Of a DNA stretch of 63,543 bases, positions 1-63,543 are shown piece by piece. The DNA is taken from the NCBI GenBank assembly GCA_044345405.1, contig JBIJBE010000020.1:1-63543 (forward strand), read 5' to 3'. The notes under the pieces are model-generated. The model did no database searches. It saw only the letters and a program-made list of their open reading frames with translations, and had not been told where the DNA came from. A program made the position numbers and the translations under genes. Source of the DNA: Bdellovibrionota bacterium. GTDB lineage: Bacteria > Bdellovibrionota_C > UBA2361 > OMII01. The stretch's first letter is position 1. Every line of letters begins with the position of its first letter.

Positions 1-2
1 AT

Positions 3-452
3 CGTCAGAGCGCGGAGGAGGAAAAACGAAAGTGGTTATCTCGCGCGATCATCGAAGCACACGTTGATTGCTTGTTTCGATTCGTCGGCAGGGACCAAAC
101 TGGCAACTACCTCTATAAACCGCTCCTTGCAAAGAATGTCGCCATCCTTCAAAAGGAGTCCGTTGTTGGTGGAGCTAAGCTCGTCATTGGCTCCCGATTA
201 AACATCGGATTCCTCGATGATTCGGGGACGCAGAAGAATCTGGCCCTGCTCCTCAATGCCCATCGAGTCGATGATGAGCTTGAGTGGTTAGATCTCTCAA
301 CCCCTTCAAGCCTTCGGGGAACGTACAAGGATGAGATATCCCAAGCGTACCGCCCACCACGACGGAAGGAGAAGGGTATGAAGTCGCGTGATTTCCGGGG
401 CGGCAAGAGCACCCGTAACGGGAAGCACGGTTTCGGCAAGGGGAATGGGTAA
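3..452 (+). CDS. hypothetical protein, 5'-truncated by the window edge
   Basis: The frame of ORF 72..452 stays open back to position 3 (RQSAEEEKRKWLSRAII...). Basic, Gly-rich C-terminal tail; no recognisable family. Confidence 0.6.
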   Translation, partial: RQSAEEEKRKWLSRAIIEAHVDCLFRFVGRDQTGNYLYKPLLAKNVAILQKESVVGGAKLVIGSRLNIGFLDDSGTQKNLALLLNAHRVDDELEWLDLSTPSSLRGTYKDEISQAYRPPRRKEKGMKSRDFRGGKSTRNGKHGFGKGNG

Positions 453-537
453 TCGTCCACTTCGCGCGCGGCTTGTCCATTCATCATCGCTCAGGGGTGA
501 TGGATGGGCGACGATCGTGATTACGTACTAGGGCGCG

Positions 538-1026
538 CTATTCTTCAAGGGGACCTACGCGGAAGATCATGTCGTCGACGACATCTCCGCGTTTAAGGTA
601 GGGCGCGAGTTTACGAAGGAGCGTTCCCTTCATGAAAGCGAATTCCTGCGCCCAGACAGGGTGAAGCACCCGAACGATGAGGGTCTTTCGAGAGATGTAG
701 TCAGGCTTGGAAACTTCAGCCAACTTCTCACCTACGATCTTATCCCAGTGCAGGACAAACTCGTACCGTTCAATTTTTTTGTCTATCCCCTTACCAGCAA
801 GCGCTTTGGCGAGGATGCCTTTTATCAACGTGAGATCGGTAGGAATGCCTCGTCTGCGTCTTTGGTACGGCGCTCGAAACTCTGAGGAATACGTCGACGA
901 ACTTCCGTCCGAACGAGACTGCGGAGCGTACGACCGTTGCCCCTCGTTAACCTTCCGCTGATTGTAGGAGTTGTCGGAGGATGTTCGAGGGATCGCGCCT
1001 CCGAGGAACTTATTTATCCTCTCCAC
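538..1026 (-). CDS. DciA / DUF721 family protein (replicative helicase loader-like)
   Basis: WDKIVGEKLAEVSKP...TLIVRVLHPVWAQEFAFMKGTLLRKL matches the DUF721 pattern. Likely GTG start at 1026 preceded by AGGAG (ORF track start 1053). Confidence 0.8.
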   Translation of the reverse strand: MERINKFLGGAIPRTSSDNSYNQRKVNEGQRSYAPQSRSDGSSSTYSSEFRAPYQRRRRGIPTDLTLIKGILAKALAGKGIDKKIERYEFVLHWDKIVGEKLAEVSKPDYISRKTLIVRVLHPVWAQEFAFMKGTLLRKLAPYLKRGDVVDDMIFRVGPLEE

Positions 1027-1309
1027 GAGCCTGCTCCTTCTTTTCGAACACAACGACCAATTCGTCAGAGCGAGCCATTCCGAGCTCGCTACGAGCGGCC
1101 TTCTCCACCATCCGTGGATCGTTCTGAAGACCGTTCACCTGCCGCTTCAACGCTTGAACGTTCTCCTCAAGGCGGGCGTTCGCGCGTTGCTGAAGCTCAA
1201 GACTCTTGGCGAGGGAGTTTAACCGTGAAAACCCATCGTCCGAAAGAAACGAGAACACGGCGGCGCACAGAGCGAGTGCCAAAACGACGATTGGTGCGGT
1301 GATTCTCAT
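1010..1309 (-). CDS. ftsB: septum formation initiator FtsB/DivIC
   Basis: One N-terminal TM helix, then DDG, a coiled coil, and the VEKAARSELGM...DE motif; 99 aa. Confidence 0.85.
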   Translation of the reverse strand: MRITAPIVVLALALCAAVFSFLSDDGFSRLNSLAKSLELQQRANARLEENVQALKRQVNGLQNDPRMVEKAARSELGMARSDELVVVFEKKEQARGEDK

Positions 1310-1396
1310 GAGGGGAGTTTAAATCGAAAGGGGGTTTGGTACCAGAAGTATTGAGGGGCGCGCTCGGTAGTCTCACAAATTAGAGCTGGCACGTTG

Positions 1397-1487
1397 GGAG
1401 GGCGACCATTCCTGGTCGCCGAAAGGGTCGCGTGTCACGGAAATATTTCACCTTTTGGAACGCGGCGGTCAGGAATGACCGCCCTCC
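1397..1487. repeat. inverted pair of GGAG-tagged REP palindromes (REPIN-like)
   Basis: GGAG-GGCGACC-ATTCCT-GGTCGCC at 1397-1420 and inverted GGCGGTC-AGGAAT-GACCGCC-CTCC at 1464-1487. Same family as the copies flanking the RAYT gene. Confidence 0.9.
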
Positions 1488-1520
1488 CAGGCACCGGGCA
1501 CCCCTCGCCTAGGACCTTAA

Positions 1521-4426
<2,906 letters not shown>

Positions 4427-4441
4427 GGTCAGTCACGACAT

Positions 4442-4807
4442 TCATCCCTTTGAGGCGCTGACCGTTTTGCATCCTGCGGGCATGCGGTTGGTATGCATGT
4501 CGATCATCTTAATGACGATCCCCTGCCCGTCGAGTTTAGGGCACGCTACCGAATAGCGCCGAGTGTAGGTCGCGTAGCGGCGACTTGCGGAGAACGAACG
4601 GGTATTCGGTGGTAAGAGCGTCCGCTCCCCTGGCTTCAAAACCGCGTAGGCTCCGTTCCCATAGACCGCGATGACATTGAACTCCCGGTCTTGAGAGTCG
4701 TTCTTTACAAGTATCTGCCCATCGGGAACGCGTTCGCCAAGGCACCCGAACACCCCCAACATGATGAGTGTCATCGCTAACGCTCTAATGAGTGTTGTGA
4801 GTACCAT
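4442..4807 (-). CDS. small hypothetical lipoprotein
   Basis: Hydrophobic signal ending VFGC (lipobox-like); two further Cys. Confidence 0.6.
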   Translation of the reverse strand: MVLTTLIRALAMTLIMLGVFGCLGERVPDGQILVKNDSQDREFNVIAVYGNGAYAVLKPGERTLLPPNTRSFSASRRYATYTRRYSVACPKLDGQGIVIKMIDMHTNRMPAGCKTVSASKG

Positions 4808-5191
4808 GGTAGATTTTAAAACAACGATATGGGAACGCCGCGTCTGCGCACGGCCCTACCGGAATACTCGCCACTTACCCGGTCGAACTTTACCGAGAAG
4901 GGCGTATCACCTCCGAAACTCTAAAAATAATTGGTTCTTAGAGCTAAAACCGGGATCGGCAGTCACCACGCCCTCCCGCTCCCCGCTTTCCTTCCCACCT
5001 CATGTCATACCGCCGCCGAATCTTTTTCGCTTTGGTTGAGTCCACGCCCTACCGATAGAAAAAGTGAGCGGGTGATGCGGTAGTAGCTGTCGCGCGCCTC
5101 CCGTGACGTAACCGGTATAGTTGTAGATGTTCATTTTCACATTCGTTGTAAATGAGCGTCACACTCCTTGGTATTTTTAAGGTAGCTGACG

Positions 5192-5908
5192 ATGAACTCA
5201 TATGTTGCGGTAATCTCTCGGACGTTCTCCGCGATCCTCCTTGTCGTAACCACACACCTTATCACGGGATGCTCTCCCGTTTCCGGACCAGATAAATCAG
5301 CCGCTGGCCTCGTTCTTGGGGCGGGATGGGGCGCTGGAGCCGGTGCGGTGATCGGCAATCAGGTAGCCTCCTCCGGCGAAGGTATCCCCGTGGGTGCTGG
5401 ATTTGGTGCCATGGCGGGACTTCTCCACGGAATTGGATACGATCTAGAGGAGGGCAACCAGCTCAGACTCCAACGACAACTCGCCTCGCTCAACGTTCAG
5501 GCGGTGGCAAATCAACGCTACCTTGAGCAGCTTCAACGAAATCTCGACAACACACGACGACCCGATCCAGTTGGTGGGGTGTACCAGGTCTTCTTTGATG
5601 AGGATCAAACTAACATCCGAGCAGGAACGATCTCGAATCTTGAGGCTCTCGCGGAATCAATCAAAGCGAGCGGGGCGTTCCGGGAGGTTCATGTCGCTGG
5701 CCATACCGACGACACCGGCAACACCAAATACAACGAGACATTAGCGGATGCCCGCGCCAAGACCGTGGGAACCTACCTCGCTTCAATGGGAATCCCGGTC
5801 GTGCAGGTTCAGATGAAGGGGTACGGAGCGACGAAACCTATCGCCACCAACTCCACACCCTCGGGCCGACAACTCAACCGGCGTGTTGATGTATACATCA
5901 CTCGATAG
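5192..5908 (+). CDS. OmpA-family peptidoglycan-binding lipoprotein with glycine zipper
   Basis: Lipobox ITGC, GAGWGAGAGAVIG glycine zipper, and OmpA C-domain motifs GHTDDTG, NETLADARA and GRQLNRRV. Confidence 0.9.
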   Translation: MNSYVAVISRTFSAILLVVTTHLITGCSPVSGPDKSAAGLVLGAGWGAGAGAVIGNQVASSGEGIPVGAGFGAMAGLLHGIGYDLEEGNQLRLQRQLASLNVQAVANQRYLEQLQRNLDNTRRPDPVGGVYQVFFDEDQTNIRAGTISNLEALAESIKASGAFREVHVAGHTDDTGNTKYNETLADARAKTVGTYLASMGIPVVQVQMKGYGATKPIATNSTPSGRQLNRRVDVYITR

Positions 5909-5983
5909 TCTAGCAAAACCTTGCGCCCTCCTCTCCACGACGTGGTAGAGTGACGCTGAGAGTACTAAGGGGAGACACCATAT

Positions 5984-7132
5984 ATGGCATCCGCGTATAT
6001 CGTTGACGCTGTTCGAACACCACGAGCCCGTAGAAAAGGAAAATTATCGAAGGTTCACGCAGTCGACCTTCTCACCTATCCACTCAACGCCGTCGTCAAT
6101 CGCAGTGGAGTCGCGCCTGAGCTCGTTGAGGACGTGCTTGTTGGATGTGTAACGCAAACACAGGAACAGGGATGGTGTGTGGGACGAGCGGCCGTGCTCG
6201 CCGCTGGGTGGCCTATCTCGGTGCCCGCGACTACCATCAATCGGTTATGCGGTTCGGGACAACAAGCGGTCAATTTCGCGAGCGCGAGCGTTGAATCAGG
6301 TCACTATGATCTCGTCGTAGCCGGCGGGCTTGAGCACATGACCCGGGTGCCGATGTTCTCGGATGGTGGAGGCGAAGAGAGTCCCCTTCTCAAGCACTAC
6401 CACCCTGATCTCGTGCAACAGGGAGTGGCCGCCGAGATACTCTCTCAAGAGTTCGATATTAGCCGCCTCGAAGCTGACGAATTCGCCTACCGATCACAGA
6501 TAAACGCGAAAAAAGCGATTTTTGATGGTAGATTTAAACGCAGCATGGTTCCCGTCCCCTACACGGATGAACAGGGAGCTGAGCGAGTGCTTGAGGTCGA
6601 TGACAATCCCCGTTCAGACACCACTATCGAGGGACTTCACAGCTTAAAGACCGTTTTCAAAGAGGATGGAATTATCACCGCTGGAAACGCTTCAGCGATC
6701 GTAGATGGCGCCGCCGCTGTTCTCATCGCGAGTGAGGGCGCTCTCAAGAAACATTCTCTTACTCCACGCGCTCGCGTCGTCGCGCAGAGCGTTGTCGGCT
6801 CTCCTCCTCGAGTCATGCTCACCGGACCTATCGAAGCCACACGACAGGTTCTTAACAAAGCGGGGCTACTGCCGCATCACATCGACGTGTGGGAGATCAA
6901 CGAAGCGTTCGCGCCGGTTCCACTTCTCACCATGCGTGAGATTCGAATCGATCAAACCAAGGTAAACGTAAATGGCGGGGGCATCTCTCTCGGGCATCCC
7001 CTTGGGGCGACGGGCGCGATCTTGATCGGAATGGCGCTGGACGAATTAGAGCGCTCCAACAAGAGGTACGCGCTCGTGACGATGTGTATCGGTCTCGGAA
7101 TGGGCATCGCGACGATCATCGAGCGGGTGTAG
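5984..7132 (+). CDS. acetyl-CoA C-acyltransferase (thiolase)
   Basis: INRLCGSG, TAGNASAIVDGA, EINEAFA, NVNGGGISLGHPLGATG and CIGLGMG motifs. Confidence 0.95.
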   Translation: MASAYIVDAVRTPRARRKGKLSKVHAVDLLTYPLNAVVNRSGVAPELVEDVLVGCVTQTQEQGWCVGRAAVLAAGWPISVPATTINRLCGSGQQAVNFASASVESGHYDLVVAGGLEHMTRVPMFSDGGGEESPLLKHYHPDLVQQGVAAEILSQEFDISRLEADEFAYRSQINAKKAIFDGRFKRSMVPVPYTDEQGAERVLEVDDNPRSDTTIEGLHSLKTVFKEDGIITAGNASAIVDGAAAVLIASEGALKKHSLTPRARVVAQSVVGSPPRVMLTGPIEATRQVLNKAGLLPHHIDVWEINEAFAPVPLLTMREIRIDQTKVNVNGGGISLGHPLGATGAILIGMALDELERSNKRYALVTMCIGLGMGIATIIERV

Positions 7133-7324
7133 CTCTACCAGAAATAAATCTCTCAACATAAACAGCAGGTTAGCGGGCTCAAGAATCAATTCATGGATCA
7201 TCGCGAACCAGCCGATTATACTGAAACATGAAGAGGTTACCGAGGATTTACCCCTCATAGAGTCGAGGGGCAAGACGCTCCAAACACGGTAGCCAGAGGG
7301 GATTTTGGGGAAGGCTTTCACGTA

Positions 7325-9715
7325 ATGCTGCGCGCATTAGAGATCTTACTACTGCAATTCATCGAGTGGTTCTATTCACTCAGCCCCGCCGTTGGCCTCG
7401 GAACCCTGGGTGTCGCCGGCGTGACCGGGATCGTCGCGCAACTTCTCATCACCGGAAACTCGACATTCGGAAAGACGATGCTCCCTGGACTCCTCGGTGT
7501 CTTCTTCCTCGCCGCGGAGAGCGCTCACTACGGTCGGCCTGAATGGGTGATCGGATTGGTGCAACAACTTCAGGACTCACTCCAAACTCCACGAGCGAAC
7601 GCGCTTAAGCCTATTCCAATCATAGAGCCCCTCGTCTCATTCCTGATAGCGCCAGCGGCGACACGATCGGTAGTGGAAGAGAGTCTCTTTGTGATCATCT
7701 TTGCCTACCTCGCCCTCGTCGCCCGCCACAGCTGGACCGGCTACAAAACAACTGGCATCGTGCTTGGCGACATGTCGGTTGGTAGCATGCTCAAAGAGAA
7801 GCATAGACGGCCCAACCGTTCCCAGACGAACGAATTAGGGTCGGGAGACCTCGCGACCACGCAGCAGATAGCGACCTGGACGAAATCAACCGGAAAACCG
7901 GGAGAAACCTACCTCTACGTAAGCGAACTTCGAGGCTCTGAGGGAACCGCGTTCGCTCAATCCAAGCTCGTTCTCCCGGTGGAAGAGCGAAACCGACACG
8001 TTCTCGTGGTCGCTAAAACCGGTAGCGGTAAAACTACTAAATTCATTCATCCCATCGTGTACAACGACTGCCTCGACGCGCAGCGTTCGTGTATCATCAT
8101 CGACTCGAAGCCTGACATGTGGAAGACCTTCGCGGCGATGACGCGAAAGTACAACCCGACGAAGAACATCCTCCTTTTCAATCCGCTTGACCTAGCGCGC
8201 TCGCTCAGTTGGAACATCCTCTCCAAGATCGAGGATGACACCGACGCAAAGTTGATCGCGAACACGATCATCATGGCGACCGACCAGCCACAGGCGAAGT
8301 CAGACAGCCCCTTCTTCCGTAATAACGCCCTCGCGATCCTCAACGGAATCATGGTGGGACTCCTGCATGATCCGAAGGAAGTTCTCTCGATGCCCCGCAT
8401 CCACGAACTCGTTCAATCCGGAATGAAGAACCTGTGCGATTGGCTTGAGCAACATCCACACGCCATTCGAAACACCCGTTCTTTCGTGGAGCTCGCGCGC
8501 TCAGGCTCCCAGAACGCCGACACGATCATGTCAGAGTTGAGCATGCGTCTCAGCGCGTGGGACCTTCCCGCGATTCGCGCGACAACGAGCGCTGACGAGC
8601 TTGATATTGAGGACCTCATCGCGAAGCCCACCCTGTTCATCGTTGAGCTTCGAGAGTCCGAGCTTGAGATGCTTCGTCCGATGGCGAACGTAATCGTGGT
8701 AGAGATCCTGCGTTTCCTCACAAAGCGAGCGGAGCAACACAAAGGTGTTAAGCTCCCACGCCCTGTCGGAATCGTCATCGACGAGTTCGCGAGCGCGCTC
8801 GGTCGTCTTCCGGATATTCACGTTAAACTCAATACCCTTCGTTCCCGAAATGTGAGTATCGTCGCGGCGATTCAGTCTACCGCGCAGATCAAAGCGAACT
8901 ACGGTGACGACGCGGATTCCGTACTCGCCGGTTTCAGCACCAAGATCTTCATGCCCAACCTCGACCTGACCGACTCAGAGTGGGCATCAAAAGAGAGCGG
9001 TCAGATGACGATTCGCTTCAAGACCCAATCTGAGGGTGTGAACCGAAAACTTATCGAGGTATTCGCGAGCCGCAACGACAGCGTTCAGGAGCAAGTCCAA
9101 CAACGGGCGGTATTGACCCCCGATGAGATTGGAAAACCAGCGGACAATATCTGTACATTCTTCATGCCTGGAACGCCGGTATTCCAAGGGCATCTCATCC
9201 CGTTCTACAAGATCCCCGAGATGCTCAAGCGGATGACCGAGTTCAACGAGGATAATCAGCTCGAACTCCGTGTCTCACCAATTGAGTACAAGGAGACACT
9301 TCCCGCTCCAGGAGCAGCTCCCGCAGGCGGCGGAGGGGGCGGTGGCGGAGCTAACGCGCTCCCCAACGGCATCACGAATACCGCGGGATGGAGTGACGCC
9401 CAGGTCTCGCAGAAGCTGGATGAAGTTAAAAAGAATCTGGACTGGGATAATACGACAGGTAGCGCCCGCAAGTGGTGGGAGGCTTTCGAGAGTGAGAATA
9501 AGACCAGAATGCCACTCGTTCTGCGCCTCGCGGAGGAGTTGCAGGTGCGAAAAGCGACAATCACCGAGTTCTTCTTAGCCTACGTGTACAGCAACACCGA
9601 CAACATCCAAGCTAACCTTAGCTACCTCGATTACACTCGCCTCAAGAAGGAGGAGGAGAAAAAGAAGAAGGAAGCGGCCGCGAAGGCGGCGGGTGGTACG
9701 GATGAGAGGTGGTAG
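7325..9715 (+). CDS. VirD4/TraD-like type IV coupling protein (T4CP) with an extra C-terminal domain
   Basis: N-terminal TM helices, HVLVVAKTGSGKT Walker A, IIIDSKP, FNPLD..RSLSWN, SPFF, IVIDEFA Walker B, LRSRNVSIVAAIQS.AQ, and QRAVLTPDEI (TraG-D_C-like). A Pro/Ala/Gly linker then leads to a ~100-aa tail domain. Confidence 0.88.
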   Translation: MLRALEILLLQFIEWFYSLSPAVGLGTLGVAGVTGIVAQLLITGNSTFGKTMLPGLLGVFFLAAESAHYGRPEWVIGLVQQLQDSLQTPRANALKPIPIIEPLVSFLIAPAATRSVVEESLFVIIFAYLALVARHSWTGYKTTGIVLGDMSVGSMLKEKHRRPNRSQTNELGSGDLATTQQIATWTKSTGKPGETYLYVSELRGSEGTAFAQSKLVLPVEERNRHVLVVAKTGSGKTTKFIHPIVYNDCLDAQRSCIIIDSKPDMWKTFAAMTRKYNPTKNILLFNPLDLARSLSWNILSKIEDDTDAKLIANTIIMATDQPQAKSDSPFFRNNALAILNGIMVGLLHDPKEVLSMPRIHELVQSGMKNLCDWLEQHPHAIRNTRSFVELARSGSQNADTIMSELSMRLSAWDLPAIRATTSADELDIEDLIAKPTLFIVELRESELEMLRPMANVIVVEILRFLTKRAEQHKGVKLPRPVGIVIDEFASALGRLPDIHVKLNTLRSRNVSIVAAIQSTAQIKANYGDDADSVLAGFSTKIFMPNLDLTDSEWASKESGQMTIRFKTQSEGVNRKLIEVFASRNDSVQEQVQQRAVLTPDEIGKPADNICTFFMPGTPVFQGHLIPFYKIPEMLKRMTEFNEDNQLELRVSPIEYKETLPAPGAAPAGGGGGGGGANALPNGITNTAGWSDAQVSQKLDEVKKNLDWDNTTGSARKWWEAFESENKTRMPLVLRLAEELQVRKATITEFFLAYVYSNTDNIQANLSYLDYTRLKKEEEKKKKEAAAKAAGGTDERW

Positions 9716-9755
9716 GTACCATCACACATGGCAACGAACTGACATCTCGTAACAC

Positions 9756-9775
9756 GGCGGTCGTGGACGACCGCC
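9756..9775. repeat. degenerate REP palindrome between convergent genes
   Basis: GGCGGTC-GTGGAC-GACCGCC has the same stem as the REP family but no GGAG foot. Confidence 0.55.
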
Positions 9776-9807
9776 GAGATGCCGCGGGTCGGCACAGCCT
9801 GTGCCCC

Positions 9808-10332
9808 CTACAACACCCTCTCAATCGCCGCCACAACGCTCTTAGCGTCCGGGGATACATAGGACCGCCATCGTCCGATGAGGTGTCCCTCACGGTCGAG
9901 GAGGAACTTCTCGAAGTTCCATTTAACGCTCCCTTGCAGATCTTTGGGGCCGTGTTCGGTCAAAAACTCAAAGACAGGCTGCTTAGAGATCCCCTTCACA
10001 GCGGCTTTCGGCATGAGCGGGAAGGTCACGCCATGATTAAGACGACACGTGGATTCAATCTCTTGGTCGGAGCCAGGTTCCTGGCCTAAGAAATCGTTAC
10101 TCGGAAAGCCGACCACAACGAATCCCCTCGCGGAGTATTTCTGGTAGAGAGCCTCTAGGGAGTCATACTGACCGGCGAATCCACACTGAGTCGCGGTGTT
10201 GACCACAAGGATAACATTCCCTCGATGGGGAGCTAACTGTCCACCAAACAACTCAGGCTTGTCGAATACCGACACTTGAGACTCAAGCGGCGCTGATGTC
10301 GTACCTCCGTATACATTGGTCAGAAGTCCCAT
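9808..10332 (-). CDS. glutathione peroxidase family protein
   Basis: VVNTATQCG, GFPSNDFLGQEPG and WNFEKFL motifs. ATG at 10332 with a GGGAG RBS (ORF track start 10383). Confidence 0.93.
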   Translation of the reverse strand: MGLLTNVYGGTTSAPLESQVSVFDKPELFGGQLAPHRGNVILVVNTATQCGFAGQYDSLEALYQKYSARGFVVVGFPSNDFLGQEPGSDQEIESTCRLNHGVTFPLMPKAAVKGISKQPVFEFLTEHGPKDLQGSVKWNFEKFLLDREGHLIGRWRSYVSPDAKSVVAAIERVL

Positions 10333-10345
10333 ACGAATTCTCCCT

Positions 10346-11278
10346 CTACAAAATCGTATCACGTGAACGACGTCCGAAATCATCCGCGGGCTCTACATGT
10401 ACGAGCACCTTCGCTACCGCTGGAAGAGCACTATGGATAGCCTCACCAACGTTATGCGCCACCTCATGTCCATGACGAATCGTCTCATCAGGATTACAGA
10501 GGACGTCGAGATCAACGAAATACACGAAGCCAACCTTACGTACCCCACATTTGTGGGTACCGAGTACTCCTGGGACATGCAACGCAATATCCCTAATCGA
10601 TTGCGCGATCTCAGGCGCCGGCGCTGTATCTATCAGCTCTGACAACGCCGGACGGAAAAGAATGAGCGCGTTAACGGCTATCACAACAGCGGCCACCAGG
10701 GCCGCGATATCATCCGCCATCTCAAAGCCAGGACCTCCAAACACAGCGACCGATATGCCGATGAAGGCCGCGGCGCTCGTAATTGCGTCAGCCCGATGAT
10801 GGAAGGCATCCGTTTTCACCGCCACACTTCCAATTACTTCGCCCGTATGCCCCACGTATCGAGCGAGGAACCCTTTGACCACGATAACCGCTAAGAGGAC
10901 ACCCAATGTGAAGGGCTCCGGAGCGTGGTGCGGTGTAAGGATCTCTCGAACGCTCTCAATCATGATCAGAACCGCCGCCCCGAGAAGGGTGAGAGATACA
11001 ACAGCGGCGGCTAACGGTTCAAACTTTCCATGCCCATAGGGATGGTTCGTATCAGCGGGTTTGCCCGCCATACGCACACCAAGCAGAACAACAAAGCTGG
11101 TCACCACATCCGCGGCGGACTCGATCGCATCCGCGATGAGGGCGTACGAGTTGCCGACAACGCCAGCCACCCCCTTCACGACAGCAAGGCAAACGTTTAC
11201 CCCCATTCCAAGTAGAGTGGAGCGAACCCCCACTCTACGAGCGTGCTCAAGATGTTTAGTCTGAAGGTCAGTCACCAT
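10346..11278 (-). CDS. cation diffusion facilitator (FieF-like) transporter
   Basis: SYALIADAIES..D, HPYGHGKFE, HHRADAITS motifs and a C-terminal dimerisation domain ending VHVEP. Confidence 0.93.
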   Translation of the reverse strand: MVTDLQTKHLEHARRVGVRSTLLGMGVNVCLAVVKGVAGVVGNSYALIADAIESAADVVTSFVVLLGVRMAGKPADTNHPYGHGKFEPLAAAVVSLTLLGAAVLIMIESVREILTPHHAPEPFTLGVLLAVIVVKGFLARYVGHTGEVIGSVAVKTDAFHHRADAITSAAAFIGISVAVFGGPGFEMADDIAALVAAVVIAVNALILFRPALSELIDTAPAPEIAQSIRDIALHVPGVLGTHKCGVRKVGFVYFVDLDVLCNPDETIRHGHEVAHNVGEAIHSALPAVAKVLVHVEPADDFGRRSRDTIL

Positions 11279-11304
11279 GCCCCCTTTTAGCCGTTTTCAA
11301 CAGC

Positions 11305-14300
11305 CTAGTGAAGATCGGGAATCGGAGGAGGAGACGCTTTCCGATCGGAGCTTGTGCTCAGGAACATCGCGAGCAGTTTTCGCTTGGAGGTTGAGTCGTT
11401 GAAGTGTTTGGTAAGGTCATCGAGCAACCCTCCGAAACCAGGTTGGTGCGCCCAGTGGGACTGATACGCCGCCATGAGACGCTCCCGATACTTCGGTCCA
11501 CGACTCTCAAGATAGCTACAGATCCGCGCCTCAGCGCCCTCCGGAGGCTCAACGCCCTCTTTGGCGCATTTAATAAGGGTGAAGAGCTCTCGGGCGGAGG
11601 AGGAAACTTCCGGCCCGTACAACCTGCTGGAGATATCCTCAAGCGCTTCATTCGCGACACCCTGTTTGCGGGATGACACTACGAGAGACTCCCCAAACTG
11701 ACGACGATACGACAGACCGATCTGATAGATCATTTCATCCATCCAGTTGATGTCCTGCGGAATACGCTCATTCACATGATCGTGCGTCTGAGGAGTCAGC
11801 ACGTCAATTACCTTGGCGGCTAGCTCAGGACCGGATATCACCTCAATCAACCCTCGCAACTCTAGCGCTACCGACTGTGAGCAGTATCCCTCAAGATGAA
11901 GCAACGTTTCATTAATCAGATCAGGATCAACTTGAAGCTCTTTAAGCGCGTGTCGGAACGTTCTATCAGGATAGATGAGATCGTAGCACTCCTCGATAAG
12001 CTTCTGCGTGTGCTTATGCGCCCGAAGTATCTCTTGAAGGGTCTGAATGTCGAGCGCGTCGAAGCACTCCTGCACGCGTGAGAGAATATCCGGGTCGATC
12101 CCCTCAAGCAGCAAAACAAGCTCAACGAAAGAACCCACGGTCAACGAGAGACGCGCGGCGACACCCTTCAAATGCACACGGAGAGAGCCGAAGGTATTGT
12201 CGTATGCGCGTTCAAACGCCATCACCTTGAGGGCTGGTCCGGAGCATACCATTCGCAACGTTTCAAGCTCTGGTGGTGTCTCACGCCTCATGACGCCGAG
12301 CAATCGGCGAACGGCAATAACCTCCGGCTTCAAGAGCGCGCTGACCGCTTCAAGAGCGAGGTCCTTATCACTACAACTCTCGCCAGCTTTCATCACGTGA
12401 TCGAGAAGATCCACATAGAAGGCACGTTTGAAACTCTCTCGGAGAAAGATGATATCGTGACTCGGTAGCTCTCGCAGTCGGCACGAGGAGAGAGGATCCT
12501 CATGAAGTCGCTGCAGAATGACTCTCCCATTAAAGCCACTGAAAGAAAGCATGAGCGTAGACAACCCATCAGGTGTCATCACCTCGCCCAACGCCTCACG
12601 CAGCGGCGTATGAGGATCGGTCATATCAAAAAAGACACGCTCAAGCTCATGGAGCGATTCCATAGGAAGGCTCGCGAGCGTTTCCCGCACCACACGATCC
12701 ATGTCGCTCGGAGGTCGCTCTTCGTCGAGAATCTGACCCAAGCGGATAGCTAATGCCTCAACCTCAGCGGTTGGGGTGTAGTCATAGTCCCAAACGCCCG
12801 ACCCGAAATCCTCAGCGCGGTACTGAGCGAGAAGGTCGATATTAAGCGGCCATCGTCCATGTCCATCGAGGTAGCGAGCGCAGATCGCCTCAAGATCAGG
12901 CGGAGCTATGGGTGAACCTAGCGCCGCGACGCGTCGCTCTAACGCGTCGCGCATCGAAACACCAAAGAGGCACACGTACGCCCTCTGCGTGGCGAGACAC
13001 TCTCGAGGCTCGAGATATTCAATCGGCTGAAGAGCTTCGTAAATATCAAAGGAGACTCCGAGCCGCTCATGAAACAACACGGCTCGCTGACGAGCGTCGA
13101 ACAGATTCAAGGACAAAAATATGGTGGGGTCAAGCTCATAGCCGTAGTACTCTCGAAGCGCTTGGTTCGTAGCGAGAAAACGGGAGTACGAAAGCGCGGC
13201 GACACGTTCCCGAAGCTGCTGGTATGAGATAAATGATAAGGCGACGACCGAATTACTATACCTAAGCAATCGCGTTCGCTTACATCGACGTAAAAATGGT
13301 CCAATTCCCTGGGTATATTCCCTGTCAACGGTATCCCGCGGATCCCCGTGGAGATCATCAAGCACCCCTCGATGGCTTGGTATCGAGAGGACCTTGTGAA
13401 TCTCTTCCGCCTCACCGTGAGGAGTCCATCCGCGTACAAGAGGAGCGAGGCGCTCCAACTCGGCGGGAGGAAAGAGGCGCCGAATTTGGGATTCCAGGGT
13501 CAAATCGTTGTCGGGTAGGTGTTGCTCCCCAAGATCCATATAAAACCGCTTCACTAACGCGAGCTCCTCAGCGCTTCGTCCTGTGAGCAGGTATCGAAGA
13601 GCGCGAAGCTGATCGCGCGCCCGGAAGGCGGTAGTCTTTTTGTGTTCACTCAACTCCGACTTACCGATAGTTCGACGTCCACCCACTGGGGCATTTGAGG
13701 CGGTATGATTGAGCGTGGAGAAGAGTTGTCGCGCGAGGTCCTTGTACGGCAGCTTTAAAAACTCCTCTCGCAAGGCGATCACTTGCATTTCAGTACAATC
13801 GAGCAACATGTCGAGAATTCGGTTTGCCTTATCTGAATGCCCACCTTGGTATATATCCCATAGTTTCTTGGCGGTCGCCTCCACATCGAGCCCAAAAACG
13901 ATACGCTGCAACCGCTCCGCGTGGGAATGTCCCACCCGCTTAATAATCTGATTATAGATCTCAGGGCGCTCACCTCGCTCCCTGATGAGGGCATAGTAGT
14001 GCTCGGTGAAGAATTCGTTCGCTCGCGTAAGTATATCCAGAGATTCGTGGCAAGATCGCTCAGCCAGGGCGACGTTGAACGCGCTCAGATAGACATCCAA
14101 CTCCGTTTCACGATCTTTTTGGGCTAACTTATATACCTGATGCGCGAGTGCTTCCGCGATCGCCTGACGCTCACCCGCTTGGTGATCACGCTGTCGTAAG
14201 GATTCTCGCGAGTGGGGCTCGGCCACGGGCAATGGTCGCTCGGATATCCGCTGCAGCTGTTCTACACCTCCATGCACCTTTAAAGGTCGATGGAATTGAT

Positions 14301-14466
14301 CGAAGATCTCGCCTTCGTAGAAATATCGCTGTTCGTCTTTGGCTTCCGGTTGTGCCTCAGCGATAGAATCAACCTGAAGTATCTCAGAGTTGAGGTCCGC
14401 GCCACCGTCCGTCCGTGAACGTCGCTTCAGTATGATCTTTTTTCCGTCAGGTCTTGAACCGTCCAT
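11305..14466 (-). CDS. large all-helical protein with multiple degenerate annexin-like repeats (putative)
   Basis: 1053-aa ORF. Recurrent segments such as ATAKKLWDIYQGGHSDKANRILDMLLDCTEMQVIALREEFLKLPYKDL, LLTGRSAEELALVKRFY and ICSYLESRGPKYRERLMAAY resemble the annexin repeat by eye. The CDS is near-certain; the family call is tentative. Confidence 0.6.
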   Translation of the reverse strand: MDGSRPDGKKIILKRRSRTDGGADLNSEILQVDSIAEAQPEAKDEQRYFYEGEIFDQFHRPLKVHGGVEQLQRISERPLPVAEPHSRESLRQRDHQAGERQAIAEALAHQVYKLAQKDRETELDVYLSAFNVALAERSCHESLDILTRANEFFTEHYYALIRERGERPEIYNQIIKRVGHSHAERLQRIVFGLDVEATAKKLWDIYQGGHSDKANRILDMLLDCTEMQVIALREEFLKLPYKDLARQLFSTLNHTASNAPVGGRRTIGKSELSEHKKTTAFRARDQLRALRYLLTGRSAEELALVKRFYMDLGEQHLPDNDLTLESQIRRLFPPAELERLAPLVRGWTPHGEAEEIHKVLSIPSHRGVLDDLHGDPRDTVDREYTQGIGPFLRRCKRTRLLRYSNSVVALSFISYQQLRERVAALSYSRFLATNQALREYYGYELDPTIFLSLNLFDARQRAVLFHERLGVSFDIYEALQPIEYLEPRECLATQRAYVCLFGVSMRDALERRVAALGSPIAPPDLEAICARYLDGHGRWPLNIDLLAQYRAEDFGSGVWDYDYTPTAEVEALAIRLGQILDEERPPSDMDRVVRETLASLPMESLHELERVFFDMTDPHTPLREALGEVMTPDGLSTLMLSFSGFNGRVILQRLHEDPLSSCRLRELPSHDIIFLRESFKRAFYVDLLDHVMKAGESCSDKDLALEAVSALLKPEVIAVRRLLGVMRRETPPELETLRMVCSGPALKVMAFERAYDNTFGSLRVHLKGVAARLSLTVGSFVELVLLLEGIDPDILSRVQECFDALDIQTLQEILRAHKHTQKLIEECYDLIYPDRTFRHALKELQVDPDLINETLLHLEGYCSQSVALELRGLIEVISGPELAAKVIDVLTPQTHDHVNERIPQDINWMDEMIYQIGLSYRRQFGESLVVSSRKQGVANEALEDISSRLYGPEVSSSARELFTLIKCAKEGVEPPEGAEARICSYLESRGPKYRERLMAAYQSHWAHQPGFGGLLDDLTKHFNDSTSKRKLLAMFLSTSSDRKASPPPIPDLH

Positions 14467-14541
14467 GCCTATCCCCTCCCCAAGGCGCCTCGTTCCGGAC
14501 TCTCAATGCCCCCACGCGGCGCGCGGGAGCGAAACGATCTC

Positions 14542-16725
14542 TTAGGTGTACTCCATCTCAATCCAAGCTCGTTCGCGCCTGTCTTGGTCCGGATCCTCAA
14601 CGATATCCCGTAGTACTATTCGGCCAAGTCGGGCGTTTATTACATCAATTGAGGCGTTTTTTCCGTCCATATGGAGCGGATCCAAGAAATCCGGATGGTA
14701 TCTAAGCATGTGATCTAACACGGCTCTGTCATGCTCGGACTTGGAGATCATCGCCCAGACGTTCTTGCCGACCCACGCGAAGTCCTGCACTCCCCAATCC
14801 AGGAGCCGCTGGACGTAATGTCCAACCGCCAGGAGCTCCTCAGGCGCCGGTGGACGCTCGAACTGGTAGGTACCTTGGCTGTTGCGCATTCGCTCCGCAA
14901 TCCAGACAAGGTTCGCCACAAGTTGCGGCTCACAGTGCTTGGCGAGCACTCGACGCTCAAGTGTCGAATCGAGGTACGCCATCTTCATCGGATGAATACG
15001 ACGAAGAAACGCGTCATCTAATTTACGATTAAAGTTCTTCGTGAAGATCACGAGAAGGTTATCGATGTTACAATCAATAGGTGGTCGGGACTCCAGGTGG
15101 ATACGCGCGTCCTGGATAGGTCCAAGGAAGAAGGTGTCGATATGCCCGTCGACCTTATCGATCTCGTCCACAAGAAGGATAACCGGTTGGCTCTGTGACT
15201 TAAGGAACGCTCGAGACAAGATACCGAGGTTCATCAGCTTGTCCTTGGCCCCAACCTCCTGCCCGGCCATAGACGACGCGATCGCGAGCGATGAAGGCAC
15301 CTCGATGAGGTGCTGAGTATTCATGCCGTGATAGCAACTTAATACCATCATCTCAGCGCCTGTAATCTTCGCGAGGCATTTCGCGAGGAAGCTCTTACCG
15401 CACCCCGAAGGCCCCTCGAGCAAAATCGCGCGAGTTCTATCGGACGGAGTGGTGAGCAACAACGCCATCTGCGTCGCCGTAAAGCGAGCGCATTGATATC
15501 CTACAGCTTGAAGACGGCGAGCCAACTCCTCTGGATTCTCAAAATTGGAGAGCCCTATCTTTTCAGGCTTATATGCCTTACCACGACGAACTTTGTCAGG
15601 ATCGTTGACCACGTCCTCAAGCAACCAACGACCTAAGCGAGCATGGATCTGCTCTAACGTCGCGTTACGATTATCGGGTACCAACGGGTCTGAGAAATCC
15701 GGATGGTAACGTAACATCTGCTCGAAGATCGTTCGATCGTGCTCAGACTTCGCGAGCATATAGAACAGATTCCTTCCAACGAACGCGAAATCGATAAGAT
15801 CCCAATCTAAAAGGTTGGTGATATAGTGCGCTGATTTCAGCAATTCCTCAGGCGCGGGCGGTCTCTCAAACGGGTACGATCCGTTCGACTCTCGCATGAT
15901 ATCCGCGACCCGCACGAGGTTATCCACAAGCTTCGGGCTGCAATACGGTCCAAGAACTCGACGCTCAAGGGACGACTCCATGAATCTCATGCGCAATGGG
16001 TGCACACGTCGTAATAACGCCTCGCTGAGCGGACGCTCGAAGTTCTTAGTGAAGATAATAAAGAGGTTATTTAGATTGGCGTCGATAGGAGGACGCGATT
16101 CAAGCCATACACGAGCGTCCTGAATCGGACCAAGGAAGAAGGTGTCGATGGCGACATCGACCTTATCGATCTCATCAATGAGAAGAATAACGGGCTTCGT
16201 CTGTGAGGTAAGGAACGCTCGCGAGATGATACCGAGATTCATCAAGTCCTCGGCCGAACGCTCTCCTTTGCCCGCCATCGCGTTCACCATGCCGAGAGTT
16301 GATGGCGATTCAACGAGATGCTGAAGATTCATCCCCTTGTAACACGACAAGCACATGAACTCCGCGCCAGAGATCTTCGCTAATGACTTCGCGAGGAAGC
16401 TCTTACCGCAACCCGAGGGTCCCTCGAGGAGCATACATTTAATGCTCGTCATGTTTGTGTTTAAGACGAGCGAAAGCTGCACAGCGTAGAACGGCGCGCA
16501 ATGATATCCTACCTCACCAAGTTTGATCTCAAGCTCCTCAGGGGAACCGAGATCCTGAAATCCCACCGAGGTCGGTTTATACGTGGTGTGGAAATTAGGA
16601 TTTGAAACACCAAGCTCGCTACCATCCGTTTTAGCGACCATGCCGTCGGCGTTCGTGCCCGAACGGAAGGTGAGGCCCTTCGTAGAGCTGGTGATGGGGA
16701 GTGACTTGTTTGAATCGGACGACAT
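14542..16725 (-). CDS. tandem (internally duplicated) MoxR/CoxD-like AAA+ ATPase
   Basis: Two modules offset by 336 aa (1008 nt), each with GPSGCGKS Walker A, LL(I/V)DEIDK Walker B, FTKN sensor and (L/F)LRR arginine finger. Confidence 0.88.
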   Translation of the reverse strand: MSSDSNKSLPITSSTKGLTFRSGTNADGMVAKTDGSELGVSNPNFHTTYKPTSVGFQDLGSPEELEIKLGEVGYHCAPFYAVQLSLVLNTNMTSIKCMLLEGPSGCGKSFLAKSLAKISGAEFMCLSCYKGMNLQHLVESPSTLGMVNAMAGKGERSAEDLMNLGIISRAFLTSQTKPVILLIDEIDKVDVAIDTFFLGPIQDARVWLESRPPIDANLNNLFIIFTKNFERPLSEALLRRVHPLRMRFMESSLERRVLGPYCSPKLVDNLVRVADIMRESNGSYPFERPPAPEELLKSAHYITNLLDWDLIDFAFVGRNLFYMLAKSEHDRTIFEQMLRYHPDFSDPLVPDNRNATLEQIHARLGRWLLEDVVNDPDKVRRGKAYKPEKIGLSNFENPEELARRLQAVGYQCARFTATQMALLLTTPSDRTRAILLEGPSGCGKSFLAKCLAKITGAEMMVLSCYHGMNTQHLIEVPSSLAIASSMAGQEVGAKDKLMNLGILSRAFLKSQSQPVILLVDEIDKVDGHIDTFFLGPIQDARIHLESRPPIDCNIDNLLVIFTKNFNRKLDDAFLRRIHPMKMAYLDSTLERRVLAKHCEPQLVANLVWIAERMRNSQGTYQFERPPAPEELLAVGHYVQRLLDWGVQDFAWVGKNVWAMISKSEHDRAVLDHMLRYHPDFLDPLHMDGKNASIDVINARLGRIVLRDIVEDPDQDRRERAWIEMEYT

Positions 16726-17049
16726 ACCTTAGGAAACCTCCAGAGAGCTCAAACCACGGAACTCTTTCGCTCCTCTCTAGCTATTATGGGCTCTGCGGCG
16801 GCACGTGTAGCATTTAGTTTCTTATTGTTTATTCTAGTTGCGAGCCCCAGCTAACCATCTGGATTCGCTTACTTTTAAGAATACGAAAATCCCCTAAGAC
16901 GGCCAAACCCTTCTACATACGCCGAGCGCTCCTCAATAAAACGCCTAAAACGCTCCCAATTCTCACAGAACACAAATTCCTGCCGTTATGAACGGTAAGG
17001 CCACTGGGTTCCACCGCATCTTCGCGGGGAATAGGTCACGGATGACTGT

Positions 17050-17907
17050 ATGCCTATAGTGATTGGATCAAACTTATTCGCCTCGCGAGTTCAGTTCGCG
17101 ATGGACAGAACGGGCGAAAAACTCCGCTCGGTATACCACAGCCTCTCAACAGGATCTGACGTGAGCCTCTACGGCGAAATGGGTGGACGCCTCACCCTTG
17201 CGGATCGTCTTCGCACACAAACAAAGGTAGCGACCGTCGCGCTTCGTAACGCGAATGATGGACTTTCCTACATCGCGACGGCCGACTCCGCGCTCTCTGA
17301 GATGCAGAATATCCTCACTCGCATGGCGGAGCTCGCTAACCAGGGAGCTAACACGACCTTTACCTCCGCGCAGCGTTCCGCCTTTCAGTTAGAATTCTCC
17401 GCGCTCGGTTCTGAAATTGACCGTATCTCGGCGGCGAATACCTTTAACGGTCAAAACACGATCTCCTCGGGTTCTAACCTCACCCTCCAAGTTGGCGTTA
17501 CAGGGGGAGCGGAGTCATCCATTATCATTCAATCCGTAGTGGCTACCGTTCAGGCTCTAGGAATCGGCACGGCTAGTGGCGCCCTCTCCTACTCGATATC
17601 GGCCGCGACCTCGGATCTCTCGGTGACCGCTTCACGACTGGCATACAGCGCTCTTCTCAACGCACAGGACTCTCTCGCCCTTAAACGTGGAACGCTTGGC
17701 GCGGTAACGAGTCGTCTCGCGATGGCTGTCGATTACCTGACCGTATCCCGCGAAAACTACACCGCCGCCGAGAGTAACATTCGCGACGCCGATACCGCGC
17801 GAGACGTCGCCGAATTCACGCGACTCCAGGTTCTTCAACAAGCTCAAGCGGCGCTGTTAGCCCAAGCTAATCAGCTCCCATCTCTTGTGCTGAAACTGCT
17901 CGGTTAA
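17050..17907 (+). CDS. flagellin (short, diverged paralogue)
   Basis: RNANDGLSYIATADSAL.EMQNILTRMAELANQ, EIDRI, FNG, and C-terminal RGTLGA...AESNIRDAD.A...LAQANQLPSLVLKLL. Confidence 0.92.
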   Translation: MPIVIGSNLFASRVQFAMDRTGEKLRSVYHSLSTGSDVSLYGEMGGRLTLADRLRTQTKVATVALRNANDGLSYIATADSALSEMQNILTRMAELANQGANTTFTSAQRSAFQLEFSALGSEIDRISAANTFNGQNTISSGSNLTLQVGVTGGAESSIIIQSVVATVQALGIGTASGALSYSISAATSDLSVTASRLAYSALLNAQDSLALKRGTLGAVTSRLAMAVDYLTVSRENYTAAESNIRDADTARDVAEFTRLQVLQQAQAALLAQANQLPSLVLKLLG

Positions 17908-17949
17908 GTCTTCCAGAGCCTCGCCACATCTGAGGTATCTTTTCTCTTC

Positions 17950-19632
17950 TTATTTGGGCGACGAGCACCCCGCGGGTACCATGGAGACGGAGACCGCTGT
18001 GCCCCATGGACCAACACCACGAGCGTTCGTGGCCCGTACGGAATACCACGCAGACTCCCCCGCTGCTCGTGCGCGTTTGTCCACAAAATGAGAGGAACTA
18101 CCCCCAACGCGTCCGACCTCGTCGCCTCGCCCATGTGGGCTTGAGGATCGATAGACTACATACGAGAGATCAGGCGGACCCGCCCGCCACGCCAACGCAA
18201 CCGCGCATGACGTTGCGTCGAGCCTCGCGGAAAGATCCGTGACAGCGCGCGGTCGATCCGGTTCCTTACGAATGGTGAAGGTGTCTTTGGTTTCTCCATC
18301 GGCGCCAACCATAGTCGCGACCGCCTCATTTCCATCTATCCTCAGGAACACAGAACCTAAGGTCGCCTCTGAGACCACCATAGCGGGATGATCGAGCGGA
18401 CCATGTTCAACCGTTCCCGCGTTGCCCGACGTCACATAGACCGTTCCACTATACGGTGTCTTGGAGAGCGAACGCTTCGAGTAGGAGCCCTCTTTAACCC
18501 CACTTCTAGTACCGCCCTCGACAACATACTTTTCAGTGAATTTGCTCGCGGTGGAGTAATATCGTGAGATGAATTTCGACCGCTCATAGGAGTGGCTATG
18601 TCCCGTAAACACGATATCCACACCAGCTTCATCGAGGATCGGAACGATGGTTTCTCGCATCCACGCCATACGCCCGCCGCTATCCTTGAGATCATCAGAA
18701 TCGTGATGGCCCTTTGAGTAGGGGGGATGATGCCAGAACGCGATGATCCATGGCTTGTTGTTCGCGGTGAGATCGTGACGAAGCCAGCGAACCATAGCCG
18801 AACGAACCTCCGGTTCTCGAATCTCTGAATTCAAGGATATGAAATGGGCGTTCCCGTGATCGAATGAGTAGTAGCGCTCAGTTCCAGAGGGAAGACCGCC
18901 GCTCTCGCCCCGCGTAGGAAGGGAGTAGACCTTATAGTAGGCCTGCGATGTGAGGTCATGATTTCCTTGCGTTGCCCACGCCACCTTTGAACGCAGGACC
19001 GAGCGATACGGGCCAAAAAAACCGCGCTGATATTGTTCATCAGTGCCGACATCGTACGCGTTGTCGCCGAGCATCGCGACAAAGTCAAAATCGCGCGCCG
19101 GGTGGACCTTCAGGAACGCGTCTCGAACGGACGCTTGTGAAAGCTCTTCTCCGTGTTGAAGCCTCCCCGATATTCCAGCGTCACCGAGTAACCAAACGCG
19201 GGTCGGCTCATCACCACCTTTTGGCGGTGTCACGAAGAAATGTTCAGTATCATCACCGGCGAGCACCTTAGATTGAGCCCGTATGGTGTAGTAATAGAGG
19301 GTTTGAGGAGTGAGCCCCGTAAGCGTTACCTCATGGTCTGTCGTGAGAGCCGATGCGTGAGAGAACATCTTCCTCGAATGGGGAGAGGCACGATACTCAA
19401 GACGGGTCTCAGATGGCTCCGTCGTTCGCCACCTTATCACCATCGAGGTTGGCGCCCCTTGTTGAAGATAGGGACCTCGAGAGATCTCCTGCGCGAAGGC
19501 GGTACCTATCAATAAGGTCGCCGAGCACAGGGCAAGACAGTAGAGTGATCCTATAACGGCGCGCAAACGGGAATAGTGACCTCGAGCGTTCATGAGTTCG
19601 AGCGTATCACAGAGAGATGGTCTGCGGACCAC
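17950..19632 (-). CDS. secreted purple-acid-phosphatase-type metallophosphoesterase with C-terminal FN3 domain
   Basis: Signal peptide, RGPYLQ N-domain, GDAG, GDNAY, GNHD, HHPPY and GHSHSYER motifs; FN3-like tail (LAWRA...YVVYRS...WYSVRATN..G.G). Confidence 0.88.
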   Translation of the reverse strand: MVRRPSLCDTLELMNARGHYSRLRAVIGSLYCLALCSATLLIGTAFAQEISRGPYLQQGAPTSMVIRWRTTEPSETRLEYRASPHSRKMFSHASALTTDHEVTLTGLTPQTLYYYTIRAQSKVLAGDDTEHFFVTPPKGGDEPTRVWLLGDAGISGRLQHGEELSQASVRDAFLKVHPARDFDFVAMLGDNAYDVGTDEQYQRGFFGPYRSVLRSKVAWATQGNHDLTSQAYYKVYSLPTRGESGGLPSGTERYYSFDHGNAHFISLNSEIREPEVRSAMVRWLRHDLTANNKPWIIAFWHHPPYSKGHHDSDDLKDSGGRMAWMRETIVPILDEAGVDIVFTGHSHSYERSKFISRYYSTASKFTEKYVVEGGTRSGVKEGSYSKRSLSKTPYSGTVYVTSGNAGTVEHGPLDHPAMVVSEATLGSVFLRIDGNEAVATMVGADGETKDTFTIRKEPDRPRAVTDLSARLDATSCAVALAWRAGPPDLSYVVYRSSSPHGRGDEVGRVGGSSSHFVDKRARAAGESAWYSVRATNARGVGPWGTAVSVSMVPAGCSSPK

Positions 19633-20070
19633 TCCTGATCGACATGTGTCTTGAAACTATCTATTCCCGAGATTCGAACCCAGGCGGACAGAAGGTTGAC
19701 CCCTCAGCGGAGAGCCGCGTGGTCAGAGGCTCGCTCACTTCGTATCCCGCCCTTCGCGCTTCTTGAACGAGCTCCGCGATGTAGGGATCTCCTCCACCAA
19801 CAGCGAAACATGCACCGTGAAGGTCGCCTGCATCCAGGGAATCAGCGGCGGCAGAGTTCGGCTTACGGGAAGACGGCGAGGGCTCAAACGGCATACAACA
19901 GGCTCCTTCTTTAGGTGGTCCTTCGTGCGGCTTTTAGAGATAACTTTGTCGACACATGCGCGGAGACAAGCCACTCTGTGCAAGACGCACCGCGGCAGCA
20001 TCGCATGAATTGTCCCGCTACTCAAAGCCAATAATGCCGGCGGTCATGAGAGGAGCGTAGGGGCAGCCTC

Positions 20071-20101
20071 AATAAAAAGGGCCCCGCGTAACGGAGCCCC
20101 T
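20071..20101 (-). terminator. intrinsic terminator of 20125..20646
   Basis: On the minus strand a GC-rich hairpin (GGGCTCCG/CGGGGCCC, with a G-T pair) is followed by TTTTT. Confidence 0.7.
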
Positions 20102-20124
20102 CTCTTTAGCCCGACGTGGCGTGG

Positions 20125-20646
20125 TTACCTAGCCATGCACGCCTGATACGTGGACTCTTTAGTTTCCATAGCCGATTTCTTCTGGGCGAGCAGCGTCTCC
20201 TGCTTAGTAATCCGTTGTGAGAGACGAGTCATCTGCTGATTTTGCGCTTTCACGAAAGCGTTCAGCCGTCCCTCCTGGGCCTTGAGTTGAGCCTTGGCGC
20301 GAGCGATCTGCTGCGTCACACGATTGACCGTTGGGCCTATACACGTTGGACGAGGTAGGAGGAGACACCCAAGCCCTTGCCCGATAGCGCCTTGCTGCGC
20401 GGCGTTAAAATTTCCTCGAGCGGTTTCTACGTTCCCCTCAAGAATGGCGCGGCGATATTCTCCCTGCTGCGCTGTTGTATCAACTTGAAACTGCAATCGA
20501 TTATATTGCTGTTCGGCCCGATTGTACTCGACAACGGCGCGATCGTACGACGTCTTCTCAGCGGCGCATTTTGCGGCTGCATGGCCAAGGGGTGCGCTTG
20601 AGATAGCGATAGCGACAGCGCATAGAAGTCTAAAACTGGCTTTCAT
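20125..20646 (-). CDS. secreted coiled-coil hypothetical protein
   Basis: Signal peptide (…GHA-A), Gln-rich heptad helices, four Cys in the mature part. Confidence 0.75.
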   Translation of the reverse strand: MKASFRLLCAVAIAISSAPLGHAAAKCAAEKTSYDRAVVEYNRAEQQYNRLQFQVDTTAQQGEYRRAILEGNVETARGNFNAAQQGAIGQGLGCLLLPRPTCIGPTVNRVTQQIARAKAQLKAQEGRLNAFVKAQNQQMTRLSQRITKQETLLAQKKSAMETKESTYQACMAR

Positions 20647-21001
20647 AGGGACACTCCGAATAATCTCTCAAAAGTTGGGGGGGAAACCCTTTGTAAAAAC
20701 TACCGGAGCCCGACCCCGTCAGATGGGGCCCAACTCCTACTACGTTACTGCTCTGATATGGCTCACATAGGGCGGACAGTAACCCAAAAAACACTATACG
20801 CCCGAACTTTCTCATAAGCCCCAGGCCTTTCTCAACTTCAGGTCGGTGTCCGAAACAGTCGGTATCAGGCGTTTTCTGCCAAAATTAGCAATCAAAGTTA
20901 TGACTTGGCATAAGTTTAGTTGATCTCCGGACGCTTTTCGTTAGTGTGACACCTACGGTGGGAGTCCCCCCATCACTGTAACGGTTCAACACGGTAGTTC
21001 G

Positions 21002-22201
21002 ATGTCCTTAGGCGATCCGAATCCCTCCCCCGAGAGAGACCCTAAACATTCAGGGGCCTCTCCAAAGCGGCCGCAATTCCTGATTAGCGAGCTCAACCCT
21101 ATCGGGGTAGAGATGTACATTGAAAATTTAGATCGCCTTACAGATGTGCTTCACCTCTGCGGACTCACACCAAGCGGCGATGCGATCGAGTACATCTGGA
21201 GATGTCTTCTCAAAAACCAACTAACCACAATCGAGGAGATCCATGAGCGTCAGGGCCCGCTCGGAGTAAGTCTTGAGCTCGATCTTTCATCGAAGCATGA
21301 GCTCGAATGTCGAAGAGATCTTAATCCGGATGAGGGGGGCTATGATGAAAGGGTATTAGTAACCATTTCCACCCGACATCGGGAGGGAAGTGAGCTCGGA
21401 GCGCTCTTAAACTTGAGCGAGGGATGCCCGGGGCTCGACGGCCTCTTTCTTGAACTACAGTCGACACCAATAGGTGAGTCTGCGGCGCTCGCTCGTATCT
21501 ACTGGGATAAACAGGGACTGGCTGAGACCACGGCCGGCGAGCGATGGGATCTCCTACGCGGATTCTATCACCACTTCAAGCACTCCGAGCTTCCCAAAGT
21601 CGTGTCGCTGACCTCTGGTCAACAGGAGACATTCCACTACCTCTCGGTAGATCTCGATCCGATGACCGTTCGAGTTGAGCGACTCCCTCAAAACAGTGAA
21701 CATCCAACGTCATTACATTCGTCGTCTGATCTTCACGACTCTCCCCCAAACACAGTCGAACTCAGGATGGAAAAGGTTCCACTCCCCCTGCTCGAAAAGA
21801 TCCTCTCGATGACGGGAGCTCTTCAACTTGAGGGACCATGGGTAACAGAAACCTCACGACGTGAGATCCTCAATCATCTCCTCGACCGCTTACGATCGCT
21901 CGCCAAGTTCGACATCGATACCTTGAAGATGTGCGCCGCCGCCCGTCCGTGTATCATCTTTTCACGCGAGGACACGTGCGATGGAGAAATTTTCCCCCCT
22001 CAGATCTCCTCTCGAGTCACCATGACGGACTACACGTGCGCCGCGGGAGAGTTCCGACTCGAATTTCTCGCGCGACCAGGCGGTAACGGCCTTGAGGTGC
22101 TCTGTCGTTGGGACAAAGGGCACAGCAAGCTCAACTCCTTTCCGTGGGACACCATAGAACGCCTCGCGCGGCCGTATGTGATTGATTCACCCGAAGAGTA
22201 A
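21002..22201 (+). CDS. hypothetical protein
   Basis: 399-aa ORF filling the gap between genes; no recognisable motif; disordered N-terminus (MSLGDPNPSP). Confidence 0.7.
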   Translation: MSLGDPNPSPERDPKHSGASPKRPQFLISELNPIGVEMYIENLDRLTDVLHLCGLTPSGDAIEYIWRCLLKNQLTTIEEIHERQGPLGVSLELDLSSKHELECRRDLNPDEGGYDERVLVTISTRHREGSELGALLNLSEGCPGLDGLFLELQSTPIGESAALARIYWDKQGLAETTAGERWDLLRGFYHHFKHSELPKVVSLTSGQQETFHYLSVDLDPMTVRVERLPQNSEHPTSLHSSSDLHDSPPNTVELRMEKVPLPLLEKILSMTGALQLEGPWVTETSRREILNHLLDRLRSLAKFDIDTLKMCAAARPCIIFSREDTCDGEIFPPQISSRVTMTDYTCAAGEFRLEFLARPGGNGLEVLCRWDKGHSKLNSFPWDTIERLARPYVIDSPEE

Positions 22202-22897
22202 AGAACCGAGCTCGGAGAACGAAGTGATACTGTGAGGGACGCCCCCTTCTCGCGGCGCATACAGCACGGCGGCACATCCGCACCGCTGGGCTGCCTCGAC
22301 ATCGAGCTCTCTATCGTTTCCAACATGGAGGATATCTGATGGGTTCACGCCGACTCGATTCGCGAGAGAGATGTAAAAGCTCGGGGATGGCTTCTTCCAT
22401 CCCAGATCCCCAGCCACAAAAACGTGGGCGAAGAGCCGATCGAGTTCAAGTTCGCGGAGTGTAACCTTACTTCGAACGTCGTTGTTGGACGCCGCGACAA
22501 GGAGTATCCCTCTCTCGTGAGCTTTGCGCAGAAACTGCGTCGCGCCATCCTCAATCCGACGATACGCCCTCGAAGCGAAGGCGTTGTAGATCGATTCAAC
22601 CACCGATGGGTTCGACCCGTAGGGAAGATTCGCCGCGGCACACACACGACGCACAAACTCCAGCCATACCTCCCGTTCCCGGTTATGGGTTGTTCGATAT
22701 CCCTCCCCAGCGTTGAGGTAGGTATCACGATAGGCGCCCCACACACTCCTAACGGCTGCCTCCAGCGCTGCTTGATCGCTCGGAAGTCCCTGAGCGAGCA
22801 GAAGCTCATGGTATATTGTCCCTACCCCTTTCGTTAGCGAGCACAGCGTGCCGTCGATATCGAGTACAACCGCTCTCTTATCTGAATATTCGGCCAT
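22187..22897 (-). CDS. HAD-superfamily hydrolase (REG-2-like, subfamily IA)
   Basis: VLDIDGTL, ASNND, KKP and HVGND...DV motifs. Confidence 0.9.
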   Translation of the reverse strand: MAEYSDKRAVVLDIDGTLCSLTKGVGTIYHELLLAQGLPSDQAALEAAVRSVWGAYRDTYLNAGEGYRTTHNREREVWLEFVRRVCAAANLPYGSNPSVVESIYNAFASRAYRRIEDGATQFLRKAHERGILLVAASNNDVRSKVTLRELELDRLFAHVFVAGDLGWKKPSPSFYISLANRVGVNPSDILHVGNDRELDVEAAQRCGCAAVLYAPREGGVPHSITSFSELGSLLFG

Positions 22898-23096
22898 AGA
22901 AAGCCTCTTCCAATACCGACAGGTTCAATCCCATACACATTACCTTAACCGTATACATACGCCACGAAAGGGCATACCTGCTACTCATTACAGCTTTCCT
23001 TCGTTTGAATAAAACCGAGGGAACATTTACCATGTCAGACACGTGCACGACTGACGTGAGGTCCATCCAGCCCCAGGGCGGGACATACCTCCCGCC

Positions 23097-24239
23097 GTGA
23101 TCGATAGAGTAAAAACACGAGAGCTGAATCCGATGCTCTTACAGAACATCATGACCAGGCTGACACCACACACATGCCTCTTGCCTCGATTGAACGCTCA
23201 GTCGCGGCGTACCTACGCGTTAAGCGTCCTTCTCGTCCTCGGCCTTGCCACACCAATGCTCACGGTATGGGCGGAACCAGAGCTCTCCTCGAACGAATCC
23301 GCGTTAGTTACCGAGACAACCATCACGGAGATCACCACAACCGAGGTGAGCGATCGTGAATCTCGATTACGGAACATGGAAGATGAATTGCTCAAGCAAT
23401 TGAGCGTCGGCAATCAGCCGTCCGCGAGAGAAGGTACGAATCCATCGCTCGCTGACATTAAGCAGGTGTCTGATGAGGTTGCGGCTCCGAAGTCCTCACC
23501 ATCAAAGCCCGCGATCACCAAACAGCTTGAGTCACCGCCAACGAACTCAAAGCCTTCCGTAAAAGTTCAGAACACAGCTGACATCGAGGCGAAAGTCCCC
23601 GTTGTGGATTACGAGTCGATACCAAACTCTCCCCCTCGCGCGCCACAAGCGGCGTCCGTTGTTCCAGTGTCAGCGAAGTCCGCTCCGCAACGAAAATTCT
23701 CAGCTAAGAGACACACAACAACCGAAACTCTTTCCGCGAAGGATCTCGAGCACAGACTCGCCATCACCGAGACTCAACTCAACCTTGTGACCCAAGAGCT
23801 CGAAAGCACGAAGAGCAAACTCGCAACCGCTGAGTCCCGTGTCAGAGAGCTTACCTATCAGCTCGGAGACGGTTCCCGAGCTTCCACCTCCGGCTCAGAC
23901 GCTACTTCGAACGTAGAGGCCCGTGCCGTCGCGGTAAAGGTCGTCGAGCCAGATACCCGCCCAAGCGTCGACACAGAGGTCGCTCGCGTTACTAAGAACA
24001 AGACCCCTCTCCGTATCGGTCCAGGGCCACGCGAATCGATCATCACCCATCTCGCCCGAGACAACGTTGTAAGTATCGAGCACCGCACGAGTGGTTGGTA
24101 TCGAGTCATCACCAGCGATGGCGCTCGGGGGTGGATAGCCGGAACCTACCTGGTCTTCGACACCGATATGTACTCCGATTCAACGGTTCATGTGGGAGCC
24201 TTCGAACCACGTCTTGAACCAACAAGCGGTCGCTACTAA
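23097..24239 (+). CDS. exported protein with coiled coil and C-terminal bacterial SH3 domain
   Basis: Signal/TM segment, low-complexity linker, coiled coil, then LRIGPG....I..L...GWYRV....GARGWI (SH3_3-like). Start position uncertain. Confidence 0.8.
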   Translation: MIDRVKTRELNPMLLQNIMTRLTPHTCLLPRLNAQSRRTYALSVLLVLGLATPMLTVWAEPELSSNESALVTETTITEITTTEVSDRESRLRNMEDELLKQLSVGNQPSAREGTNPSLADIKQVSDEVAAPKSSPSKPAITKQLESPPTNSKPSVKVQNTADIEAKVPVVDYESIPNSPPRAPQAASVVPVSAKSAPQRKFSAKRHTTTETLSAKDLEHRLAITETQLNLVTQELESTKSKLATAESRVRELTYQLGDGSRASTSGSDATSNVEARAVAVKVVEPDTRPSVDTEVARVTKNKTPLRIGPGPRESIITHLARDNVVSIEHRTSGWYRVITSDGARGWIAGTYLVFDTDMYSDSTVHVGAFEPRLEPTSGRY

Positions 24240-24326
24240 GTCCTCAGCCGCGGTGCCTCACCTTCCATCGCGCGACCCCTCGAAGGATAACTTTACCCCT
24301 CAAAAAAGGTGTGGCAGAGTCGTCTC

Positions 24327-24758
24327 ATGAGCACTGATTCTGTTCGAACCAACATCCTCTCCCGTTCACCGTTCGAGCCCCTGCGCGGCTACTCACGAGC
24401 TGTTCAGGTCGGAGACCACCTCTTTGTATCCGGTACCACCGCGATGAATTACAAAGGCGAGGTAACCGCCCCCGGAGACGCGTACGAGCAAACCAAGACC
24501 GTGCTCTCATCCATTAAAACGATCCTTACCAGCCGCGGCTTTTCGATGCAGGACGTCGTCCGCACCCGCCTCTTCGTAACGAACATGAGCAAGTGGGAGG
24601 ACTACGCCCGTGCTCACCGAGAGGTCTTTGAAACCGTACGCCCAGCGAGCAGCATGGTGCAGGTCGTAAAGCTTGTAGATCCCCGCCTCGTTGTTGAGCT
24701 TGAGGTTGACGCCATTCGTGGCGCGACGATGCAGGACGTAGCGACGATCGAGTACTAA
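24327..24758 (+). CDS. RidA/YjgF/UK114 family protein
   Basis: GYSRAVQVG..LFVSGT, DVVRTRLFV, RPASSMV and VELEVDA motifs. Confidence 0.92.
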   Translation: MSTDSVRTNILSRSPFEPLRGYSRAVQVGDHLFVSGTTAMNYKGEVTAPGDAYEQTKTVLSSIKTILTSRGFSMQDVVRTRLFVTNMSKWEDYARAHREVFETVRPASSMVQVVKLVDPRLVVELEVDAIRGATMQDVATIEY

Positions 24759-24854
24759 GAGCGTAACGTCTTTACTTCTAGCGGCATCCGCGCGGTAGAA
24801 GATCCCCCACCGTAGAGACTACGGCCATGAGATTAAGGGCAAAGGTTCGCAACT

Positions 24855-25021
24855 CTTTGTGTCCTTCGCGTCCTTTGTGGTCAAAATCATTCGTTTCATC
24901 CTGGTTAAGGGGTCTTATTGATTCAGCTAACGAGGCAACGGATCGGTAGTGATTTTTAACGTATGAGCCGTGAAGGTGTGAGATAGTTTTTTTGACCACA
25001 AAGGACGCAAAGGACACAGAG
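24855..25021. repeat. 32-nt inverted repeat pair (ACCACAAAGGAC-type, second repeat family)
   Basis: CTTTGTGTCCTTCGCGTCCTTTGTGGTCAAAA (24855-24886) against TTTTGACCACAAAGGACGCAAAGGACACAGAG (24990-25021): 30 of 32 positions complementary. Confidence 0.85.
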
Positions 25022-25086
25022 GAATAGGGCTAGGGCGGCTCCAGTCCCTTGACGCCCAGGAACCTCTTCGATATCCTCCCCCCCGA

Positions 25087-25213
25087 CTCTTATCCAGAGA
25101 GGCAGAGGGACCGGCCCGATGAAGCCTCGGCAGCCTGAGATTATCTCAAGGTGCCAATTCCGGCAGACGCGTTCGCTTAGTAATAGGCGGAAGAGCATTC
25201 TGGAAGATGAGAG
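25087..25213 (+). promoter_or_regulatory. SAM-I (S-box) riboswitch
   Basis: CTCTTATCCAGAG-AGGCAGAGGGACCGGCCCGATGAAGCCTCGGCAGCC...GGTGCCAATTCCGGCAG...CTGGAAGATGAGAG matches the SAM-I consensus with a P1 stem. It lies upstream of a Met/Cys trans-sulfuration gene. Confidence 0.95.
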
Positions 25214-25220
25214 AAGCTTT

Positions 25221-25250
25221 ACGCTGTTGCCAGCGTTTTCCTTCTTTTTT
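25221..25250 (+). terminator. riboswitch-associated intrinsic terminator
   Basis: ACGCTG-TTGC-CAGCGT hairpin followed by a T-rich tract directly after the aptamer. Confidence 0.7.
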
Positions 25251-25321
25251 CTTCCCAGTTACAGCCAACAAACGCGTCACAGATAACGGTGGATAGCGAG
25301 TCACTTTACCAAAGGTGATTC

Positions 25322-26692
25322 ATGCTTCGAGAAAATCCTGAATGCGACGTAACCGGCCGAACTCCCCTCGCGTCACACGAGCGTACTGACCTCGGCTCAG
25401 GCCGACTCCCCTCCCGTCCCTTCGTTGGGCCAGAGCAGCAGGTTGATCCTTTAAAGGCATATCTCCGTGAGATCCGCCCCGAGACTCGCCCTCTTGGGGA
25501 ACGAGTTTCTCAACCAATAGCCGAGCGCACAGCCACTACGCATGGCTCAAAGAACCTTCGAGACTTCGCGACCCTCAAACATCGAGAGAAGGAGGGCTTA
25601 CTCCGTCAGGATGAGGCAGAGTACGCTCGATACGGAACTCCTATTCTGCGACGGGTCGAAGACGCGCTCGCGAAGCTAGATGGCGGCGAACAAGCGCTCA
25701 TCTTCAGAAGCGGCATGGCCGCTATCGAAACGCTCATCCACTCCATACTTCCAACCAAAGGCGCGGAGCGTGGGCACATCATCGCCGCTCGACAAGGCTA
25801 TAGACAGACAAACGCTATCCTTGAGGAGCTCAACGCTCGCGGATGGGCCGAAGTTGATTTGATTGACGCCGATGATTTCAACCAACTCGCGCGATTCATC
25901 AAGCCCAATACGGTAGGAATCATCTTCGAAACACCCTCGAATCCTTTCCTTCGGGTTATTGATGTCGCCGCGGTGAAGAAGCAGGTGGTTGAAGTGGGCT
26001 CGAACGCTCTTGTTATCGCCGATCACACCTTCGCGGGCCCGACCAATCAACGTCCGCTTGAGCAAGGCGCCGATCTGGTTATTCCATCTCTCACAAAATA
26101 TATCAGCGGAAGCAACCAAGCTCTCGCGGGAGCGGTCATCGGAAGCAAAGAGCGCCTTCTCCCCATCTATCAACGACGAAGCCGTAGCGGAAACATCGGT
26201 CACGATATCGATTGTCTCGAGGTCGAAAACGGTATCGCGACCCTTGAGGAGCGAACCGCTCAAGCTAACGAGAACGGACTCCACGTCGCGAACATCCTGG
26301 ATCGACACCCCCTCGTTAAGCAGCTCTGGTACCCAGGGCATCCTTCGCACCCGGACTACGAGGTCGCCACGAAGCAGATGACCGGCTTCGGAGGCGTCGT
26401 TTCGTTCACGATCGACGCGCGAGACATGCGGGATGTTGAGGCGTTCGTCGACGCCTTTATCGCGGCATCTCCGGAGGGGACATTCCTCGCGCCATCGTTC
26501 GGCGGAGACAAACCACTTATCTCCGCGGTAACTGTTGTGTCGCACTTCCAGCAGTCGGCGCAGGAGCGTGCTGCTCGCGGCATCCCGTTCGAGCTTATTC
26601 GGCTCTCAACGGGAACGATTCCGCCGCAACAACTCACCGACGCGCTTGAAGCGGCGTTTACCGCGCTTGAGAAACGACAGCACGAAAACTAA
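25322..26692 (+). CDS. PLP-dependent Cys/Met metabolism enzyme, cystathionine gamma-synthase-like
   Basis: YARYGTP, SGMAAI, FETPSNP, DHTFA, SLTKY (PLP lysine), YPG and APSFGG motifs; downstream of a SAM-I riboswitch. Confidence 0.88.
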   Translation: MLRENPECDVTGRTPLASHERTDLGSGRLPSRPFVGPEQQVDPLKAYLREIRPETRPLGERVSQPIAERTATTHGSKNLRDFATLKHREKEGLLRQDEAEYARYGTPILRRVEDALAKLDGGEQALIFRSGMAAIETLIHSILPTKGAERGHIIAARQGYRQTNAILEELNARGWAEVDLIDADDFNQLARFIKPNTVGIIFETPSNPFLRVIDVAAVKKQVVEVGSNALVIADHTFAGPTNQRPLEQGADLVIPSLTKYISGSNQALAGAVIGSKERLLPIYQRRSRSGNIGHDIDCLEVENGIATLEERTAQANENGLHVANILDRHPLVKQLWYPGHPSHPDYEVATKQMTGFGGVVSFTIDARDMRDVEAFVDAFIAASPEGTFLAPSFGGDKPLISAVTVVSHFQQSAQERAARGIPFELIRLSTGTIPPQQLTDALEAAFTALEKRQHEN

Positions 26693-28230
26693 GATTGGTC
26701 TCCCTTGCGAATCGCGATGATCAACGCGTCCGCGCCAAAAACCTTGGCGGTGCCGAGCCGCGCGCGGTCCTCCTCTAGGACCGGAGAAACCTTCCTAATC
26801 TCATAGCGACTCGCCACTGGTGAGTTACTAAAATCGGTCATCAGAACATCCAGCCCGATAACGATGTCCGGACGCCTCTCTTCGATGAAGGCGGCCGGAA
26901 CGCCTCCGTGATACCCGGTCGGACGTTGCGAGGGCACCTTAAGGGGATGAAAGCGCAACACTCCGGGAGACGCCAAACCTACGGTGTCCTCAACAGGCCC
27001 GGGAAATGAGAATCCAAGAGCTCCGATCTCGGGCGCGGCGACCTTCGCGTTCGCATGCTCGAGAGCCAACCATTCACCGAGGTGCCTCAATTTTCGGGCC
27101 CGCGCACCCGATTCAAAGAAGGGCATATACGCGAAGTTCCGAGACCCAAGCACGACACACAGCGCCGTGGCAAAGCACGGAATAAGAAGGGTAATCGCCA
27201 GCAATCGTATACGCCCAGTCGCTCGGAACGAGTCTCGCACGAGCGCGAGGTGGAGCGGCACAAGATAAAGCGGCGCGTACCACGGGAAGATGAGGACCCG
27301 CTTCATACCGTAGACCGCCAGTATCACAACAGCGGGCAAAAGGATCACGAGAAACGGAGAGGAGCGAGCCTCTCGAACCAGTGTCTCGAATGAAACCCTC
27401 TTTTGGCGGAGGGTGAGAACAACAGCCATGACTACGGCTCCGAGGATCACAGGTGGCACGACAATCTTGGCTACCCAACCCCCATAACTTCCGATAAAGA
27501 GCAGGCGAACGAACTCGGATCCCGTGAGGCTGTACACGATCTCCTTAGCCCGAGCGGTATGTGGATAGAGCTCGCCGAAGAAATGAAACTGAAACCAAGA
27601 AAGTGAGGCGAGCACCGCTCCGCTTACCACTATCTCGCGCGCGCTCCACGGTTGCTTACGCGCTATCTTCCAGACAACTCCGCACACCGCGAATACAGCG
27701 CACTCAGGTCGCGCGAACATCGAAGCGCACAGGAAGGGAACTCCCATGACCGAACCACGCGCGATGCCGAGCAATCCCCACCCCACAAGTAAAAGCGCCA
27801 CCGGGGTCTCCATCAAACCGATACTGGAGGGAGCGAGGGTAAAGAAGACCACGATAGCGGCGACAGAGATCTCACGGGTATGGCGAGGGTGCGCCGTCTG
27901 GAGGTAGAAGAGAGCCCAGACAAGAGTCGCTCCCACGAGAATGAACGCGTTGAGAAGCGCCACAACCAACGGTTGCGATTCTAAAAGCGTGGCGAACGGA
28001 GCGATGAGAATCACCCATAACGGCGAGGTGGAGGCCATCACTACCTCACCTTTGTTGAAGTACGGAAGCCCCACTTCCCACAGATTCTGCGCTATTCGCA
28101 TGTGAATATACGCGTCATCATCGGCGTATGGCACCATCACGTAGTGAAGATAGAGCGCAAACGCCAACAACCCAACAAGGGTACGCGATAAGGCGGCACT
28201 ATGGTGAGAAGATGAACGGCGCGAGGTCAC
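26689..28230 (-). CDS. multi-TM GT-C-like glycosyltransferase (DDAYI type)
   Basis: DDDAYIHMRIAQNL...G..YFN.GE....STSPLW, GLMETP, RPE, and C-terminal EIGALGF...D.VGL motifs; many TM helices. Confidence 0.75.
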   Translation of the reverse strand: MTSRRSSSHHSAALSRTLVGLLAFALYLHYVMVPYADDDAYIHMRIAQNLWEVGLPYFNKGEVVMASTSPLWVILIAPFATLLESQPLVVALLNAFILVGATLVWALFYLQTAHPRHTREISVAAIVVFFTLAPSSIGLMETPVALLLVGWGLLGIARGSVMGVPFLCASMFARPECAVFAVCGVVWKIARKQPWSAREIVVSGAVLASLSWFQFHFFGELYPHTARAKEIVYSLTGSEFVRLLFIGSYGGWVAKIVVPPVILGAVVMAVVLTLRQKRVSFETLVREARSSPFLVILLPAVVILAVYGMKRVLIFPWYAPLYLVPLHLALVRDSFRATGRIRLLAITLLIPCFATALCVVLGSRNFAYMPFFESGARARKLRHLGEWLALEHANAKVAAPEIGALGFSFPGPVEDTVGLASPGVLRFHPLKVPSQRPTGYHGGVPAAFIEERRPDIVIGLDVLMTDFSNSPVASRYEIRKVSPVLEEDRARLGTAKVFGADALIIAIRKGDQS

Positions 28231-28318
28231 GGTCGAAATGTACCTGCGGAGAGATGTGGGGGGCTATAGGGTATTTCGAGAGGTGAGGTAACCGACACAC
28301 ATGCGCCCCACGCAACGC

Positions 28319-28487
28319 GGCGACCGGGGACCCCACTTCGCTTGTGTTACGAGGGACAAGCTGACCGCCCTCCAAGGTACAGGCTCGCACAACGGGAGGG
28401 CGATCATTCCTGGTGGACGAACCGTTTCATGTCGGCAACGGATTCGGTTCAGAGTTCAAATGCGGCGACCGGGGACGGTCGCCCTCC
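28319..28487. repeat. cluster of three REP palindromes (one with loop insertion)
   Basis: Copies at 28319-28373 (expanded loop), 28395- (degenerate) and 28464-28487. Confidence 0.8.
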
Positions 28488-28512
28488 CGTGGTGCCGGTC
28501 CGGTAATCCTAC

Positions 28513-28926
28513 CTACTTCACATCATAAACATAGGTAATCTCCGCCTTCACATCCGGATGCAAAGATTTGTGAACCGGACAGGCGAGACCAGCGCGCTCA
28601 AGTTTACTCCGTTCCTGCTCGGAGAGATGTTCGGGAAGATGCACCTCAAGGGGGATGTGTCCGATACGACGGGGTTCGGCTTGCATATGCTTCTCAACCC
28701 GCATGTGCATACCGTCGACACTCACTCCGGAACGCTCGGCGACGATCGCGATCGTTGTCAACACGCACGAGCCATACGCGGCGGCGACAAGGTCTGTGGG
28801 AGAGAAGCTCTTCCCCTCGCCTCCGTTATCCTTTGGAGCCTCGGTTATCAGGACCTCGCCCGATGGTCCATGAACAAGTTCAACTTTCTTGGCGCCGAGA
28901 TACTTTCCGGTAACTTCAACTGACAT
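28513..28926 (-). CDS. OsmC family protein
   Basis: GGEGKSFSPTDLVAAAYGSC...CPVHKSL. Confidence 0.92.
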   Translation of the reverse strand: MSVEVTGKYLGAKKVELVHGPSGEVLITEAPKDNGGEGKSFSPTDLVAAAYGSCVLTTIAIVAERSGVSVDGMHMRVEKHMQAEPRRIGHIPLEVHLPEHLSEQERSKLERAGLACPVHKSLHPDVKAEITYVYDVK

Positions 28927-28935
28927 ACGGTCGAC

Positions 28936-29733
28936 CTAATCACTCCATCCGTTAGCCTCAAGACCCTTAAAGGTGCCTTGTGGAAGTGGGGGCTGCTCGA
29001 ACTGATCATCCTCGTCATCATCCTTACCGTCCGTCAACATACCGTGACGGTACTGGTAGTAGGCGCCTTGAACCGAGAGGTAGTAATCCACCGAGCTCTC
29101 CTTCGCCGTTTCAATCGCCTGAAGAAGGCCGGCGCGAGTCTGCACCGTACGAATACTCAGCGCGCCCATCGCGATCGCGAGCTTGGTACCATCGTCGAGC
29201 GATGAGTACGCGACCCATCCGATCGGATTGATAAATCCATCCACGATCTCACCGATTCCATCGCGGACGTTCATCGGACCGAAGAGAGGAACCACAAGAT
29301 ACGGTCCAGCTGGGACGCCGTGATACGCCAACGCGATACCGAAATCCTCATCGTGGAATGGATAACCCCATTCAGTGGCGAAATCCATAAATCCGAGCAC
29401 GCCGACCGTGGTGTTAATGAAGAACCGCGCGGTGTGGTCCCAGGCCTGGGTGAATTTGCCCTGAATAATATCGCTCACCAAAAAGTTAGGATACTCAAGG
29501 TTCGAGAAGAAATTCCCCACACCGACATACACCGGCTCAGGCGCGTTCTCTTTGTAGAAACGAGCAACCGGCTCAAGAAGATGGACATCAAGGAAGTCAT
29601 TGAACTCGAAGACTCCGCGGTTCATCGGTTCCCACGGATCGTACGGCTCCTCCGGCGCGGCTACGGCTTTGGTCACTCCAAGCGGCATCTGCAACATCGC
29701 CACACTAAGAAGGGAGAGGATAGTTTTTTTCAT
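28936..29733 (-). CDS. mlaA: MlaA/VacJ family outer-membrane lipid asymmetry protein
   Basis: DPWEPMNR, NFFSNL, RFFINTTVG..G..D, EDFG and GPYLVVPLFGP..VRD motifs; ATG at 29733. Confidence 0.9.
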   Translation of the reverse strand: MKKTILSLLSVAMLQMPLGVTKAVAAPEEPYDPWEPMNRGVFEFNDFLDVHLLEPVARFYKENAPEPVYVGVGNFFSNLEYPNFLVSDIIQGKFTQAWDHTARFFINTTVGVLGFMDFATEWGYPFHDEDFGIALAYHGVPAGPYLVVPLFGPMNVRDGIGEIVDGFINPIGWVAYSSLDDGTKLAIAMGALSIRTVQTRAGLLQAIETAKESSVDYYLSVQGAYYQYRHGMLTDGKDDDEDDQFEQPPLPQGTFKGLEANGWSD

Positions 29734-29749
29734 TCGAAAAAGCTCCGCG

Positions 29750-30967
29750 CTATCGGCTACGCGCACGCTGGATGTAGGCAGTAAGCCCCTCAGCGAGAAC
29801 CCGTATCGCCTCTCGAGTATCCGACTCCTTGAGGACGAACGCAATTCTTATCGTACTTTGACCCGCTTCCCGGTGCATGTAAAAACCAGCCGCGGGAGCC
29901 ACAAACGTTGTCGCTCCCTCATGGGAAAAGTCAGTCAGCATAAATTGAGCAAAGTCCTCGGCATCGTCGACCGGTAGCTTGGCGAGCAGATAAAACCCAC
30001 CCTCCGGGGCATGCGCCACGACGCCAGGGATCTTCGACAGGGCGTCAACAGCGGCATCTCGACGGGAGAGGTACTCGGTGTGCGCGTTCGCGACATAATC
30101 AGAGGACACAGCTCGAATCATATGAGCGGCGGCATACTGCTCAATGGTCGGCGCGGCGAGTCGCGCTTGCGCGATATGGAAAGCCGCCTTACGCAGCTCC
30201 TCATTCCAGGTGACCATACACCCAATGCGAGCTCCGCAGAGGCTAAATCGTTTGGAGAGGCTATCAATCACTATGACACGGGGATCGCGACCCGCGAGTT
30301 CGAGGATGCATCGAGGGAGTCGTCCGTCGTACACAAACTCCCGATAGGTCTCGTCGACGATCAGATAGAGGTCCTTCTCTCGGCACACCTCAAGCAACAT
30401 GCGGAGCTCCTGATCGGTGGCGACCGTCCCGGTAGGATTGTTGGGATTACAGAGAAGGATCGCTCTCGTGTATGGTGAGATGAACCGCTCAATCTCAGAC
30501 CGGGTTGGGATCGGGAACTTCTCCTCAAGTGAGCATGGAAGTGGCACGAGTCGCACTCCCGATATCGCCGAGAACCCGATGTAATTGGCGTACGTAGGAT
30601 CGAAGATCAGAATCTCATCTCCCGGATCGCAACACACCATAAAGGTGAAGATAAGCGCCTCGCTCGCGCCCATCGTGATTAACATCTGCTGTTCACCGAC
30701 CCCGATCTTGTACTGCGTGTTGAGAGACTCACTCCACGCGTCGATGAGCGCCTTGTTTCCTTGCGAGGTCTCATACGCCACAACCTGCTCGGTATACCGC
30801 GAGATTCCGTCGAGAAATTCGTCGGGAGAGTGAAGGTCAGGCTGTCCGATGTTCAGACGATATACCTTTGTTCCACGGTCCTCGGCCTGCTGCGCAAGTC
30901 CGGCCAGACGTCGAATAGGTGAAGCCGGGGTTTTTTGAGCGCGGTGCGAGAGCGGCGGAAGAGACAT
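29750..30967 (-). CDS. class I PLP-dependent aminotransferase (aspartate aminotransferase-like)
   Basis: LNIGQPD, CNPNNPTG, DETYREF and SLSKRFSLCGARIG motifs. Confidence 0.93.
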   Translation of the reverse strand: MSLPPLSHRAQKTPASPIRRLAGLAQQAEDRGTKVYRLNIGQPDLHSPDEFLDGISRYTEQVVAYETSQGNKALIDAWSESLNTQYKIGVGEQQMLITMGASEALIFTFMVCCDPGDEILIFDPTYANYIGFSAISGVRLVPLPCSLEEKFPIPTRSEIERFISPYTRAILLCNPNNPTGTVATDQELRMLLEVCREKDLYLIVDETYREFVYDGRLPRCILELAGRDPRVIVIDSLSKRFSLCGARIGCMVTWNEELRKAAFHIAQARLAAPTIEQYAAAHMIRAVSSDYVANAHTEYLSRRDAAVDALSKIPGVVAHAPEGGFYLLAKLPVDDAEDFAQFMLTDFSHEGATTFVAPAAGFYMHREAGQSTIRIAFVLKESDTREAIRVLAEGLTAYIQRARSR

Positions 30968-31059
30968 ACAAAGACGCGAAATATCCTAGACAAACTATCG
31001 CTCTACCATATTTCACCCTACTTCAGTTGAAAACCCTCACAAAGAGGGATTCACCGGCG

Positions 31060-32124
31060 CTACATCCACTTTTTGCGCTTAAAGAGGATTAACAACACAC
31101 CGGTTAGCGCGATCATAAAGAGCCATACGGCTGGATAACCCAACCGCCACTCCAACTCGGGCATATAGTGAAAATTCATACCGTACACTCCCACGATAAA
31201 GGTGAGAGGGATGAAGATACTCGACATAACTGTTAGCACCTTCATGACCTGATTGAGCCGATTACTCACACTCGAGAGATACACATCCAACGTACCGTTT
31301 ATGATATCTCGCATCGTCTCCACGGAGTCGATTACATGCACGGTGTGGTCATAGAGATCCCGCAGGTAGATCCTGACATCCTTGGAGATGAGCGGAGACT
31401 CATCACGAATCATCGAGTTCACTACCTCACGCATCGGCCAGATAGAGCGTCGCAACGATATAAGTTGACGTTTGACATCATGAATGGTCCGCAGGGTCGT
31501 CACCGTCGGATTCACCACCACCTCGTCTTCCAGCTTTTCGATCCGCTCGCCGATATCCTCCAGAACATGGAAGTAGTAATCAACAATAGCGTCAACAAGC
31601 GCGTAAGCGAGGTAATCCGAGCCACTGGCGCGAATCTTTCCCTTACCCGCCTCACACCGTTGTCGGATAGGAGCGAATAGATCACCAGGATCTTGGAGAA
31701 AGAGGACCAAAAAACCCTGTCCAAACACGATACTCACGTGTTCCGACTTGAGCTTCGAGGACCGCGCGTCGTAGGTGATCATCTTCGCCGCGAGGAAATA
31801 ATACCCATCGAAACCCTCAAGCTTGGGGCGCTGGGTCGTATTACCGATATCCTCAAGTACGAGGGGATGGAGGCCGAAATTGGCGCCAACCGTTTTAAGA
31901 ATCTCGACGTTGTGCACTCCATCGATCGTGTACCACACCACTCCCGTAGATGCGGTATCGGGGCGGCATTCAGCGGGATTCACTATTCGCGGCGGCTCGT
32001 ATCCATCCGCTGAGTATCGAATACGAGTGACGGTGACGGGGGTACTTTTATCATCACCGACGTACACTACGCTGCCAGGAGAGCTCCCAGCGGGTTTCTT
32101 TCGACGTTTTGAAACGGTAGCCAT
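31060..32124 (-). CDS. corA: magnesium/cobalt transporter CorA
   Basis: HPLVLEDI..T.QRPK, YLRDLYDH, and GVYGMNF..MPEL signature. Confidence 0.95.
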   Translation of the reverse strand: MATVSKRRKKPAGSSPGSVVYVGDDKSTPVTVTRIRYSADGYEPPRIVNPAECRPDTASTGVVWYTIDGVHNVEILKTVGANFGLHPLVLEDIGNTTQRPKLEGFDGYYFLAAKMITYDARSSKLKSEHVSIVFGQGFLVLFLQDPGDLFAPIRQRCEAGKGKIRASGSDYLAYALVDAIVDYYFHVLEDIGERIEKLEDEVVVNPTVTTLRTIHDVKRQLISLRRSIWPMREVVNSMIRDESPLISKDVRIYLRDLYDHTVHVIDSVETMRDIINGTLDVYLSSVSNRLNQVMKVLTVMSSIFIPLTFIVGVYGMNFHYMPELEWRLGYPAVWLFMIALTGVLLILFKRKKWM

Positions 32125-32201
32125 AGCCAAGCATCCTCAGCGCGAGAAAGGCGCCAACACGGGGAGGATGCCACACCGCGGCGGACAGGAGTATCGGAAA
32201 C

Positions 32202-32813
32202 CTATAGATTAGCGATATCCGCCAGCACTTCGACCCGATCACTAGCCCTTTCGTGCCCCTCTACGCCCTGCTCCTCGATCCCAACAAGCATTGCGTAGAG
32301 CTGTGTCGGATCGGTGACCAGTTTATTATCCCAGTAGATCTGAACCTGATCAGCAGACACGACGTTCTTATTGACCGATATCGCCACCGGGCCCGGTCGC
32401 TTTCGATTTGGATTCGTTATCTTGAAAATACGACGAGCAATCTGATTGCCTCCTATACCCGCGCCGAACATCTCCCCAAGCCATGCTGGCCCCTTACTGA
32501 GAGCGTAATCGAGCGAGGCCGCCAAACTGCCCTTTCCACCGACCAGGCAGAAGTCAACGCTATCTCCGGCCTCGGAGAGTACGAAACGCAAAAAGGCGGC
32601 ACACACTCCACGCACTCCCGAGGTCCATTGAAAGCTCCCGTAGGACACATACGCGCCGGCGGTCTTTCCACGAATACAGGAAAGGGTCCGAGCGATTCCA
32701 GCGATGCGCGCCTCGGTCTTCACCATCTCGATCCGAGCGGATCCCTCAAAGTGAAAAATGAAGATATTTCCCTGCATACGAGCCCCTCCTCTAGGTGTAT
32801 CGGAGTCGAGCAT
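32202..32813 (-). CDS. hypothetical protein
   Basis: 203-aa ORF co-oriented with its neighbours; an alternative start at MQGN has a GAGG RBS. Confidence 0.6.
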   Translation of the reverse strand: MLDSDTPRGGARMQGNIFIFHFEGSARIEMVKTEARIAGIARTLSCIRGKTAGAYVSYGSFQWTSGVRGVCAAFLRFVLSEAGDSVDFCLVGGKGSLAASLDYALSKGPAWLGEMFGAGIGGNQIARRIFKITNPNRKRPGPVAISVNKNVVSADQVQIYWDNKLVTDPTQLYAMLVGIEEQGVEGHERASDRVEVLADIANL

Positions 32814-32891
32814 GCCGTAGTTGCTGGGTTTCCCCTGACTGATAAGATTTCGGATTCAAACTCGGAAGTAAAAGCGGACTACGGGCTCCTA

Positions 32892-34595
32892 TCACCTGCC
32901 GGGATCGGTATCCTGGACGTTCGGCTTCGGCAGAGCGCGATATACTCGAATAGTGTTTGCGGTGTACTGCCACTCTCCAAGGAGGAGCTCTCCCCAGGCC
33001 GCAACCTCCTCAAACCCCTCTCGACTTGGGTTTTTCTGGCACGCTCCGTCATCAATCGTTACAACCAGGGTATTCGGGGGTACCGGCATCTGAGGAAGAC
33101 AGCTTCCAGAGTAATGCTCATAGGTGCGGTCAGGATTCAGATAAAGGTAATGCTTCGGAAGCTCACCAAGCGCGGCGATATCGTCACGCGTCAGTAACGT
33201 CGGCACCGGTCTCTCTCCCCGAGGAGTCACCCTCTGCGCAACCTGCCACACGCGAAAGGAAAGGGGGGGGAGGTTTGGAATCGGAAGACGATAGACCGTC
33301 CATATTCCCGGCACGACTACGCACAGCACCAAGAGCGCTACGGCCCGGCTCGAGAGACGATACGGCTCAATCCGCCTCGCGAATCCGAAGGCAACAAGCA
33401 AAACAAAGAGAGGAAAGATCGGCGCGGCGCGATGCATGCCCGTCATCTTCCAAAAGGCAAGCTCCGGTGACATGCCACTCGCGAAGAAACTCACAAAGAT
33501 CAAAGCCACAGACCACGAGCAGAAGACGAACACCTGCCAACCAAACCGAAAAAAAATTCCACCAATAAGGAAGAGAAGGAACACCGCTTGAAAAGGCAGG
33601 GCGGCGTACCACATGCCGTTACTTTGGGTGAAAATGAAGACCCCGAGGTCCTGCAGCCGTTCCGAAAGGTGATCGATATGCTGGCGCCCCACGCCAAGTC
33701 GAAGGTCTAAGCGATACCCTAACGTCTGCGCGAAACAGACCACAGCGAGAGCTCCAGTCATAAGGAGAGGCTTCGCGCCGCCCGAGGGAACATCGTGGCG
33801 AAAAGAGTTCCACGTCAGAAAAACCGCGAGCAAACACAGCACCGCGAGTATCGGTGGATACATCGACGTTGACACCAAAATCAGGGCGAGGAGCGCGAAG
33901 AACGCCACTCTGTCCGCCCGCTCTATCCACAGCGCAACAAGCCCGATGAAGATCATCGTGAGCGCCACAGGATGGGTTGTTTGATCGTGATAGTAGATGA
34001 TCCGGAGGAAGAGCGCGCATTGAAACAGGGAGAGCATCGCAAGACCCGTTATCAGGTCACTCGTTCGAGCGCGCTCCGTCACAATCCGAATCGCTTGAGC
34101 GAGCAGCGCGATTCCGGGAAATAAAAGTAAGGACGCGCCGAGGTTTGCGATAAAGGGCGAAAAACCCAAAAAATGTACCGGCAAAACCTGAAGCAGGTAG
34201 GACCGTGTCGGATATCCGATGAAACATTGGCTACGAAACCCGTAATCCAACAGGTCTCTGAACGCGAGCTGTGGACACCCGAACTCAAAGATATTCTCAT
34301 CACTTAACAAACGCTCTGGAATCGCGACGGCGATAATAAAGAGCCACCACGCCACAACGCTGCCCACCGTCCACCACTGTCGATCCTCACGAGCTTGCGC
34401 CACAAGCCGTAGGAAGGCGCTTCCACCCACCAAGAACACCAGAAGATAGACGCTCACTATCCACGCATACCCAACCAACCCGAGCGATGGATAGACACCT
34501 ACAAGGAGATCGAGAAGAGGATAGGAGAGAAGAAAGAGCGTGGATGGTTTGCCTAAAAGTCGGATGAAAGACCTCATACGATCACAAATCCTCAT
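32892..34595 (-). CDS. polytopic membrane protein, possible GT-C/glycan-modifying enzyme
   Basis: About 12 hydrophobic segments, an acidic SDE loop after the early TMs and a soluble C-terminal domain; overlaps the 3' end of a GT4 gene. Confidence 0.65.
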   Translation of the reverse strand: MRICDRMRSFIRLLGKPSTLFLLSYPLLDLLVGVYPSLGLVGYAWIVSVYLLVFLVGGSAFLRLVAQAREDRQWWTVGSVVAWWLFIIAVAIPERLLSDENIFEFGCPQLAFRDLLDYGFRSQCFIGYPTRSYLLQVLPVHFLGFSPFIANLGASLLLFPGIALLAQAIRIVTERARTSDLITGLAMLSLFQCALFLRIIYYHDQTTHPVALTMIFIGLVALWIERADRVAFFALLALILVSTSMYPPILAVLCLLAVFLTWNSFRHDVPSGGAKPLLMTGALAVVCFAQTLGYRLDLRLGVGRQHIDHLSERLQDLGVFIFTQSNGMWYAALPFQAVFLLFLIGGIFFRFGWQVFVFCSWSVALIFVSFFASGMSPELAFWKMTGMHRAAPIFPLFVLLVAFGFARRIEPYRLSSRAVALLVLCVVVPGIWTVYRLPIPNLPPLSFRVWQVAQRVTPRGERPVPTLLTRDDIAALGELPKHYLYLNPDRTYEHYSGSCLPQMPVPPNTLVVTIDDGACQKNPSREGFEEVAAWGELLLGEWQYTANTIRVYRALPKPNVQDTDPGR

Positions 34596-35790
34596 TCAAA
34601 ACCGTTTGAAACTCGGCCTCGTATCGACCCGTCGCCTTGGCGCGATTCCACTCCTGAGATACGTATCGCCAACCGCGAGCGCCCATCTCACTCAGAACGC
34701 TCGGATTATCTCCGAGATCACGGAGCGCTTTCAAGATACAGGAGGCGAGTTGTGAGGGATCCTCCGCGGGGCTGACATACCCAACACGTTGAGACGAGAT
34801 GAACCTTGTGAGGCTCGATCCATCAGGAACGCTCGCTATGATAGGGCGAGCCGCCGCCATGATTGAATTAGCCTTTGACGCGTACACACAACCGAACAGA
34901 CGCGCTGGCGTGAGAATGAGATGAGCATGACAAGCAGCCATCGCCGCGAATACCTCATCTCTCGCGACCGGCGCCTGATACACAACATTCTCATAGCGCG
35001 CCGCGATTCTTCGCGCCTGCTCGCGTTTAATCCCATCACCACGAAGTATGAAGTAAAAGCGCGCTAGCTCTCCTTTGGAGGAGAGCTCCTGAAGCGCGAC
35101 CTCTAACGCGTCGAGGTCACACGCAAGACCGAGATTACCAGCGTATTGAATAATCATCGTTCCATCCGCGGAGGGCATCGGGACAGGATCGGTATTCGCT
35201 ACGCTCGATGGCGCCCAGTTAGGAATGATAGTGTGCGTTTCGACTCCTCGCCTCGCCAAAAGCTCGACGTGGTCAGGCGACACCGCGATAACCCTGCGCG
35301 CTCTTCGCGCGACGAAAGAATGGAGTTTCTTGAGCGGCCACGCGAATAGCGCCACCGGTTGAAGACGCGCCCCCTCCGCGAACTCAGGATAGAGATCCTG
35401 GGTAACTATGACGAAACGACGCTTGAGACACCAACAAAGGAGCCCACCCACCAGATCAATAAAAGGAGGCTCGGAGGCGAACACAACTAGATCGTATGGC
35501 TTGGAGGCGACAAGAAAGAAGAGGGTCCTCACCATGAAAAGAAAACTCGACATCCAACGAAGGGCCTTCGACGCGACCACTTTTTTCTCGGGGATCCACG
35601 AAGGTATCGGTCGTCGTTCGACCTGATAGGAAGCACTTGGTTCGCCTGGACCCGCCGCTGTCTCACAAAACACCGTCACGCGCATGGTGGGAGCGAGATC
35701 CTCGACCAGTTCGCGCAACAACACCGCGGTCGCGGCTTCGCTTGGGGCGAAGTATTGATTAATGAGGAGAATGCGCTTGGGGGAGTCCAT
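34582..35790 (-). CDS. glycosyltransferase family 4 (WcaI-like)
   Basis: LINQYFAP, QDLYPE, IPNWA, YAGNLG and SK...IMAAARP motifs. Confidence 0.9.
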   Translation of the reverse strand: MDSPKRILLINQYFAPSEAATAVLLRELVEDLAPTMRVTVFCETAAGPGEPSASYQVERRPIPSWIPEKKVVASKALRWMSSFLFMVRTLFFLVASKPYDLVVFASEPPFIDLVGGLLCWCLKRRFVIVTQDLYPEFAEGARLQPVALFAWPLKKLHSFVARRARRVIAVSPDHVELLARRGVETHTIIPNWAPSSVANTDPVPMPSADGTMIIQYAGNLGLACDLDALEVALQELSSKGELARFYFILRGDGIKREQARRIAARYENVVYQAPVARDEVFAAMAACHAHLILTPARLFGCVYASKANSIMAAARPIIASVPDGSSLTRFISSQRVGYVSPAEDPSQLASCILKALRDLGDNPSVLSEMGARGWRYVSQEWNRAKATGRYEAEFQTVLNEDL

Positions 35791-35873
35791 GTCCCTTAAA
35801 CGATACCTGATAGAAGGCGACCCAACAACGTCCCTACCTCTCGGATCTGGCCCTCGCCTCATATGTGGCGAAT

Positions 35874-36710
35874 CTAAAACACCTCTTCGTGAAGAGCGAC
35901 AAAAGGCTGACGGGTACGTGGATGGTGCCGCACTTGCGCGACGTAGTACGCGTTACCGACCGTACACTCGAAGGTGAAGGGCTTCGTGTCTCCCGTCCAA
36001 TGGAAATCGGCGATCGTGGATAACTGGATCGGTCGATGGGATGGAACTCCTCCCATATCCTCTCGTGGGGAATGTCGATTCTGCGCCGTCACGATTGCTT
36101 GGACGATCCAACCGAACGCGACAAAGCTCCTAGGATTTTGCAGCACCTCAGTGTACGACGCGGACACCAATTTCTCTAACGCTTCTTGGAACGCAGGGAC
36201 CGAGAATAATCTGGTAGCGACCATCTCGTCTTTCTTTCCTCGTGGACCGAGACTGCTGAGCTGGAGCGCTGCGGGCCCCTTCTCAAAGCCAGCGGCGGTG
36301 TCGAAATCAAAGAACCAACACCGACCGTTGCGGGAGACGATATCGAGATAGAGGTGGTACTCCCGACGCGTCGAGCCAATCGCCACTACCGGATGAAGAA
36401 CACGAACGGTAAAATCCGAGCCCTCATCGCCTAGACCAAATTTTTCCATCTTACGCTGGACTACCTTCCGATAATTCGACTCCATGCGATCTAGGGCCGC
36501 CCGATCCTCATACTCCATCTTTGATCGGTTTGTGATCAGCTCGAACCGCTCAACGAAGCCGAGCCGACAATTACGTAGGTACGCGTCGAGTAAGATGCGA
36601 TGGTACGACGCTCTTGGCGCCGACGGCATCGTGAGGTCCTCGTGTGAATCTCGCCCGTCAGCACGTTGGTGCTGGTCATCCGAGGGATTGGGATCGTTGC
36701 TCAACGTCAT
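35874..36710 (-). CDS. hypothetical protein
   Basis: 278-aa ORF; disordered N-terminus (MTLSNDPNPSDD); no recognisable family. Confidence 0.65.
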   Translation of the reverse strand: MTLSNDPNPSDDQHQRADGRDSHEDLTMPSAPRASYHRILLDAYLRNCRLGFVERFELITNRSKMEYEDRAALDRMESNYRKVVQRKMEKFGLGDEGSDFTVRVLHPVVAIGSTRREYHLYLDIVSRNGRCWFFDFDTAAGFEKGPAALQLSSLGPRGKKDEMVATRLFSVPAFQEALEKLVSASYTEVLQNPRSFVAFGWIVQAIVTAQNRHSPREDMGGVPSHRPIQLSTIADFHWTGDTKPFTFECTVGNAYYVAQVRHHPRTRQPFVALHEEVF

Positions 36711-36986
36711 AACGTCTACCTTGGTGCAAGAGAGGGACGGAGCTCCGGGGATGGGGCGCTACGCTATCGAAAGTACCCCTTGGTAGTATCAACTCAGGAC
36801 TATCCGAGAAAGCATTTTTAGCGATGCGTTTAACCTCTTTTCACACATTACCGCTATCCGCGGGGGAGCCCGTGGCTTTTTTAGTTTGAATTAGGCATCG
36901 CCCCCCGAACTCGAAAGCGCGGGACGCGGGATCACCTAGATTCCTGTCGAAGTCTTGGTATACCCTGTCACACCTAAGGTGAGGCG

Positions 36987-37970
36987 ATGACTACTTATTG
37001 GACGTTCAAACAAGCGGCTCTCGTAACCTCGCTCCTCGGAGGCCTTACCCTCCCTGAGCGATCCCTATTTTCTCAAGAAACAAACCGCGCCGTTCCCGCC
37101 ACTCCTCACGCTGCCGAGGGACCGACGCCGAGAGAACTCAAACGCCTCTCCCCCTACCTAGCCGCGCTTCCACAGCGAGCACTCCTCCCCTCATTCGCGC
37201 GTTCATTAATCGAAAACGGCACGATGAGCCCCGCGACTCAAGGGACCGTACTCAGTCGTTACCACCTCTTTTTTGTGTCATGGGATGAGCGAGGGCTCCT
37301 GCTTGAAAAAAGCGTCCTCCGCTCTCCTCGAGCGAGCCACTCCGCCGTTATCGCGCTACACACGAATGTGCACGCATCGACGAGCCTCTCAGGTGACGTG
37401 ACCCGTACCCTGAACCAGAACGTTACACTGATCAGCTTCCTCCCATCATCCGCGCAAGGCATTCACGACAAGGTGAGAATCAATCTCTTCACCATCACCG
37501 ATCCAAACGGAACGCACGGAGTAAATTGGCAGGGAATAGATTTCCTTCTTCATCCGAACGCCTACCTGGGCGGCACTCCGATGACGACCTCCGTCTCCCA
37601 CCCCGTCGCGATCGCAGCCACCACATACTGGGGTATCGTGCGACGCGCGGAGGAGCTCGACCGTCAGAGAAAACCGTATCACGTCCTCTCGTCATCCGGG
37701 CTGAGAGAGGGCTCGGAAAATTGCATAACGGGGGTCGCTGGCGTTCTCGCTCACCTACCGAACGCCCCACAGCCACCGTTTACAGGGCCACTCCGAGGTC
37801 AGGAGGCTACCGATATGGTCGCTCGCGCGATCCTGGAGGCCGCCAAAGTGCCTACGGACGATCATGGACACTATGAGTCAGCTCACGATGAATGGACGGT
37901 CCACGAGTTCCTTCGCGCTACCCCCTCAGCGCAATCAGGGATTCGCTGGTATGCCCTTCGCAAGTGGTAA
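36987..37970 (+). CDS. exported hypothetical protein, possible permuted papain-like hydrolase
   Basis: Signal-like N-terminus, an early His (RYHLFF) and a late YHVL...ENC motif; GAGG RBS. Confidence 0.6.
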   Translation: MTTYWTFKQAALVTSLLGGLTLPERSLFSQETNRAVPATPHAAEGPTPRELKRLSPYLAALPQRALLPSFARSLIENGTMSPATQGTVLSRYHLFFVSWDERGLLLEKSVLRSPRASHSAVIALHTNVHASTSLSGDVTRTLNQNVTLISFLPSSAQGIHDKVRINLFTITDPNGTHGVNWQGIDFLLHPNAYLGGTPMTTSVSHPVAIAATTYWGIVRRAEELDRQRKPYHVLSSSGLREGSENCITGVAGVLAHLPNAPQPPFTGPLRGQEATDMVARAILEAAKVPTDDHGHYESAHDEWTVHEFLRATPSAQSGIRWYALRKW

Positions 37971-38075
37971 TTATCAGGGGATATTCCCCCGGAACCTTTG
38001 ATACCGTGGGCCGGATCGTGATAGCCTAATTTTGCATTTAAAATGCGAGAACACCTCAAGTTACCGGAGCGTTTC

Positions 38076-39662
38076 ATGGCCTCATTTTCCCTCGAACAAC
38101 ACGGAATTACCGTTAAGAACGTGCATCGAAACCTCGCGCCATGCCGACTCTACGAGGAGGCTATCCTTAAAGAGCCGGGAACGCGCATCGCCGACTCCGG
38201 AGCGCTCGTCGCCTACTCTGGCGCCAAGACAGGCCGCTCACCAAAAGATAAGCGAATCGTGAAGAGTGACCCCTCGCAGAAGGACATCTGGTGGGGGAAT
38301 GTAAACGTCGCTCTCGAGCCCAATATCTTCGACATCAATCGTGAGCGCGCGGTCGATTACCTCAACACACGCGACACCCTCTACTGCTTCGACGGTTTCG
38401 CGGGATGGGATCCATCCTCCCAGATCTCAGTTCGAGTAATCTGCTCCCGTCCCTACCACGCGCTCTTCATGCACACGATGCTCATCAGACCCACCCCTGA
38501 GCAACTTGAGAACTTTGGCACCCCTGATTTCGTGATCTTCAACGCGGGAGAGTTCCCCGCGAATAGACACACCCCGGGCATGACATCGAAAACCAGTATC
38601 GACCTCAATTTCGAGAAGGGAGAACTTGTCATCCTTGGAACCGAATACGCGGGCGAGATGAAGAAGGGTGTGTTCACGGTAATGAACTACCTCATGCCGA
38701 AGCGTGAGATCCTCTCCATGCACTGCTCCGCGACAGCGGACAAGAACACCGGCCGCTCGAGCGTTCTGTTCGGACTCTCTGGAACGGGCAAAACAACGCT
38801 CTCCGCGGATCCGAAGCGCCTTCTTATCGGTGACGATGAGCACTGCTGGTCAGAGACCGGCATCTTCAATATCGAGGGTGGATGTTACGCCAAGGCTATT
38901 GATCTCACTCCAGAGAGCGAGCCCGATATCTTCCAAGCGCTCCGTTTCGGTTCTGTTTTGGAGAACGTGGTACTCGACGCTGAGAAGCGCACGGTTCAAT
39001 TCCACGACAAATCGATTACCGAGAACACCCGTGGCGCCTATCCGATCGAGTTCATCAAGAACGCTAAGATCCCATGCGTCGCTGGACATCCAACCGATAT
39101 CATATTCCTTACGTGCGACGCCTTCGGCGTATTGCCTCCGGTAAGTAAACTCTCCTCCGCGCACGCCATGTACCACTTCATTAGCGGCTACACCGCTAAG
39201 GTGGCTGGCACAGAGATGGGGGTGACTGAGCCAACAGCGACCTTCTCACCATGTTTCGGTGGACCGTTCCTTGTGTGGCATCCAGCCAAGTATGCCGAGC
39301 TCCTTGCTGAGAAGATGAAGCACCACAAAGCCAACGTATGGCTCGTGAACACAGGCTGGACCGGTGGTGGCTACGGTGTTGGTTCGCGTATGAAGCTCGG
39401 CCTCACCCGCAAGATTATCGATGCCATCCACAGCGGCGAACTCGCCAACGCGCCAACGCAGAAGGATCCAACCTTCGGGTTCGAGGTCGTAACGGCGTGC
39501 CCTGAGGTACCATCAGAGGTTCTCATTCCGCGAAACACCTGGAAGGACAAATCGGCCTACGACGCGGCGGCTAAGAAGCTTGCGCAGCTCTTTACGAACA
39601 ACTTCAAGACCTACGAGGGCGGAGTGTCGGCAGAGGTTCGAGCGGCTTCGCCGGTGGCGTAG
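38076..39662 (+). CDS. pckA: phosphoenolpyruvate carboxykinase (ATP)
   Basis: TGRSPKDK, YAGEMKK, SMHCSA, FGLSGTGKTTLS, LIGDDEHCW and NIEGGCYAK motifs. ORF track start is 38043; the ATG at 38076 has a GGAG RBS. Confidence 0.97.
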   Translation: MASFSLEQHGITVKNVHRNLAPCRLYEEAILKEPGTRIADSGALVAYSGAKTGRSPKDKRIVKSDPSQKDIWWGNVNVALEPNIFDINRERAVDYLNTRDTLYCFDGFAGWDPSSQISVRVICSRPYHALFMHTMLIRPTPEQLENFGTPDFVIFNAGEFPANRHTPGMTSKTSIDLNFEKGELVILGTEYAGEMKKGVFTVMNYLMPKREILSMHCSATADKNTGRSSVLFGLSGTGKTTLSADPKRLLIGDDEHCWSETGIFNIEGGCYAKAIDLTPESEPDIFQALRFGSVLENVVLDAEKRTVQFHDKSITENTRGAYPIEFIKNAKIPCVAGHPTDIIFLTCDAFGVLPPVSKLSSAHAMYHFISGYTAKVAGTEMGVTEPTATFSPCFGGPFLVWHPAKYAELLAEKMKHHKANVWLVNTGWTGGGYGVGSRMKLGLTRKIIDAIHSGELANAPTQKDPTFGFEVVTACPEVPSEVLIPRNTWKDKSAYDAAAKKLAQLFTNNFKTYEGGVSAEVRAASPVA

Positions 39663-39688
39663 GGATTGAACCCGGCACGTAACCTTTC

Positions 39689-39824
39689 GGCGACCAGGAA
39701 TGGTCGCCCTCCCAAAGTGCGAGCCCGTGATTCGGGAGGGCGGTCATTCCTGACCGCCGAAATGTTTCGCATCACAAACTACCTGTGCCTTGCGCGACAC
39801 GGCGGTCAGGAATGACCGCCCTCC
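39689..39824. repeat. three REP palindromes (BIME-like)
   Basis: Copies at 39689-39712, 39735-39758 and 39801-39824 in alternating orientation. Confidence 0.9.
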
Positions 39825-39939
39825 GGGGGCACGGGTCGCGCACGGCGCGTCCCTAAAAATCCCCTCAATCCCCCATCAAACCTTTGCGCCCAAAGCCTAA
39901 CGGGATTATGCTTGCCCAAACAAACGGAACCGCCGCTCA

Positions 39940-40947
39940 ATGAAATCATCAAGCGCTTCAGCACTCCTCAAAGAGATCACGTCGATGAAGACGTGTCCCT
40001 TGTGCGTGTTCATCGGCGCCCCGGATCGCATCCGTCGAGAACGCGCGCTTCGATTCATCCTCTCGCACTTCGCGGGTAAGGAGTTCCGCCCCCTCACCTA
40101 CTCGTTCACCGAGCAAGGACGACAGAACATCGCGGGACTCCTCAACGAGATCTCCGAGCCGTCTCTCTTCGAACCAACACGCTACGTGGTCATTCGAGGG
40201 ATCGAGACCGCGAAGGTCGTTGACCTTGAGCCCCTCACAAACTTCATGAGCAAAAAGATCGAGGGTGTACACATCATCCTGGTCGGCGAGGGATTCCCAC
40301 AGAGTCAAAACTTTAAGAAAGCGGTCGAGAAACTCGGCACGGTTCTCACCTTCGAACCACTCAAAGGAGCCGAGCTACGTCGATGGACGGAGCGAGAGCT
40401 CAAACAAGCAGGGGTCGTGGGAGCCACGGACGAAATGGTTGAGTTAGCGCTCTCCCTCGCCGCGGAGGAACCCGAGGCGATCGCCGCTCTGATTGAGAAG
40501 CTCTCCCTGTATCTCGACGGAGACGCGCCAACAACCGAGGTGATGCGCACGCTGATACCGGGACGTTCCTCCGCGAGTGATTTCGAACTCGCCGACGCGC
40601 TCATGAGTAAAAAGAGGGCGCCAACTGAGATCCTGATTCATCAACTTATATCACAGGGCTCAAGTCCCTTTATGTTGCTTGGACTCCTTACAAAGACATT
40701 CGTGACCCTCTACCGTATTCGAGCGATGCTCGATAAGGGGCTCCAACAACAGGATATCCGCACCGCGCTTGGTATCTCACCCTGGCTTTTTAATCGATAT
40801 TTCCCTATCGCTCGGACGCAAACGTTACGCGCGCTCTCGAGCCACTGCGAAGCCCTCTTACGAGCTGACTTCCGATTGAAAGATAAATCGATAGGACACG
40901 GGGCTACCTTCAGCACCCTCGCCAGTCAGATCTCTCAGAGGGCGTAA
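39940..40947 (+). CDS. holA: DNA polymerase III delta subunit
   Basis: EPSLF...RYVVIRG, IEKLSLY, FELADAL and LLRADFRLK motifs; typical length. Confidence 0.85.
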   Translation: MKSSSASALLKEITSMKTCPLCVFIGAPDRIRRERALRFILSHFAGKEFRPLTYSFTEQGRQNIAGLLNEISEPSLFEPTRYVVIRGIETAKVVDLEPLTNFMSKKIEGVHIILVGEGFPQSQNFKKAVEKLGTVLTFEPLKGAELRRWTERELKQAGVVGATDEMVELALSLAAEEPEAIAALIEKLSLYLDGDAPTTEVMRTLIPGRSSASDFELADALMSKKRAPTEILIHQLISQGSSPFMLLGLLTKTFVTLYRIRAMLDKGLQQQDIRTALGISPWLFNRYFPIARTQTLRALSSHCEALLRADFRLKDKSIGHGATFSTLASQISQRA

Positions 40948-40952
40948 CTACC

Positions 40953-41909
40953 GTGAAAAAACTCTCCGCCATCCTCAGCATCGCATTCGCCACCCTTCTC
41001 GTGACGACGAACGTTGCGGACGCCAAGCCGAAATCAAAAGCAAAGGCGAAACCCGCTCGTAAGACAACACAAACCACAAAGTATCCCCTTCTCGGCAATC
41101 CGAACTCGAAGTATCGAGGATGGGACTATCTCGCGAGCAGGCTGCGAAAAGCCGGGGTCGCGGAATCCGACATCGAGCAGATCTTCTCAAGTCCCAACAT
41201 GCCTCGCTTTACCTTCGTTCCCTTTAAGGTGAAGCCGCGAGAGCCACATTCAATCTACGCCTCCTTTGATAAGGACCATTTCGCCCAACTCGGAGCATCG
41301 TTTATCGAGGAGTATGACCACGAATTCGACGGCATGGAGCGAAAGTATGGGGTTCCGAGAGAGGTGGTAACAGCGATCCTCGTCATCGAAACCCAGATCG
41401 GGCGACACACCGGCAAGGAGCTGATCGTGCATCGACTCTCCCGCCTCGCGGCAGTGCTCGACCCCCACAACGTTCAGGAAAACTATCGACGACTCAAAGC
41501 GGACGACCCTTCAGTTACCCTCGACGATGTCAAAAATCGGGGACGCTACCTTGAAGACACCTTCCTCCCTGAGATACCAGCGCTGATAGAGATCTCAAGA
41601 CGAAACCAGGTCAACACCTTTCACATCCTCGGCTCTAGCGCTGGAGCTTTCGGAATTCCTCAATTCCTTCCAACAGCGTTCATCAAGTACGGCGTTGATG
41701 GGGATGGCGATGGTCACGTTTCCCTCTTCAACAAGGTTGACGCGCTTTGGTCCGCGGGAAATTACCTCGCGGCATTTGGGTACAGAGCCGATCTCCCCTA
41801 CGCTGAGCGACGAAAAGTTATCTGGGAATACAACCGGAGCGAAGCGTACATCGACACCGTGTTTCGTGTGGCGTCGCGAATCCGCAGCATCGAAAGCCGA
41901 GGAAATTAA
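40953..41909 (+). CDS. lytic murein transglycosylase (MltB/SLT_2 family)
   Basis: Signal peptide; YGVPREVVTAILVIET, GSSAGAFGIPQFLP, DGDGDG EF-hand-like loop, and YNRS..Y. Confidence 0.92.
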   Translation: MKKLSAILSIAFATLLVTTNVADAKPKSKAKAKPARKTTQTTKYPLLGNPNSKYRGWDYLASRLRKAGVAESDIEQIFSSPNMPRFTFVPFKVKPREPHSIYASFDKDHFAQLGASFIEEYDHEFDGMERKYGVPREVVTAILVIETQIGRHTGKELIVHRLSRLAAVLDPHNVQENYRRLKADDPSVTLDDVKNRGRYLEDTFLPEIPALIEISRRNQVNTFHILGSSAGAFGIPQFLPTAFIKYGVDGDGDGHVSLFNKVDALWSAGNYLAAFGYRADLPYAERRKVIWEYNRSEAYIDTVFRVASRIRSIESRGN

Positions 41910-41960
41910 GAACGGTTACGGTCCAGAGCTGCGAGGGAAAAGATTGCGACCTTTGCCCCC

Positions 41961-42079
41961 GGAGGGCGACCAGCTTGTCCCTCGTAGCGGAGCGAAGTGG
42001 GATCCTGGTCGCCATGTTGCATGAGACAAAGATCGTATGCGATGCGTGACGTCTTGGCGCGCAGGAATGCGCGCCCTCC
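41961..42079. repeat. inverted REP pair (first copy with loop insertion)
   Basis: 41961-42013 has an expanded loop; 42056-42079 is the GGCGCGC-stem variant. Confidence 0.9.
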
Positions 42080-42148
42080 GATGCACGGGGTCGAAAACCA
42101 ACAACACCAAAATGCGACAAATCGTCCTCCCGTATACGGGGCTCGACC

Positions 42149-43516
42149 CTACAACGCTCCCGCAAACAGAACCATCGCCAACGTGAAATAGATAACCAAA
42201 CCCGCTACGTCGATAATAGTGGCGACGAATGGTGCGGACGATGTAGCTGGGTCTAATCGGAATCGCTTAAGGATAAACGGTAACATCGCTCCCGCGAGGC
42301 TTCCTAACGTTACAACCGCGGCGAGCGAGAAGAACACCGTAAACGCGAGCGCGAGCCAATGCTCACCATAAATCGGCGAAAACTGCGCCCAAATAACAAC
42401 GCGCAGGAATCCAACCAGACCAAGGATCGATCCGAGCGAGATTCCCGTGATCGCCTCTCGTTGAAACACCTTGAGCCAGTCCCGCAATCGGATCTCGCCG
42501 ATAGCGAGCGCGCGGATAACGAGCGTGGAAGCCTGACTTCCAGAGTTACCACCACTGGAGATAATAAGCGGAATAAAGAGCGTCAAAACTACCGCACTTT
42601 GAATAGCGTGCTCATAGTTAGCCATCGCGGACGCCGTCAGCGTCTCACCCACGAAGAGCACCACGAGCCAGTGCGCGCGCTTACGAATAAGGGTGCTCAC
42701 CGGCGTTTTAATGTAGGGCTCCTCGAGAGCTTCGGTACCTCCGAGCTTCTGGATATCTTCGGTAACCTCTTCCTCTTGAACGTCGAGAATGTCGTCGACG
42801 GTAACGATACCGAGAAGGTTCCCCGCCGAATCAACTACTGGAAGGGTTGGACGATCGTATTTTCGAAACAGTTCAACCGCGACCTCTTGATCGCTATGCG
42901 CGTCGAGCGCCTCAAAGGTAAAGTTCATCAGTGAGGAAACTTCCTCCTCGGGAGAGGCGAGGAGTACCTGCTTGATGTAGACCTCATCGGCGAGCTTTCC
43001 TGAAGCGTCTACGACGTAGAGCGTGTCGAATGAGTCGCTGGGATGCCCGTTGGTCCGAATGTGCTCAAGAACCTCTCGCACCTTCCAATCCGCGCGCACG
43101 GTAAGATAGTCGGGCGACATAAGACGCCCAACGCTGTTTTCGGGATATCCAAGAAGTGAGAGCGCCACCTCACGCTCCTCTTTTGAGAGGAGTGCTAAGA
43201 GTTGTCGCGCGGCCTCCGCTGGAATCTCCTCAAGGAGCGCCGTTCTGTCGTCCGCCGCCATCTCATCGAGGAGTCGAGCGGTCTGACGATCGCCGAGCCC
43301 ACTTAGTACCTTTTTTTGAACATCAACTTCGAGCTGCGAGAAGATGTCCGCCGCGTGGTCACGGGGCAGAATGCGGAAGATGAGCACACGCTCCTCGTCC
43401 GAGAGCTCGTTAAAGATCTCCGCCACCTCAACTGGCGGAACTTCGACAAGCCGGTCCCGTAGCGCATGGAGATCGCGCTCACCGATCAGGCGTTGTACAT
43501 CTTCGATAGTGCTCAT
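42149..43516 (-). CDS. mgtE: magnesium transporter MgtE
   Basis: MgtE_N region, CBS pair (YPENSVGRLM, GIVTVDD), GGNSGSQ and DPATSSAPFVATIID motifs. Confidence 0.96.
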   Translation of the reverse strand: MSTIEDVQRLIGERDLHALRDRLVEVPPVEVAEIFNELSDEERVLIFRILPRDHAADIFSQLEVDVQKKVLSGLGDRQTARLLDEMAADDRTALLEEIPAEAARQLLALLSKEEREVALSLLGYPENSVGRLMSPDYLTVRADWKVREVLEHIRTNGHPSDSFDTLYVVDASGKLADEVYIKQVLLASPEEEVSSLMNFTFEALDAHSDQEVAVELFRKYDRPTLPVVDSAGNLLGIVTVDDILDVQEEEVTEDIQKLGGTEALEEPYIKTPVSTLIRKRAHWLVVLFVGETLTASAMANYEHAIQSAVVLTLFIPLIISSGGNSGSQASTLVIRALAIGEIRLRDWLKVFQREAITGISLGSILGLVGFLRVVIWAQFSPIYGEHWLALAFTVFFSLAAVVTLGSLAGAMLPFILKRFRLDPATSSAPFVATIIDVAGLVIYFTLAMVLFAGAL

Positions 43517-43521
43517 GTGAG

Positions 43522-44433
43522 TTAGGCGAACAGTTCTAGTACCGGGCGCAGTCTATCAATAATCATGAAGTGCCCACCACCCTTGACCTGCTCAAATCTG
43601 CTCTGAGGGATCATTTTGTGAAGAATTTTCGCCATGGAGATAGGCACATACGTATCCTCGTCCCCGTGCCAGATGGTGGTCGGTACCGTTACCTTTGAGG
43701 GAAGCTCACGCCAATCAGATAAAAGAAGGCTAAAGTCGGTCATCACCCCCCGAACCCCGGGGCGTAGCGACTCCTTGATATTCCGAGCGAGCACCACTCC
43801 AACCTCAGCACGAGTCACGATCGGACGATCAGCCGCGGGAAGAACGGACGAGAACCACACCTCAGCGGCACCCGGTACGGTGCGCCACAGGACCGCCATA
43901 GCGCCGACAGCGAGCTGTCCGAGCACACCAAAGTGCTGTCCTGCTCTCAAAAGGCTTTTATTAACCCAGTGCATCCCCTCAAGAGCTCCAGGCTCGTGCA
44001 TAGGCCCCACACCACTCACTACCGCAAGGTGCGAGACGCGTTCCGAGAGAAGGGCAGCTGTAGCGACCGCCGTAGGCGTTCCGCCAGAAACTCCTAGAAC
44101 ACCAAAGCTCGAGACGCCGAGCGCGTCAGCGACAAGCCGCACATCCTCTGACCAATCCTCAATCCGCCGCTCTCCGTACCAATCGGAGCCACCGAACCCA
44201 GGTCGATCAAGCGCGACAACCGTAATGCCAAGATCACGCGCCACCCCATGCGCTATCGATGCCTCAAGGCGACACGCTGGAAAGCCGTGACTGTAGAAGA
44301 CCACTTTCGAGAGATCGCGTGCGCCAACGATGGCGTACTGCACCCGCCGCCCATTTGGGTGCGCCACGATCCCCTCATGTTCACGAACCGCGGAATTATT
44401 CACGAGCGCTACTCGAAAGAACGTACCGCTCAT
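43522..44433 (-). CDS. alpha/beta hydrolase
   Basis: HGFP, DRPGFGGS, GVSGG nucleophile elbow, WHGDED and GGH motifs. True start probably slightly downstream. Confidence 0.9.
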   Translation of the reverse strand: MSGTFFRVALVNNSAVREHEGIVAHPNGRRVQYAIVGARDLSKVVFYSHGFPACRLEASIAHGVARDLGITVVALDRPGFGGSDWYGERRIEDWSEDVRLVADALGVSSFGVLGVSGGTPTAVATAALLSERVSHLAVVSGVGPMHEPGALEGMHWVNKSLLRAGQHFGVLGQLAVGAMAVLWRTVPGAAEVWFSSVLPAADRPIVTRAEVGVVLARNIKESLRPGVRGVMTDFSLLLSDWRELPSKVTVPTTIWHGDEDTYVPISMAKILHKMIPQSRFEQVKGGGHFMIIDRLRPVLELFA

Positions 44434-46099
44434 ACGCCATCACACGGTACTGATCCACCATACGGTGCGTGTTAAAAAATGAGCCGTTCACGGCGATAGC
44501 ATTCCGCATAATCTCGCCGAACGCCATGTGATTGTGAAAGAAAGTTGGAAGAACGTGGTGTTCAAGTTGCGCGTAGAGCGCCTCCGCGTCAGCGTGGTCC
44601 TGCTCCATCGGCGCCACACCACCTTCGTTCAATCCGCTCTTAATCACCCATCCCGTTACACCCTGAATACCGCCCTCAAGCCACCATCCATCAGCGATAC
44701 TAAGGCTTGGAACTCCATTGAGCGCGCACTTCATACCTGACGTGCCGGATGCCTCAAGTGGCGCGCGAGGGGTATTGAGCCACACATCCACACCAGCGAC
44801 CATCTGAGCCGCGAGTTGGGTGTCGTAATTCGGAAGGAACGCGACCCTCACAAGATCACCACTTCGCGAACCGAGTTCATGCACGGCGCGAATGAGCTGC
44901 TTGCCCCACTCATCACGTGGATGCGCTTTGCCGGCGAATACAAGATTTATAGGACCGAACTGCTCGGCGAGCCGTTGAAGGCGCCCGAGATCGTTAAAGA
45001 TAAGGAGCGGTCGTTTATATTCCGTCGCGCGACGGGCGAATCCGATCACGATCCCCGATCCACCGAACGGCATTCCAACTTTTGCTTCTATCGCCCGCAG
45101 GAACGTGTCCCGACACTCCCTGTGCGCCTGCTGAATATCCTCAATCGGAATCAATAACGCTTGCCGAAGCTGTTCGCTTCGTTGGCGCCATCCCGGAACG
45201 AAGGTATCAAAGAGCCGCGCGAACGGCGGCGAGGTCCATCGAACCGCGTGAACTCCGTTGGTAATTCCATATACCTCCGCGTCCGGGAACATCGCCTTGG
45301 TTACATCCATGTGCTTTCGAGAGACCGCGTTCACCGTGCCAGAGAATCGCATCGCGAGACGGGTCATATTGAGCTGCCCATGTTCAAAAACCTGCGATGC
45401 TCTCGTAAGATGCTCTGGAGAGAGAACGGCTGAAATATGATCGACTGAGAAGACATCGTGCCCTGCGGGAACTGGTGTATGTGTCGTAAACACCGTGCGA
45501 TGGCGCAGCTCTTGGCACCGCCCCTCAGAGTCAGGGCATCCCTCCTCAGGAATCTGATCTAAAAGAAGGAACGCCGCGTGTCCCTCGTTCATGTGGCAGA
45601 TAGTTTCAGGGGGATACCCGAGCGCTCGGAGCATACGACCTCCCCCGACCCCTAGTACGAGCTCCTGCAACAAGCGGAGTCCCTGATCCCCACCATAGAG
45701 ACGGTCGGTAATGCGCCTGTCCTCAGCGGAATTCTCTACAACGTCGGTGTCCAGAAAGAGGATCGGCACAGAGTGTCCGGTGACACCAACTTCTACTCGC
45801 TTCCACGCCTGCACACGAACAACCCGATCTTTTAAAGGAACATCAACGATCGGCTGACATCGCGCGAGGAGCTGTTCCGGCTCCCACTGCTCTGGGGCCT
45901 CAAGTTGATCGCCGTGCTCGCTGATAGATTGGCGCACGTAGCCTTTGCGATGGAGCAAGGTAACCGCGACCATCGGAACGCCCAGGTCCGCCGCGCCGCG
46001 GATCGTATCCCCCGCGAGCACACCAAGACCACCCGAATAGGTAGGCAACGACGGGTCAATCGCGATCTCCATAGAAAAATATGCAACGGGTGTGGACAT
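44396..46099 (-). CDS. glgP: alpha-glucan family phosphorylase
   Basis: YFSME, YSGGLGVLAGD, HMNEGH, FTTHTPVPAGHD, GFARRATEYKR and EASGTSGMK motifs. Confidence 0.95.
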   Translation of the reverse strand: MSTPVAYFSMEIAIDPSLPTYSGGLGVLAGDTIRGAADLGVPMVAVTLLHRKGYVRQSISEHGDQLEAPEQWEPEQLLARCQPIVDVPLKDRVVRVQAWKRVEVGVTGHSVPILFLDTDVVENSAEDRRITDRLYGGDQGLRLLQELVLGVGGGRMLRALGYPPETICHMNEGHAAFLLLDQIPEEGCPDSEGRCQELRHRTVFTTHTPVPAGHDVFSVDHISAVLSPEHLTRASQVFEHGQLNMTRLAMRFSGTVNAVSRKHMDVTKAMFPDAEVYGITNGVHAVRWTSPPFARLFDTFVPGWRQRSEQLRQALLIPIEDIQQAHRECRDTFLRAIEAKVGMPFGGSGIVIGFARRATEYKRPLLIFNDLGRLQRLAEQFGPINLVFAGKAHPRDEWGKQLIRAVHELGSRSGDLVRVAFLPNYDTQLAAQMVAGVDVWLNTPRAPLEASGTSGMKCALNGVPSLSIADGWWLEGGIQGVTGWVIKSGLNEGGVAPMEQDHADAEALYAQLEHHVLPTFFHNHMAFGEIMRNAIAVNGSFFNTHRMVDQYRVMAYERYVLSSSARE

Positions 46100-46166
46100 G
46101 GGGGGATGGTAGCAGGAGGAGGATAGAAGGGAAAACGAGGATTGTTATATTCCGGACGAAACGACC

Positions 46167-47369
46167 CTAGACCGCCTGCGACGGCAACCCCGCGTCGTTC
46201 AAATGCTTCACAATCTGCGCCCCGTGCGCTCGGTCTCGAACCTCTACCACAACCGTTATATCGACATATCCGGGAAGGCGGGCATAAAACCGATCATGCG
46301 CGACCTGAAGAACGTTTCCTCCCTGGTCCGCGATGATTCCCGTAATCTGATGCAACATGCCGGGACGATCGGGCAACGAAACGTTCACCCGCAGCAAACG
46401 TCCACGTTCGCACATATCTTGCTCAATCAAACGCGAGAGGAGGTTGTTATCGATGTTACTTCCGCATACGAACACAACCGGTTTCTTGCACCTATCCGGA
46501 AGATGCCCATCCATCACGGCGGCTAATCCAGCAGCACCCGCCCCTTCAACCACCGTACGCTCCTGCTCTAACAGCATCATAATCGCGTGCGCGATTGAGG
46601 TTTCAGGAGCAGCTACGATCTTATCAACGAACTTCTCAATGATAGGCCCCGTCACCTTACCGATCTGCTTCACCGCGATACCATCCGCGATCGTCATCGG
46701 CGCGAATCCCGGTTTATACGCGTCGGGATTCTGTCGAATGCGCTCAGCCCACTCGGAGATAACACCAAGAATAAAGATATCGGGACGCTTCTGTTTGATA
46801 GTCGCGGCAACACCCGAGGCGTATCCACCCCCACCGATCGGAATCACGATTGAATCGAAATCGGCAACCTGATGCAGCACCTCAAGTGCCGCGACACCGT
46901 GTCCCTGCACCACGAACTCATGATCAAAGGGAGGGACATAGGTGATGTTACTCTCGCGCGCGAGGTTCTGCGCGTACACCATAGCCTCAGCGAGCGAGCT
47001 CTGGTACGAGATCTTCGCGCCTAACTTTCGACACCGCTCAATCTTCACGAGCGGCGCGTTGAACGGAACAACGATCTCACACGGAATCCCTAACCGTTGC
47101 GAGTGGAAGCTCACTCCTAGCGCGTGATTTCCCGCGCTGGCGGTGCACACGCCGCGCTCACGGACGGAAGGATCCAAGCTCAACAAGAAATTGAGCGCGC
47201 CCCGTTCCTTAAAGGACCCGGTTCGAAACTTATTATCCCATTTGATAGTGATGTGTTTGCCGAGCGCTTCTGAAATAGAGGCCGCGTACGATACAGGAGT
47301 TACGGGCAGGTGCGCCGCCAGCCGCTCCTTCGCGGCCTCGATCTCGACCAAGGTAGGAAATGCGCCCAT
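46167..47369 (-). CDS. ilvA: threonine ammonia-lyase with C-terminal ACT domain
   Basis: TGSFKERGA, SAGNHA, PIGGGG, TIADGIAVK, VVEGAGA and LPDRPG motifs. Confidence 0.93.
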   Translation of the reverse strand: MGAFPTLVEIEAAKERLAAHLPVTPVSYAASISEALGKHITIKWDNKFRTGSFKERGALNFLLSLDPSVRERGVCTASAGNHALGVSFHSQRLGIPCEIVVPFNAPLVKIERCRKLGAKISYQSSLAEAMVYAQNLARESNITYVPPFDHEFVVQGHGVAALEVLHQVADFDSIVIPIGGGGYASGVAATIKQKRPDIFILGVISEWAERIRQNPDAYKPGFAPMTIADGIAVKQIGKVTGPIIEKFVDKIVAAPETSIAHAIMMLLEQERTVVEGAGAAGLAAVMDGHLPDRCKKPVVFVCGSNIDNNLLSRLIEQDMCERGRLLRVNVSLPDRPGMLHQITGIIADQGGNVLQVAHDRFYARLPGYVDITVVVEVRDRAHGAQIVKHLNDAGLPSQAV

Positions 47370-47470
47370 ATGGTCTCCCCATGGTACCCCCTCCTACGGA
47401 GAGCCCGCAACATGAGATGGAAAAGGGTGGGGATATGGCGGGGTTGGCCCATTCCCGAACTCGCACCTCG

Positions 47471-47592
47471 GGAGGGCGACCAGCTTGTCCGCCGGAGCTT
47501 TAGCGAAGGAGGATCCTGCGCGCCGGAATGTACCACGCCCCCCAAACGATCTTCACTCTACGCAACACGGCGACCAGGAATGGTCGCCCTCC
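47471..47592. repeat. inverted REP pair (first copy with a different loop insertion)
   Basis: 47471-47524 contains CCGCCGGAGCTTTAGCGAAGGAGG in its loop; 47569-47592 is a standard copy. Confidence 0.88.
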
Positions 47593-47664
47593 CACCTACC
47601 AGGTCGCAAACGACCTTGCGCCTCCCCCATGACAACCCCACCCCCTTCACGCTACAACTCTTCC

Positions 47665-48783
47665 GTGGAAACATTCGACACAATCATCCTCGGCGGTGGC
47701 ATCTCCGGACTCGGCGTAGCCCGTGAGGTCGCGTCCGCTGGATACTCAACCCTCGTGCTCGAAGCCGGCACGTGCGGCAACGCCACGTCGAACAACACCC
47801 TTCGGATCATTCACGGCGGATTCCGCTACCTTCAGAACTTCGATCTCCCTCGCGTCATCAAATCCTTGAACGATCAGAGCGCGCTCATCAATGAAGTTCC
47901 CGGAGCCGTTCAACCCCTTCCGTGCCTCATGCCCCTCACCCGCTTCGGCATGAAGAGTCGACTACCCGTTACCTGCGCGACCCTCCTCTACGGCGCGATC
48001 ATGCAGGCAAACAAATCCCCACTTCCCGCTCCGCATATCGTCTCGCCCGAAAAGCTGCACTCCACTGTAAAAATACTGCGATCAAAGGCTCCCTATGGCG
48101 CGTTGTGTTGGTACGACGGCGTGATGACCGAGCCCGCAGCGATTACCCAACACCTCATGACTCAGATAACAGCAACCGGCGGTCGCATTGTCGAACAGAA
48201 TCCGGTTGAACGCGTTGAGGGACGAAGCAAACAATTCACCGTGCACGCCGCGAGCGGAGAGACCTTCGCCGCTCGATCCGTTATCAATACCCTCGGCCCC
48301 TGGCTCGGCACGGTGCAGATTCCCAAAGAACTAGCAGGCGCTCGCCCCCGTTGGTGCAAAGGTTTTAACCTTGTTATCAAACAACAGCTCGACCCAACCT
48401 ACGGCATCGGCGTTCAAAGCACAGATGGTCGCCTCTTTTTCTACGTCCCTCGCGGAACGGGAACCGCCATCGGCACCTGGTATCTTCCTCACCCCGATAT
48501 CTCAGTCGCGCCATCGGTCTCTGAACACGAAATAGCGCAGTTCCTCCACGCCTTCAACGCAAGCCTCCCTGAGGCTGGCATAACAAAACACGATATCGAA
48601 CACATCGATGTCGGCATCCTCCCGATGGAACGCACATCCCAAAGCGGCCCCCAACTCATCGCGCATGAGCGAATCCACGAACGTGAAGGATACATTGAGG
48701 TCATGAGCACCAAGTACACCACCTTTCGGTCGCAGGGTCGCAGGGTGGCGGAGGTGGTTGCGAAGACATTGCGACACGCTTAA
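47665..48783 (+). CDS. FAD-dependent oxidoreductase, glycerol-3-phosphate dehydrogenase-like
   Basis: ILGGGISG, ATS.NTLRIIHGGFRYLQ, INTLGPW, DGRLFF and KYTTFR motifs. The ORF-track extension to 47485 runs through REPs; likely start is GTG 47665 or ATG 47629. Confidence 0.85.
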   Translation: METFDTIILGGGISGLGVAREVASAGYSTLVLEAGTCGNATSNNTLRIIHGGFRYLQNFDLPRVIKSLNDQSALINEVPGAVQPLPCLMPLTRFGMKSRLPVTCATLLYGAIMQANKSPLPAPHIVSPEKLHSTVKILRSKAPYGALCWYDGVMTEPAAITQHLMTQITATGGRIVEQNPVERVEGRSKQFTVHAASGETFAARSVINTLGPWLGTVQIPKELAGARPRWCKGFNLVIKQQLDPTYGIGVQSTDGRLFFYVPRGTGTAIGTWYLPHPDISVAPSVSEHEIAQFLHAFNASLPEAGITKHDIEHIDVGILPMERTSQSGPQLIAHERIHEREGYIEVMSTKYTTFRSQGRRVAEVVAKTLRHA

Positions 48784-48807
48784 ACACCATTTCGCTCAAC
48801 GCCACAT

Positions 48808-48905
48808 GGCGGCCAGGATCCCACTTCGCTCCGCTACGAGGGACAAGCTGGTCGCCCTACGGTTGTGTGACCCGGTGCATCGGAGGGCGCGCATTCCTGC
48901 GCGCC
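48808..48905. repeat. REP pair (GTAG-footed copy with loop insertion plus GGAG copy)
   Basis: 48808-48860 (minus strand) reads GTAG-GGCGACC...GGCCGCC; 48882-48905 reads GGAG-GGCGCGC-ATTCCT-GCGCGCC. Confidence 0.88.
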
Positions 48906-49024
48906 ACGTTACGCCCCCCTCCCCCAACCTTCCCCCCTAGCCCTCCCTCCAATTCCATCCTAATCTGATCCCTACATAAAAACCCCTCGCCCGCCCAATG
49001 CGGTGCCGTTTTTTGGTTACACCT

Positions 49025-49651
49025 ATGCGTTCATCAATCATCCGCTTCGGAATCATCTCTGCCCTCACCCTCACGACCCTCACCGCGTGTGAATACGAAT
49101 TCAAAGACCAACCAGCGAAGGGAGAGCGAGAGGTTCCGGTCGACGAAGAGGAGAACGCGCCCGAAGCGGAGAAGCAGGAGGAGCAAAAGCGTGACGCTCC
49201 GAAACCTATCGGCACCCTCGCTCCAGGAAAGCCATATCAAGGGGCGACATCACTTCCCGCCGACGCTAAACGGGTAGACGTCTTGAACCTCGCCGCTGAA
49301 AGTAAAGCGGCACTCACCAGCAATGTTCCAGGAGAGACCTTGAACAACCTCTTCGACGGCGCCGACGACTCGCTCGTTCGAACACCAGAGATCAATCCCC
49401 TCGACACCACGATCACCTTCACCGCGGCGACCAAGATCCGAGCGCTCCGCGTTCGCTCCACCTATTCAGATTTCGCGATCGCGGTACAAGTTGACGGCGG
49501 CGAGCGCATCGTTCTCGACCCGATCCCCGAAGGCGACTGGGCAACGATCGTGTTCCCAACACCGGTCGCCGCGAAGAAGATCCTCGTGCAGACCCTCCGC
49601 AAGAGCCGCGACAACTTCGTGCACGTGAATGAGATTGAGTTGTATCAGTAG
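49025..49651 (+). CDS. lipoprotein with putative discoidin/galactose-binding-like beta domain
   Basis: Lipobox LTAC and acidic linker; NNLFDG...and terminal VHVNEIELY resemble the F5/8C-like fold ends. Confidence 0.7.
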   Translation: MRSSIIRFGIISALTLTTLTACEYEFKDQPAKGEREVPVDEEENAPEAEKQEEQKRDAPKPIGTLAPGKPYQGATSLPADAKRVDVLNLAAESKAALTSNVPGETLNNLFDGADDSLVRTPEINPLDTTITFTAATKIRALRVRSTYSDFAIAVQVDGGERIVLDPIPEGDWATIVFPTPVAAKKILVQTLRKSRDNFVHVNEIELYQ

Positions 49652-49771
49652 GCACCTACTCCGGGCTTGGTAGAAGCTACAAGCCGGCGGAAGCACCACT
49701 TGCAGAGGGCGGTCCAAGGCCCCAACAACTATTTCTTGACAGGGCAGTTTATCTGGCTAAAATGACCTCAC

Positions 49772-50950
49772 ATGTCATTTTTTCAAAGAGCGATTCAACT
49801 ACCTGATCTTACGAAGCAAAATGTCTTCCTATGGGGCCCAAGGAAGGTCGGTAAGAGCAGTTGGATCAAGAACGCTCTACCAGATGCCATCTATATCGAT
49901 CTCCTCAAAAGCGATGTCCTCTCGGAGTATGCCACGAAGCCCTCCCTGCTCAGAGAGCGCTACCAGAAGCCGCCCGATCGTGCCCCTCTTGCCCCCATAG
50001 TGATTGATGAGATCCAGAAGTGCCCGCGGCTGCTTGATGAGGTGCATTGGTTAATTGAGAATACCCCTCAGCGTTTTCTCCTCACAGGCTCAAGCGCTCG
50101 CAAGCTCCGACGAGAGCACGCCAACCTTCTCGGCGGCAGAGCCTGGCGACGAGAGCTGCGCCCTCTTACAAGCGCCGAGATCAATTCCGCCACCAATGGC
50201 TCGTTTGACGTTGAGCGCGCCATAATCCAAGGACTCGTACCATCGCACTATCTCGCGACGGAATGGAAAGAAGACCTTCGAGGATACGTATCTGACTATC
50301 TCGTTGAGGAGATCGCGCAAGAGAGCGCCGTTCGAAACCTTCCAGCCTTCTCAGATTTTCTGAGAGTAGCCGCAATCACCAACGCGGAGCTGCTGAACTA
50401 TACAAATGTGGCTCGGGAGGTCGGTGTATCGGCTAAGGTTGTGCGCGGGTATTTTGAGATCCTAGAGGACACTCTGCTGGGATTTCGCGTGGCGCCTTGG
50501 TCAAAGAGTAAGAACCGGCGAATGGTAGAGACTGAGAAATTTTATCTTTTTGACGTAGGTGTCTGTAACTACCTGGCTCGCAGAGCTCCAGCATACGGCA
50601 CCCCTGAGTTCGGCAAGAGCTTTGAGCATTTCATTCTCATGGAGCTGCTCGCCTACCGCGCCTACCGATCCCCCGAAGCTGAGGTGCGATTTTGGCGAAC
50701 CTCTAATCAACAGGAGGTTGATTTCATCATCAACGACAAAGAGATGGCGCTTGAGATAAAAGCGTCACCTCGGACCGATCTCGCTGATTGCAGACACCTG
50801 ACGACCCTGCGAGAGGACGGCCCAATCAAACACCGAATCCTGGTCTCGTTCGATCAAGTGCCAAAAACGTACACCGATAACTTTGGCGATATACGGGTTC
50901 TCCCGTGGCAAGATTTCTTAGCAAGGCTGTGGCAAGGCGACTTTTTCTGA
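49772..50950 (+). CDS. AAA_14 ATPase with C-terminal DUF4143 (PD-(D/E)xK-like) domain
   Basis: GPRKVGKS, IVIDEIQK, LLTGSSARKL, LLGGRA, KFYLFDVG, FEHF and FWRT...EVDF...EIKA motifs. Confidence 0.92.
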   Translation: MSFFQRAIQLPDLTKQNVFLWGPRKVGKSSWIKNALPDAIYIDLLKSDVLSEYATKPSLLRERYQKPPDRAPLAPIVIDEIQKCPRLLDEVHWLIENTPQRFLLTGSSARKLRREHANLLGGRAWRRELRPLTSAEINSATNGSFDVERAIIQGLVPSHYLATEWKEDLRGYVSDYLVEEIAQESAVRNLPAFSDFLRVAAITNAELLNYTNVAREVGVSAKVVRGYFEILEDTLLGFRVAPWSKSKNRRMVETEKFYLFDVGVCNYLARRAPAYGTPEFGKSFEHFILMELLAYRAYRSPEAEVRFWRTSNQQEVDFIINDKEMALEIKASPRTDLADCRHLTTLREDGPIKHRILVSFDQVPKTYTDNFGDIRVLPWQDFLARLWQGDFF

Positions 50951-51261
50951 TCGAAAAATAAAAAATGCCATGAGCTCACATGCCGAAAATCGGGTTCGAT
51001 TTCGGGCCCGGGGTTGGTATAGGGTACCAGCGAATGGGGGCTTTTCGGCATCTGGCTTGAGTAAGTAACCCCTTAGGCAGATCTCGAAAGGAGGAGCCTT
51101 CCGGACTAGGGCGCACCCGAAGTTTGGTACAGGGTACTAGTGAAGGGGGGCTGTTCTGTCACAAGGTATACGTTAATCCTGATCAACCGGGGACGCTGAA
51201 GCAATTGTTGCTGAGGAAGGGATAGCCACCCGAAGTTTGGTACAGGGCACTAGCGATGAGC

Positions 51262-51320
51262 CTCGATCCGGTCCCCGAAGGCGATTGGGCAACGATCGTG
51301 TTCCCAACACCGGTTACCGC
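51262..51320 (+). repeat. 59-nt diverged copy of 49514-49572 (internal fragment of the lipoprotein gene)
   Basis: 54 of 59 nt identical; lies exactly between array copies 3 and 4. Confidence 0.92.
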
Positions 51321-51373
51321 CCGAGGTTTAGTACAGGGTACTAGTGAATGGGGCTTTATGTTCGCTGGCGAAT

Positions 51374-52417
51374 TTACGGCGAGCCATACCAAGCCCCCCT
51401 CCCCTGCCCCTGGCGCTTGAGCAACCCTCGCCTGACGAGCTCAGAGAGTCGCGTTTTCACCGTAGGTCGCGGCGCACCGGTCAGCTCTTGAGCCTCACCT
51501 GTTGTGATCCGACCACGTCGCCTGGCCGCTTCAAGGATCGTAAGCGCATCTGGGTGCAACCCTTCAACTTGAGGCTCCCGAGCGATCTTTTCAGCCAGCC
51601 TCGTTGTCTGCTTCTTTAATGAACGCAAAAAGAATAACAGCCACGGTTCATAATCCGGCGCGTCCTGCTTCAGAGTTCCTTGCGTCCGTCGTAACGCGAG
51701 GTAGTAGCTTTCCTTATTCGCCTCAATCACACTTTCAAGGGAGCTATACGGCACATAGCCATATCCTGCCTGCAACAGTAGCAACGTCGTCAATACTCGC
51801 GACAGCCTCCCATTCCCATCTTGAAACGGATGGATCTCTAGAAATACAACTATAAATAGCCCGACGACCAAAAGCGGATGCCATGCACGATCTGCTAGCG
51901 CTTCACGAGTCCAAGCGACAAGCTCTTGCATTCGAAAGGGAGTATCAAAAGGCGATACAGTCTCGAAGACGACTCCAACGCTCTTTCCACTTGAGTCGAA
52001 CGCTTCCACATTATTGGGCAGCCTTTTGTACTCACCCCTGTGGCGTTCGTCTTTGATTGAATGCCGCAACAACATGGCGTGAAGCTGTTTAATGTAGTTC
52101 TCGGTGAAGGAGATATAAGCATGCGCGTCAAAAACTGCATCCATGACCCCGGCATATCCCGCGACCTCTTCCTCATCGCGGTTTTGCAAAGCTTGGCTCT
52201 GTAGCCGACCGAGAAGTTCCTCAACCTGAGCATCGCTTAGCTTTGCCCCCTCAATCCGCGTAGAGGATCCGATACTCTCTATGGTAGCTACGCGCTTTAA
52301 GACGGCTAGTCGCTCGGGGGCCAGGGTCGTAAGAGTCCTCCAGCTCCCTTTAAACTCGTCCACCTCTCCAATAAGCCGGAGCATTTCCGGCGAGATGTTT
52401 AAGCTGCTCGTCTTCAT
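51374..52417 (-). CDS. Fic family protein (class II, N-terminal inhibitory helix) with C-terminal wHTH
   Basis: HPFQDGNGRLSR catalytic motif, SSTRIEG inhibitory motif, and C-terminal ITTGEAQELTG..RPTVKTRLSELVRRGLL...GRGAWY. Confidence 0.93.
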   Translation of the reverse strand: MKTSSLNISPEMLRLIGEVDEFKGSWRTLTTLAPERLAVLKRVATIESIGSSTRIEGAKLSDAQVEELLGRLQSQALQNRDEEEVAGYAGVMDAVFDAHAYISFTENYIKQLHAMLLRHSIKDERHRGEYKRLPNNVEAFDSSGKSVGVVFETVSPFDTPFRMQELVAWTREALADRAWHPLLVVGLFIVVFLEIHPFQDGNGRLSRVLTTLLLLQAGYGYVPYSSLESVIEANKESYYLALRRTQGTLKQDAPDYEPWLLFFLRSLKKQTTRLAEKIAREPQVEGLHPDALTILEAARRRGRITTGEAQELTGAPRPTVKTRLSELVRRGLLKRQGQGRGAWYGSP

Positions 52418-52421
52418 GGGA

Positions 52422-52471
52422 TATCCATTTGCCTATCCATTTAGGTCCATTAATATCCATTACTATCCATT
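52422..52471. promoter_or_regulatory. five phased TATCCATT direct repeats upstream of the Fic gene (putative operator)
   Basis: Copies at 52422, 52434, 52444 (partial), 52454 and 52464, spaced 10-12 nt apart. Confidence 0.6.
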
Positions 52472-52783
52472 TAGGCTAATGGTCAACAGAAAAGCCGGAA
52501 GGCTATCGCCCGAACCGCCCCGTCGGTTTGGTGCAGGGTACTAGTGGATAGGGGGCGACTGGCACTAGCAAGCACTCCATAATCATTAGGAACGCCTGTA
52601 ATACCGGGGGGTTGCGCCGATATAAGGCACACGCCCTGTAGGGTTCTTGCTTTTTAGGGTGCGCCTAATAGGGGCCAAGCAACTCTGCCTAGGCTACGAG
52701 GGTTCCAAATGAGGCCATAACAAGGCGAACAGAAACGAGGAAGTAAGATTTGTTCGTTTGACACGTAACTTGATGAGGGAGAC

Positions 52784-54277
52784 ATGCAGTCGCAGCACTC
52801 AGGGGCACGCCCAATAAATCCAAAACCACAGACACCAGAAGAACGCTGCTTGGGCGATGTGTATGCAAAAATAAAACTAATCGTTACAAATGTGGAAACT
52901 CGTCTGACCAAGGAACTCAACAGGCCAGATCTCACCCTCGCTATCGGCGGCCGACTAGTAGAGAACAACGGTGTCGTTGCCCAGGGATTTGAGAATATTA
53001 CAGGACTGACCCAACCGTCGCTTACACCCGCAGAGCGAGAGATACGACTCACCGCACTCATTGACGAAAAGACACGGCAGCTTCTTGTAAGCCCACCAGC
53101 TATAACACCCGATTACCAGGCATACATTGAATCGTTCGGGGTTTCGATTGCCCACAACCCTGGAGATCCTGGATTCTCGCCTGCCGAGATGAAAACACAA
53201 AGTCAACAACATCTACGCGAGCGCATATCAGAGGCAGTTGCTGAGCTTACGCGACAGAAGTTCGAGCAGCTAGCAGTTAGCCACATTCTAACACCACCTC
53301 TGCCTCGGGGTCCCGATTTGAATCCTTTACTGGATATCCAACAGCGGCTTTTGGACTCCCAGGAGGCAACCCGAGCTCAGCAGGCGGAACAGAACCGTCT
53401 GCAACAAGAACAGCAGACGAAAAGAACACCCGAACAGATAAAGGCTGAAGAAGTCCGAGGTAAGATCCAGGACATCCTTAGACCTAATCAAAACCTTGCT
53501 CATGACAAAATCTATGAGTGGATCGAACAGGGCATAGATCTGGCGGCCGATAAAGATCGATTTGTCGAGAGGCTTAAGAACACGGGTCTCATTAAATACA
53601 CCAACCGTCCAAAAATCGACCTCGATACCGGGAAACAGACCGATTGCTACGATGTCTATGCGGGTGAAATAAAGTCGGACTATTTTAAAGTGCGCCGTAT
53701 GATCAGCTTCGCTTCCTGGGGAGCGACTCTTGCGGCAACAACTTCTCTCGTGATGGTTGGAGCGTCTGCCGGGGCCGCAGGACTCGCTGCCGGCCTGGGG
53801 ATGGTTTGTGCCGTCAATCTACTCAATATGGGTGTTCAATCGGTCATCAAAAAAATTCATACCGATACCTTTACGAAAACCTGGAAAGAAATTCAAAGCG
53901 AACTTGACACTAGCGATCTGAGGCGAGTGCCTGCCCTAACGGGTCTAATGTACCTCCTTGTCGATAAGTACAGTCCCGTAATTCTGATGAAAAACCAGAC
54001 AAAGCTTTGGCAATTTGGACAGCCGATGTCAACAGATGCAGTCCTTGACCACCTCAAAGAGGCCTCCGCTGCTGCGCTCAACAACATATCGGGCACCACC
54101 GGAGAATATACCAAGGTTACCGACGTACAGAAAAAAATCCAACTCGCTAAAACCGGTCTTGATAATCTTGAGAAACGATGGAACTGGCATTGGGGGGCGA
54201 GCACTTGGTGGGGCTCAACTTTAGCATCCACCTCCTTCCTTGGCTCGCTAGCTCTTGGGGCGACGGCGTTTCTATAA
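52784..54277 (+). CDS. orphan protein with coiled coil, internal hydrophobic hairpin and hydrophobic C-terminus
   Basis: 497-aa ORF with a GAGGGAG RBS and no signal peptide; SWGATLAATTSLVMVGASAGAAGLAAGLGMVCAV segment. Confidence 0.75.
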   Translation: MQSQHSGARPINPKPQTPEERCLGDVYAKIKLIVTNVETRLTKELNRPDLTLAIGGRLVENNGVVAQGFENITGLTQPSLTPAEREIRLTALIDEKTRQLLVSPPAITPDYQAYIESFGVSIAHNPGDPGFSPAEMKTQSQQHLRERISEAVAELTRQKFEQLAVSHILTPPLPRGPDLNPLLDIQQRLLDSQEATRAQQAEQNRLQQEQQTKRTPEQIKAEEVRGKIQDILRPNQNLAHDKIYEWIEQGIDLAADKDRFVERLKNTGLIKYTNRPKIDLDTGKQTDCYDVYAGEIKSDYFKVRRMISFASWGATLAATTSLVMVGASAGAAGLAAGLGMVCAVNLLNMGVQSVIKKIHTDTFTKTWKEIQSELDTSDLRRVPALTGLMYLLVDKYSPVILMKNQTKLWQFGQPMSTDAVLDHLKEASAAALNNISGTTGEYTKVTDVQKKIQLAKTGLDNLEKRWNWHWGASTWWGSTLASTSFLGSLALGATAFL

Positions 54278-54327
54278 AACAAGGCAAAAATAAGCGATGA
54301 TTGAATGTAGTTTTTAGGGGGAATGAT

Positions 54328-55341
54328 ATGGCTCCAGGACCAGGCCCAACAGGAAGGATCAACGCAGCTAACGCACGGGTAGTACCGCCCGACCAACAGT
54401 ATCTCGACAACGCGGCGGAGCAACTTGAGACTATCGTAGATAGAGTGGTGACTCCACTCACAGCACGCCTCTCTGCCAGTGGCTATCTTGAGATCCGGAC
54501 GATATCGGGATTAGATGATCCAACTGTTAAAGAAGCGGATCGGAAGGGTCGCATATCAACGGCGGCCGGAACCGAGGTGACAACATTGCTCGCATCGGCT
54601 CGCGCCGGCCTCGCCACAACGGTTGATCTCACAAAAGCAAGCGCACTTGGCCTTGACCCAGCTCGGGTTAAGGTTCTGCTTGATCAATTGCTTGTGGAAC
54701 GCCTGAAAGCTGCCGTTGAAGGTAAAATGACCGAGTCCCTTCAGGATCTCGTTAAGAAGAGGAACGACTTCCGAACCGACCGCGGTACTGAAGCAAAAAA
54801 AGTAGCCTCTGATATGGCAGATCGAATCGGGAACGAACTCGACAAAAATAACAAACAGGAGTTACGGACCCTCTTAAAGACTAGGAAGACAGGGATATCG
54901 ACCTCCGAACGTGGAGCACTCATTACGAGGTCCGCAGCAGCAAAGGCAGCTGACGGGTTGGGGGCCTCCTTGTCTGAGCTGGATACTAGGGTTCCGTGGG
55001 CTCGAGCAACGGCGCTGGGACTGGATGTGACCACAGAGAGAAAAGACGCCGAAACCGAACTTACGCGATATCTTGAACGATCAATCGCGAACAAGTTGAC
55101 GGAAGGATATAGACAATTGTGCACGGAGAGCCAAAAGCAGGGCGAGGACAGAGCTACCGCATGGGGATGGGCAAAATGGATTTCTCCCTTCGCCGTCGCT
55201 GCTGCCACATACGCAACTATAGCAGTCATTGGAGGAACCAGCGCTGTCTTTTGGGTTCCCGTTGGAACCGTGGTAGGAATAGCCAGCATCGGCTTCTGTC
55301 TATGGAGACAAAGTGCCAATCAAAATGGTCACCTGAAGTAA
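54328..55341 (+). CDS. orphan helical protein with C-terminal bilobed hydrophobic hairpin
   Basis: No signal peptide; WISPFAVAAATYATIAVIGGTSAVFWVPVGTVVGIASIGFCLW near the C-terminus. ORF track start 54301. Confidence 0.75.
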   Translation: MAPGPGPTGRINAANARVVPPDQQYLDNAAEQLETIVDRVVTPLTARLSASGYLEIRTISGLDDPTVKEADRKGRISTAAGTEVTTLLASARAGLATTVDLTKASALGLDPARVKVLLDQLLVERLKAAVEGKMTESLQDLVKKRNDFRTDRGTEAKKVASDMADRIGNELDKNNKQELRTLLKTRKTGISTSERGALITRSAAAKAADGLGASLSELDTRVPWARATALGLDVTTERKDAETELTRYLERSIANKLTEGYRQLCTESQKQGEDRATAWGWAKWISPFAVAAATYATIAVIGGTSAVFWVPVGTVVGIASIGFCLWRQSANQNGHLK

Positions 55342-56412
55342 GGAACCCGAGAGTTCATTTCAAAAGCTCTCCGACCGCGACTTACTGCACTCAGGCAAGG
55401 TGTCGGCTTCTGAAGCACTACTACTTGATGCATCGCGGCGCCGACACCTCCGTGTGACTTCTCCCTACATTCTCACGCAATTGATTTCGCGGAACTTCGC
55501 TTATAGTGCATCTTCGAAAGGCTCTTACGTCGCTGTTCGCCGACAAGATTAAAGTTCTTCTATGAACTCCTCACGTTTGAGTGAACCGTTCTGTTAGGTT
55601 CTTACAATCTCGAATGTTCGTCTCCCTGCGTGCCAGAAGCTCCAATCGAAAAGTCCCCTCAGCAGCGGCACACGAAAACATGGATCCTCCGGGTATCTCC
55701 AAATAAAGAAACCGGCCCCCGCAACACCACAATTCATACGCCCGCGTCCGTGAAGACCGTTTAGCAACGTTCCTTCATAGGAGATCGGGTCGGCCGTTGA
55801 GTCATTCGATTCTTGAGGTGCGTTGGAGTTCTTTCCACCCACATGGCAAGTTTCAGAGCCTGCGAATGATGTAGGTCACCACCGAACATCACATGAGACA
55901 ATTCGCTCTCATGACTGGCGAGTGATACCGCACAAATGACATGGGAGCAGAACAAATCTTAGCGGACAGCTCTGTCACAGGATCTGCTTTCGTCCCCATC
56001 GTGGAAGCCCTTCCAACAACAAGAGGAACTACCGACAGTTCGCGATCATCCGAAGTGGAACGAGAAACCGTGAAAGCTTATCAACGCCAAGGGCGCTTGG
56101 GGGCTAACTTTTTCCCACATCGAAACGCAATTCATCACGAAACCACGTCAGTCTTATACTCGTGCACAGCATGCTTCCACATTAAACGATATAACGCGTC
56201 TTGAGCCCTAGCCTCGATATTAATTTCACATACTACCCTGGAACCGACAGTAACCGGACGACGCGTAACACGCTGACTCAATTCGGGTCGCATCCTCACT
56301 GAAAGACTCCACCTTCTGGATACTAAGAAGGGCATATCTGAGGGAGCTTGTAGTAGATTATCTGCTGCGTGAGACCACTGGAACCAAAGTGCCGCAAAAC
56401 ACGGTCAACCTG

Positions 56413-59400
56413 CTACTTACCAGGCTTACCATCCCAGTTGTCAGCCCACTCCTGGACGGATTCAACGCCCTTGGTTGCAAGGCTCCCAGCCTCCTTAATC
56501 GCATTGCCAGCACCTTGTTTCACGGCAGCGGACTCTGATTCACTTATATAATTGGAGCCAGTACTACCTTGCTTAGCACTCTGAACAATCGAGCCCGTCA
56601 TGGTGTAGTGTCCACCCCCCTCTGCCCAGCTGCTGTTAATACCAGCGCTGCCGAAATCTCTCTGGCCATTGGCGCTCATGTTGCTGATCGACTGCTTCAG
56701 ACCACCTTCATCAACGCTATACCATGCAGCTCCTGACGCATTGTTGTTGGCGTTCTGGACGGCCTTGCCACCCTGTACACCCCAACCGTCGAGCATACCT
56801 GAAACCGCGAGCTGATCCATCTGCTGAGGCTTGTCGCCAGGCGCCAAGCTTCCGGCGTTCATTCCCGCGATACCTCCCATCGCTGAGGCGTGTGCCGCGA
56901 ACTCATTCTTAGCTTCCCATGCTGCCGACTGAGCTTCGTAGTCAGCGGCGGAGCTGAGCTTACCACCGGCGTCTCGCAATCTATTTTGGTTCAGATCATT
57001 AGCCCGCGACTGCCAGCCAATGTCTTGTCCTCTCGCCGCCGATTGAACAGCCATGCCATCCATTCGATGACCTAACCCTACCATCGCGGCTCTTTCGCCT
57101 ACATCGGCACCAGACCCAATCCACCCCCTGGCGTTTCCATAGCCAGTTGGAGCACCGCCACCACTTGCAGGATCGCCGCCTGTCTTACTCGGGAAGATCT
57201 TCTCTAGTCCATTCTTATCAAGACCACCAACGACGGCTCTACCCAAACCCGCACCACGTCCAAAGCTATCCATGGTATTTCGAGCCAATCCTGCTCGGGT
57301 GCCAAGGAAGTCCTTCTCTCCACTTAGCGCGGCGTTATCAACTCCCAAGTTAGCGCTATCCATGCCCGCTTGGAGACTCTGCGCTGCAAAACTTGGCCCT
57401 TGACCTTTCGCGCCAGTTCCAGCACGCATCGCCTTCGCAACTGCTGCCTGTCCAAGGGATGCTTTGTTTGTCATCAGTGAGTTGACAGATTGGTTCTGCG
57501 CTCCAGTCTTCGCCGCCTGAGCACCATCGTTACCAACCGCGCTGAAGGCGTCCTTCACGAGACCTGCGCTGCCGGCTTTAGCGCCGAGAACGAGTTGTCC
57601 TGTTACCGCTGGTACCGCGAGGTAGAGCGCGGACATGATGTAGATGTACCAGCCGTTTGAGAGGTCGAGGTCGACGTTCGCGCCGACCATAAGGAGCTTG
57701 TCGAAGAGCTCGAAAGCCTCCTTCACACCTTGGTCAACTCCTGCGCCAGGACACTGACTAGCGTCGATCGTTCCGGTATTGAGTGAACAAACGCGAGGTA
57801 TCGCGGCGTGAGCGGCGAGAGCTGATGGGTTCAATACGCCGAAACCACCACCGTTTCCAGGAGCTACGGGATTCTCAACGCCGATACCACCTACCTTGCC
57901 TGCTACCTCAATGAGGGTGCGTGCGGTGGTACCCATGTAAGAGTTGTTTCCGATCATCGCCCAGACGCCACGCTCGATAACGTGAACCATCGCGAATCCA
58001 ACGTCCCACAACTTGATCCAGGCGAAGAAGGACACCCAGGTAAAGAACGCTTTATAGTGACCTGGCAAGATCACCATCATGCACGCGATTGGGTACGCCA
58101 CAAGAAGGAAGTACGCCAAGATGCCCTGAAGATATGGCATCATGACAGCGGCGTTATAGAGCTCGATGAACTTTCCTTTCGAACCGTACGCTCGGATGTT
58201 CGCCTCAGAGTAACTGCGAGCTTGTTCAGCCGGAGCGTACCGCTGGTCAACGCTCGTCACCTGAGGAGCGGAGATCAATTCATTTCGCACGATGTAGGCG
58301 AGGATAAGGTGCTTCAGGAAGGCCTTTTGATGCTCTTCCTGAATATCGTCACCGAGCTTCTCACGTACGTCCCATCCGTAGAGAAGGGTCGTTACGAAGC
58401 CTTCCTCATCGAATCCATCGGGAGAGCTTCGGATCATCTGGTAGTAGGCGCTTCCGGCCTCGAATCGAAGCGCTTGGATAATCGTCCACAGGTACTCTGA
58501 GCATACGATGCCCACACCACGGCCGGTCTCTTTCGGCTTTGTTTTAAGTATTGGTGAAAAGTTGAGGAATGAGCCTGTTTTAGTGCCACTTCCACCACCT
58601 AGCTTCTCCTTAAAGAGACGTCCCAACGAGCGAGGTGTTGGGATGGAGGTGCTGCCCAAGAGGTCCTGCATCACCGTGTAGTCCTTGCTATCGTTAGCGT
58701 TGAAGACGGTCTCGATTGGCGTAGCGCCCCGAGCCTGCGTAGCGGCGATATACGCGCCGGAATCAATGCCCTGCTTAAAGAGGTCTCCGCACTCAGAAGC
58801 GAGGAAGGTTACAAACGCGTCTCGAACGTCCGGGTTTCGGATCGTGGATGCAGTGATATTTTCGACGTAGCTCCACTTGAGATTCGCGAGCAACCACCAC
58901 GCGTCTTTGCCACCACTTGTAGCTTTGTTAGACAAGTTGGACTCAGCGCCTCCGTTATCGACCTGACGACCGATACCGGTCCACTCAATAAGGATATTGG
59001 CGGTAGCGCTGAACAACTCATCAAGGAATACCATCGGCATGGCTACGTCGTATTGAGCCTGCGGTCCGTATTTACCCTTAATTTTGAGAAGTCCATCTTT
59101 TACGAGTCTTGTATTAGCGAGACCCGCCTCGGCGTTTCTCCACACCTCGCTCATGTCCTCCGCCGCGCGGTTAGCGACAACCCAGTTAACGCCCTGAACC
59201 TTCATCGTCGTTCCAACGAGGAACGAGAAGAGCGCTGGCCCGATAAAGAACCAGGTGTAATTACGCATCGGAGAGTTGGTCGCGACACCGATAAGTCCGG
59301 TGATAGCGGCGGCGATGTAGAGGAGCACCGCCCACTTACCGAAGTGCGTGGTGCTGAGAAATCGCAATACATCAGAGTGCGTTACGTAGCCGATATTCGC

Positions 59401-59592
59401 CCACGCGGTCGTGATCGCGGTATAGAACGATCCTGGGCACGTTTTCGATGTGCACGGGGTCGCGGACTGAACCGAGAAGGATACAAATGAGTAGTCTGCT
59501 CCAAACACCGCGGTGGAGGCGTCAGCAGCCACACCCGTTGCAAGGGTCATTACCACGTTGAGGAGGGACATTATCGTTGTGTATATATCCAC
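56413..59592 (-). CDS. TraG-like (TraG_N domain) F-type T4SS inner-membrane/mating-pair stabilisation protein
   Basis: 1059 aa with N-terminal TMs. MMPYLQGILAYFLLVAYPIACMMVILPG...FFAWIKLW..FAMV and LYLAVP match TraG_N. Long Gly/Ala/Ser-rich C-terminal region. Confidence 0.75.
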   Translation of the reverse strand: MDIYTTIMSLLNVVMTLATGVAADASTAVFGADYSFVSFSVQSATPCTSKTCPGSFYTAITTAWANIGYVTHSDVLRFLSTTHFGKWAVLLYIAAAITGLIGVATNSPMRNYTWFFIGPALFSFLVGTTMKVQGVNWVVANRAAEDMSEVWRNAEAGLANTRLVKDGLLKIKGKYGPQAQYDVAMPMVFLDELFSATANILIEWTGIGRQVDNGGAESNLSNKATSGGKDAWWLLANLKWSYVENITASTIRNPDVRDAFVTFLASECGDLFKQGIDSGAYIAATQARGATPIETVFNANDSKDYTVMQDLLGSTSIPTPRSLGRLFKEKLGGGSGTKTGSFLNFSPILKTKPKETGRGVGIVCSEYLWTIIQALRFEAGSAYYQMIRSSPDGFDEEGFVTTLLYGWDVREKLGDDIQEEHQKAFLKHLILAYIVRNELISAPQVTSVDQRYAPAEQARSYSEANIRAYGSKGKFIELYNAAVMMPYLQGILAYFLLVAYPIACMMVILPGHYKAFFTWVSFFAWIKLWDVGFAMVHVIERGVWAMIGNNSYMGTTARTLIEVAGKVGGIGVENPVAPGNGGGFGVLNPSALAAHAAIPRVCSLNTGTIDASQCPGAGVDQGVKEAFELFDKLLMVGANVDLDLSNGWYIYIMSALYLAVPAVTGQLVLGAKAGSAGLVKDAFSAVGNDGAQAAKTGAQNQSVNSLMTNKASLGQAAVAKAMRAGTGAKGQGPSFAAQSLQAGMDSANLGVDNAALSGEKDFLGTRAGLARNTMDSFGRGAGLGRAVVGGLDKNGLEKIFPSKTGGDPASGGGAPTGYGNARGWIGSGADVGERAAMVGLGHRMDGMAVQSAARGQDIGWQSRANDLNQNRLRDAGGKLSSAADYEAQSAAWEAKNEFAAHASAMGGIAGMNAGSLAPGDKPQQMDQLAVSGMLDGWGVQGGKAVQNANNNASGAAWYSVDEGGLKQSISNMSANGQRDFGSAGINSSWAEGGGHYTMTGSIVQSAKQGSTGSNYISESESAAVKQGAGNAIKEAGSLATKGVESVQEWADNWDGKPGK

Positions 59593-59608
59593 GATCTACC
59601 TCCTACCT

Positions 59609-61327
59609 TTAGTTCTTAACCACCTGGTTCTCGCCAGGGCGCAAGACCGGACCCGCTCCTAATTGTCCCTGCGTCAGCTCACTCATGTGTGTTACGAAAT
59701 CGTAGTAGCGCCCACGATTCGCCTGCAACTCAGCGTCGATGTTCATACCTGAGAACGTTCTATTGAAAAGGCGGTTGAGGAGGTCTCCGGCGAGGGGCTC
59801 AGTTACGAATCGGCTCGAGATCGTGTAGAGAGAGCGATAGGTGTGGAGAGTGCGAGAGCGCGCGATCATGTAGGAGAGGTGAAGAACAACTCGGTTCTTC
59901 AAGCAGCCCTTCTTAGGTCCACAATCGTTGAGGTTGTTTTGAGAGCCTGAGGGGGCAGCACCTTCCTCGGGAATGCCCTTTTCGTCCAGTCTGAGTTGGT
60001 CGCACTGATACTCTCCTACGGGACGATGCTCCATGTGAAGCTTCATCAACTGATCGAGAACGTTCATCGTAAAGGTAATATCAGGAGCGCTTGAGAGCTC
60101 CCATGGATTGCCGAGACCGTCGTTACTTCCACCGATTTTCGTAGTCGTAGTGCTCGTCTCCATGTCAAAGACCTTCTTGTTCGTGTTTGGATTGCTCTCC
60201 TTCCATTTACAGTACTCAAACAGGAGGGTGTTGATGTTCTGCCAAACAACCTGCACCTCTTCCCAGTTGAGACGAGCGACACCGCGACGAACTCCCTTTC
60301 CGGTAGCTCCTGCAGCCGTCTCTGCCTCCGGAGCCTTGTAGGTGATGCGCACATCACGAGCAAACTTTGACTTCGTACTATCGAGATAGATCTCAACATC
60401 TCCAACAAGTGAGACGAAATCCTTTCGAAGCTCGGTAATCTTTTCGTTTGAATATGCACTCCCCCCTAAACTCGGAGGTCCCATGAAGTCTTCTTTGCCA
60501 GTAACAAAGAGCATATCCGAGAGGGCGCGTCTCTCTTTGCTGCTCTTGGTATTGCCCTCAGCGCTTACGAGCTCAAGATCGTATGGATTAGTCGCGGCGC
60601 TGAGATCGGACATCTGCGGAGCGTTCGCCGCTTTTCCATCATCCCCTGACGCGATGTACAGAGCCGCTGGCCACACATCCTTATTCTTCCCGGTCTGCAT
60701 CTCCTTGGCGATCTTGTTGATGTAGGCCTCCTTCATCTTGCCGGTGTCATCGGTTGCCTCGAGGAGCTTGAGTTGAAAGTCTTGGGACTGGATCATGTTC
60801 GACATGAGGTTAGAGCCGATGTTCATACCACCCATGAATCCTGTCGCGGCTCCGTTCTCCACCATCATGTAGGTTTGCATGAGAACGGTAGCCTCGGAGG
60901 CGGTCAGCTCTTTGAGAAGATTCTTCGTGATAGGTGAGTTAAGGATCTGCGCGAGACCTTTGAGCGGCGGAAGCGAGATGTTCACATTCTTTCGGTCATT
61001 AGCGCCGTAGTCCGGCAATACTCCATTTTGCTCAAGATATTTGTCGGGCTCGGAGAGCGAGTCAGAGAACGCCTGGTCACCTGGAAGTGGAGGAAGCGCG
61101 AACTTTTGAGCGAGCGCGTTATCAGTACCGTATCGACCTACCTGCTCAACGCCACGCTTCGTCTCAGCCTTCATGATCGAGCGCGATATCCTCGAGGGAT
61201 CGTTGTACTGTCCGAGGAGAGGGTTCTGGGCTGATGCTACGGTTGGGCACAACGTCGCCATGATGCTGGCGAGCACGAGAGCTAACGAGGTAATTTTGAG
61301 ATTGATGTTTTTCAACTTCTCACTCAC
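59609..61327 (-). CDS. exported protein, TraH-like (putative)
   Basis: Signal peptide (ASA-Q) and position between TraF-like and TraG-like genes. DFVSLVGDVEI recalls the TraH MSLxGTxI motif; several Cys. Confidence 0.5.
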   Translation of the reverse strand: MSEKLKNINLKITSLALVLASIMATLCPTVASAQNPLLGQYNDPSRISRSIMKAETKRGVEQVGRYGTDNALAQKFALPPLPGDQAFSDSLSEPDKYLEQNGVLPDYGANDRKNVNISLPPLKGLAQILNSPITKNLLKELTASEATVLMQTYMMVENGAATGFMGGMNIGSNLMSNMIQSQDFQLKLLEATDDTGKMKEAYINKIAKEMQTGKNKDVWPAALYIASGDDGKAANAPQMSDLSAATNPYDLELVSAEGNTKSSKERRALSDMLFVTGKEDFMGPPSLGGSAYSNEKITELRKDFVSLVGDVEIYLDSTKSKFARDVRITYKAPEAETAAGATGKGVRRGVARLNWEEVQVVWQNINTLLFEYCKWKESNPNTNKKVFDMETSTTTTKIGGSNDGLGNPWELSSAPDITFTMNVLDQLMKLHMEHRPVGEYQCDQLRLDEKGIPEEGAAPSGSQNNLNDCGPKKGCLKNRVVLHLSYMIARSRTLHTYRSLYTISSRFVTEPLAGDLLNRLFNRTFSGMNIDAELQANRGRYYDFVTHMSELTQGQLGAGPVLRPGENQVVKN

Positions 61328-62454
61328 TTCTTCAATCCCTTCATTACGTTAAGAACCTTGTCCACCTCTTCCGCGTTCCGTTGTCCCTCGAGGTGGTAGG
61401 TCTGCTTCGAGGTAACTGCCAGGAACACAAATGTTGGATACCTCTGTATCCGCAGTTCCGGGGCGAGTGCTTCTCCATTAACGAGCGGAAATGGGAAGGA
61501 GGTGATCTCGCCTACCCGTTTGAGCCCAGGAAGCGCGTAACTTCGCATAGTTAGGCCAAAGAACGAGACGTTAGGGTCGGTCTTATATTTTTCCTGAAGT
61601 GGTTTCAGGGACTTAGCCAAGCTCTTGGCGTTTGGGTCCCGTTCATCGAAGAAAATCAACACCTTAATCTTACCTGCGGGATCCACCGGGATCTGAGGGG
61701 CGAGCTTCTGAGGCTCTGTCCCCCGTCCTGTCGCCCAGTTATCTCCTTCAGCGGGAACGCCAGCGGCTGCAAGTGCCTGATCAGCCTGAAATTTCTGCTG
61801 CATCCGCTCCATCTTGGTCTTATCCATGAGGTCGCGGAGCTCAAGGCGGGTGGCCCCCATCTCGTCAGCCTCTGGATTAAGCTCCGCAGATGGCCGCTGG
61901 CCGGTCGCTTCCATGGCGAGGAGCTGGTAGTCGGTGGCCTTCGAAACGACCGACTTGATGCGATTGTTGCGCTCTGCGAGGGCAACCGAGTACTGCCATG
62001 CGAGCTCCTTATCGCCACTGTTAAGAGCTTCAAAAAGGGCTTTCATCTCAGGGGGAGATTCCTTCTGCGCGCGAATCGGAAGTGGCTCACTTGGAGAACC
62101 GTACTTAGCGATGATCTGCTCGCGTGTCATCGGTGTCTTGGGAGCGCTTTCGGTGGTAGCCGCGGTTTCAGCCTTGTTCGCGTCGATCGCGTTTTGAGCC
62201 GTTTTTACGGCCTCTTCAGCTTCTTTTTGAATGCGGACCTTGACCTCATCAACGGTGAGTGGGTAATCGCGATACACGATCTCGTGTGAGGAGTTCCCTT
62301 GAACTGGGGTGTTCCAATCGGTAGCCGCGCCTTTGCGCCAGAATCCCTTCTGCTCGTCGAAGGTCTTCTGCTCCTCGCTTACAGCCTGCGCAAACGAAGA
62401 CGCTGGCAGCGCGGCGATTAAAGCTGTGATGATGAGAGCGCGAAACGAACGCAT
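61324..62454 (-). CDS. exported thioredoxin-fold protein lacking CxxC, TraF-like
   Basis: Signal peptide (SFA-Q) and aromatic GFW motif. C-terminal VLIFF-DERDPNA...LQEKY...FPFP...LRIQRYPTFVFL fits a TraF-type thioredoxin fold. The stop overlaps the next start. Confidence 0.6.
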   Translation of the reverse strand: MRSFRALIITALIAALPASSFAQAVSEEQKTFDEQKGFWRKGAATDWNTPVQGNSSHEIVYRDYPLTVDEVKVRIQKEAEEAVKTAQNAIDANKAETAATTESAPKTPMTREQIIAKYGSPSEPLPIRAQKESPPEMKALFEALNSGDKELAWQYSVALAERNNRIKSVVSKATDYQLLAMEATGQRPSAELNPEADEMGATRLELRDLMDKTKMERMQQKFQADQALAAAGVPAEGDNWATGRGTEPQKLAPQIPVDPAGKIKVLIFFDERDPNAKSLAKSLKPLQEKYKTDPNVSFFGLTMRSYALPGLKRVGEITSFPFPLVNGEALAPELRIQRYPTFVFLAVTSKQTYHLEGQRNAEEVDKVLNVMKGLKK

Positions 62455-62644
62455 ACCTTCAAACTCGAAACGAGCAAACCTTCTACGTAAACATGGTCTA
62501 TTTGAGTTATGCCTCGATCATGCAGCCGTGATACCTAACCTGTCGAACTTTGTTCGTATTTTTACACTTTTGTGAAGATTTTGAGGTGTTTGGAGGTGTT
62601 CGGAATTGTCGGTTTAGGGAGGATGGTTCACGACTGGCTGCCTG

Positions 62645-62737
62645 GGAGGGCGAGCATTCCTGGTCGCCATAACATCGCTCAACTCAAGAGACCTTCGCCT
62701 CACGTAACCGCGTGGCGCGCAGGAATGCGCGCCCTCC
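62645..62737. repeat. inverted REP pair upstream of RAYT
   Basis: Copies at 62645-62668 and 62714-62737. Confidence 0.9.
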
Positions 62738-62800
62738 GAGGTCACGGGTCGCCAAGACGGTACCGCGCACATTTTCGCTCAGAGACCCGAAATACCCTTC

Positions 62801-63268
62801 ATGACGCGAAATCATAATTTTTCGGAGAGAAGAACTCCCTATCACTCGGCACATCATCGTAACGAATGCGACATCATCTTCCTCACGGTGTGCACCGACA
62901 AACGAATCCCAATCCTAGCCAACGATGCGTCACACCAGGTCCTTCGAGCCCTGTGGCAGGATACGAGTCACTGGCGGGTTGGACGGTATGTGATTATGCC
63001 GGATCATATTCATCTCTTCGCGGCACGAGCTAATCGCGGAACGGCTTCCCTTGAAAGATGGGTCGCTTGGTGGAAGAGAAAGTTTTCTCTCAGGGTTGGT
63101 GGCGTTTCCGCAACCTGGCAACAAAGTTTCTGGGATACCCGGATGCGGTCAGAGTCGCATTACCATGCGAAATGGTTGTATGTGAGAAACAATCCGGTGC
63201 GAAAGCAACTGGCGTATTCGCATGAGGATTGGATGTATCAAGGCGAGATATATGTGTTGAAGGCTTAA
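62801..63268 (+). mobile_element. REP-associated tyrosine transposase (RAYT, TnpA-REP; Y1 HUH family)
   Basis: FLTVCT, YVIMPDHIH (HUH), WQQSFWDTRMR and YVRNNPVRK (catalytic Tyr) motifs; REPs on both sides. Confidence 0.92.
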
Positions 63269-63272
63269 ACAT

Positions 63273-63543
63273 GGCGCGCAGGAATGCGCGCCCTCCGATG
63301 TCACGACCCGCACAACCGGAGGGCGACCATTCCTGGTCGCCAGAATATTGCGATTGGCAAACGACCATAGCAGAGCACACACACGGCGCGCAGGAATACG
63401 CGCCCTCCGATGTCACGACCCGCACAACCGGAGGGCGCCCATTCCTGGTCGCCAGAATATTGCGAATCGCAGACGCCTATCGCAGAACGCGAACACAGGG
63501 CGCGCAGGAATGCGCGCCCTCCGATGTTACGACCCGCACAACC
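63273..63543. repeat. tandem BIME-like REP array (~112-114-nt period), runs off the window end
   Basis: REPs at 63273, 63318, 63385, 63430 and 63499 with conserved linkers GATGTCACGACCCGCACAACC and AGAATATTGCGA. Confidence 0.92.

Follow-up and report, generated by a model that had tools for sequence, protein, structure and literature searches.

Does a MoxR-class motor with two modules in one chain act on an annexin-like protein encoded beside it? Few AAA+ motors are as poorly understood as the MoxR-class ATPases, and the textbook rule for them is a single module per chain and a VWA partner. For bacterial annexins we know of no function and no partners. The window examined here, the whole stretch of 63,543 nucleotides of DNA that was analysed, comes from an uncultured lake bacterium in an order of uncultured freshwater Bdellovibrionota. 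Open reading frames confirmed the original observation of a 727-aa two-module ATPase and a 1053-aa helical protein, encoded in the same orientation 75 nt apart (Table 1). Homologue counts at E ≤ 0.001, 103 for the large protein and 260 for the ATPase, show that both frames are real genes.

Table 1. Positions of the genes and subregions discussed, numbered from the first letter of the window
Feature	Position	Strand	Basis
Tandem AAA+ ATPase gene (P0001, 727 aa)	14542..16725	-	ORF and translation; two matching stretches each for Pfam AAA and AAA_5
ATPase module 1 (residues 49-385)	15571..16581	-	Gapless self-alignment to module 2
ATPase module 2 (residues 386-727)	14545..15570	-	Self-alignment; comparison with single-module orthologues
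75-nt spacer between ATPase and annexin-repeat genes	14467..14541	-	Spacer sequence
Giant annexin-repeat protein gene (P0002, 1053 aa)	11305..14466	-	ORF, AF2 model, profile and structure comparisons
Cation-diffusion-facilitator (CDF) metal efflux transporter, 310 aa	10346..11278	-	Pfam Cation_efflux and ZT_dimer
Glutathione-peroxidase-type thiol peroxidase, 191 aa	9808..10383	-	PDB sequence search
Flagellin gene, divergent from ATPase gene	17050..17907	+	Pfam Flagellin_N and Flagellin_C
Type IV coupling-protein gene, nearby	7325-9715

In the spacer, a GGAGG-like ribosome-binding site precedes the ATG of the annexin-repeat gene by about 10 nt, and no terminator-like site was found there on the same strand. 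We infer that the two genes are co-transcribed. The CDF transporter gene, which begins 26 nt 3' of the annexin-repeat gene in the same orientation, is possibly on the same transcript. Its end is overlapped by the thiol peroxidase gene, whose product has Hyr1/glutathione peroxidase as best PDB sequence match (E 2.5e-39), with GPX4-type chains lower down.

Internally the ATPase is duplicated in tandem: residues 49-385 and 386-721 align without gaps at 60% identity (202/336), behind a disordered N-terminus (residues 1-47). In an alignment of 33 homologues the GPSGCGKS and DEID motifs, a TKN stretch and an RR pair formed invariant columns in both modules. We read these as Walker A, Walker B, sensor-1 and arginine finger, respectively, and with the motifs retained both modules are apparently catalytically competent. 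Of the two, module 2 more closely resembles the single-module orthologues, at 64-67% where module 1 has about 61%.

The AF2 model of the ATPase had a pLDDT of 77 and a pTM of 0.56. In an independent structure search of 48,161 chains each module superposed best on CbbQ2 (6l1q_C; Z 18.9, rmsd 3.9, 252/267 residues) and NorQ (9qh4_A; Z 17.8, 243/254 residues), and the next chain, ClpB NBD2, scored Z 15.4, a margin of at least 2.4 Z units. This supports a class-level assignment in which the modules are predicted to be closest in fold to MoxR-class CbbQ and NorQ, and at that level the earlier label 'MoxR/CoxD-type' holds. The DSSP string of the model was compared, as secondary structure only, with the helix-2 insert and pre-sensor-1 beta-hairpin of the MoxR class; it places short strands at residues 139-141 and 162-164, with strands of two residues each forming pairs between helix 195-202 and the strand at 221-227. 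Each module is nearer to CbbQ/NorQ than to type II classic-clade AAA+ proteins (p97, NSF, ClpA/B). Superposition of both modules together was poor, with an rmsd of 8-15 Å on this stacked type and 19-22 Å on dynein.

The model of the neighbouring protein (pLDDT 86, pTM 0.81) is all-helical, with a disordered basic N-terminal tail in front of the helical body and an N-terminus that does not resemble a signal peptide. The helix list of the model was used to divide the body into 11 units, each about 70-110 residues long and most with five helices, which would correspond to roughly 11 divergent annexin-type repeats. Internal repeat pairs aligned with hhalign probabilities of 93, 92 and 58%, and the length is about 1000 aa throughout the family. 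Pfam gave no annexin match at E ≤ 1 for the window protein itself; PF00191 was matched by 15/44 family members (E ≤ 0.01; best E 1.1e-8). Five members were also scored singly against PF00191, which has a gathering score of 25 bits, and four reached 25.2-35.5 bits and one 23.3. When the family profile was compared with the PDB, seven of the eight chains matched at E ≤ 1 were annexins, the annexin match reaching E 0.006.

Structure comparisons point the same way at the level of the repeat. Foldseek probabilities to annexins V, IV and VI were 0.99-1.00. In a second-look comparison all rows (50/50) were annexins, annexin fusions or giardins, covering model residues 565-790 with Z 7.4-10.1, values that the tool does not count as safe for helical repeats. 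Global superposition on annexins was poor (rmsd 9-13 Å over 130-190 aligned residues, TM ≤ 0.26), so that the whole-chain comparison does not reproduce the four-repeat disc. The type II Ca2+ site of annexins consists of a G-x-G-T loop and a distal acidic residue. The canonical loop, G.G[TS], has 0 occurrences in the window protein, and among 44 family members it is absent from 27, occurs once in 16 and twice in 1; in the profile alignment the 'KGMGTDE' loop of annexin V stands opposite a non-Gly stretch. Of the annexin fold originally claimed, the five-helix repeat fold is supported by profiles and the model, so that 'annexin-like' holds at the level of the repeats, with the GxGT loop absent and the disc doubtful. 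The all-helical model and the lack of a DxSxS motif leave no VWA/MIDAS in this protein, in agreement with the claim that the locus has no such gene.

How closely the two genes are linked was examined across genomes. Within the genus the pair was adjacent and co-oriented in 22/22 genomes in which both genes were found, which is weak evidence because these genomes are close kin. We also surveyed 79 ATPase loci, one genome per species, with some overlap with the 22 genomes. The annexin-like gene lay directly downstream of the ATPase in 29 of them, with gaps of -44 to +87 nt, and in 3 loci of a second family (L056-L058) it was adjacent but divergent, 190-274 nt away. The five genus-type loci without the annexin-like gene all end at the ATPase. 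Of the flanking genes, the CDF transporter followed the annexin-like gene in 10/29 co-oriented loci and the thiol peroxidase was downstream in 7/11 genus loci. Flagellin was adjacent in 19 loci, every one genus-type, and this synteny is restricted to the genus level. The predicted co-occurrence and adjacency were therefore found in the genus and, divergently, in the second family, but tandem ATPase and annexin-like gene are unlinked in G037, where they lie 124 kb apart, and in G125 and G126.

Among the genomes searched, the annexin-like family was found only together with a tandem ATPase, namely in the genus and in G031, G037, G125 and G126. It was not found in any single-module genome searched, in three other tandem-bearing genomes, in 14/16 genomes of other families, or in 5/5 further genomes (four single-module and one with a P0227-paired tandem form). 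This association may come from shared ancestry alone. In the same genomes the identities were 79, 55, 48 and 24% for the annexin-like protein against 94, 87, 83 and 67% for the ATPase, which indicates that the former evolves much faster.

Of the 124 phylum genomes sampled, 87 carried the ATPase itself, and nearly all of these belong to the order. Almost all families of the order have it, at 60-67% identity between families, mostly as a single-module protein in genomes that have no annexin-like gene, and it is a core, vertically inherited gene of the order. This distribution implies another, older role for the ATPase. Its gene lies just 3' of a co-oriented Wza/Wzc-type export cluster in 14 loci, of which 10 are single-module and 4 tandem, and in 8 loci it is followed by an NtrC-type regulator gene. 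A further tandem duplication (L068-L071), independent of the first, is coupled through a 4-nt overlap to a large uncharacterised protein. An old, strongly conserved ATPase branch thus departs from the MoxR rule, with two apparently active modules fused in one chain and genetic coupling, at least twice, to large non-VWA proteins, one of them the giant annexin-repeat protein.

A VWA partner in other genomes would have told against the original prediction, in which the annexin-like protein takes the place of this partner. No VWA gene recurred beside the ATPase in the lineages examined: there was none among the recurring neighbour families in the 79 loci, and VWA was absent from the 25 commonest families of the 70 immediate neighbours, a count that a single non-recurring VWA gene would escape. 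The genome's one orphan C-terminal VWA protein is patchy (25/41 genomes). Conserved adjacency and the lack of a recurring VWA gene agree with the proposed replacement. Since most ATPase-bearing families have no annexin-like gene, however, the protein cannot be a general replacement of the VWA adaptor and could at most be a client or adaptor specific to the lineage.

The CbbQ-CbbO and NorQ-NorD systems (6l1q, 9qh4), in which a MoxR-class ATPase has a VWA partner, resemble the window pair in module fold, AAA_5 match and a large adjacent partner gene. They differ in having one module per chain instead of two and a VWA protein instead of all-helical annexin-type repeats, and the Rubisco or nitric-oxide-reductase context is absent at the window locus. 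A phmmer search of solved proteins returned only P-loop-level matches (midasin, the best, p97 and Msp1), the similarity to solved MoxR proteins being too low. Midasin/Rea1 and dynein also fuse several MoxR/dynein-type modules of the same clade in one polypeptide and were the top whole-chain Foldseek matches (TM 0.22-0.26), but they have six modules. The relative position of the modules of the window ATPase is unreliable in a model of this pTM, which leaves a single-ring arrangement as a candidate only.

Eukaryotic annexins (A1-A13, annexin VI, giardins) gave the best structural and profile matches of the annexin-repeat protein; it lacks their conserved Ca2+ loop motif and apparently does not form their four-repeat disc. 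Bacterial annexins, as described in the main text of Kodavali et al. (2014, PMC3894181), likewise combine annexin-type repeats with an uncharacterised role, and there their genomic neighbourhoods offer no general clue to function. Compared with the proteins of that text, the window protein is giant, with about 11 very divergent repeats, no GxGT loops and a linked AAA+ gene; in the same text the word 'ATPase' appears a single time, where annexin activities are listed in general, and 'Bdellovibrio' nowhere.

We tentatively favour, while rating it short of probable, a lineage-specific two-gene module in which the tandem MoxR-class motor remodels an annexin-type scaffold as its client or adaptor. 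A CbbQ/NorQ-like ATPase gene would have been duplicated in tandem long ago to give one chain with two apparently active modules. The scaffold would be a cytoplasmic 1053-aa protein of divergent annexin-type repeats, on which the motor would spend ATP by assembling, disassembling or repositioning it, and it would have joined an older, order-wide function of the ATPase. Binding may perhaps occur when the scaffold's N-terminal tail, which is basic and conserved (KKI-x-x-K-[KR]), enters the ATPase ring. The scaffold could associate with membranes, probably not through classical Ca2+ loops. For the oligomer we infer one of two forms, a single six-module ring of three chains or a pair of rings built from six chains.

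The two genes may also be neighbours without partnership, a possible but more doubtful reading. The ATPase would then be an order-wide housekeeping enzyme acting on another client, perhaps together with a protein whose gene lies elsewhere, and the annexin-like gene would merely sit beside it in one genus and one family. The near-universal, highly conserved occurrence of the ATPase in the order without the scaffold fits this reading, as do the other contexts of its single-module orthologues, the three genomes in which the genes are unlinked and the sharply different evolutionary rates of the two proteins. It accounts less well for an adjacency that recurs in two arrangements and two families, for the tight spacing, and for a scaffold found only alongside the tandem form; no other conserved partner was found either, given the patchy orphan VWA protein.

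That the pair is part of a conflict system, as an anti-phage defence or anti-prey factor whose annexin-like protein targets foreign membranes, seems very improbable. Pairs of an AAA+ ATPase and a large uncharacterised protein are common in defence islands, the phylum includes predators, and the type IV coupling-protein gene is close by. The best PADLOC result, however, was a generic AAA match to TRIP13 (49.7 bits), with nothing for the scaffold, GC content is flat over the region, and neither a vertically inherited core ATPase nor the N-terminus of the scaffold suits such a role. A metal or oxidative-stress module, with the ATPase driving metal handling like NorQ/NorD and chelatase motors and the annexin-like protein as a metal- or Ca2+-binding adaptor beside transporter and peroxidase, is somewhat less improbable but still quite unlikely. 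It draws on the close packing of these two genes behind the scaffold gene, on the recurrence of the transporter next to it, and on the typical action of MoxR-class systems in target remodelling and metal insertion (PMC13036017, abstract). Against it, transporter and peroxidase accompany the pair only in the genus, and inconstantly there (L009 has no transporter, L012 only the peroxidase), loci L056-L058 have neither neighbour, and the scaffold has no canonical Ca2+ loops and no MIDAS motif.

The two-gene module can be compared conceptually with Vps4/ESCRT-III and NSF/SNARE, where an AAA+ motor acts on or is encoded with a membrane-associated helical client. Vps4 and NSF come from another AAA+ clade (Vps4 reached Z 12.6, CbbQ2 18.9), and no ESCRT-III or SNARE-like protein is present here. 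An unlikely elaboration has a three-chain six-module ring grip the basic tail of the scaffold and, at the cost of ATP, build up or strip off an annexin-like coat on the inner membrane. Such a system would be a bacterial, Ca2+-independent counterpart of motor-driven remodelling of membrane scaffolds, as by Vps4/ESCRT-III, evolved in this freshwater Bdellovibrionota lineage from a metal-chaperone-type ATPase by exchanging the VWA adaptor for an annexin scaffold. If the pair does work together, it would exemplify an AAA+ motor changing clients by adaptor swap and give annexin repeats in bacteria a first functional context. The linkage is narrow, covering one genus and one family of uncultured organisms; the linked ATPase is nevertheless a concrete experimental handle on bacterial annexin repeats.

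Among curated families, NF047784 ('MadB family AAA-type ATPase') matched best, with E 6.8e-39 (133.8 bits, four stretches) for the tandem form and E 4.4e-19 (68.8 bits) for a single-module orthologue. Membership was rejected because both scores fall far under the curated cut-off of 475 bits, above which the whole genome has no match. In Pfam the ATPase scored 75.4 bits for AAA_5, and AAA_3, the MoxR family proper, was absent among the best 25 of the 50 matched families. A canonical AAA_3 MoxR protein is encoded elsewhere in the genome, on contig C29.

The anatomy and the linkage of the gene pair formed by the tandem ATPase P0001 and the large annexin-repeat protein P0002 are real and unusual, and no description of a MoxR-annexin pairing was found in the literature searched, as judged by title or abstract. 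The spacer between the two genes measures 75 nt, a GGAGG-like site lies ahead of the P0002 ATG, and no terminator-like site was found in the spacer on the coding strand. The GC content is flat over the region. The distance between the flagellin and ATPase genes varies from 163 to 640 nt, and the two adjoin in 19 loci, every one of which belongs to the genus of the source genome (genus-type loci). In seven genus loci VirD4/TraG-like homologues cluster at the same relative position as in the window (e.g. L029:14078-16180). Phospholipid-hydroperoxide GPX4-type chains occur lower in the match list of the window peroxidase, which gives a faint hint of a possible tie to membrane-lipid damage, at genus level only. 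The window also holds six large ORFs (399-1059 aa) without a Pfam family at E <= 1e-5.

Positions and strands of the gene pair, its neighbours and the large ORFs without a Pfam family
Feature	Position	Strand	Basis or remark
P0001, tandem ATPase, 727 aa	14542-16725	-	ORF and translation
P0002, large annexin-repeat protein, 1053 aa	11305-14466	-	ORF and translation
Residues 1-60 of P0002, disordered N-terminus	14290-14466	-	short basic, alternating motif
Cation-diffusion-facilitator transporter gene	10346-11278	-	Pfam Cation_efflux; 26 nt past P0002
Glutathione-peroxidase-type gene	9808-10383	-	best match Hyr1/glutathione peroxidase, E 2.5e-39; overlaps transporter gene end
VirD4/TraG-like coupling protein gene (type IV secretion)	7325-9715	+	just past peroxidase gene
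Flagellin gene, 285 aa	17050-17907	+	divergent, upstream of ATPase gene
ORF without Pfam family	56413-59592	-	
ORF without Pfam family	59609-61327	-	
ORF without Pfam family	52784-54277	+	
ORF without Pfam family	32892-34595	-	
ORF without Pfam family	26689-28230	-	
ORF without Pfam family	21002-22201	+	

Residues 49-385 and 386-721 of P0001 align with each other without gaps at 60% identity, and Pfam AAA and AAA_5 each match two stretches of the chain. In an alignment of 33 homologues the stretches that we take to be the Walker A, Walker B, TKN and RR motifs are invariant columns in both halves; since they are conserved in this way, both modules look catalytically competent from their sequence. 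P0001 is distant in sequence from all solved structures, with matches at the P-loop level only, and among curated families the highest score went to 'MadB family AAA-type ATPase', with 133.8 bits where the cut-off is 475. Literature on this 'MadB' was not traceable, the matches being to malonyl-ACP decarboxylase, lanthipeptide dehydratase, fungal photobiology and mandibuloacral dysplasia. The AF2 model of P0001 (pLDDT 77, pTM 0.56) was compared with 48,161 chains by a structure search without Foldseek. The top match was CbbQ2 (6l1q_C; Z 18.9, rmsd 3.9, 252 of 267 residues), followed by NorQ (9qh4_A; Z 17.8) and ClpB NBD2 (Z 15.4). Because CbbQ2 and NorQ lead this search, each module is predicted to be CbbQ/NorQ-like and of the MoxR class (for the NorQ/NorD system see the accessible parts of PMC9976466 and PMC13036017). 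The self-alignment and the structure search thus bear out the original prediction of two MoxR-type modules in one chain. A whole-chain Foldseek search gave a list led by long multi-AAA chains and therefore left the clade unsettled; superpositions of both modules together were poor on stacked-ring proteins and dynein alike.

For P0002, four lines of evidence, namely Pfam matches, the family profile, structure comparison and Atlas clusters, point to repeats of the annexin type. The AF2 model (pLDDT 86, pTM 0.81) is all helical past a disordered N-terminal stretch of 54 residues, and its helix list was divided into 11 units of ~70-110 residues each. Pfam Annexin gave no match on P0002 itself; it matched 15 of 44 family members (best E 1.1e-8), and four of the five members checked one by one passed the gathering score. 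When the family profile was compared with PDB sequences, annexins made up seven of the eight chains at E <= 1 (best 0.0064); phmmer of P0002 against the PDB gave nothing meaningful. Foldseek returned annexins VI, V and IV with probabilities of 0.99-1.00, and all 50 entries listed by a second-look alignment were annexins, annexin fusions or giardins, with Z values of 7.4-10.1 that are under the tool's safe level for helical repeats. The nearest Atlas clusters, which serve as leads only, carry Annexin at scores of 0.78-0.89, and hhalign still recognises some internal repeat pairs (probabilities 93, 92 and 58%). The annexin-like nature proposed for P0002 therefore stands at the level of the repeats, whereas global superposition on annexins is poor (TM <= 0.26, rmsd 9-13 Å) and the G-x-G-T calcium loop is absent from P0002. 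This loop is rare in the family, with none in 27 of 44 members, and the missing Ca2+ loops argue against a classical annexin mode. Any membrane role of the pair would be read solely from the likeness to annexins. P0002 has no signal-peptide-like N-terminus, and its one hydrophobic helix (769-787) sits within the confidently folded body.

The basic motif in the disordered N-terminus of P0002, GKKIILKRR, has counterparts in distant relatives (NKKIVIKKI, PKKILLRKK and PKFKLKIKP, among P0229, P0230, P0104 and P0106) and is followed by a second conserved patch, YEGEIFDQF-RP; K9, K10, I11, G52, F55 and Q57 show no or almost no variation. This conserved basic N-terminus is a possible candidate for a docking tail. 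A complex prediction for the ATPase with P0002 residues 1-260 scored 0.00 against a mark of 0.32, which is neither support nor counter-evidence.

The claim that the locus has no VWA gene was borne out: P0002 lacks a DxSxS motif, and in the loci examined VWA families do not recur next to the ATPase among its conserved neighbours. For 70 immediate neighbours outside the genus, VWA is likewise missing from the 25 most frequent families, a listing that a one-off VWA neighbour would escape. Phmmer searches with five VWA proteins of the source genome against all ORFs of 79 ATPase loci gave no match, a weak negative because in a control the VWA queries barely find each other. VWA genes of the source genome are located on contigs C6, C25, C29, C50 and C64, VWA_CoxE was not found in that genome, and canonical MoxR(AAA_3)-DUF58-VWA clusters occur elsewhere in it. 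The C29 and C50 genes lie beside or near canonical MoxR-type genes. The one orphan C-terminal VWA protein, encoded on C64, has a patchy distribution (25 of 41 genomes) and evolves fast. No candidate for a trans-acting VWA partner emerged.

The P0002 family is small, with 65 proteins at E <= 0.001 among 1.84 billion representative proteins, and the full-length members listed have 934-1109 aa. All named relatives of both proteins are metagenome-assembled and labeled as Bdellovibrionota, Bdellovibrionales, Oligoflexia or with older proteobacterial names; the stretch itself is present in 20 lake-water DNA runs, with no RNA run among the listed holders. P0002 was found in 23 of the 24 other genus genomes, against just 2 of the 16 taken from other families of the order; for the ATPase the counts are 22 of 24 and 15 of 16, respectively. 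A search with module 2, the C-terminal half of the ATPase, was positive in 87 genomes of a 124-genome phylum sample, representing almost every family of the order together with another family of the class (53-54% identity), beyond which the sample gave one weak match only. Most families have a single-module ATPase gene (frames ~360-470 aa) that is 64-67% identical to module 2. The ATPase is clearly the older of the two and in most cases operates without the annexin-like protein. A tandem frame in one genome of another family (G079:C37:24163-25152) has two TAA stops inside module 2, which could mean a pseudogene or an error of assembly.

Both genes adjoin and are co-oriented in all 22 genus genomes that hold the pair. 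The 79 ATPase loci, taken from one genome per species and overlapping with these genus genomes, comprise 43 complete tandem genes, 27 true single-module genes and 9 contig-end fragments (L079 and L080 among them). An annexin-like gene is present in 32 of them, directly downstream in 29 (gap -44 to +87 nt) and divergent at 190-274 nt in three loci of another family (L056-L058). The five genus-type loci without the gene all stop at the ATPase. With flanks of at least 1.5 kb, the gene is absent at 11 tandem loci outside these groups and at 20 single-module loci. Five more genomes, four with a single-module gene and one with the P0227-type tandem gene described below, also yielded no copy.

The proposal that the two genes co-occur and stay adjacent therefore holds throughout the genus and extends to L056-L058, but annexin-like copies are unlinked in genomes G037 (124 kb off), G125 and G126, and none was found in three more tandem genomes. 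Our best, still tentative reading gives the tandem motor a lineage-specific client or adaptor in the annexin-like protein. The main rival, that these are neighbouring genes without partnership, appears less likely. According to the accessible part of a 2014 survey of bacterial annexins, gene neighbourhoods offer no general clue to function (PMC3894181). The transporter and peroxidase genes beside P0002 would suit a metal or oxidative-stress module, but their synteny is found at genus level only and we consider this improbable. A conflict system is more improbable still, with PADLOC giving generic AAA matches only and no support.

The history of the modules was followed with FastTree on 83 of 115 module sequences, with every third genus locus kept, SH-like support only and a midpoint root. 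The tree has three groups, one each for module 1, module 2 and the single-module genes, with parallel sub-topologies inside the two module groups. This pattern fits one old duplication. The exception is L068-L071, and because both of their modules sit together in the tree, this tandem suggests a second, independent duplication. It is preceded by a gene for a ~600-aa protein (P0227/P0228), to which a 4-nt overlap couples it translationally (e.g. L068:4779-6614 and 6611-9046), and genomes of this family also retain a separate single-module copy. P0227/P0228 matched no Pfam or NCBIfam family, showed no similarity to the annexin-like family profile (hhalign probability 0.3%) and gave Atlas leads no better than noise (0.83, HAUS-like). 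The observation covers L027 and L028 besides L068-L071.

The ATPase gene also occurs in other contexts. In 14 loci (10 single-module and 4 tandem, L024 and L025 among them) it lies just past a co-oriented export cluster of SBP_bac_5-like, Wza-type Poly_export and Wzc-type tyrosine-kinase/co-polymerase genes, and in 8 loci an NtrC-type sigma-54 regulator gene is found downstream. In the family of L056-L058, where the annexin-like gene is divergent, the ATPase gene is followed by one for a histone H1-like HC2 nucleoprotein (L056:9776-10291; Pfam HC2, 55.7 bits).
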